A stretch of DNA of 64,000 bases from Macrostomum lignano (lineage: Eukaryota), in assembly GCA_002269645.1 (NCBI GenBank), contig NIVC01000930.1, forward strand, positions 310,001 to 374,000, given 5' to 3'. Of this stretch, positions 1 to 64,000 are shown piece by piece. The notes beneath the pieces are model-generated. The model was not told the origin of the DNA and did not search any database. It worked only from the letters and a program-made list of their open reading frames with translations. Within the stretch, counting starts at the first letter, position 1, and each line of letters starts with the position of its first letter. Both the position numbers and the translations under genes were made by a program.

Positions 1-3000
1 CATTGGCTGCATATTTCCAACTTGGACCGAAATCACACGGGCATCTACTCGTGTCGAGTGGAGAACATGGCCGGCGCCTCGGAGGTGGCCGGGTCTCTCT
101 ACGTGCGAAATCCTGCTGAGAATGGTGAGTATAGTCTCAACAGCTAAGAAAATTTAAGCAAAACGGTTGCAAGGCATGAACCCTTTAAATTTTTGTCTCC
201 GACATTTGACTGTCACAGTTTGACTGTCACAATTTGACTGTCACAATTTGACTGTCACAATTTGACTGTCACAATTTGACTGTCACAATTTGACTGTCAC
301 AATTTGACTGTCACAATTTGACTGTCACAGTTTGACTGTCACAATTTGACTGTCACAATTTGACTGTCACAGTTTGACTGTCACAGTTTGACTGTCACAG
401 TTTGACTGTCACAATTTGACTGTCACAATTTGACTGTCATAATTTGACTGTCACAATTTGACTGTCACAATTTGACTGTCACAATTTGACTGTCACAATT
501 TGACTGTCACAATTTGACTGTCACAATTTGACTGTCACAATTTGACTGTCACAATTTGACTGTCACAATTTGACTGTCACAATTTGACTGTCACAATTTG
601 ACTGTCACAATTTGACTGTCACAATTTGACTGTCACAATTTGACTGTCACAATTTGACTGTCACAATTTGACTGTCGCAATTTCATTGTCACAATTTGAC
701 TGTCACAATTTGACTGTCACAATTTGACTGTCACAATTTGACTGTCACAATTTGACTGTCACAATTTGACTGTCACAATTTGACTGTCACAATTTGACTG
801 TCACAATTTGACTGTCACAATTTGACTGTCACAATTTGACTGTCACAATTTGACTGTCACAATTTGACTGTCACAATTTGACTGTCACAATTTGACTGTC
901 ACAATTTGACTGTCACAATTTGACTGTCACAATTTGACTGTCACAATTTGACTGTCACAGTTTGACTGTCACAATTTGACTGTCACAATTTGACTGTCAC
1001 AATTAGACTGTCACAATTTGACTGTCACAATTTGACTGTCACAATTTGACAAAAGGCTTGAAAGTACATTATTAAACAAAAAAAGATGCTCATGATGGAA
1101 AAATTGGAAAAATGGATGCTCATGAAGAGTTTAACTTTTTTACGATCTGAAGATAAGCCCCTAATCACAAGTGCTCGCTAGATGGCTTGCGCAGAAGAGC
1201 ACTATAGAGTTGATTGATTGATATATCCTTTTTCGAGTCCAATCATAAAACTACCCATCAATCTGAGACAAAAATACGAAATGATGAGCACTATATTTAT
1301 CGATGATGAGATCATTGAGCACTTCAAAAAAGCCTGCCTGACAGCTGGAGATAGCGAGAGAGAGGGAGACGCAGCACGGTGAAGATTATATAGAGAAGGA
1401 TCGGCTTTTTCCTCTAGATGAGTCTCTCCCAAATGGCTGAGCACTGATTTACTGCTCCTAGATCACCGGGTGTTTTCATATCGCGTTGCTACTCAATAAA
1501 TACTCAGCCATGCGAGTTGAATCCCCTGAGGCTGCTGGGAGAGACCACTGTAGGTGCCAGTGGATGTGGCAGAACGGAATGATGTGTGTATGCGGCTCCC
1601 GCTAGGATTTAGAAACCCCAGTTTCATAATTACTACTGTTCCCAAATTGCTCTTGGAAGTCCACAATGTATGACTACGTTCACGCTGAAGAATATTCTTA
1701 AAAAAACCATCATCAATGACTGTTCTTTGTCAAATTTCCCATGGTTTACTGCAAGTAGCGAGTTCGCAAAATATCGCTTCTTTTTAACTAAAATCAGATT
1801 TAACATTAAAGAGAAATTCATCGCAAGCAGCTCATAGGATACTCGAAGACTCTTTTAGCGTAATCGTGATTTCAATCATAACTCGTCATTTCATTTCGTT
1901 GCTCAACCGCCAACAGCAGTGACAAGCTATCCGCTTAGCGACGCCACCTTCGACACCTCGGTGCTGCTTCTCCACGCCGGCGGCGCCTCCGTCTGGAACG
2001 GCGACAGCTGTCAACGGAGCAAAGACCCGACGGAGGCAAGCGTGGCGGACAATTGGGATTTGAGCACCGACTGGGATGTGACGCTGTGCGAGAATCTCAT
2101 CGCCTGCGACTGGGGAGCCGCTGTGCTGGCCGGTCGAAGCTGGGTCTTCGCTGCTCAACCGTCGCTTGGTCGCTTGTTGCGATTCAAGCCCGGCCAGCAG
2201 CGACCGTCGGGTCAGAAGAGGACCTACGACACTGTGCAGCTGAATTGCGCGGTGACGAGTCTCAGCTACCAGCAGCTGGCCGACAGAGTCTGGGCCGCGT
2301 GCAGCGACGGTCGAATCTTCGCCATTGACTCGGCCACACTGCAGAGTCCGCCAGTTGGTCCACTGTGGCGACAAGAGGCCGGCGAGACGGTGCTGGCGAC
2401 TCCCGACGGGGTCAATGGGTACGTGGTCGTGCGAACACGCAGCTGGGTCGATGGGGCACCGGTGACCATCTCAGTGCTGGACAGGAGCGGGCAGAAACGA
2501 CTGGCGGTGCAGCTCACGGTCGAAGAGGACTCGGCGCAGAGAGCTCGCGGACTGAGGCAGATGGCCACGGTGCTGCCGCAGGGTGAGGCCATGTTGTTGA
2601 GTATCAGATGCACACGTGTCATCATCGTCAGCTGATCTGAACTCTCATCGTCGCTGGTCTTGACTCCTAACTCTCATCATCAGCTGGTCTTGATTCCTAA
2701 CTCTCTCTCATCATCAGCTGGTCTTGACTATTAACTCTCTCTCATCATCAGCTGGTCTTGACTCCTAACTCTCTCTCATCATCAGCTGGTCTTGACTTCA
2801 GCTGGTCTTGACTCTTAACTCTCTCATCATCAGCTGGTCTTGACTCTTTACTCTCTCTCATCGTCAGCTGGTCTTGACTCTTTACTCTCTCTCATCGTCA
2901 GCTGGTCTTGACTCTTTACTCTCTCTCATCGTCAGCTGGTCTTGACTCTACTCTCTCTCATCATCAGCTGGTCTTGACTCCTAACTCTCTCTCATCATCA

Positions 3001-4734
3001 GCTGGTCTTGACTCCTAACTCTCTCTCATCGTCAGCTGGTCTTGACTCCTAACTCTCTCTCATCATCAGCTGGTCTTGACTCCTAACTCTCTCTCATCAT
3101 CAGCTGGTCTTGACTTCAGCTGGTCTTGACTCTTAACTCTCTCATCATCAGCTGGTCTTGACTCTTTACTCCCTCTCATCATCAGCTGGTCTTGACTCCT
3201 AACTCTCTCTCATCATCAGCTGGTCTTGACTCTTTACTCCCTCTCATCATCAGCTGGTCTTGACTCCTAACTCTCTCTCATCATCAGCTGGTCTTGACTC
3301 CTAACTCTCTCTCATCATCAGCTGGTCTTGACTCTTTACTCTCTCTCTCATCATCAGCTGGTCTTGACTCTTTACTCTCTCTCTCATCATCAGCTGGTCT
3401 TGACTCCTAACTCTCTCTCATCATCAGCTGGTCTTGACTCCTAACTCTCTCTCTCATCATCAGCTGGTCTTGACTCTTTACTCTCTCTCTCATCGTCAGC
3501 TGGTCTTGACTCCTAACTCTCTCTCATCATCAGCTGGTCTTGACTCCTAACTCTCTCTCATCGTCAGCTGGTCTTGACTCCTAACTCTCTCTCATCATCA
3601 GCTGGTCTTGACTCCTAACTCTCTCTCATCGTCAGCTGGTCTTAACTACTGGGCTATAAGTTCACTACTCATTAGTAGTACGTAGAAAGGCGGCACCATA
3701 CTTTTAGTCTGGTTGAAGACCTACCAAATCTATGGAATTTCAGGCGGCATTCTGCTTGTCTATTCGACGTTCTCGAACGCCGAAAGCGTCGGTTCGAACT
3801 CCACAGCCACCGACGGAGCCGGGCCTCCCATAGTGGCAGTTGACTTAAGAACCGGCAACCGTCTGAACGACTATCTGTCTGCTAGAGGACGAGCGGGTGA
3901 CGGCAGCCCAGCCCGCGGCTGCTTGTTCGTGTCGCCCTACGGAGATTTCGTTCTGCGCGTGTCTGGCCAGCGCATCGTGGCGTACAAAATCCGACCGAAT
4001 GGTGAGTCGCATGGGACAGACTGAAGCTGCAGTGCGCTGTAAGCTCAAGGGAACTAAAAAATACTTTACATCTATCTCTCTCTCTCTCCCTCGGACTCAC
4101 TGCTGACCTCAGCGCACTCTCAAACACTCACTGCTACCCTCAGCACGCTCTCAAACACTCACTGTTACCCTCATCACACTTGAGACACACTGTACACCCA
4201 GGAAAGCTTACGCTTCCAAGAATTTCAACTCCGTGAACGGAATAACCTGGCAAACAAGCGCCTACCGAAATGTAATCCTAAATTTAAAAAATCCTTTTAA
4301 TCACAGGCAAATTGGCTCCAATATTGTCCGACACAGCTGGTGTTCGACTTCGTAGCGTCGCTTTCCACCGAGGCACGGACGCGAAGCAGCGCGTTCTCGC
4401 TGTCACTAACAGGCCAGGCTGTCTGCTGACTGTCTGGCTGGAGAAACAACAATTCCAGCTGACACTGGGTAGGTCCGAGAGGGACAGAACGGGACAATGG
4501 GAGAGGCAGAGCGAAACCTTAAGCCAAGCCCATCTCCCAATTCCAGATGAGAGCTTCTCGGACAAATCGGTCGTCACAGCTCCGGTCTTCGGCGACCGCG
4601 CCCTGCTGCACTCGACTGACTCGGCGCAGTTCCTTCGGACAGATCGGCAAGGCGGAGTTCAACCCGCTGCCGGCGACGGGTGCGGCAAGCGGCTCTTTCT
4701 GCAGCTGCAGCAAGCATTATGGCTGATCGACTGA
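1..4734 (+). CDS. 3' part of a gene encoding an Ig (I-set-like) domain followed by a probable beta-propeller (NHL/WD40-like) region; exons <1-124, 1917-2582, 3744-4001, 4307-4734
   Basis: Bases 1-124 translate as HWLHISNLDRNHTGIYSCRVENMAGASEVAGSLYVRNPAEN, the Ig C-terminal pattern LxI..D.G.Y.C.V.N..G, ending at a gtgagt donor. All three introns are GT-AG and phase 1, and they join ORFs 1919, 3713 and 4312 in frame to the TGA at 4732-4734. The downstream exons are rich in short beta-strand/turn segments. The propeller call is pattern-based. Confidence 0.7.
205..1050. repeat. 14-bp minisatellite (TTTGACTGTCACAA)n, ~60 copies, intron 1
   Basis: Directly visible tandem array with few variants; each unit contains the palindrome TGAC-T-GTCA. 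Confidence 0.97.
2635..3645. repeat. ~33-bp minisatellite (CTCTCTCTCATCATCAGCTGGTCTTGACTCCTAA-like), intron 2
   Basis: Directly visible tandem array with a variable-length CT tract and CAGCTG in every unit. Confidence 0.95.
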
Positions 4735-4749
4735 ACAGCTGACTGAGTG

Positions 4750-4832
4750 CTGATTGATTGGTTTAGCTCGTATTGATTGATAAATTGGTTGATTGATTGA
4801 TGGATTGATTGATTGATTAATTGATTGATTGG

Positions 4833-4878
<46 letters not shown>

Positions 4879-4916
4879 AATTGATTTATTTATTTATTGA
4901 TTGGTTGATTGATTAG

Positions 4917-4983
<67 letters not shown>

Positions 4984-5016
4984 ATTGATTTATTTATTGA
5001 TTGGTTGATTGATTAG

Positions 5017-5093
<77 letters not shown>

Positions 5094-5095
5094 GG

Positions 5096-5143
<48 letters not shown>

Positions 5144-5219
5144 TTGGTTGATTGATTGATTGATTGATTGGTTGGTTGATTGATTTATTTATTGATTGAT
5201 TGGTTGGTTGATTGATTAG

Positions 5220-5253
<34 letters not shown>

Positions 5254-5360
5254 TGATTGATTGATTGATTATTGATTTCGATCACATTGATTGATTGATT
5301 GATTGGTTGGTTGCGATTGACAAATTGATTGATTGAATTGATTGATTGCTTTGATTGATT
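4750..5360. repeat. (ATTG)n tetranucleotide microsatellite
   Basis: Directly visible; it explains spurious ORF 5013-5285. Confidence 0.95.
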
Positions 5361-6747
5361 AATTTCGTCACACGGACAAAACTTAAAAGGCCTTCATTGC
5401 CCTTCATTGCAATATCTCCTATTGAAATTTAAATCATAATTACAAGCAGTTCTCAAGGACCTTTAAAACCCCTGGACTTGACTCAATGTGTTTGTAAATT
5501 GATAATTTATGTTATTATACACTTACTAAACAGACGGATGTTTGAAAAAACGAATTAAGCTTGCATTTCGATACTGAGTGTCCATGGAGACTTCAAAGGT
5601 CTTTGATTTCGTTGCCTTGGAACTGTTGTGTTTTGTTGATACTGCCACTGGTGTGGCTCGATCTGCTCTCATATTGTCATTAACCAGATTATTCACTTTG
5701 ATATCTATGTATAGATTTCATAAATTTAGCATCTTGTGGGTCAAATATAACAACCAATGGTACCAATAATACTAGTAGGTGAACGTAATTTCAAAATTAA
5801 ATGATTTTATGCTAAATAAAGCAGAAAAATGATGCACAATGTAAAATTCTTGACTTCATAAAGCATACGCTCGTATTTAATAAGGTTCATAGCTTTTAAT
5901 ACCCATATAAATAATAACCTTAGTAATATTATTAAAGAATTAATTCTGCTAATCTTATAATTTATCTGGAGTTTGTGAGCTAATAAAAAAAATAATTGAA
6001 TGAATAAGTAAATAAATAAATAATATACTAACCGCGACCAGCTCTGCTTAACTTGCAGATGTTAGTGACAAAAATTCGCGGAATTTCACGATAAAGAAAT
6101 TCAATTATAATAATTGCTTTGAAAACGAAAAATCTCCAAGTCTGTGAATATTTTTAGAGCACCCTTCATCTCATGATAGAGGCCATATTGAGACGGAAAA
6201 AGTATTAAGTTAAATTTTTAAAGCTTTCATTTCTATTAGCGAAATTATAGTTGAAAAGTGGCGTTGAGAGAGAGAAAATGAAAAAAAGTGATTTAAGGTT
6301 ACTGTTTATCTCTGAGCGTCAAAACAAATAAACCCGCAGTCCCATACTAAGGTAATACCTTTTATATTTTAGCTGAATCATGACAAAAACAAGTTATGCT
6401 ATCGGAGAAGTCTAGACAGTTAAAATAATACAACAGAGCCCGCCTCAAGGCCGCTCCAAAAACCGAATCCGGTTGGCTCATTATCGATGATGGGACCGGT
6501 TTGTAAAACTAGTTGGTGACCGCGCATCATTGTTGATGTGTGCTTCATCAGGGAGACATTAAACAGATGTCGCTTTGATACAAATTTTCAATTACATTAG
6601 CACAAAAGATGCGAGCTTCTAGAGATCATGTTTCAATTGAATTCAGTGCTTCAATTTTCAATGTACGAATTTTTATTCACAAATAGCCCACGCATGCATC
6701 ATGAGAAGGCTATTAAGAGAGAAGTTGAATGGGCAGGTTTAACACAG

Positions 6748-6964
6748 CGCTATCTGTCTCTGTCTGTCTCTGTCTTCTGTCTGTCTCTGTCTCTGTCTCT
6801 GTCTGTCTCTGTCTCTGTCTGTCTCTGTCTCTGTCTCTGTCTGTCTCTGTCTCTGTCTCTGTCTGTCTCTGTCTTCTGTCTGTCTCTGTCTCTGTCTCTG
6901 TCTGTCTCTGTCTCTGTCTGTCTCTGTCTCTGTCTCTGTCTGTCTCTGTCTCTGTCTCTGTCTG

Positions 6965-7044
<80 letters not shown>
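6748..7044. repeat. (TCTCTG/TCTG)n + (TC)n compound microsatellite
   Basis: Directly visible. Confidence 0.95.
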
Positions 7045-7048
<4 letters not shown>

Positions 7049-7310
7049 CTCCCGGATGGCCGACTTCGACGCAGCGTGCAACGGGCTGATGTCGAATCTG
7101 GTGTAGCACCAAGGCTACAGCCAGCGTCTCCTCCGCACCATGAAGTACGCCGGATGGGCTCTGCAGGTGCTGCCAGGCGCACTCCAAGTTCACCTTCGTC
7201 TGCCCCGGTTCGGCAGCCACCACCGTCCAGATACTCATCAGCCAAAGAATCGGCTGTAACGCCACGAACGCCGTCTATGCGGTGTTCTTCCGCCGGTGCA
7301 ACCATCATTT
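7045..7310 (+). mobile_element. Degenerate Penelope-like retroelement fragment (RT C-terminus, Cys linker and start of a GIY-YIG endonuclease)
   Basis: One frame reads [25 protein letters not shown], like the RT C-terminal F..A...L...L...GY motif. After a frameshift it reads GLCRCCQAHSKFTFVCPGSAATTVQILISQRIGCNATNAVYAVFFRRCNH, resembling the PLE pattern C..C...F.....I...I.C...NVVY.I.C..C. It has a stop and a frameshift and is truncated before YxGET. Confidence 0.5.
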
Positions 7311-7807
7311 GTTTCATTGCTGGTGTTGTTCTACAAGTATTTGCTTTATTCTTATCTGAAATTTTAAGGTCTTTAAGGCCTTCTTGTATAGGTATAGCTA
7401 TATATTTAGTATCTAGTTTTTAATATTTTTTTCATTCATTTTTTTTATTACTCATCATACTTAATCTATTTATTTTGCCAACCTTTTTTTCTCCGGACCT
7501 ATGTAGCTCGTACTATCGTACTCTACTTTTAGCCACCAAGCTGTTTTTTAGAGTCTCTGACTCATCATATTGTACATGCACTCACCTTGCGTAGTGCTTC
7601 ACGCGCTTGTACTTCTTTATTCCTCTCTCTCTTTATCGATTTTCCTCCCTGGCGTTATCCCCTTTAAATATTGACGGCAAATCGCACAAATAAACTTTAT
7701 ACTCGCCCTGACGAAGAATATACAATATTCGAAAAATCGGCAAATTTAACTAAACTGACCTTTATCAGTCCTTTTTACCGAGTCAGTGCCTGAGATTGGA
7801 GGTGCCC

Positions 7808-7809
7808 TC

Positions 7810-7846
<37 letters not shown>

Positions 7847-7942
7847 CCCTCTCTCTCTATCTCTCTCTCTCCCCCCTCTCTCTCTCTCTCTCTCCCCCCC
7901 TCTCTCTCCCTATCTCTCTCTTCCCCCCTCTCTCTCTCTCTC
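7808..7942. repeat. CT-rich simple repeat upstream of the DEG/ENaC gene
   Basis: Directly visible. Confidence 0.9.
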
Positions 7943-8243
7943 GGCTTCCCCCTGTCAAGCCGCATCACTTCAAAAACAAAAACAAAAACTCAAACACTGA
8001 GTCTCTGAGCTAGCGTCAAGAGAGGACAACAGAGGTTGGAAAGTCAATGCGGTCTCCGCGAGAGGATATTGGATTGGTAAAAAAGTGCGCGATTGGTTGC
8101 TAAATGCAATGGCTTCCTCCCCGTAGTCAAAACAAAATGAAATCAATTATTTATATATACGTCTAACTCTGCCATGGTAGGCAGAGAGAGCGTGACTTTT
8201 CAGAAATAAACCGACCATAAGATACAGTTTGACTTTGACTATC

Positions 8244-10675
8244 ATGGATAGCGAGCGAAACAACGACGGGATGAAGGAACTGCTGAGGGGCTTTGCTAGC
8301 CGGACCACGGCTCACGGAGTCCAACGGCTGACGATGGGCCTGAAGATGCAGCGCCTATTCTGGCTGATCATCATCCTGGCTTCCTGCGTCGGCTTCAGCG
8401 TGCACCTGAACGGGCTGGTCAGTCGGTACCTCAGATATCCGGTGACCAGCGAGGTTCTAACCGGCATCCGGGACATCCAATTTCCATCTGCGACCATCTG
8501 CTCAACGGACAATGTGCCTAGAATGTTTTTCGACCAGGGCATCCAGCCGCCTGACAATCTCAATCCAGGTGGGGAATATTGGCATTATTACTACGCTCGT
8601 ATTATTATTATTATTACTACTATTGTTATAATTAGTGTAAGGGGGTTGTGGGCATCTTAGCGCAAAGCTCTTGGCAACAACAATACGAGTATTCCAATAC
8701 GAGTTACGAGGATGATACATACATTTACATTATATGCAAGGACCAATGCATATTTTTGACTCAGAGAAAATTCTAAGTAAACAAATAAGGTCTTAGAATT
8801 AAAAAAATGATAGTAATTAACATCAGCTTCCTCTACAATTCCGCTACAGGCTTTATCCTTATAATTTCACAGTGTAGGCACATGATAGTCATACAACTGC
8901 CACCACTGCTGGGTCCTATAAAATTAGAATTGCATTAGCTCATGGTTGAAATTGCATTTTTGCTGAGGTGTGATTTCAAACCTTTAACTTCTCCCTAACG
9001 CCATCCAGGTAGTCCAAGAAAGGCCAGGTCGATCATCCTGGATACGGCCAGGCTCTACTATCAGCTGCGAATGCTCAACTCCAGTCTGAACCCGCTGGTC
9101 ATGCATTGGCCAAATGAAACCTTCGACGATGGCCGATTCGCTGCCAGAAAGATCGTCGGCGGCATGAGGGACAGCTTCCAGCAGCCGTACGAGATCGTGC
9201 TGAACTGCCGGTTCAACTCTCAGCCCTGCAGCTACGAGAACTTCACTGTCTACAGAGACGAACAGATGTGAGCATGTGAACTTGTTTTCAGGGTCTGTTT
9301 GCCCAACCTTAGCGGGGCAGCCAAGGTCTCCGCGCTTAGTTTAAGTGCGGGCAGAATGTGACGCGGTTCTCCGCCGTTTCCTTCTCTAGACCAACAACAA
9401 CAACAACAACAAAGTAATTCAACCGCCAACCACTCAGTGGCCAGAAAGGGGGAAGTCAGAGTGAGCGTCTCTGGGCCATAGCCCTCAGAAAGTCACACCC
9501 CCCAGCTTGGTCCGGTCGTATCCTGGTACATCGCCATGATGGCGGAAATCAGTTGCTCCGGTACATTGTATGCGCTCTAGATCACAAAAGAGGCAAATGG
9601 AGGAGCAAACGCTTTGCATTGAAGTAGCTCGCATGCCTCTAAAAGGAGCCATGATCAAGGATATTAGGTATTTGATCGAATACCTTCCGGTTTATAACAG
9701 GCATCGTCTTACAGATACGAACAGATGTGAGCTTTAGAATTTTATTTTCAAGGGGACTGGCGATGACTTCTGACTAGCAGAGGTAGTTAAGTATAATCAT
9801 TCTTCCGACCGATTCTTCGGAGCATTCAGACGCACTCCTGACGTTTAAATAAACTCTTCAAAATTCCATATTAAGGTACTACTGTCTGACCTTTGACCCA
9901 CCCAATGGCACTGTGGCTCGCCCAGACGTCGGCAACGGCCTGTACATGGTTCTGATGGGGGTGAGCGACTCCCTACGCTCTGATGACGAGCAGGCCGAGT
10001 ACACTGCTGGCTTCCGGATTGCTCTGCACGACAAAGGTGAGGCTTTTGATTCTGGTCCGCTCTGTAAACTTCAAGCAGTGTCCGAATTCAGATGCAAAAA
10101 GCCTACGAGCAAGTAAACACAGCTTGCGGATCTCCTTCAAAGCAACTTCCAGGCAAGTGAATTCCATCAAGTCTGAGAAAATTCTGTTGCTAACGAATTT
10201 TTTAATCGAAATTGGCTTTAAGTCAACATCCAAAGGGATCTTCACAGTCCTCGCACAACGCCTTCTGCGACATTGTCACACAACTAGCGCTGAGGCAATT
10301 GGTCCTCGCGAATGTGAATCGATGATTTTCTAAAAAACACTTCAGGCGTGAAACCGGATCTATCAATGGCTTCGTTCATGGCCCCTTACGGAACCAAGAC
10401 AATGGCAAAGTTCTCCGTGCACTCCTTTGAGCGAATCAACCGGGCCAATTCTCCCTGCGAGGACCAGCTGCCAAATGCTGAATACACTGAGGTCTACTCA
10501 TCACCTACTCCGAGCGGATTCGAGCATCGGACCTTCAGAGGCTGGACGCGCGACTGCGAGTGGCGCCGAATGCAGGACGAGTTCGTGTCCGAGTGCGGCT
10601 GTCTGGCCTCGCACCTGCCGCTGCCCAGAGACCTGATGGAGAGCGGCTTGAGGCCGTGTCACGATGGACTTCCTG
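8244..10675 (+). CDS. DEG/ENaC (ASIC/FaNaC-like) sodium channel, 5' part (exons 8244-8568, 9009-9267, 9876-10036, 10346-10675); exon 4 is interrupted by the transposon
   Basis: Family motifs FASRTTAHG (HG motif), TM1 (RLFWLIIILASCVGFSVHL), YPV..., FPSATICS, NCRFNSQPC..ENF, YYCLTFD, GL..VL, AGFRIALHD and a Cys-rich ECGC region. Splice phases 1, 2 and 1 all join in frame. Confidence 0.93.
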
Positions 10676-10698
10676 CCCGATTGAAAATCGGGGGCCCC

Positions 10699-11250
10699 AT
10701 CGGCACTGACTGCCGACGGATCGGCACTGGTCTGTCGGCACTCAGAGTGTCCGGTAAAGTGGCTCATATCGGCACCGACGGTCGGTACTGTCGGTACTGA
10801 ACATCGGCACTCGCCGTCGGCACTGACCTAGAGCCTTCGCCGCACCCTCGCCCATTCGCCGTCGGCACTCATGTCGACACTCCCGTCGGCACTCATGTCG
10901 GCACTCCCATCGGCACTCCCATCGGCACTCATGTCGGCACTCCCGTCGGCACTCCCGTCGGCACTCCCGTCGGCACTCCCGTCGGCACTCATGTCGGCAC
11001 TCCCGTCGGCACTCACATCGGCACTCATCGACACTCCCGTCAGCACTCCCGTCGGCACTCAAATCGGCACTCATCGACACTCCCGTCGGCACTAAATCGG
11101 CACTCATATCGGCACTCAAATCGGCACTCATCGATACTCCCATCGGCACTAAATCGGCACCCCTGTCGGCACGTAGGCCCGTAGGCCCGTATATCGGTAC
11201 TCCCATCGGCACTCATGTCAACCCTCATATCGGTACTCACATTGGCACTC
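10699..11250 (+). repeat. Left subterminal repeat array of the transposon ([AG]TCGGCACT motif)
   Basis: Dozens of GTCGGCACT/ATCGGCACT copies immediately inside the left TIR, as expected for CACTA subterminal protein-binding repeats. Confidence 0.9.
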
Positions 11251-12269
11251 ATTGGCCCTCGTGTCGGCTCCCATATATCGGAGGCATTTTGTGTCGTGAA
11301 TCAATGGAATAGTTAATTACGTTATTAGTGTAATGGCAAAATTATATTAAAATAAAATTAGACCTGTGGACGTGAGACAGCAATTTAACTCCAGCATCAC
11401 TGAATCACCGTACACGTACCACGTACATGTATCCCCTATCGAGCATGCGTTCCATAAAGAAGTGGCAGGCAATGCAGGAAATATGGACAGAACAGTGTAA
11501 TTGTCACATAGATGGTGGCCAAAAGTAGATACATGTATAAATATTACCCATTTATTTGGATGACTAGCCTTGTAAAGGCTCGACAGTTGACCGAGGCGAA
11601 AGCAGAAGGGAATTGGTGCCAATCGACAACTGTTGCGTGGGGATGGTAGGCAACGAATTATTCACGTATAAAAATAAACAAATAATAAAACAGAAACTGA
11701 ACCCTGCAGAGAGACTCGGATTTTGGGCACACGTACGCGTGCTATGTGTTCTGTTAAAAGGAAATGACACACAATTTAATAAAATGCTGCCCCTTCGCTT
11801 GCTACTACAACTACTACTTCTACTACTACAGCTAGCGTCTACCTACTTCTGGAAGTAACTGGACCTACGTTATACTTTGCTACTTATATTACTAATCACT
11901 TATAGCGGGACCTCCAAATACCATCCGACTCCCATAAATGTCTGAGGTGGGGTGGGGTTTGAGGTGGATGCTCGCATCGGAAATGTAAGCGGGTCTTTGG
12001 TGGTCATTACGGTATAAGCAGGTGCAAACTAATGCTCAAAACTTAAAACTTAAAACTTAAACGTAAAAGCTTAAAACTAACTTCTTAGCTATAATGCTAT
12101 ACGCATTTAGAGTAATGCTAGAAGAGTAAGGAAACTAAGGCTATATAATACTTTTTTCTTCAAGGGTCTATCAATGGCATCGTGGACGTTACGTGGTCCC
12201 CCAACTGTGCTAGGAATTATACTTCAATACTTTAATTAAACATACAATCCCCGCGTCCTAGACCCCGAC

Positions 12270-14476
12270 TTAGGCCCCTAGATCGCTGTCGCCCTTGTCG
12301 CCGTCGACATGGGCCGTGTCGCTGCTGGGGCCAGTGCCGCTGCCGTTGCCAGTGCCGCTGCTGGGGCCACTGCCGCTGCTGGGGCCAGTGCCGCTGCCGT
12401 TGCCAGTGCCGCTGCCCTTGCCAGTGCCGCTGCTGGGGCCAGTGCCGCTGCCGTTGCCAGTGCCGTTGCTGGGGCCAGTGCCGCTGCCGTTGCCAGTGCC
12501 GCTGCTGGGGCCAGTGCCGCTGCCGTTGCCAGTGCCGCTGCTGGGGCCAGTGCCGCTGCCATTGCCAGTGCCGCTGCTGGGGCCAGTGCCGCTGCCGTTG
12601 CCAGTGCCGCTGCCGTTGCCAGTGCCGCGGCCGTGGCCGGTGCCGCTGCGATGGCTAGAGGCCGGCCGGCTGCTATCGCTCTTATGTTTTTTGCTGTTGT
12701 GGGTGCCGTGGCCAAAAGCCGACTTTGAATGACGGCTGTCGTCCTCATCAACACCATCGGGCCTGCTGCGCTTGCTGCTCTTCCGGATGGAAGCGCCGTC
12801 CCCGCTGGTGGGCGCCTCCTTGTCGGTCCGCCTTCGCTTCTGATGCTGGCTGGCACTGCCGGCGTCAGCATCAGCCTGATCATCAGCAGTTCCGGTGGCA
12901 GCGGTGGGGTTCTGATCGTCAGGCCTGCTGTTGGCCTTGTTAGCGGATTCGCGTTTGGTCTTGTTCCTGCATGCGGTGGGCGTGGAAGATTAGGAAATGG
13001 AAAGTGCATCTAATTAACTACATATCGACAAGCATTCCAGGAATCCTTTATTCCCAATCATATGGCATACTGTTGTTTAAGCAGTATATAAGGCACGTAG
13101 TGCACTATTACAGTATTATATTACCGTAGTTATGCAGCCCATATAACCATTGCCACTGCTACCCTTTGTACTAGTGCTACCACTTTTATGATAGAACACC
13201 GTATTCCTTACCGCAAGGTGACCTCCTTCACTGCGCCGAAAGCACGCCCCAGCAGGCAGGTTCCACTGCTGGGGTCCGTAGTCGGAACTTTGACGTCGCT
13301 TAGGAAGGCAATAATGGCCTCCCTTTTGGCCTCAGGGATGGGCGGCAGGTTTCTTCCGCCGTCCCACTGGCGACCGGTGAAGGAGCAATTCAGCTGCTCC
13401 TCCTCCGTGAAAACTTCACGACAGAGAAGGCGCAGAAGCGCCTTCTGGCTCGTCTGCGTTTTTTGCCTATGGAACGCTGCTACGGTGCTGCGCATCGGGC
13501 CGAAGAAACTGTGCCTAACAAAGACAGCCGGGTGAGACCCTACTAGCGGTACCAACTCATCATCCGAGTTCCTCGCCGTCTGGGATGCTTCGTCCAGCCT
13601 TGGGAGCGCACACCGCATGCTAGCCGCGACCGTCGATCGCAGTGCGCCACTCAAGCTTCCAAGCCGCGAATCCGCGGGCGCCGTGGCACTGGCCGTGACG
13701 TCTACCATGTCCCCGCCTCCCACAGAGGCCATGGATGGCATCTGAAGTGTGTGATCTGCGATCTTCATACCACACGACTCATCACTGGACGCGATTGCTG
13801 CAGCTGTCTGCTCCATGAGCTCCTGTTGAGCACTTCCCAGGCAAACAGCCGTCTTGTGCATGGCCTGCAGCAGCGTCTGCTGTATCGCCGTCACCGCTTT
13901 GAGCTGATCTGCCGATCGACGCCAGCGCTCGTAGAAGACGTCATGAGCACCTTGCTGTTCAGCGTCCCCCAGCTGTTCCAGCTCCTTCTTCGCCACGTCC
14001 AGCTCCGAACGCAGTTTTTCCACCTTTCGCTCCAGGTCCTCCACCACAGCACTGTGGACCTCCCGCTGGGACTCTTGCAGGTCCTGCATCTGGCGGAGAC
14101 GCGTCTTCAGGGTGCCAACCTCCTGCCGGTAGCTGGCGCACATGCTGCAACCGTCGTCCGGGAGGTCAACAGCGCCACTGGCCACCAGGAACTTCTTCCG
14201 GAATTTCCCAAGCTCCTTTAGGGCTGTATTCCGTGGACCAGCAATTGGTCCGTGTACCAGTTCGACAGCTTGCGCCTTGCTTCGCTGGCTAGTACGGGCC
14301 TCTACGTGCTGCCCTTCCGCATAGGGGCCGCTGCCTGACGTACCTTCGGCCTTGATGTACTCCTCAGAGAACAGGTCGTTTTCGCCGGCGCTGCGTCCGG
14401 CGAGAATCTTGCCAACCCAGTAGCGTGGAAATTGTTGGTCATTAGTCGTCGTACGCTTGCGTCTGGCGTTCAGCAT
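12270..14476 (-). CDS. Transposon-borne coiled-coil + BEN-domain protein with a Gly/Ser/Thr-repeat tail (exons 14476-13212, 12966-12270)
   Basis: ORF 14476-13208 has an N-terminal beta-rich segment, a CSMC motif, a long heptad region, then LVPLVGSHPAVFV...KALLRLLCREVFTEEEQLNCSFTG...LPPIPEAKREAIIAFL, a BEN-like pattern. A phase-2 intron (CG|gtaagg...catgcag|G) continues in frame as RNKTKRESANK...QKRRRTDKE...(GTGNGS/GTGPSS)n...DLGA* to TAA at 12272-12270. The start codon is uncertain and an upstream exon is possible. Confidence 0.75.
12318..12640 (-). repeat. 18/36-bp coding tandem repeat within BEN gene exon 2 (encodes GTGNGS/GTGPSS)
   Basis: Alternating GCTGCTGGGGCCAGTGCC / GCTGCCGTTGCCAGTGCC units on the plus strand. 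Confidence 0.9.
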
Positions 14477-14596
14477 TTTCTATGGGCGTAACTTGCAGAC
14501 GCTTGTTCTAATCAACGCTGCTTCGAAAAGTGGTGGTCCGGGTGCTGGAAAATCGGATATTGAGGCGTCACTTGTAGATTCATGCCTGTCAGTAAG

Positions 14597-14738
14597 CAGT
14601 GTTGGGCACTAACTAGTTAAATAGTTTACTAGTTATTAACGAAGTTAGTGTTTCACTAACTTTTAGCAGTTTTCCGTTACTTAATTTCTTTTCAACGAAC
14701 CTAATGCCCCCCTTAAAAAATTGCTGGCTGCGCCACTG

Positions 14739-14788
<50 letters not shown>

Positions 14789-15081
14789 CCTCTCTATCTC
14801 TCTCTCTCTCTCGCTCTCTCCCACTGTCTCTCTCTGTCTTGGTCTCTCCCGAAATTGGGCCATTGGCACAAAAAGTAACAGAGGAGAGGATGCGGAGAGG
14901 AAAAATGAACTAAGTACTTTGTATTACTACAGTAATATGCGGAAAGTTAACTTTTTAACTTAAGTCACTTTTTTCTGAAAAGTTAAAAAGTTATCCAAGT
15001 TAAGTTACTTTTTTTGCCAGTTAAAGTTAACTGTTTAACTTTTAACGAAGTTACTTTTCCAATTAACTTTGCCCAACACTG
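14597..15081. mobile_element. Non-autonomous hAT-type MITE nested in the CACTA element
   Basis: 12-bp TIRs CAGTGTTGGGCA (14597-14608) / TGCCCAACACTG (15070-15081), an exact 8-bp TSD TCAGTAAG (14589-14596, 15082-15089), internal AAGTTAAC/AAGTTACT-type repeats and a CT tract. Confidence 0.92.
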
Positions 15082-16194
15082 TCAGTAAGTAGGTATGCAC
15101 ATTATATTAAGTTGTGTATAGCTGCTGCTAATATTAATAATATTTTAAGACTTTTGAGCATATCATTTAGGAGAACATATAATAAGACTTGCCTATACTA
15201 TGGCTTATATTAAGAGTACATAATAAGACACCTGCCTATACGCAATAAACGTTCTCGACCGCATGTATTACCTACATACCTGGAAAGGTTGTAAGTACCC
15301 TAAAACAAAAGTGTAATAAGTACACCCCGATTGAAATTTCTTAGTGGGTACCTGTAGTAGTACGTCCCCTCCCCTCGATCAGCGCTATTTTAGAGTCTGT
15401 CAGCGTATTGAACCCGTGATGTAAGTTGCGAAAAACGTAATTACAGTTTTTTTTATTTACATCGGTTGTCATTCGCAGATTACATGTCGCCACTTGTTAC
15501 CTAATATACAGTAACGTACATTCAGATCTACGCTATTACACGTCATCATGCCCTCCACTACTACACGCCTTATGCTGCACCAAATGACCCCATGTAGCTG
15601 TGGAAGACATATGGAAGACATGGAAAAGATAATGGACAACACGAAACGGAAGCAGAAATATGTGAGCTGTCCCTCAGCCGTGCGACCGCTCTCGCCCTTT
15701 CATGTCATACGAACGTTTATGTGGAAATGCATTTGTGGAAGTACACCGCATGTGCTGTAGTACGCACTAGGCGAGACGCCAAAACTTCGGTTTTTAGTAA
15801 AGTGCAGTAAATGCATCGTAGCACGATATTTATATGCAGTTCATCGAGGGCACTGTAAATAGGGGGAAGGAGATCGGTACATCCATTACACTACTGTCTT
15901 AAATGCTGCGTCGAAATGCGACAGATGTATAGCTGTGCAAGATAAGACGTGCGTGGGAGACATGGAAACAAGAAAGGATGACCGGTATGTCAAAAGTAAT
16001 ATATATGGAGAAAAACTGGCACTGTTGCTGTGCGCACGTGGCAGGACGCCAAAACCGCACTGTCATACTGTACAGTAAATGCATAAATGCAAGGTAGCAC
16101 GATATTTATATGCAGTTCATCGAGGGCACTGTAAATAGGGGGAAGGAGATCGGTACATCCATTACACTACTGTCTTATGCTCACGTCATCACTG

Positions 16195-18341
16195 TCACCG
16201 CCCCATATTGGCTAGCTCCGGCAAATCAATGCGCAGATGAATGTCACGATTTTTGTTCACGACGGCAGCGGCGTGGTGCCACATTTCAATGTTACTCGTG
16301 GGCAGTTCCGTCCAACGGATGTAAACTTCCAACAGGCTCGGGCATTCCCTGGCCAGCAGCGTCAGACAGTCCGGCGTAACGGCGGTGCCATCGAGCCACA
16401 GCCAGTTAAGGCTGGTCGCGACGGAACAGGTGCACAGACGCGATAGACTGCCATCGTCGAGGCTGGGGCAGTTTGCGAGCGTCAGTTCGAGCATTGCAGC
16501 AGAGGCGTGGTCGGCTGGACGAATACCTGCAGGAGGGAGAGTCTCCCAGGCTTTGCCCGTCACCAGCCGACAGTCCAACAAGTGCAGGCACTGCAGCTGT
16601 GGCAGCGTGAGTAACAGACAGGCCACGAGACTGTCGTCGCAGGCGGGCCACGAGATAGTCACGTGAGTCAGGCCTGCGTACGGATGGAGAAGTGTACATA
16701 GTAGCGTCCAGTGTGCAGTGTGTAGGTCTAGAGCGGAGGCGTGCGCACCATACAGGATGAACATGCATGCCTCATAAAGACTAAGACTAACGTCACGTGC
16801 ATGCACATTTGTGCGTCAAATGTAATATGCACCACACTCACCACGACATCCGCCGAGAGCGGTCGCGAATGCAGGCTCACCGACCCTGATCCCGCAAGCT
16901 TCGTCGGTGGGCGTGACGTAAAGCTGCAGCACTCGTAGCGACGGAGGTAGCCGAGTGCCACGGAAAACGTCGGCAGACCCGGCTGGCGCGTCCGGACTGG
17001 CAGCTATCTGGTATCTCAGCCGCGTCAAGTCGGGCAGCTCCTGGCAGGCCAACCGGAAGCCCTCCGCGCCCAGACTGAGGCAGTGGACGAGGCTTAGGCT
17101 TTGGAGCCCAGGCCAGCACTTCAGCAGTTGCCGCAGGCCCCACACGGTCAGCTTGTCGCCTGCGTCCAGATGCAGGTGACGCAGGTTGGCGCCCTTGAGG
17201 CCGACTCGTGCAGCAATTTGACCGGCGATGGCATCCGTGACGACCTGGCTGTGCACGGTCAAGCGCTGTAGCTGGTCTCCCTGCCCGCTGATGATGTCGA
17301 GCAGCACTGAGAGATAAGGAAGGGTGCATTTCGTCGTTAAAACGCATTCATTATTTAGAAAGAAATTAATGGTTGCACACAATTCCCGGAGAAGGCCTAT
17401 ACGTAATTACTAAGCCCACTACGAAGTGACTATTTTTAAATGGATTGTAACAACATGCCTCGTGTAGCCCTGGCCGGAGACGGGGATGCCGGCGGGTCTA
17501 GGGTGACCTCACGCAGCCGGGTGAAGCGGCACCAGCCTGTAGCGATGGCCGCTGCTACGGGACCAGCTGAAGTGGCAAGCATGTCTGCGCGGACATGCAA
17601 CACCTGTAGGAATGCCGGAGAAGGGGGGGGTGAAGTTAATAATATTAATACATAGACAGCCATCTCGACTAAAAGGACTGTGCCATGTGACATGAGAACG
17701 TATGTGACATGGGTCATATGACCTTACTGTTTGAGCAATTATACATGCCGTATTACCTGTATGCGGCCCAGCAGTCGGCAAAAGGGTGCAGCGCACTGTG
17801 CGACGTCGCCACCAAAGATTTCCTCGCCGTCTGTCAACAGCTCCAGCTTCTCCAGTCTGGGACAACCGTCGCTCAGACTGGCCAGCGCCTCCGGGTTGAA
17901 GATGCCTGGGCATTCTGCCAATGATAGCTCCCGCAGTTGTAGGCAACTGCGACCAGCCACCGTGAGGAGGTTTGGGCCGCCGGTGTACTGGCCCATGTCC
18001 AGCAGGCGGAGCGTACGCAGCTCGCCGCAGCGCAGAAGGAGCGTGGCAGCGCGGTCGATGGCGATCGCGCTAGGCGGCTCGAACACGGTGCCCAAATCTA
18101 ACTCTTTCGCCGCCGTCGCCAAGGTCATGAGCCGTGCCGCTGTGCTGTAGTCGTCCAGTGCAGTGGCGGTGACAGGCAGTCTCTCCCACAACACTGGTGC
18201 GCGGACGACGTCTGCCCAACGGCGGCATACTTGTGCGCACACCAGCCGAGTGGGTACCGTGAGGTGCTGCAACACCTGCATGAGCAACTCCGACGGCAGC
18301 ACGTCAATGGTAGGTGGGGCACGGCCGGTCGATGACTGCAT
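16195..18341 (-). CDS. Transposon-borne F-box/leucine-rich-repeat (FBXL-like) protein, ~575 aa (exons 18341-17757, 17603-17459, 17306-16842, 16727-16195)
   Basis: Classic F-box IDVLPSELLMQVLQHLTVPTRLVCAQVCRRWADVVRAPVLW, followed by Cys-containing LRRs (LRELSLAECP, LEKLELL, LRHLHLD, LQSLSLVHC, LELTLANCPSLDD, LNWLWLDGT). Splice phases 0, 1 and 1 join in frame (total 1728 nt). The intron-2 donor (GC) and the last acceptor are the least certain parts. Confidence 0.88.
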
Positions 18342-19275
18342 CGCTCGGCAGTTCGGCGGAGCTGTAATCCACATGCGAGGGACGGGGTTCAAATAAACTT
18401 GATTACTGTATTAATGCAGTACTGCAGTAATGGATTAATGCAGTACCGTAAGTTGTACGGTAGGTTCATGTGCAGTTCAGCTTTTGTTGTTGTTGCTTTT
18501 AGGGAGAAGTCGTACGAGAAAATGGAGCAATTCCTGTACTAATTTGTAGTAGTAGTAGTTGTTGTTGTTTCTGCACAATATGTTTTACACTATATTCGAA
18601 GACATGCAAAACATGGACAGCTGCCGTATACCGTGCAAGAGAAACAAGGAATAGGAAGTTCCGTGAAGTCGTTTCAATTCTTAAAATAACGAGACGTGCA
18701 GCAGGTGAAGTAGAGTGAACAGCGGTTGGGAGCGGTGTATTTAACAGACAGTACAAGAATAGTATAAGTAACCCAAACAAAAGTTTACAGACAGTAATAT
18801 TACGTAATAGTATAGGCACTTATGCACTACATACAGCACATCGCTATATACACAATAATAACATTCTTATACTAGCTGCAGTATTCATGCCACACTATAT
18901 ACAACGTTGTTATATGCTAACAATATTCTTTCCTTCGAAATGCAATCTAGCCAGCAGGCCTAAAGCAGACAAAAACCAAAGCTAAGCCCCTGCACACAGG
19001 CCTACAGTGGACAGATTATGAACAGTTAATGACTTTTCCTTTTCCCTTGTCTCTTTCATGGCCTTCCCCGTACTTCCAGATGTCACAATGCAACAAGTCA
19101 AACAAAAGCATTAAGAAGAGACAGCAGAGAGGCCGACAGCAGAAGCAGGTGATGACAGTAGTCGTCCGGAAGGCAGTTGTGGTGGCCTGGGGTCTGGCGG
19201 GACGGCTCCCCGGGCTACCCCTGCTTTGAGGAGCTCCAACTCCTACCCGCAACCCCTGACTGCTCTTTATCTCTT

Positions 19276-19328
<53 letters not shown>

Positions 19329-19609
19329 ATCCCAAGACCCAGCCGCTCTTCCCCAGACCCAGACCCGGCCACTACGGCCCCAAGACCCAAGACCCAGCCC
19401 CCATGCCTGCTGAGGCCTGTTCTAGTGCGTTACTCACTGTTGGACTTGAGGGGGCCGAGACCCCATAAATATACTAGCCTTGGGAGCCTTCGCTCCCCAA
19501 GGTTCGTCTCTCTCTGTTTGTGCCCATGCATCGGGAAGCCATTTCCCCTCTGGCGATACTGCCTTAGAATCCTACCGTGTTCCGACTTCATACACAAGTC
19601 ATGAAAGCA

Positions 19610-19702
19610 GTCCTGCAGAACGATGGGCGCATAGGCAATCAGCCATATTTCGGATTCGTGCCCACGGAACTTCTTCAGCTCGCGCAGTGTGCGCGTTCCA
19701 CG
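19610..19702 (-). pseudogene. Isolated relic of a second, divergent EnSpm-like transposase
   Basis: RGTRTLRELKKFRGHESEIWLIAYAPIVLQD aligns without gaps to RGPRTLADLGHFRGHEFECWLLVYGPMVLGD of the main transposase (19/31 identical by eye); the flanking sequence does not align. Confidence 0.75.
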
Positions 19703-20330
19703 CAGTTCAACGCTACGGAATCCGCCCTGCAGGGCAGATTCAGACCCAAGAATCTGCCCTGCACAGCAGATTCCTTTTAGGCAGAAAAAATTCAATGGAA
19801 TCCGCGACGATTCCACAAGGAATCGCACCAGGAATCCGTCATATTTCCCAGCGGGATATAGGGGACAGATATATCTATAGACATGTAGCTACGGATCACT
19901 GGTAGATACTTGCCATTGTCTGAGTAAATATAATATGCAGACGTACAAAAGGCGTAAACTAAGAGGTACGATAAAGTACGATAAAGAGGTACGATTAAAG
20001 AGGTACGATAGACAGCTGATGAAAGTTACACATCTTCGTGCATATTACGTTGTCATATATATATACTCGTCCTTGAAGGTGGCCATTGGAAATACAGATC
20101 GAGAAAAGTGACAAACATGGCTAAATATATGCACAGAATAGAAGCAGTGCCGATCAGGGACAGCAGCAGCGGAGGTGTACACACTGATCTACACACTTGT
20201 CCTCGTCGGAGTAAATGTGAGAATACGGGATGGACAGAAGTCGGGCTGCGGACAGTCGGAGACACTAGACATGGATTGCAGTTGTCTGACACACTTGTTC
20301 GGCAAATCTTCGGCACTTGCCGCCCGCCCA

Positions 20331-23300
20331 CTAGGCGGCGAAGGAGGTTTGCACGTGCGGGAGGAAAGCTATGTGGGTGTCAGTTACACAGCATGTGCCA
20401 AGCACGTCCACCACGGGGAGACAGAAGTGCATGCCGCCGATGTCGCCGAATGGGTTGTCGACGACGCGCTGAATGTGCCTCAGTCGGCAGCCGTCGTTCT
20501 GTGCGACGCCCGAGATGTAGTATTCCGGGTCCAGAAGGCAGACGGTACGAAGGCGACGCACCATCAGGATTGCAGTCCCGCGGGTGGGGGACCTGCGGAT
20601 GGCGTCGACGCGACCGAAAGCCAGTTGGACACCGTCGTCACTGGCGGCGAAGGCGACGAAGCAGCACAGGGACCGCTGGTGCTGTAGCGCGGGCAAGTAG
20701 CGCTCAATGCGCCATCCGTTGGTCAACAGAGCCCAGCGGAACTCGTCGTCATGTAGCTTGGTGTACACCCTGGTCCCGTCGGCCATGGTCTCTTGGACAC
20801 CCTGAAGGAATCCACGGGCCGCAAAGGGCGAGGCCAGGCCCAACTGGTGCATGACGGCACGCCTGCTGAATTGCCGTCTGATGGCAGAGTGCACCTGAGT
20901 GAAATGAAGGGTGGGAGGCGCCCGTTGCAAGTTAGGTAACGGTCTGATGCAGCAACGCAAGCCCTCGGAGGGGAACATGGTATCAAGGGGGAACCTTTGT
21001 AATTATATATACCACGATAACCCAGGGGGTGGGTTTCTAGTGCGATACAAGAGTGGGCATCCTGCATACGTACTGACTACTAGTGAGTAGAATATAGAGG
21101 CGTAGATGCCATTATACTATATTTTTCTAATTAGAGAAAAGGGTCTCTCTGCGTACCTGATCACCGACGAACCTGGCGCCCTTGACGCGCGTTTTGAGGC
21201 CGTAGTGCAGAGACTCGAACAGGCCGGCGGAGGTGCGCCACACGGGTCCGAAGAGAAAGGCTGCGGGAACGAGGTGCTCACAGACCTGGTGGGCATTGTA
21301 GGTCATGGCGGCCGGCGAAAACCCATCCTTCAGGCTGGCGTAGAATACTCGCAGGGTCTTCGCTGCACGAGTAACTTCCGTCAGCGGGCAGTTCTCCAGA
21401 GACAGCCAGAAGATGGAAGAGGACAGGAGCAGCAGTTGATTGTAATAGAACGGTCCCAGCGTGTCGCCGAGAACCATGGGGCCGTACACCAACAGCCAGC
21501 ACTCAAATTCGTGCCCGCGGAAGTGGCCGAGGTCCGCCAGGGTGCGAGGGCCCCGCTGGTGCGACGCAGGCACTCGAATACTGGCCGCCTTGGCGTCCAC
21601 TTCAGCCACATGGCGGGACAAGTCCGGGTTCTCGGCCATCTTGTCAGGTCGCTTGCCGACGGGCAGAAAGTGCTGCCGCAGCAGCCAACCGACAACGCCG
21701 ACGAGGCACTGATGGAGGTAGCAGGGCGGGCAGGAGGTGATGAAGTCGAAGCCCTGCAGCCGATGAAGAGGAGACAGCCTGACGACGCCGAGGTTGTGGC
21801 CTGCGCCCGCCGGAATCGTGGTCGCCAGGAGGATGGTGTCCTGCAATGCCCGGTACCGCGGCCGTGTGCAACCGGCGTCGGATGCTGCTTGCAGCGCGTC
21901 GGCCGAAAGCTCGCATGGGAAAATGCGCGCATTTCCTCCGCGGTCGGCATCATGGAGAGTCACGGTGTAACAGTGATCGCAGCCGTACACTGCTGAGCAG
22001 TGCTGTAACCCAGTCACCTCAACCCTCTGAGGCGCGTCAAGCACGAAGAGGAGCGGATGGAAGCGGATGCAGCCGCCACGCGTGCCGTCTCGTCCACCAC
22101 CTGTGCGGAACATAACACCCTCGATGCGAAGGCTGTTCAGCTGGGCCACCAGCCACGGCAGGAAGGCGTCCACGCTCACCTTGTTCCTGCAGGCCCACAG
22201 AGCGCAGACCACCGTGAAGCGCGCTCGCATGTGGTCGGGGACCTCATTCACGGTAAGGTACACGGGGCAGATGTTGTACACCGCCCGGCTGAACACGGAA
22301 AATGCATCGATGTTGACCGTGACCGTCAGATCTGAGCGAGCGGCCTTGTCAATGAGGTGCGTAAAGGCCGAGTATGCCGTGCTTTGCCACAAGCTCAGAC
22401 CACCCGGCCGCCGCGTGACGTCCGCGGGGAAGGAGACGACCGACAACAGGCCGCAGCGCTCAATGAGCTGCCGTAGCTGGGCTCGCACATCCATCCGCCA
22501 GACCTTGGCGACGCGGTCCACTGACGAAAACTGCTTTCCGCAGGGTTCGCAGGTCAGTGGAAGGGCCTCCTCCACCAGGGGCCGGCTGCACCTAGGACAA
22601 AAAAGAAGTCGTTCGGAGCGCAGGGAGTTGCAGGACTCCAGAAACCGTCGCAGGCGGTACGGGTTGTCGGCAAACACGGCGTCTGGGGGAAGCGCGAGCT
22701 TCGTGTAAAGCAGCAGGTCCGCCGTGGCGTTTCGCGACAACTTGTGCTTCTCGGCTAGGAGCTCTCCGTACACTGCCAAAGTGGCGTATGACAGGTGCGG
22801 CATTGTGCGATGCACCGGTTGCAGAAACCCTGGCGCGATGTGAACGACGCCGTCGTCGCCGCCATGGGCTGCCCCTTCGTCGACAGCACCGCTAGCACCG
22901 CCAGCCCCGTCGCCAGCACCGCCAGCCCCGTCGCCAGCACCGCCATCACCGTTGACACTGTCAGCGGATTCCTCGATGACGTCGTCCCATAGCGCACCCT
23001 GGCGGATGGAAGAGAAAGGGTAGGAAGGGGAGGAAGGAGGGAATCATAACTAGATTGGTTCTAGGCAGCCGATGAACATTGCGTGCTTAAGTTTGCTGAG
23101 TGCTAACTGATATTTGCAGGCAGGATCACATCAGCCACGTATACGCACGAGTGCCAGCCTTCAACAGTACAATGCAAGCCTTACGTCATCACCGTCATCA
23201 TCAGACGTCGCATCGCTGGGGTCAGGACTGCGGTCGGATCCGCGGCCAGAGGCTCCATCGGAGCTGCGGTCAGACCCACGTTCGGAGTCGCAGTCGGATC

Positions 23301-23895
23301 CGCGGCCAGAGGCTCCATCGGAGCTGCGGTCAGACCCACGTTCGGAGCCGCAGTCGGATCCGCGGCCAGAGGCTCCATCGGAGCTGCGGTCAGACCCACG
23401 TTCGGAGCCGCAGTCGGATCCGCGGCCAGGGGCTCTATCGGAGCTGCGGTCAGACCCACGTTCGGAGCCGCAGTCGGATCCGCGGCCAGGGGCTCTATCG
23501 GAGCTGCGGTCAGACCCACGTTCGGAGCCGCAGTCGGATCCGCGGCCAGAGGCTCCATCGGAGCTGCGGTCAGACCCACGTTCGGAGCCGCAGTCGGATC
23601 CGCAGCCAGGGGCTCTATCGGAGCTGCGGTCAGACCCACGTTCGGAGCCGCGGTCGGAACTGCAGTCAGAGCTAGAGCTGAAAAGCTCAGCAGGACCGTC
23701 AGATGAGGCAACACCACCGGCATCGTCCTCGTCATGGTTAGCTGCACCTTGCATCGAACTAGATGCTGCGGCTTGGCCAAACTGCAGCACACGCATGCAC
23801 TTACTTGCAGCTGCAGCTGCACGCCGATCGGACCGACAGACTGCCTCCAGCTTTCTCTTACGGTCGCGCGCTTTGATATGTTTGGCAAAGTCCAT
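20331..23895 (-). CDS. CACTA/EnSpm-family DDE transposase, ~1038 aa (exons 23895-23185, 22998-21157, 20894-20331)
   Basis: Motifs typical of animal EnSpm/CMC transposases: CPRC/CEPC zinc pairs, VTVNIDAF (first D), CPVYLTVNEVP..MR, FVLDAPQR (second D), YGCDHC, CYLH (C/D-x2-H), RGPRTL..L.HFRGHE, TYNAHQVCEHL and FGPVWRTSAGLFES (E). Both introns are GT-AG and phase 0, with no stops or frameshifts. Exon 1 has seven 60-bp repeats (SDCGSERGSDRSSDGASGRG). The start Met (MDFAKHIKARDRKRK) is a best guess. Confidence 0.9.
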
Positions 23896-44147: not shown

Positions 44148-45357
44148 TAAATCCAAAATATATATATAATAAAATTAAAAACAATAGCTTAGGGCCTAAA
44201 TAAAATACCATCTAGTAAAACTATAAGCTATAAACAGAATATAGATATCTTAAACTTGAAAGTTTCTTTGTATAGCTAAATAACTAAACTTTATATATGG
44301 TTACTTAAATAGCAATAATAATTGCAATCATATAAACCATTCATGTACATCTATCCTTATATTATATTATATACATGCGCAACTGCTAGCCAACCTAGCC
44401 AATCTGGCCACCATAAATTGTGGCAGACCAGGGGTAAGTCGCAAAAATGCCCACCCAAGGGAAACAGACATAGTACTAATTAGATGACGAGGCATTTAGC
44501 CCTTGTATGATAGTCATAGTTACTCCTGCCGTTTACCCACAATTGCGTTAATGTTGCTTTAGTTATTTTCACAGGTAAGTCGCATTTTTGGTTAAAAAGT
44601 AAGTCCCATAGCCAGTGTAAATCAGGGGGTTGCATATGTATGTTATATTATATGCAAAATATGCAATATATTATCAAAAGCTTTTTACATTAAAAAATTG
44701 CCACCTTTTTCCCCAGTAAGCAGTGTCTCAACTAGTGTCCAATCACCTGGCCAACCATTTTGATATTAAAAAATGCTTGAAAAAACATTGAAAACTGGGC
44801 AGAAGCATCAATCTATCCTATCTCTGTCCTCTGCTCTTCCCAATCCCGCCTCATCCAGCCCAACTCTTCATTGTGTGGCACAAGTTGTGTCACTAAAAAA
44901 TCAATCAATACTAAGCTAGAATTTACTGTGCACTTTCAAAAGTGGCAACTTTTTAATGTTGTTTAGTATGTATAATAAGCCAAAAACAAATATTTACTAG
45001 GCTAATAATATTACCAAAAATTTGCATTACAAAAAATTTGTGGATTTTGTAAATAAGTCTCGTATATATTAGTTATAGAAAATATAGACTGTAGTTTAAA
45101 TTAAATGAATCCTTAGGAAAAAAGAAAGAAAACATGCTGTTAATCTGCCAAAATTAGCAACTGTTTGTACCATATGAAGTAACTTTTAAAGCCATGGTTT
45201 AATATTCTTATACTAATGATTCAAATTCATTTTCACACCTTCAGTCCACTTGCTATTAGCCATCAAGAAGCAGTGGTTTTACCTATCCCAATACCCAAGC
45301 AATTGGGCTTGCTTGCGGCAAACTTAAACCCTTGAGAGGCTAAAGCAAAGACTAAAA

Positions 45358-47580
45358 ATGAAGGTCAAGCGACTGGCCAACGCAGCCGGAGTCGCCCTGC
45401 CACTCGACGCCGACTATGCAGAGAGTCTCGAAGGCGGCGGTGCAGCTGCGGCAGATTCAGCTGGCCAAGCCGGCTCCGGCGTTGCCGAGGATGACGACGA
45501 GGGCTTGGATCTGGACGAATTCATTCAGCAGATGATGATGGATGGTGGCGGTGACGGCCAAGCGCTGGTGGCTGACGAGCTGCCCATGCCCGACCAGCAG
45601 CAGCAGCAGCAGCAGCAGCCTCAGTATTACACTGGGCCGGTCATGCAGCCAGCAGCGGCCGGGCTTGGCGTTGCTCAAGCCAACGGATTCGTCGATAATG
45701 GCTTTCGTTACCATGGCAACTATGGCGTCCAACAGCCGTCGCTAGTACAGCCGCAGTTCAATCTGCAGTCTGCAGCTACCGCTAATTCATCTTCCGTCAT
45801 CTTTCCACTGTCTGGTCCGCAGTCGCTGGGTTCAGAGTTTCAGCAGCAGCAGCAGCAGCAGCAGCAAACTGCTCAGGTGTCCCAGCAGCAGCAGCAGCAG
45901 CCGCCTTCGGGAATTCGAGCTGCCATTAATCTGCGTAAGCGACCTCTGCAATCGCAGCAGCAGCAGCAACAGCTTCTGCTAGATTTGCCCGAATCGTCTA
46001 ACGACGCATTCGATACTAAGCCTATTATCCAGAAGCAGCAGCAGAAGCAGCAAAATCAGGAATCCAATTCCAAATCGTCTGTTGGCGGTGATTCGAATTC
46101 AACAGCGATAACAGCTGGGGACGCTGGCGGCGGAGATTTGACTATAGAGGATCCGAGCGAGAGAAAACGATTGAAGAATGCTCAATTAGCTAGGTGAGTT
46201 GACCTGCTCAGATTGTATCAGCGTCACTTTGTTTGTTGGGTCAATTCCAGGGTCAGTGCCAGTGTGTTGGGTCAGTGCCAGAGTCTTTAGGGTCAGTGCC
46301 AGAGTCTGTAGGGTCAGTGCCAGAGTCTGTAGGGTCAGTGCCAGAGTCTGTAGGGTCAGTGCCAGAGTCTGTAGGGTCAGTGCCAGTGTCTGTAGGGTCA
46401 GTGCCAGTGTCTGTAGGGTCAGTGCCAGTGTCTGTAGGGTCAGTGTCTGTGTCTGTAGGGTCAGTGCCAGTGTCTGTAGGGTCAGTGTCTGTGTCTGTAG
46501 GGTCAGTGCCAGTGTCTGTAGGGTCAGTGCCAGTGTCTGTAGGGTCAGTGCCAGTGTCTGTAGGGTCAGTGTCAGTGTCTGTAGGGTCAGTGCCAGAGTC
46601 TGTAGGGTCAGTGTCAGTGTCTGTAGGGTCAGTGCCAGAGTCTGTAGGGTCAGTGCCAGTGTCTGTAGGGTCAGTGCCAGTGTCTGTAGGGTCAGTGCCA
46701 GTGTCTGTAGGGTCAGTGTCTGTGTCTGTAGGGTCAGTGCCAGTGTCTGTAGGGTCAGTGCCAGTGTCTGTAGGGTCAGTGTCTGTGTCTGTAGGGTCAG
46801 TGCCAGTGTCTGTAGGGTCAGTGTCAGTGTCTGTAGGGTCAGTGCCAGAGTCTGTAGGGTCAGTGTCAGTGTCTGTAGGGTCAGTGCCAGAGTCTGTAGG
46901 GTCAGTGCCAGAGTCTGTAGGGTCAGTGCCAGTGTCTGTAGGGTCAGTGCCAGTGTCTGTAGGGTCAGTGTCTGTGTCTGTAGGGTCAGTGCCAGTGTCT
47001 GTAGGGTCAGTGTCTGTGTCTGTAGGGTCAGTGCCAGTGTCTGTTGGGTAAGGGTTAATTTCGATTGAGTCGGGGGTCTGGACCAACACCTATTGTATGC
47101 TATAACGAGGCTTCTAAAAATTGCACTTCAATGTTCAGAGAAAATCGAGAAAAGAAAAAGCAACACGTTCAAGAGCTGGAGAATCGAGTCCGAGACCTCG
47201 AATCGGCATTGTCCGCCTCGCGCGAGCGCGAATCGAGCTTAACAAGCGAATTAAGCTCATCTAAGCGGCATAACAACTATCTGCTGTCGGTGCTGTACAG
47301 GCAGAGCGAGCTGGCCTCGTTCTTGTCCACCGTGCCTGCGCTGGTGTCCCGAGAGCGCCAGCTGCAGCTGCAGCAACCGCAAGCAACTAGAGATACGGAC
47401 AGTCAGACAACTACAGGCGGAATTTGTTTGCACCTGGACAATCAAGAGACTGTATCTGTTTTGTTGTGCGACAAATGCGCCGCTCTGGGTGGCGGCGGCA
47501 GCGTCGGTGACGCGGTGCTAGGCGGATCTGCTTCGCAGCCTTCGTCTTTAACTGGGAATCAGTCGAATCTGTCGCTTTGA
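45358..47580 (+). CDS. CREBZF: CREB/ATF bZIP transcription factor Zhangfei-like (exons 45358-46193, 47139-47580)
   Basis: A phase-2 intron joins ERKRLKNAQLAR|ENREKKKQHVQELENRVRDLE (bZIP). NYLLSVLYRQSELASFL and GGICLHLDNQETVSVLLCDKCA match recalled CREBZF motifs ([37 protein letters not shown]). Confidence 0.85.
46248..47045. repeat. 21-bp minisatellite (GGGTCAGTGCCAGTGTCTGTA)n, CREBZF intron
   Basis: Directly visible. Confidence 0.96.
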
Positions 47581-47902
47581 AGGCAATTTGTGAGCGTAGT
47601 TATGTGTAGCCTGTACGCTGGATGCTTTCGGTTTATGACAGCGTGAATACTGCTTGAGCTTTCTAGGATTGTCATCTGTGCCTAAGGGGTCGTAGTGGCA
47701 TTTACTGAAACACCTGAGAGAATAGTGGCACCCGCTGAAGGAACTGAAGGAATGGTGGTACCCGATGAAGTAACTGAGGTGGTAGTGTCACTCACTGAAG
47801 GACCTGAGGTCGTAGTGTCACTCACTGAAGGACCTGAGGTCGTAGTGTCACTCACTGAGAGGACCTGAGGTCGTAGTGTCACTCCCTGAAGGAATGGCGA
47901 GA

Positions 47903-48456
47903 CCCGCTGAAGGACCTGAGGAGGTGACAGCACCCACTGAAGGGCCTGAGGAGGTGACAGCACCCACTGAAGGGCCTGAGGAGGTGACAGCACCCACTGA
48001 AGGGCCTGAGGAGGTGACAGCACCCACTGAAAAGCCTGAGGAGGTGACAGCACCCACTGAAAAGCCTGAGGAGGTGACAGCACCCACTGAAGGGCCTGAG
48101 GAGGTGACAGCACCCACTGAAGGGCCTGAGGAGGTGACAGCACCCACTGAAGGGCCTGAGGAGGTGACAGCACCCACTGAAGGGCCTGAGGAGGTGACAG
48201 CACCCACTGAAGGGCCTGAGGAGGTGACAGCACCCACTGAAGGGCCTGAGGAGGTGACAGCACCCACTGAAGGGCCTGAGGAGGTGACAGCACCCACTGA
48301 AGGGCCTGAGGAGGTGACAGCACCCACTGAAGGGCCTGAGGAGGTGACAGCACCCACTGAAGGGCCTGAGGAGGTGACAGCACCCACTGAAGGGCCTGAG
48401 GAGGAGAAGACAGCACCCACTGAAGGGCCTGAGGAGGAGAAGACAGAACCCACTGA
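47903..48456 (+). repeat. 30-bp tandem repeat (CACCCACTGAAGGGCCTGAGGAGGTGACAG)n; open as (APTEGPEEVT)n
   Basis: Directly visible, with degenerate related units from ~47690. Coding status is unresolved. Confidence 0.9.
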
Positions 48457-49586
48457 CCTGAATCCTGGGGTGTTCGCTCAGATTTTGTCAAAACAATTCT
48501 AATGTAGATAATTTCTTAAAAAATTGACACATTTGACAACCGTTCGTGTGACTATGGAGTGTATTTTGTGTCAATAAAACTATTTATTTACATTTAGTAA
48601 TCATTATTACCTTTCTGTATTTAATTTTTGCTACGCTAAATTTCCATATCTATTAGTACATTTTTAGCATCGAACTTATAACTCGTATTCAATCGTAGTT
48701 TCTTACGTAGTCAATGCATTCATTGGCTTAGTTTCAAAGTTTATATAAAAATGACTTTACAAAGTTATATCACTACATATCGGTAGGCAGGTAAGTGAAT
48801 TCTGATTAAATCTGCCGCAATGTGTTTTTGTGTAATCGTCCATTCCTTCATCACTTACGAGGTAGCATTTCTTCCTTCTAGAGAGTAAAAATCTATAAAA
48901 TTCACAAATCTATTATAATATTTTATTAGCAAACCCTAACTTGGCTACTCGCAACACACCAGTAGTTTGTTACGGTTATTTGCGTGTTCTGTTTGTAAAG
49001 TTTGTAAAATTTTGACGTGCCATGCATTTCTTCTGAAGCTGTCCGACTTTCTTCGGAGAATTTTAATAAATAATTAATTACAATTTTCTGTCTTTTTAAC
49101 CAATGGATGAAATTTATTGAGAATTAATATTTTTACTGTAATTACTGTTGTCAATTAAACCAAGCGGACTATTATTCAGACGCATTGTAATTTATCACAT
49201 TTTGCCTTACTGACATTTTTGAAATGAAATTATTGCATTAGACAATGTAGAGCAGTTGTGCCCAAAATATACAGCCCCTGGTTTCTTGTTTAAAAAACAT
49301 TTCTGTTACAGTCTTAAAGTAAACTTTATTAAATTTTAGATTATTTAATGATAATAATATTGTCATTGAGCTCATGTGTTACGGAGAACCAACATCTGAG
49401 CAGTTTGCTTTCTACATCTGCATATTTATTACGCAACAAAAATGTTGTAGAATGTTCATGATTACTTAAAAATAAAAAAACTTAAAACACAGATTTTGTG
49501 TACACGTTTCTATTTATCATTTTGGCGTGTTTTTTTATTTGTTCTTTGCTAAAATAAGCCGGAATACAAGTTTTAGAGTCTTCATC

Positions 49587-50360
49587 TTCCAGCATCCAAT
49601 GATACGAGTTCCTGCAGTTCCATGGGGAATATCATTGATGAGGCCGCTTCCAGCATCCCGTGTGTGTCTGTAGTTCTATGAGGATATCATTGATGAGGCC
49701 GCTTCCAGCATCCCGTGTGTGTCTGTAGTTCTATGAGGATATCATTGATGAGGCCGCTTCCAGCATCCCATATGTCTGTAGTTCCATGGGGATATCATTG
49801 ATGAGGCCGCTTCCAGCATCCCATATGTCTGTAGTTCCATGGGGATATCATTGATGAGGCCACTTCCAGCATCCCATGATACCTGCAGTTCCATGGGGAT
49901 ATTGATGAGGCCGCTTCCAGCATCCCGTGTATGTCTGTAGTTCCATGGGGATATCTTTGATGAGGTTGCTTCCAGTATCCCATGATACCTGCAGTTCCAT
50001 GGGGATATTGATGAGGCCGCTTCCAGCATCCCGTGTATGTCTGTAGTTCCATGGGGATATCTTTGATGAGGTTGCTTCCAGTATCCCATGATACCTGCAG
50101 TTCCATGGGGGATATTAGTGATGAGGCTGCTTCCAGCATCCCATGATACCTGCAGTTCTATGAGGATATCATTGATGAGGCCGCTTCCAGTATCCCGTGT
50201 ATGTCTGCAGTTCCATGGGGATATCATTTATGAGGCTGCTTCCAGCATCCCATGGCCATGATACCTGCAGTTCCATGGGATATCATTGATGAGGCCGCTT
50301 CCAGCATCCCGTGTATGTCTGTAGTTCCATGGGGATATCTTTGATGAGGCTACTTCCAGC
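49587..50360. repeat. ~53-bp minisatellite (GATGAGGCCGCTTCCAGCATCCC...GTAGTTCCATGGGGATATCATT)
   Basis: Directly visible, with several variant unit types. Confidence 0.92.
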
Positions 50361-50450
50361 GTCAATTTCTGTTAGGGATTAGGTAAGAATGTTGGCTGAT
50401 ACAATATCCTGTATCAAACTGAATCACTTCATGTTGATCGCAGCAACAAC

Positions 50451-50698
50451 ATGGGATTCGGTCTATTCAGCCTGCTCGAGGCTGGCCTCCTACTGCTCAA
50501 CGCAATCTGCGTGCTTCATCGCGAACGATTCCTAGCCAGATTCGGCTGGAGCTCTCTGAGCAGAGAGACTTCGGCGAGCCCGGCGTGACTGCCAAAGGTC
50601 AGTTGGTGAATCTGGTGAACAGTGTGCAGTTTGTGATGCGCGGGCCGCTCATTGTTGTGAACTCTTTGGTTATTGTTTATAAACTTGTGCTAGGCTGA
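50451..50698 (+). pseudogene. IER3IP1: Intronless IER3IP1/Yos1 homolog with a 1-bp deletion frameshift (retrocopy pseudogene or sequencing error)
   Basis: MGFGLFSLLEAGLLLLNAICVLHRERFLARFGWSS, then (after restoring 1 bp at ~50552-50557) SEQRDFGEPGVTAKGQLVNLVNSVQFVMRGPLIVVNSLVIVYKLVLG*. This matches the IER3IP1 pattern (NAIAVLHEERFL..GW; KSQLMNLIRSVRTVMRVPLIIVNS). The repaired length is 82 aa. The ORF is absent from the supplied track. Confidence 0.88.
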
Positions 50699-50829
50699 TG
50701 GCGACCAAGGGGAACATAAAATTTCCCCTGGCTTAGGGCGTCATGCAGTTTTACCTTATCGGTGATTTCTGATTATGCAAGAAGTTCCTGTTTTGAAACA
50801 TTTTATCCACAGCGCATGGATAAAAACAT

Positions 50830-51610
50830 CCCCAATCCCAATTATCCCAATATTAGAAATCCCAGATCCCAAATTATCCCAATATTGAAACTGCCAGATC
50901 CCAATTATCCCTATATTGGAAATCCTAGATCCCAATAATCCCTTTATTAAAAATCTCAGATTCAAAATTATCCCTATATTGGAAATCCCAGATCTCAATT
51001 ATCCCAATATTGAAAATTCCAGATTCAAAATTATCCCTATATTGGAAATCCCAGATCTCAATTATCCCAATATTGAAAATTCCAGATTCAAAATTATCCC
51101 TATATTGGAAATCCCAGATCTCGATTATCCCAATATTGAAAATCCCAGATCCAAAATTATCCCTATATTGGAAATCCCAGATCTCAATTATCCCAATATT
51201 GAAAATCCCAGATCCAAAATTATCCCTATATTGGAAATCCCAGATCTCAATTATCCCAATATTGAAAATTCCAGATTCAAAATTATCCCTATATTGGAAA
51301 TCCCAGATCTCGATTATCCCAATATTGAAAATCCCAGATCCAAAATTATCCCTATATTGGAAATCCCAGATCCCAATTATCCCAATATTGGAAATCCCAG
51401 ATCTCAATTATCCCAATATTGGAAATCCCAGATCCAAAATTATCCCTATATTGGAAATCCCAGATCCCAATTATCCCAATATTGGAAATCCCAGATCCAA
51501 AATTATCCCTATATTGGAAATCCCAGATCCCAATTATCCCAATATTGGAAATCCTAGATCCAAAATTATCCCTATATTGGAAATCCCAGATCCAAATTAT
51601 CCCAATATTA
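50830..51610. repeat. 31/32-bp minisatellite forming a 63-bp higher-order dimer (ATTATCCCTATATTGGAAATCCCAGATCTCA + ATTATCCCAATATTGAAAATTCCAGATTCAAA)
   Basis: Directly visible; the 21-aa periodicity of the spurious ORFs confirms the 63-bp period. Confidence 0.93.
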
Positions 51611-52512
51611 AGAATGCCAGACCTCTTGATGATGGGTTTTCAGTTACTCTATTCAACCGTTTTCACCATATAGTTAATCCTCCATTGCCAGTGGGGCAAA
51701 TTAGCGGTCTGTGTTTCATCTTCCTCATCATAGTGCACGATTATAGTGAACATGGATTGCTATCCCGCTATAATTATTTGCTTATCTGTATTTAATGTGC
51801 GCGTGATTGTTCAAATGATGCAAAAAATTTACCAAGTAAAATATATCTGCTCGAAAATAAATATTTGCTTAATTAAAATATTATTTTCGGGTTGATTTCT
51901 TTCATTTTAGTAAACTGTGTATCAATAGGTAGCTTTGAGTAGCACACAGGGTTCATACGATGACTTTATCGGTTATAGATACCCAATGCAAAGCAGTTAT
52001 CAACAATGAAAGTACATAGAGTACTTTTATAGGACACCTTGGCGCAACGCCTTGGGCAACAACGTCACACTGCAACCCAACGCTGAGGCCAAGGGTCGTG
52101 GGGGGGGGGCGAGAGTCCGGCCTGTGTTTACCACATGAGTACTTTGTACTTTCTCAACTTTGGTTCTAGAAAATTTGAGCATTGCCTCCTGTCACAAACA
52201 GACTGCTCAATAGCAGCTACTCTAACTTGTGCTCCCCCCTCAGTTTGGCCAGAAAAAGTACACACCGCTCCTGATAAGATGGAGTGCAAACACTGGCGTA
52301 CTCGCTGTTCCTTCATCAAGGCAATTTTAATGAAATTTAAACTGTAAAAATGGCTTATCGATATTGCAGCATATTGAGCTTCGCCTTTCAAACATACTCA
52401 TCGTCTTGTAGTTTAACAACCCTAACCGCAATACATTCGCTCTACGACAAGGCCTGCGTGCATTGAAAAAGTAACAGACTAAAGACCCAGAATCTTGGCC
52501 TCATCATTCGCC

Positions 52513-55140
52513 ATGAGCGGCGCTGCTAGCACAAGCGGCAACTGCATGCAGTCTCCGCAGCAGCTGCAGAAGCAGCAGCAGCAACAACAACAACAGCAGC
52601 AACAGCAAAAGCTGTCTGGCAGCAGCGGCGAAGACATGGACGGCTTGGCCGCAGCCTATGAGCGTCTGGCTGTGCGGTTCAACCAGCTGGAGGCCGCATA
52701 CAACCAGCTGCGTCCTGCGGCCGCCGCCGCATCCTCTTCATCTACGGCACCTCTGCCAGCCTGTTTCCGATCAACGGCGATTGACAGCTCGACTGGCGCT
52801 AGCGCTTGCAGCGATCACGAATCGTCAAATAATTTGGCTTCGTCAGCTGGTGCGCAGGCAGCAGCTGCCGCCGTCGCCGCTGCGTCGTCGTCTGCGTCGG
52901 CGCTTCCCGCCTCGCCGACATCTCCCGGAGCGTCGACTGTGGCTAAACCAAATCTGCAGCAGCAGCACGGGGGTATGCCGTTGCTTAGTAATAAGCCGGT
53001 TAGTCTGCTCCTAGAAGAGATTGAACGGCTTAGGGAAAGGGCTGAACGAGCAGAGAGTCTGGCGGCGGCCTGGGAACGGCAGGCTGGTCACACTATTGAA
53101 CAGCTGGAGCTGCTGGGCAGTCAGCTGGAGGAGTTGCACACGGCTGCACTTGGCGCCGGATCAGAAGGTGGCAGGGCCTGTCGGATGCTGGAAGCTGGGC
53201 TGGCCGGTCTGCGCAGGCTGGTTAGCGGTCAGAGGGCCCTGCTGGACAAGCTAGTGCTGCGCGAGTCTGCCCGATTTCAGCAGCAGCAGCAGCAACAGAT
53301 GATGCAACAGCAGAGACGACGGAGGCGCGTACCCGATTCGCCAGCGGGGTTAGTTTTTTAGCGTTTTTTAAGAACAGTGGTTGGTGTCTGGCCTGTCTTA
53401 TATTTTTTGGTTTTAAAGTGGTATTTAATGAGATATTTTTTGGTTTTAAAGTGGTGCACGTGCACGTTTTAATGTTTTATTATTTCGTTATGGGTTGGCA
53501 TCGAGGTATTTTTATTGGTTGATTTGGTGTATTTTAGGGTTGGAACTGGCGTGTTTTTATTAGGGGGTGAGATTAGTGTGATTATTAGAGGGTGACGTTG
53601 GTGTGTTTTATTAAGGAGTGGGGTTGGCGTGTTTTATGAGGGGTGGGGCTGGTGTGTTTTATTAAGGGGTGAGGTTGGTGTGTTTTATTAAGGGGTGACG
53701 TTGGTGTGTTTTATTAAGGGGTGAAGTTGGTGTGTTTTTTAGGGGGGTGAGGTTGGTGTGCTTTATGAGGGGTGAGGCTGGTGTGTTTTATGAGGGGTGA
53801 GGTTGGTGTGTTTTATTAGGGGTGAGGTTGGTGTGTTTTATTAGGGGTGAGGTTGGTGTGTTTTATTAGGGGTGAGGTTGGTGTGTTTTATTAGGGGTGA
53901 GGTTGGTGTGTTTTATTAAGGGGTGAGGTTGGTGAGTCTTATGAGGGGTGGGTATGTAGAGTTGTTTTTAGACAATTGTGATTGGCTTATTATCCTCACC
54001 GTGTCCTTGTGAGGACTCAATAGATGTGATTATCGTCCTTCCTCGGCTGCAGCTGTGCATACAAATTCTAAGTAAGCAACTGTACCAAAATCTACTCAGG
54101 GAAGCAGAGGCCGACATGGACGGCGGCGACAGTCCTGCCGATCTGGGCCGTCCGCCGCAGCAGCAACCGCAACAACAGCTCAAGAAGCTGCGCCGTCGAA
54201 AGCGGCATCATCATCAGCAGCAGCAGCATCGCTACGCCGATGAAGACAACAACGAGGCCGATCTCGATGACGAGTTGGACAATGAGGACGACCATCTGGA
54301 TGGCGAGGACGACGACGAGGTCATCGAGTACATTCAGCCGGATGGGGCGGCAGCGGCATCCGCGTCCGCCGATGGCGGCTCATCGCACTACGATAATTAT
54401 GGAGGCGGCGGCAGTGGCGACGGTGGCAACAGCGACAACTGGAGCCGTTGGATGCTGGCTCCGTCTTCGAGCCTGCTGCCGCGGACGGATTCTCTGGATC
54501 ATCTGCGCGACGACGATGACGATTACCGGGGATTCGGCGAGGCCGGGGCCGCGGCGAACTTTAACAGCTACGAGGTTCAGGTGAGATGAAGTGCTTAGCT
54601 CTACCGTCTGCAGCTAAAGTGTCTGTCACTGCAGTGCCTAAATATCCTTAGTGTCTGCCACTGCAGTGCCTAAATATCCGTAGTGTCCTTCACTGCAGTG
54701 CCTAAATATCCGTAGTTTCTGTCACTGCAGTGCCTAAATATCCGTAATGTCTGTCACTGCAGTGCCTAAATATCTGTAGTGTCTGTCACTGAAGTGCAGC
54801 GACCATCGCTAACCGCTCGCAGGGCCTGGAGACGCGCCACTACAACTCAGTTGACGACATGCGCGCCTGGCTCGCTGCTGGCGCTTCAGGAGGCGGCGGC
54901 AGCGGCGGCGGTTTCCAAGGCTTTGCCGACGATGTTACGCTTGATGAAGAAGTCAGCCGCTGTCTTCGTCAACAACAGCATCAGCAGCAGCAGCATCATC
55001 TAATGATGGAGACAGACTCAGCTTCCGGCTGCGGCTCTGGCGAACGTATGCGCTGCCCTGTGTGCGGTCTGAGCATGCCGCCGAATGGTGACTTGTCAGC
55101 ATTTAATTTGCACGTGAACAGCCACTTTGCGGACGATTAA
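52513..55140 (+). CDS. Coiled-coil protein with a C-terminal UBZ-type C2H2 zinc finger (TAX1BP1/CALCOCO- or TANK/TBKBP1-like adaptor), ~544 aa (exons 52513-53348, 54100-54580, 54823-55140)
   Basis: Two heptad regions, an acidic middle, and terminal CPVCGLSMPPNGDLSAFNLHVNSHFADD* (CxxC-x15-HxxxH, like the TAX1BP1/NDP52 and TBKBP1 C-termini). Phases 2 and 0 join in frame (1635 nt). The start codon is uncertain. Confidence 0.78.
53570..53950. repeat. ~23-24-bp G/T-rich minisatellite (GGGGTGAGGTTGGTGTGTTTTATTA), intron 1 of the UBZ gene
   Basis: Directly visible. Confidence 0.9.
54620..54790. repeat. 30-bp minisatellite (GTCTGTCACTGCAGTGCCTAAATATCCGTA), intron 2 of the UBZ gene
   Basis: Directly visible, about 5-6 copies. 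Confidence 0.9.
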
Positions 55141-58100
55141 AAAAGGTCCAAATTATTCCCTGCTGAAAAATGTTCTATGTGGGTTTTTTCTAGCGCATAG
55201 CAACTACATATCTTAGTTGCTTTGCTTTTTGCAGCCCATTTGGGCCTACACGCATTGAATTTAATCCAAGATATGCGCATTTAATTTGGTCCAACAAGCA
55301 TCAGTTTGGTCCAGACGCTTCATTTGCAAGCGATCGAAGCACTCGACAGAGTTGAACACCCAAAGGACATTGCAAGGTTGCTCAATGTAAATTAAAGAGA
55401 AAATGGTTTACAGCATCCAGTTTACAGGCTAGAGCCTCGGGTCCAACTGCTACTCGATGCAATTGAGATGAACCCTTTGTTGACGTTGCAGAAAATGCAG
55501 CAGAAGTTTAAGGAACTGTTCCAGTTGGTTGTCAGATTGTTGGTACAGACGCTGACATTCTCAGTAGTACGCAACAACCTGCAGACGGTTGCGAGAAGGC
55601 AAGAGTTGTACCGAATGGCTCACGAGCGTTTGGATCAGATTGACGTTTGTTGAACCAAATTAAATGCCATAGACAAGAGCTCCGTTACTTTGGCAAACGT
55701 ATCTTGGATTAACTTCAATGCGTGTAGGTCCAAATAGGCTGCATAAAGCTGTACTATCATTAATATATACGATTTATCTATACTATGCATAACGTGCTTA
55801 AAAGAACACTGGCTTAGCAATTGATAAGAGTCAGTGGTCGACGACATTAGAGTGCCATTAGACCGACATTAGCCATGAGGGCCAAGCCCCCAAGGCACAG
55901 TGAAGTGTACATGCCTAACGATAAATAAAGTTAGGGCCGCTGTACACTCCTGTGTGAGTGTGTGCTTAGCTGTGCGTGTGACTGCGTACTGCTCGGGGGA
56001 ATCAGTGGAATGGGCAGCAATGCCTCTCGCTGGTTGTGTGTGCACAGCCTCTAATTAGTGCTTATATATGTTGAATTGCCGCTTATTGGTATGGATTGGC
56101 ACAGACACTGCCTGCTATATAGATTTTAGTTTGAGAACTTCTACAGGGGGAATTATCGTGGTCCTTTTTTAATATTTGTTCCGAGCTTTATGTAATTCGT
56201 ATATTGATGGTAATTGTCTAAATAGGGTAAAGATTTGTATTGAGCATGTTAAATTTGTTGTCATCACGTGAGCTTTCACTTCTTTCAAACGTCTATCTGT
56301 ACAAGTGCATTCTGGTAGCGAATCAACCGAACGCTTGTTTGTTTGCTAATTTCAGCTGCCTGAGTTGTTTCTTGCTTACTTGTTATTTATTCATGCGAAG
56401 GTATATGCTATCTATTGATTTAGACAGATAAAGAACCACTAATTATCTGGGCTTATAAATATTTGCTACAGCAATCCAGTCCTGTGTATTATTCGTCAAT
56501 TTTTGTAATCGTTATCCTTGAATGTTTCTACTTTCAAATCCATTTATTGGTGGTTTCAATGTAACTTTCAACTGGCAGTGCTCGTATGCATAAATAAATA
56601 AATATCTACATATACACTTGCTTACGACTGCTTAATTTTTTATAATAGCTGAGTTCTTGTTACTTTTCTTGTTTAAAAAGACGACTGTCCAAGGAAAAAT
56701 ATAGCATTTTTTATTTTGCTAAAGAATTTGAGCATTCATTTAGAGACACTGTCAATCATACAATAAATCTATGTTATTACTTTCGTCTATGGTCAAAACA
56801 CCGTCGATGGTCTATGGCACACGGACGGACAGAGCATTGAATTTAAGACACAGAATTGGCGTTCCATGGTACCGCATAGGATCGCGGAGTCAGGCGTGGA
56901 TGTCATCACGGTTGCCAAGGGTGCACACTGTGCTTCCTGCCCCTATGCTTGGGCCCTGACAGAGTCTGATTGAGCGCGCATGTGGTCTAACAGTTTATTC
57001 ACAGTTGCAGTTGCAGACTTTTTCGCCATGTGCATCACAAAATTCGAATTTACTTTATCGCCTGTTCATTTTCTGTCACAAAATGCACATTTTTGTCTAA
57101 TGGTTCTGAGTTTAAAGTCCGAATTCAAGTGGTTGATGTCTTGAATTCAATGTTCTCTGTGGTGTCTCAATAGACTAACACAGGAAAAAACTAACGAGTA
57201 CTTAGGCAGGTAAGACTTTTGCCGGAAAAAGACGAGAGCTCCACTTAGGACAACCCGCGCTTATATTTAACATTCAACAATAAATTACTCGTATTACACT
57301 ATCGATAGATTAAAAACCCCAAAAAGTCACGTGATTCAAAATACCTTTAAAAATACATTATACGAATAATTTATGAACTACTCTACTTAAAGTAGTATTC
57401 TTAAAGTAGAGTAGTAAGAAAAATACCCCTATTATTTAGTTAGAAAAACGGCCCTTTTACGGGCTCGCTGCCACGACACAACACTCTCCTCATACATAGT
57501 TTTGGCTATAGATAATTGTCGAAGCATGGGTTGAAGCAGGGACTACTTCAGCATATAAACGACACTTGAGTAGTCCATATATGTAGGTTGAATATGGTTG
57601 GCTGTGTCTTGAATTTTATTCTCAACTAAAAATAAAAAGATCTAAATACCCCATGGTAGCTAGTTTAGAGTTCTACTGTTAAGTAATAAGGGCTTCTCAC
57701 TTAGTTTCGTTATTATATAGTTGTTCATCGGCTTAATTTTGATACGACCTCCGATTGCGCCACAGATACTAAAATAACTAGATGGGCCACTCAGGCATAT
57801 ATACTTAGAAAAACAGGCTTTCTACTTTCAGTTCAGTAGCAAAGAAGAATACATACGCTATTTTTAAAAAAGGCAACTGAAAAGACTTTGATAAGTTTAG
57901 AAGCCCAAGCTTGCAGGCGTAAACAACTTGCTAATTGGTTCAGCAATAATGTACATTAGCCAGTCCGGTGAAGTGTACGTGGCAGCTTTAGCAATAAAAT
58001 TGGGGCGGGGCGGGGGGTAGTGTGGAAAGGCGCGGTTGGAGGTTTTAATCTGGGGGGGTAAGAGCCATATAAGGTAAGAGCAACTGAAAGTAGCTTGCAC

Positions 58101-58442
58101 GCAAATGTGCTGAGTGGCCCATCTAGTTATTCTAGTAGTATCTGTGTATTGCGCCGAGTCGTGCTGTTTTCTGAAGCCATTTGCATAACCACGACATGCC
58201 TGCATGGCAAGTCCTTATGATGTTTTCTTATTATTAGAACTTGCATGCGTGCGGCTTCCATGCAAACTCGCTTTTTATAGATAAGCAGAACGATAATCAG
58301 AGTTGCATGTATAGCTATGGTTTATCCCCGGACGATGATGCGTTTAACTATTTAGACTGTCCTTCAGAAGCATCGATATAAACATGCATCTTTAAAGGGT
58401 AAGATACTCCTAGTAGACTCGAGTATACAACAGCCGCTTAGA

Positions 58443-59894
58443 ATGGTTCCACTCGAACAAACAGAAGCCGCTCGACTCATTGAAGATTCCAACGGCAGCA
58501 CCAGCCGGCGGATTGTTCCGATTATTAATAAATCTATCGCTCTTCTGCTCGCTATGAAATTGGTCGGCAACGTTCTTGAGTACCAGCTGGCCTACTTCAA
58601 CATTGACGCTTACATGCAATACCACCAGAATAGCAGCAACTGCCAGCGCGTGCCGTGCTCGCAGAAAAGCAACGCGTACAGCAACAGCCTGGTGTTGGGC
58701 GCTTCATTTGTGCTATCGACCCTTAGCGGCCTGATATCCGATCGGTTTGTTGGCTGCATTCGCGTCCTCATCGCCGGTTCCATCATCCAGTTGTGGGCGT
58801 CTGTCTTGTTCCCGATGCTGATCAGGACGTCGCTTCTGTGCCAGAGTCGCGCTTGGTACTATGCAATCGCTGCTAGTATGACATTATCACTGGGCCTGGT
58901 CGATCCCCTCCTGCTGTACGCCATCATGCAGCACACAAACGGGCCGCGATCTAGACGGTTTATATTGTTTTCATACTTTTTTGCTGCCGCGGGAACCGAG
59001 TGCCTTGGCTGTTTGCCGGCTATACTGAGGTACGTGACGCAGGAGTCGGGAGTAGCCGATAACTTTGATTTTATTGGAATCGTGTTTAGCGCGCTGCTAG
59101 TTGCGTGCGTGTTCTTCCTAGCCAAAGATGAAAACGTTTGTGACAGACTGCGAACTGAAAACTTCGAGTTTCCACGACTGCAAAGGCTTCGAAGATATTA
59201 CATTGCTGTTGCAGGCTTTATTCCATTCACGACAGTCATTATCTTGTGTAGAAATGTTTTTTATTTGACCGAGATCAAATACTATGCTAAGTATACTGAT
59301 GAAAATGTGAATTACGCCATCACCATCGGGAGCTATCAGTTGGCTACTGTTGTCTTCAGCCTGCTCGGAGCAGCTGCTGCGGCATCTAGAAAGTTCCCTC
59401 GCTGTCTGACGATTCGTATTCGAATCCAGTTTGGTCTGGGTCTCTTGCTAGCTTGCAAGATCATACTGTTCGTGGCGTCATTCTTTCATTGCGAATTATC
59501 AAATCTCGGTGAAAGTCACCCAATGGCTATTCAAGGCGCCTATTTTGTGGCCGGATTCATCGACGGACTAGCCAACTCGCTGACCGACGTGGCCATGTAC
59601 GAACTGGTCGACTGCATTGCGGAGAATTGCGCCCGAGCTATGTACTTGGGGATATTCTACACAACGTGGGGCTTGGGCCTCATGCTAGTGGGTATTGTTG
59701 TTAAAGTCTTAAAACTTCTTCCATCAGAGGGTCACGACATGATTCCGGGGCCTGATGGATTGCCGCACTTCTATATCAGATATGCAATTGTCATTGGTCT
59801 TCTCTTAATGTGCATGGGCTACTATTTAAAAGTAGCCTTACCGTTTGCGGAGCCCTTATGTTCAAGCGATGAATCGGATCAAGAACTTGACTAA
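58443..59894 (+). CDS. Intronless MFS transporter, divergent SLC15/POT (PTR2)-like, 483 aa
   Basis: About 11-12 hydrophobic segments; LSGLISDRFVGCIRVL resembles the POT motif GG.LAD..LGR.R.I; N-terminal EAARLI fits the [DE]xxxL[LI] lysosomal sorting motif seen in SLC15A4. Confidence 0.7.
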   Translation: MVPLEQTEAARLIEDSNGSTSRRIVPIINKSIALLLAMKLVGNVLEYQLAYFNIDAYMQYHQNSSNCQRVPCSQKSNAYSNSLVLGASFVLSTLSGLISDRFVGCIRVLIAGSIIQLWASVLFPMLIRTSLLCQSRAWYYAIAASMTLSLGLVDPLLLYAIMQHTNGPRSRRFILFSYFFAAAGTECLGCLPAILRYVTQESGVADNFDFIGIVFSALLVACVFFLAKDENVCDRLRTENFEFPRLQRLRRYYIAVAGFIPFTTVIILCRNVFYLTEIKYYAKYTDENVNYAITIGSYQLATVVFSLLGAAAAASRKFPRCLTIRIRIQFGLGLLLACKIILFVASFFHCELSNLGESHPMAIQGAYFVAGFIDGLANSLTDVAMYELVDCIAENCARAMYLGIFYTTWGLGLMLVGIVVKVLKLLPSEGHDMIPGPDGLPHFYIRYAIVIGLLLMCMGYYLKVALPFAEPLCSSDESDQELD

Positions 59895-60298
59895 TTTTGC
59901 ATTATTAATCATCAAATGGATCTCAAAACATAAATGTTCGCATGTAATTTTTTTCGCCTTGCAAGACCATCATATGTCCGAATTTAGAAAAGTAAAAAAG
60001 TCCGCGCGCTACTTTATCCTCGGATTTTAGATGTCATAGCTTGGATATGCACGGCATCACGAATTTTGCCTGTATAAAAACAAGACAGATTGGAGTCGGC
60101 AGAGTATTTAGCGTACCGTACAATAATATGAACAATGTAATATAGTAGCTGCATCTAAAAAGCAAATTTACTGACAAGGGTACGCGCGTTCGTTCCAATT
60201 GCTTCAAGGAAATATTAATTCAAAGGCCTCCAAATAATTTCAAGTAGTTTTGTTTCAATTTACTTGCACTTCAATTCAACTGATCGGCTATGTAAATA

Positions 60299-60814
60299 GT
60301 TTTTTGTGTTCTAGTTTGGACTGCGGGCTTTTAATTTGAACACAGAGTTGAGCAAAGCCCAGAGAATGTTGGCTAGTCTATGGCACAAACCAGAAGCAAC
60401 TGACGGGCTTTTAAATTCGACAGCGGGCACAAATTTGGACAGTCTTTTCTCTTGCATGTTTTTTCTTGAGCCAGCGCACAAAGTACACGACGAGTTTTTT
60501 AGAAGGAAGAAACAGGCTCTGACAACGCAAGAGTCTTAAAGTTTCAAGTTTTAGAAAATTGTATCTAATGGTTTGGATAAGTTCAATGTTTGGGTCAAAT
60601 ATACAGGTTCATAAACTACCCTCAAAAACTGATTACTGTCGTTCTTAACTTTGATCTTCTTGTCTTCTGTGTCCAAATTTGAGCCCGCTGTCGAATTTAA
60701 AAGCCCGTGAGTTGCTTCTGGTTTGTGCCATATAGACTAGCCAGCATTCTCTGGGCTTTGCTCAACTCTGTGTCCAAATTAAAAGCCCGCAGTCTAAACT
60801 AGAACGCAAAAAGC
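60299..60814. mobile_element. Foldback MITE with ~145-bp imperfect TIRs, TA-flanked
   Basis: 60297-60441 is the near reverse complement of 60670-60816. The arms carry internal GGGCTTTTAA subrepeats, and TA lies at 60297-60298 and 60815-60816. Superfamily not assignable. Confidence 0.82.
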
Positions 60815-63800
60815 TATAATAACAACAGCTATTTAATTCAAGAACGACTTTGTTTTGAATACTTGTTGCTTCAATCAGTAAATTTAAGATACGTATACTT
60901 TCTGAGTTTTGCAGACAATATTGTAAATAAATAATTTCATAAGTTTTTGCATTGTGGATAGCAGAGCAGTTACTAATGTTTATTTCTTACTAAACAAGCG
61001 GTTTGTTGTAATAAACAGTAATTATCGTCGTGTGCTTCGCCGAAAAATTCAAATGTGAATGTATTTTCGTAATATTCAATGTTGTCTCTGGAGCTCTTGT
61101 GGGTCGTTCTCAAAGCTAGGTCACAACTTTTTGTTATTGCAAAAAAAGTTTATACATCGACCAATAATCGTACCAAAAAAATTATTTCGACAATTTCTGT
61201 AAGAAGCTGCTACTAAAACCACAAGAAAACTTGAAATTGAGAAGAAATCAAGGCTATTTGTTATTCTTTGTTGCGGAAAATAAACGACAAAAATATTAAA
61301 GAGAAAATAAAATTTTCTTCTATTTTTATTTTAAATATGCAGTTAAATTTATTTTGCAAAAATAAAAGAACAAGAAATTGACAAAGGAAATGTTTTTGAG
61401 CACAGCATTTTGTTACTCTGCTCTAAATCCCAGACATTTAAAATTATCGTGTGCGAAAAAGTGCGAAATTATTATAGCATGCACTCGAAAGGACTTCGAT
61501 CAGTTTAACTAATCACTGAATTAAGAAGTCTAAATAAGTCTTGAAAGGTTGAATTAAAAATCAAGTTTTCACTATGTATCTTTTCAAAGTCAAGATGATT
61601 CGACAAATAAAGAATGTTCATTTTTACGGTGAACAGAATTGTTCATTTTTACATTAAATATAATAAAATCTAACTAATAATAGAAAAAGTCAGGGAACTA
61701 TCCTTGAACACCAAAGAGCACATTGTGGATTTAATATCAACTGCATGTTCCTTAATAAAGGAATTCGGATACTAGTATATATTTTATTTTTTGTAGCATA
61801 ATTTCTGAAAACTATAACTTGCTTGATTTTACTTTAAGTACTTATTACATTAATACTTATACCAAAGCTACATGTACTTAAAATAAAAAATTATAGTTAC
61901 TTATTAGACATTTTACTCCAATTAACTTAAAATAATTCAAATTTATTTTAATTAATTCATTTTTTGAAACTTTTTGGAAAATAGACAAGATTGAATTATT
62001 TAATTACCAAAAACCTACTAGCTTAACTAAAATAGCAATTAGTCTTTAAGAAAAGATTTCACTTGTTAATTGAGAAAAATGAGGATGTGCGAGGTGTAAA
62101 AATGCGAAAGAGCATGCAGGAAACAGAGACAAACAAAAATGTAGGTAAAAGACACTGCACATGCACATAATATGATAACCAGACATAATGCGCACACTGA
62201 AACACCAGTAGCAATGACGCCCAAGCTTTTGATGATCACAAGCGAAAAGGCAAAACCCAGCCATCAATCAAAGAAGTAGACTTTAGCACGCATCTTGAGT
62301 GCATCACGCATTTTTTGCAGAGAAGCTCGAAAATTAACATTGTATTCTGTGCACAACCACCAACTGCGACAGGGTCTGCCGGGGGATTTGTGGGCACGCA
62401 GTCGCGGATACAAATCGGAGGAGTCGCTGACCATTCTGAAATGACTAGCTAGTACATGTAATTTTGTGTATTAATATATTCAGTCCGCTTTATTTCTATG
62501 CTCTCGTCCGCCTCTCGTTAATGCATCCCCAGACTCTTGCAATAATAAAACTATGATCGACCTATGCATGGCTTCCGTCCCTCGCTTTGAATCTCTCACC
62601 TCCCCATAGTTCCATCAACCTTACCTTAGTGGCTTCCTATGCAAAAATCATCCCTCCGCATCTTACACAGGCTACTTCAGGCTGTAGACTGTACTACACT
62701 TTTACTTCAGTAATTAGTTGCGCTATAAGGAATCTACATGTATTTTGCTCGCAGCGCAGCGCGCTGCTCAAAGAAGTTTAGTTCTATCTAGATATTCTAG
62801 TAATTTCAGGTCATGAGATAAGAATTCCATTAACTAGTACATTTAATATGAATGAACTGCGTGTGTGTGTGCTGTGCATTCATATGTATAATATACGAGT
62901 AGTTTATGGGCCAAATTATTGTGTGGCACAATTCTTGGTATCACTCAGCAGGCACAAGATGCAGTTAAGCAGCGCACGAAAATTCTACAAAAGAAATTGA
63001 GCCTGGTTGAGGTGATGCGAGGAGGCAGATCCACACAATCTCAGTGAATACACCAGACTGCACCAGATACGAGTCCAGTCGAATGTGCGCACTGGTCTAA
63101 GCAGCACACGCATGTCCTTCTGACAATGACGGCACCTAGCTTCGTCCAAGCCTTTGCCAGCGTCACTGACAGCGTCAATACTACCATGCAGTGCCACCTG
63201 CAGCACCGACAACGGCAATTCCTCCAGTTAGCCCACTACAGTGGCTAAACTGAGGGACAGGGAACCTACCCACAGAAGACACACACATACACACACAGCA
63301 CCGGCAGCAGCACTCTGACAGCATAACCTAAAGCTCCATGAGCTCAGTTTTCAAGCATTGAAGAAGCAGAAGCAGTCATCTTGGATCCAGGGATCAGGAA
63401 GAGTGTTGCATGTCCGACATGTGCTGTTTCCGTGGCAAAAGGTGATGGAGCAAATTAATCAACACTTACTATCTAGCTCGTATTAAGACTAAAAAACTGA
63501 GGCAAGCTGGGATTAAACCAAAGAAAATTTTTTACTATACTTTTTTACCATACTTTTACTATACTTCTATAGTATAGTAGAGAGGAACTCTATTTAAATG
63601 CAGTAAGAAGTGAAACAAATTTATATATTTAATTATTAAATTAAATTAATTCAAGGTAAATAACTAATTTAACCAATTTATTAGGAGTATTTATTATTAT
63701 AATAAATTGATTTTTATACCTTACACGAAATAAGCTCTACATTCATTTCTTAGCTTGGGGCCCATCTGTATAAGGTCAGTTTCTTCAAAATGCTGATTAA

Positions 63801-64000
63801 TTAATTAAGGCCTGTTGTCTTTACTTAAATTTATAAGGGCATCTTAGAAGTTAATATTACTATATAATACATGTATAATAGTATTACTATATTATAGTAA
63901 TATAGTTGCAATTTTAATGACTATTGAATAAGTTTAAATGCTTCCCCTATTGACTCTAAATATATGGTATCTTTCCCTTCAGAAAAAATTAGCATAGAAT

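What the first reader, a model, noticed from the sequence alone, without database searches (positions are those of the whole stretch)
16195..18341. Intact F-box/LRR gene as transposon cargo - a mobile ubiquitin-ligase adaptor
The gene is complete, with 4 exons, a canonical F-box and multiple LRRs, so it is not a decayed Pack-type fragment. F-box proteins recruit substrates to SCF for degradation, and viruses use them to destroy host defence factors. A transposon-encoded one could target silencing proteins (piRNA/Argonaute, chromatin) or the element's own transposase. Alternatively, transposition may drive expansion of the host F-box family.
Basis: partly seen in the sequence, partly recalled or inferred. 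Interest (0 to 1): 0.8.

Follow-up and report, generated by a model that had tools for sequence, protein, structure and literature searches.

The report
Flatworm DNA transposon carrying F-box gene
A complete, transcribed gene for an F-box/leucine-rich-repeat protein (the part of a ubiquitin ligase that picks its targets) rides inside a recently active 14.3-kb cut-and-paste transposon of the flatworm Macrostomum lignano, so a mobile element may be carrying its own protein-degradation adaptor, though what it targets is unknown.

Summary
Window 16195-18341 (minus strand) is an intact four-exon gene for a 557-aa F-box/LRR protein (568 aa from the upstream ATG at 18374). Pfam F-box-like scores E=1.2e-12. 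The AlphaFold model (pLDDT 88.7) shows an F-box plus about 18 LRRs, and its best structural matches are TIR1, FBXL2, MAX2 and COI1. The window is Macrostomum lignano contig NIVC01000930.1. GenBank's transcriptome-derived annotation covers exons 1-3.

The gene lies inside a 14,292-bp DNA transposon (10676-24967). The element has perfect 14-bp TIRs (CCCGATTGAAAATC), 3-bp target-site duplications (CTG, GAT and TAA at three loci) and inverted arrays of subterminal repeats. It carries three same-strand genes: a CACTA/EnSpm-like transposase, the F-box gene and a coiled-coil protein that UniRef names BEN-domain-containing. At least five different loci carry it at 97.5-99.9% identity.

The F-box coding sequence is identical in five copies, so dN/dS cannot be computed. 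Its nearest relatives are Macrostomum-specific F-box/LRR host genes (33-36% local identity, one intron shared in position and phase). Those genes sit in ordinary, transposon-free loci.

The cargo claim is supported. The proposed function (hijacking SCF against a host or element protein) is untested. I rate it a new variant of a known kind, of moderately high interest.

The parts
10673..10675 (.). Target-site duplication CTG, left copy
   Evidence: CTG flanks both ends in the window. Other loci have GAT/GAT (L001) and TAA/TAA (L004).
10676..10689 (+). Left terminal inverted repeat CCCGATTGAAAATC
   Evidence: This is the exact point where homology among the L001, L002, L004 and window copies begins. 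It is a perfect 14-bp reverse complement of 24954-24967. Of 100 shuffles, 0 gave 3 or more matches at up to 2 mismatches.
10700..11212 (+). Left subterminal repeat array (motif TCGGCAC, 12-nt unit CGTCGGCACTCA)
   Evidence: 29 TCGGCAC motifs lie at 10700-11206. TRF finds a period-12 array at 10860-11130 with 23 copies.
12270..14476 (-). Third gene: coiled-coil protein with basic and G/S/T-rich tail. The 653-aa isoform has exons 14476-13212 and 12966-12270. A 605-aa isoform is annotated in other copies.
   Evidence: Annotated gene in L003 and in L001, L002, L004 and L008. UniRef calls the 100%-identical P0125 a 'BEN domain-containing protein'. There was no Pfam or PDB sequence hit here.
16195..16673 (-). 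F-box/LRR gene, exon 4 (ends with TGA at 16197-16195)
16842..17306 (-). F-box/LRR gene, exon 3
   Evidence: The GenBank partial model ends inside this exon, at about 16900.
17459..17603 (-). F-box/LRR gene, exon 2 (followed by a GC-AG intron)
17757..18374 (-). F-box/LRR gene, exon 1. The F-box is residues 12-55, counted from 18341.
20331..24045 (-). Transposase gene. Exons are about 23895 (first Met; frame open from 24045)-23185, 22998-21154 and about 20897-20331. The product is about 950 aa. It carries D376, D466, C(2)C at 485-488, H(4)H at 715-720 and E740 (P0002 numbering).
   Evidence: P0002 = BOX15_Mlig033474g1, 946 aa, 100% identical. Exon mapping is, motifs. There was no Pfam hit.
24645..24951 (+). 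Right subterminal repeat array (motif GTGCCGA, 13-nt unit CAGTGCCGACGGG), inverted relative to the left array
   Evidence: 15 GTGCCGA motifs lie at 24647-24945. Copy number varies between loci.
24954..24967 (-). Right terminal inverted repeat (GATTTTCAATCGGG on the + strand)
24968..24970 (.). Target-site duplication CTG, right copy

Best explanation
Shown: the interval is an intact, transcribed gene for an F-box/LRR protein with the full architecture of an SCF substrate receptor. It is one of three same-strand genes inside a 14.3-kb CACTA/EnSpm-like (CMC-type) cut-and-paste transposon of Macrostomum lignano. That element has recently inserted, with 3-bp target-site duplications, at five or more unrelated loci. 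The gene descends from a Macrostomum-specific F-box/LRR family and was taken up as genomic DNA, since its introns are retained. It is now the most divergent member of that family and has no close host donor. Inferred: it is a maintained accessory gene of the element, not dead freight. Its F-box docks on host SKP1-CUL1, and its roughly 18-repeat LRR solenoid brings a protein to be ubiquitylated. The target is either a host factor that restrains the element (silencing, chromatin or repair) or one of the element's own proteins (dosage control). The coiled-coil/BEN-like protein would play the TnpA-like role of binding the subterminal GTGCCGA repeats.
For: Gene integrity and fold. Canonical F-box residues (LPxELL...VCRRW...LW) align with the SKP2 and FBXL2 F-boxes. 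Transcription: the GenBank models derive from RNA-seq and transcriptome assembly, and transcripts overlapping annotated repeats were removed (PMC5730564). Models exist for all three genes. Transposon: identical termini at each locus, a 14-bp TIR, TSDs CTG/GAT/TAA, and flanks that are unrelated between loci. One copy sits inside an intron of a Cys-loop receptor gene. CACTA-like features: 3-bp TSD, inverted subterminal repeat arrays, CCC termini as reported for animal CACTA-related elements (PMC1636069), a motif I match with 2 substitutions (19 of 2000 shuffles), and C(2)C and H(4)H between the second D and E (PMC12730594). Linkage: the F-box gene is present and open in all five aligned copies, including the 12.7-kb deletion derivative L001, whose two deletions fall only in spacers. 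Long separate history with a preserved frame: a scan of 1.84 billion proteins finds nothing closer than 33-36% local identity, and all hits below E=1e-12 are M. lignano proteins. Global identity to paralogues is 25-31%. One intron is shared in position and phase. Precedent: CMC and other DNA transposons carry TET/JBP genes proposed to counter silencing (PMC12730594), and giant viruses encode F-box/LRR proteins.
Against: There is no direct evidence of SKP1 binding or of any substrate. All copies are near-identical, with 0 substitutions in 1674 nt of coding sequence, so selection within the element cannot be measured. I could not scan the genome for older or F-box-less relatives. The donor gene could simply be unannotated or lost, in which case capture might be recent. 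The transposase has no Pfam Transposase_21 hit, and the motif evidence is only moderately specific: the loose composite pattern matches 10% of shuffles. Exon 4 lacks transcript support in GenBank. Copy L008 has two 1-bp CCC-to-CC deletions in the coding sequence, which may be real or PacBio errors.
Confidence: 0.5

Rival explanations
1. Neutral passenger. A whole host F-box/LRR gene was picked up by the transposon by accident, as in Pack-type or transduplication events but complete. It is copied along with the element and does nothing for it. It looks intact only because the current burst of copies is very young.
For: The copies are 97.5-99.9% identical and the coding sequence is identical in five copies, so nothing shows purifying selection inside the element. 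CACTA-type elements are known to pick up host DNA (PMC6379663, listed). The host has a large, fast-evolving F-box/LRR family from which a donor could come.
Against: No donor-like host gene exists in the NCBI or UniProt annotations: the nearest protein is 33-36% identical locally and 25-31% globally. The lineage is therefore old, yet its frame, splice sites, canonical F-box residues and a confidently folded 18-repeat solenoid are all preserved. The gene is transcribed. It is kept in the internally deleted copy L001.
Confidence: 0.3
2. Host-serving gene amplification. The F-box protein works for the host as another member of the expanded Macrostomum F-box/LRR family. The transposon merely raises its copy number and disperses it, a route to family expansion or incipient domestication.
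For: The nearest relatives are host genes of a lineage-specific multi-copy family, with names running to g10 in one group. The element contributes at least six extra copies.
Against: The four paralogue loci inspected have no transposase, no BEN-like gene, no TIR and no subterminal motifs. One is a tandem triplet, so the host family grows by ordinary duplication. The TE-borne gene is the outlier of the family. All known copies are still inside apparently complete elements.
Confidence: 0.12
3. Not a transposon at all. The repeated 14-kb block is a segmental or assembly duplication of an ordinary host locus in a redundant, partly polyploid assembly.
For: [quoted passage not shown] L005 is such a duplicate of the window locus, with the same flank and the same CTG. 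L008 has non-matching flanks, CAG and TCA.
Against: Homology in L001, L002, L004 and L008 stops at exactly the same base at each end. A perfect 14-bp TIR sits there, with different 3-bp direct duplications at three loci and completely unrelated flanks, one of them inside an intron of another gene.
Confidence: 0.03

Closest known systems
CACTA/En-Spm (CMC) DNA transposons, including the flatworm element SmTRC1 of Schistosoma mansoni
   Same: 3-bp TSD (as in plant CACTA), short TIRs, many subterminal repeats in inverted orientation at the two ends, and large size. There is more than one protein and alternative splicing, with 605- and 653-aa isoforms of the third gene. TIRs begin with CCC, as reported for animal CACTA-related elements (PMC1636069). 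The transposase has the D...D, C(2)C and H(4)H...E layout.
   Different: No Pfam Transposase_21 match. Motif I has A for G and C for W. Termini are not CACTA. SmTRC1 makes 2-bp TSDs, is 4.5 kb and has one ORF. No CACTA element that I found in the literature carries an F-box gene. The second protein here is coiled-coil/BEN-like and has no detected similarity to TnpA (not directly compared).
Fungal DNA transposons that carry TET/JBP dioxygenase genes (KDZ, EnSpm, Plavaka and others; PMC12730594), and VANDAL21 with VANC in Arabidopsis
   Same: A cut-and-paste element carries, besides its transposase, a complete accessory gene that could act on the host's control of the element.
   Different: Those accessory proteins act on DNA methylation or bind the element's DNA. 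This one is a ubiquitin-ligase substrate receptor in an animal, with no tested activity.
F-box proteins of viruses (polerovirus P0, nanovirus Clink, poxvirus Ank/PRANC; giant-virus F-box/LRR proteins)
   Same: A selfish genetic element encodes an F-box adaptor to borrow the host SCF ligase. Giant-virus F-box/LRR proteins are the best structural matches in the viral library. The P0, Clink and PRANC functions are from my own knowledge.
   Different: No detectable sequence relationship. Those are viruses, not transposons. P0 and Clink have minimal F-box motifs without LRRs.
Pack-CACTA / Pack-MULE gene-fragment capture, and telomeric retrotransposons of Drosophila auraria carrying fragments of an F-box gene (PMC13534243)
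   Same: Host-derived coding DNA inside a transposable element.
   Different: Those carry fragments, usually in non-autonomous elements. Here a whole gene with introns, an open frame and a confidently folded product sits in an element that also encodes its transposase.
Cellular F-box/LRR proteins (FBXL2, SKP2, FBXL17; plant TIR1, COI1, MAX2)
   Same: An N-terminal F-box followed by a curved solenoid of cysteine-containing LRRs. These are the best structural matches and the best PDB sequence matches.
   Different: Not an orthologue of any named FBXL. Sequence identity to the PDB structural matches is 12-20%. The only moderately close relatives (33-36% local identity) are Macrostomum-specific. 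The gene is located in a transposon.
Caenorhabditis F-box genes that captured a Tc1/mariner HTH domain (PMC12062965)
   Same: An evolutionary liaison between F-box genes and DNA transposons.
   Different: The direction is opposite: there a host F-box gene captured a transposase domain, whereas here a transposon carries a whole F-box gene.

Membership tests
F-box/LRR (FBXL-type) SCF substrate receptors | N-terminal F-box domain | tested here: met
   Pfam F-box-like E=1.2e-12 (47.8 bits, cut-off 24.3) and F-box E=2.8e-9, residues 12-55. It aligns to the SKP2 and FBXL2 F-boxes with LP, ELL, VC(K/R)RW and LW conserved.
F-box/LRR (FBXL-type) SCF substrate receptors | C-terminal leucine-rich-repeat solenoid | tested here: met
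   The AlphaFold2 model has pLDDT 88.7 and pTM 0.87, with about 18 alternating strand/helix units from residue 54 to 548. Foldseek's best hits are TIR1 (E=2.9e-17), FBXL2, MAX2/D3, COI1 and FBXL17. Pfam LRR models score only below threshold.
F-box/LRR (FBXL-type) SCF substrate receptors | Binds SKP1 and assembles into an SCF ligase | not testable with these tools
   Inferred only, from conserved F-box residues.
F-box/LRR (FBXL-type) SCF substrate receptors | Orthology to a named animal FBXL | tested here: not met
   An exhaustive phmmer scan of 1.84 billion representatives gave only 5 hits below 1e-10, all M. lignano. Other animals score 1e-8 or worse and only over the F-box plus the first repeats.
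CACTA/EnSpm (CMC) transposon superfamily | Short TSD (3 bp for EnSpm; 2-5 bp for the wider clade) | tested here: met
   CTG, GAT and TAA duplications at three loci. The range is stated in PMC12730594.
CACTA/EnSpm (CMC) transposon superfamily | Termini 5'-CACTA (or CA..TG) | tested here: not met
   Termini are 5'-CCCGATTG...CAATCGGG-3'. CCC termini are reported for the animal CACTA-related elements SmTRC1, Aedes and Tribolium (PMC1636069).
CACTA/EnSpm (CMC) transposon superfamily | Multiple subterminal repeats, inverted between the two ends | tested here: met
   29 TCGGCAC motifs near the left end and 15 GTGCCGA motifs near the right end.
CACTA/EnSpm (CMC) transposon superfamily | Transposase with Pfam Transposase_21 domain | tested here: not met
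   No hit at E<=10 for the whole protein or for three sub-fragments. No homologue other than itself in the word-indexed search.
CACTA/EnSpm (CMC) transposon superfamily | Conserved motif I of DeMarco et al. 2006, and D...CxxC (motif III) | tested here: inconclusive
   Motif I matches at residue 369 with 2 substitutions (G to A, W to C); 19 of 2000 shuffles match as well. D466...C485xxC488 is present, and the D-D spacing is 90 against about 80 in the paper. Motif A is not matched (PMC1636069).
CACTA/EnSpm (CMC) transposon superfamily | [quoted passage not shown] | tested here: inconclusive
   CDHC at 485, HQVCEH at 715 and E740 lie in the expected order. However, a loose version of the pattern matches 10% of shuffled sequences. 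The structure model was unusable (pLDDT 36).
Pack-type (gene-fragment-carrying, non-autonomous) transposons | Cargo is a gene fragment and the element lacks a transposase | tested here: not met
   The cargo is a complete gene. The element encodes an open three-exon transposase in the window copy.
BEN-domain proteins (third gene of the element) | Recognisable BEN domain | tested here: inconclusive
   UniRef names the identical protein 'BEN domain-containing'. Pfam gave no BEN hit at E<=10, and PDB sequences gave none.

The most novel reading that the evidence does not exclude
This would be the first transposon-encoded E3-ligase adaptor in an animal. An active CACTA-like element carries its own F-box/LRR substrate receptor, which hijacks host SKP1-CUL1 to destroy a host factor that restrains the element, for example a PIWI-pathway, chromatin or DNA-repair protein in neoblasts or germline. 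This would be analogous to polerovirus P0 destroying AGO1. The carried gene would then have been evolving rapidly in an arms race, which would explain why it is the most divergent member of its family.
Probability: 0.25. Interest if true: 0.85.

Novelty: new variant of a known kind. Interest (0 to 1): 0.62.

Why it matters
Eukaryotic cut-and-paste transposons are usually thought to encode little beyond what they need to move. The few known accessory genes (TET/JBP in fungal elements, VANC in VANDAL21) have been very informative about how elements fight host silencing. A complete ubiquitin-ligase adaptor carried by a young, multi-copy and apparently autonomous element would add protein degradation to that repertoire. 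That strategy has so far been documented for viruses. Macrostomum lignano has RNAi, transgenesis, characterised PIWI/piRNA pathways and accessible germline and stem cells, so the idea can be tested directly. Even on the dull reading (a neutral passenger), this is a clean animal example of a DNA transposon mobilising a whole intron-containing host-type gene. It also flags that GenBank annotates three genes of an unrecognised transposon as ordinary host genes.

Tried and rejected
1. The generic repeat finder on the whole window was swamped by minisatellites. Self-BLAST found no long inverted repeat around the gene. The termini came only from comparing copies.
2. Pfam on the ten longest window ORFs, on the 946-aa transposase and on three transposase sub-fragments gave nothing useful.
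3. Word-indexed homology searches for the F-box protein, the transposase and the third protein returned only the element's own products. The '69% identical' P0126 is the same protein with an internal deletion, not a diverged paralogue, and it is not on record in the contig index.
4. A single-sequence AlphaFold model of the transposase core was unusable (pLDDT 36), so I ran no fold search on it.
5. dN/dS among copies is impossible, since there are no substitutions in the coding sequence. The apparent frameshifts in the transposase of L001, L004 and L002 and in the F-box gene of L008 are all 1-bp homopolymer length differences. They cannot be told apart from PacBio errors.
7. I asked whether the host paralogues are also carried by this transposon. 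They are not.
8. PDB sequence search for the BEN-like region gave no hit.
9. Rfam on the element gave no hit.
10. No paper mentions the gene identifiers, and the held supplements of the genome paper have no expression data for them.
11. Four literature searches for an intact F-box gene as transposon cargo found none.
Full report
**1. What is in the interval**

On the minus strand of window 16195-18341 there is an ATG at 18341 and a TGA at 16197-16195. Four exons join into a 1674-nt open frame encoding 557 aa: 18341-17757, 17603-17459, 17306-16842 and 16673-16195. Introns 1 and 3 are GT-AG. Intron 2 uses a GC donor (GAG|GCATGT).

A word-indexed search of 5.8 billion proteins returned one hit. 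It is the 100%-identical GenBank protein BOX15_Mlig022939g3 of Macrostomum lignano (P0001, 390 aa, partial).
- This model confirms exons 1-3 and both introns, including the GC-AG one.
- It starts 11 codons upstream, at the in-frame ATG 18374.
- It stops inside exon 3.

Exon 4 therefore rests on other evidence:
- The reading frame continues.
- The intron position and phase are shared with a paralogue.
- The exon-4 product is the part best conserved with paralogues.
- The structure model is continuous across it.

The GenBank annotation of this genome comes from a genome-guided transcriptome assembly. Transcripts overlapping annotated repeats were removed from it (PMC5730564). The model is thus evidence of transcription. 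It also shows that the element was not recognised as a repeat.

**2. What the protein is**

- Pfam gives F-box-like E=1.2e-12 and F-box E=2.8e-9 for residues 12-55.
- The closest solved proteins by sequence are FBXL2 and SKP2. The alignment shows the canonical LPxELL...VC(K/R)RW...LW residues.
- An AlphaFold2 model built on a 38-sequence alignment is confident (pLDDT 88.7, pTM 0.87). It shows the F-box helices followed by about 18 strand/helix LRR units running to residue 548.
- Foldseek places it with SKP1-bound F-box/LRR receptors: TIR1 (E=2.9e-17), FBXL2, MAX2/D3, COI1 and FBXL17.
- In the viral library the best matches are giant-virus LRR and F-box/LRR proteins.

The observation of a complete gene with a canonical F-box and multiple LRRs is confirmed.

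**3. The transposon**

The exact 390-aa protein is encoded on six contigs of assembly GCA_002269645.1. The window itself is NIVC01000930.1, since L003 matches window 6900-28374 at 100%.

BLAST of the window against the other loci shows a shared block from about 10673 to about 24850-24967 at 97.5-99.9% identity. Flanks are unrelated in L001, L002 and L004. L005 is a duplicate of the window locus, with the same flank. Aligning the edges gives exact ends:
- The element is 10676-24967, 14,292 bp.
- It begins CCCGATTGAAAATC and ends with the perfect reverse complement.
- It is flanked by 3-bp direct duplications that differ between loci: CTG in the window, GAT in L001 and TAA in L004.
- L002 has a run of N at one end.
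- A further locus, L008, has non-matching flanks (CAG/TCA). This could reflect recombination between copies or a mis-join.

Inside each end lie arrays of a short motif, inverted between the two ends. There are 29 TCGGCAC motifs at 10700-11206 and 15 GTGCCGA motifs at 24647-24945. In L004 the element sits inside an intron of a Cys-loop receptor gene. These features exclude a segmental duplication and show cut-and-paste insertion.

**4. The other genes of the element**

All three genes are on the minus strand.

Transposase:
- Upstream of the F-box gene is a three-exon gene: about 23895-23185, 22998-21154 and about 20897-20331.
- Its 946-aa product is annotated once, as BOX15_Mlig033474g1.
- It has no Pfam hit and no detectable homologue in the word-indexed search.
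- A single-sequence structure model failed.
- It does match motif I, published for CACTA-related transposases, with two substitutions (19 of 2000 shuffles do as well).
- It has the D...CxxC motif, with a D-D spacing of 90 (PMC1636069).
- It has C(2)C and H(4)H between the second D and a downstream E, as described for the EnSpm-Mirage-Chapaev-Transib clade (PMC12730594). A loose form of that pattern is matched by 10% of shuffles.

I combine this with four other features: the 3-bp TSD, the subterminal repeats, the CCC termini reported for animal CACTA-related elements including a schistosome one, and the multi-gene layout. On that basis I call the element CACTA/EnSpm-like. Membership by sequence is unproven.

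Third gene:
- Downstream of the F-box gene lies a coiled-coil protein with a basic and G/S/T-repeat tail (14476-12270). It is annotated as 653- or 605-aa isoforms.
- UniRef names the identical sequence 'BEN domain-containing protein'. Pfam and PDB searches here did not detect a BEN domain.
- By analogy with TnpA, it is the candidate binder of the subterminal repeats. This is inference.

**5. State of the copies**

A five-way alignment of the copies has 62 variable sites. None falls in the 1674 nt of F-box coding sequence and one falls in its introns.
- The F-box gene is open in all five copies.
- L001 is a 12.7-kb derivative with two internal deletions (18818-20112 and 14952-15714). Both lie in spacers, so all three genes survive.
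- Differences in the transposase ORF of L001, L004 and L002, and two in the F-box gene of L008, are all 1-bp homopolymer length changes. In a PacBio-based assembly these cannot be told from errors.
- In the window copy all three genes are open, so it could be autonomous.

**6. Origin of the cargo**

An exhaustive phmmer scan of 1.84 billion representative proteins found only five hits below 1e-10. One is the gene's own product. The other four, and several weaker hits, are M. lignano proteins from multi-copy groups. These groups are Mlig026428, Mlig029821, Mlig022867/004250, Mlig030928 (copies named up to g10), Mlig001195 and Mlig001907.
- Local identity to them is 33-36% and global identity 25-31%. 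These host paralogues are 26-44% identical to each other, so the transposon-borne gene is the outlier.
- Four paralogue loci (L006, L007, L009, L010) have ordinary neighbours. They contain no transposase, no third gene, no TIR and essentially no subterminal motifs.
- L010 holds three paralogues in tandem.
- The third intron of the transposon gene (after residue 398, phase 1) falls in exactly the same alignment column and phase as an intron of P0006.
- The second intron (after 243, phase 1) lies within a few columns of phase-1 introns in P0006 and P0105.

The gene therefore shares ancestry with a Macrostomum-specific host family at the DNA level. It is not a retrocopy, and it has no close donor among annotated genes. 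That argues for an old separation with a preserved frame and fold. I could not show that the separation happened inside the transposon.

**7. How it most likely works**

Shown: a complete SCF-receptor-type gene is physically part of a recently mobile transposon and is transcribed.

Inferred: it is a maintained accessory gene whose product docks on host SKP1-CUL1 and ubiquitylates a protein chosen by the LRR solenoid. The target would be either a host factor limiting the element or an element protein. I give this 0.5.

The rivals are:
- A neutral whole-gene passenger (0.3).
- Host-serving amplification (0.12).
- An assembly or segmental duplication (0.03), which the TIRs and TSDs contradict.

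**8. Comparison with what is known, and novelty**

Four literature searches found no intact F-box gene described as DNA-transposon cargo. The nearest items are:
- F-box gene fragments in Drosophila telomeric retrotransposons (PMC13534243).
- The opposite-direction capture of a mariner HTH by Caenorhabditis F-box genes (PMC12062965).
- TET/JBP accessory genes in fungal DNA transposons, including EnSpm (PMC12730594).
- Viral F-box proteins (and my own knowledge for P0, Clink and PRANC).

I rate this a new variant of a known kind: a CACTA-like element with an unusual, complete accessory gene. Interest is 0.62. The structure is solid and directly testable in a tractable animal, but the function is unproven.

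Noticed in passing
window 15326-15339 (inside 14952-15714): A third TIR-like sequence, CCCGATTGAAATTT (2 mismatches, same orientation as the left TIR), lies between the third gene and the F-box gene. It sits inside a 763-bp segment that is absent from copy L001, and contig L005 ends at that segment's edge. There are no subterminal repeats next to it, so it may be chance or a relic of an older end.
   Followed up: partly
window 19610-19702 (inside 18818-20112): A 31-aa stretch 61% identical to transposase residues 627-657 lies in the spacer between the transposase and the F-box gene. It is within a 1.3-kb segment deleted in L001, and L002 and L008 lack 19811-20172. It may be a relic of an internal duplication or of a related element.
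   Followed up: no
window 15796-15901 and 16074-16177: A 106-bp direct repeat (96% identical) lies immediately 3' of the F-box stop codon. It may be a duplicated 3' UTR or polyadenylation region.
   Followed up: no
L008 9053-22906 (NIVC01002297.1): This copy has non-matching 3-bp flanks (CAG on one side, TCA on the other). L002's resolved flank is CAG in the same orientation. This suggests recombination between two copies or an assembly mis-join.
   Followed up: partly
L004 2667-21475 (NIVC01001499.1): One copy of the element sits, on the opposite strand, within the span of a Cys-loop ligand-gated ion-channel gene (Neur_chan_LBD/Neur_chan_memb). It is presumably in an intron.
   Followed up: no
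L010 10031-10168, 17349-17915, 20001-20528 (NIVC01001389.1): Three host F-box/LRR paralogues lie in tandem within 10 kb. This shows that the host family expands by local duplication.
   Followed up: partly
window 12312-12649 and 23233-23658: Coding minisatellites lie inside the element's own genes: an 18/36-nt unit in the tail of the third gene and a 60-nt unit in the transposase N-terminus. Both vary in copy number between loci.
   Followed up: partly
window 204-1050, 2642-3647, 25523-27257, 27777-31097, 32557-33136, 36123-37329, 38075-39574, 46249-47049, 47688-48456, 49586-50360, 50824-51625, 53527-53953: The window outside the element is unusually dense in tandem repeats and minisatellites. 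Examples are an 8-nt unit over about 1.7 kb and a tandem duplication with a period of about 1.04 kb. Many of them create long spurious ORFs.
   Followed up: no
window 58443-59894 (+): A 483-aa single-exon ORF with many hydrophobic segments, which looks like a multi-pass membrane protein. It had no Pfam hit at E<=0.01.
   Followed up: no
window 43757-43887 / 44014-44146 and 60296-60441 / 60670-60817: Two pairs of roughly 130-150-bp inverted repeats (94-95% identical) separated by about 130-230 bp. These are possible MITE-like or hairpin elements unrelated to the finding.
   Followed up: no
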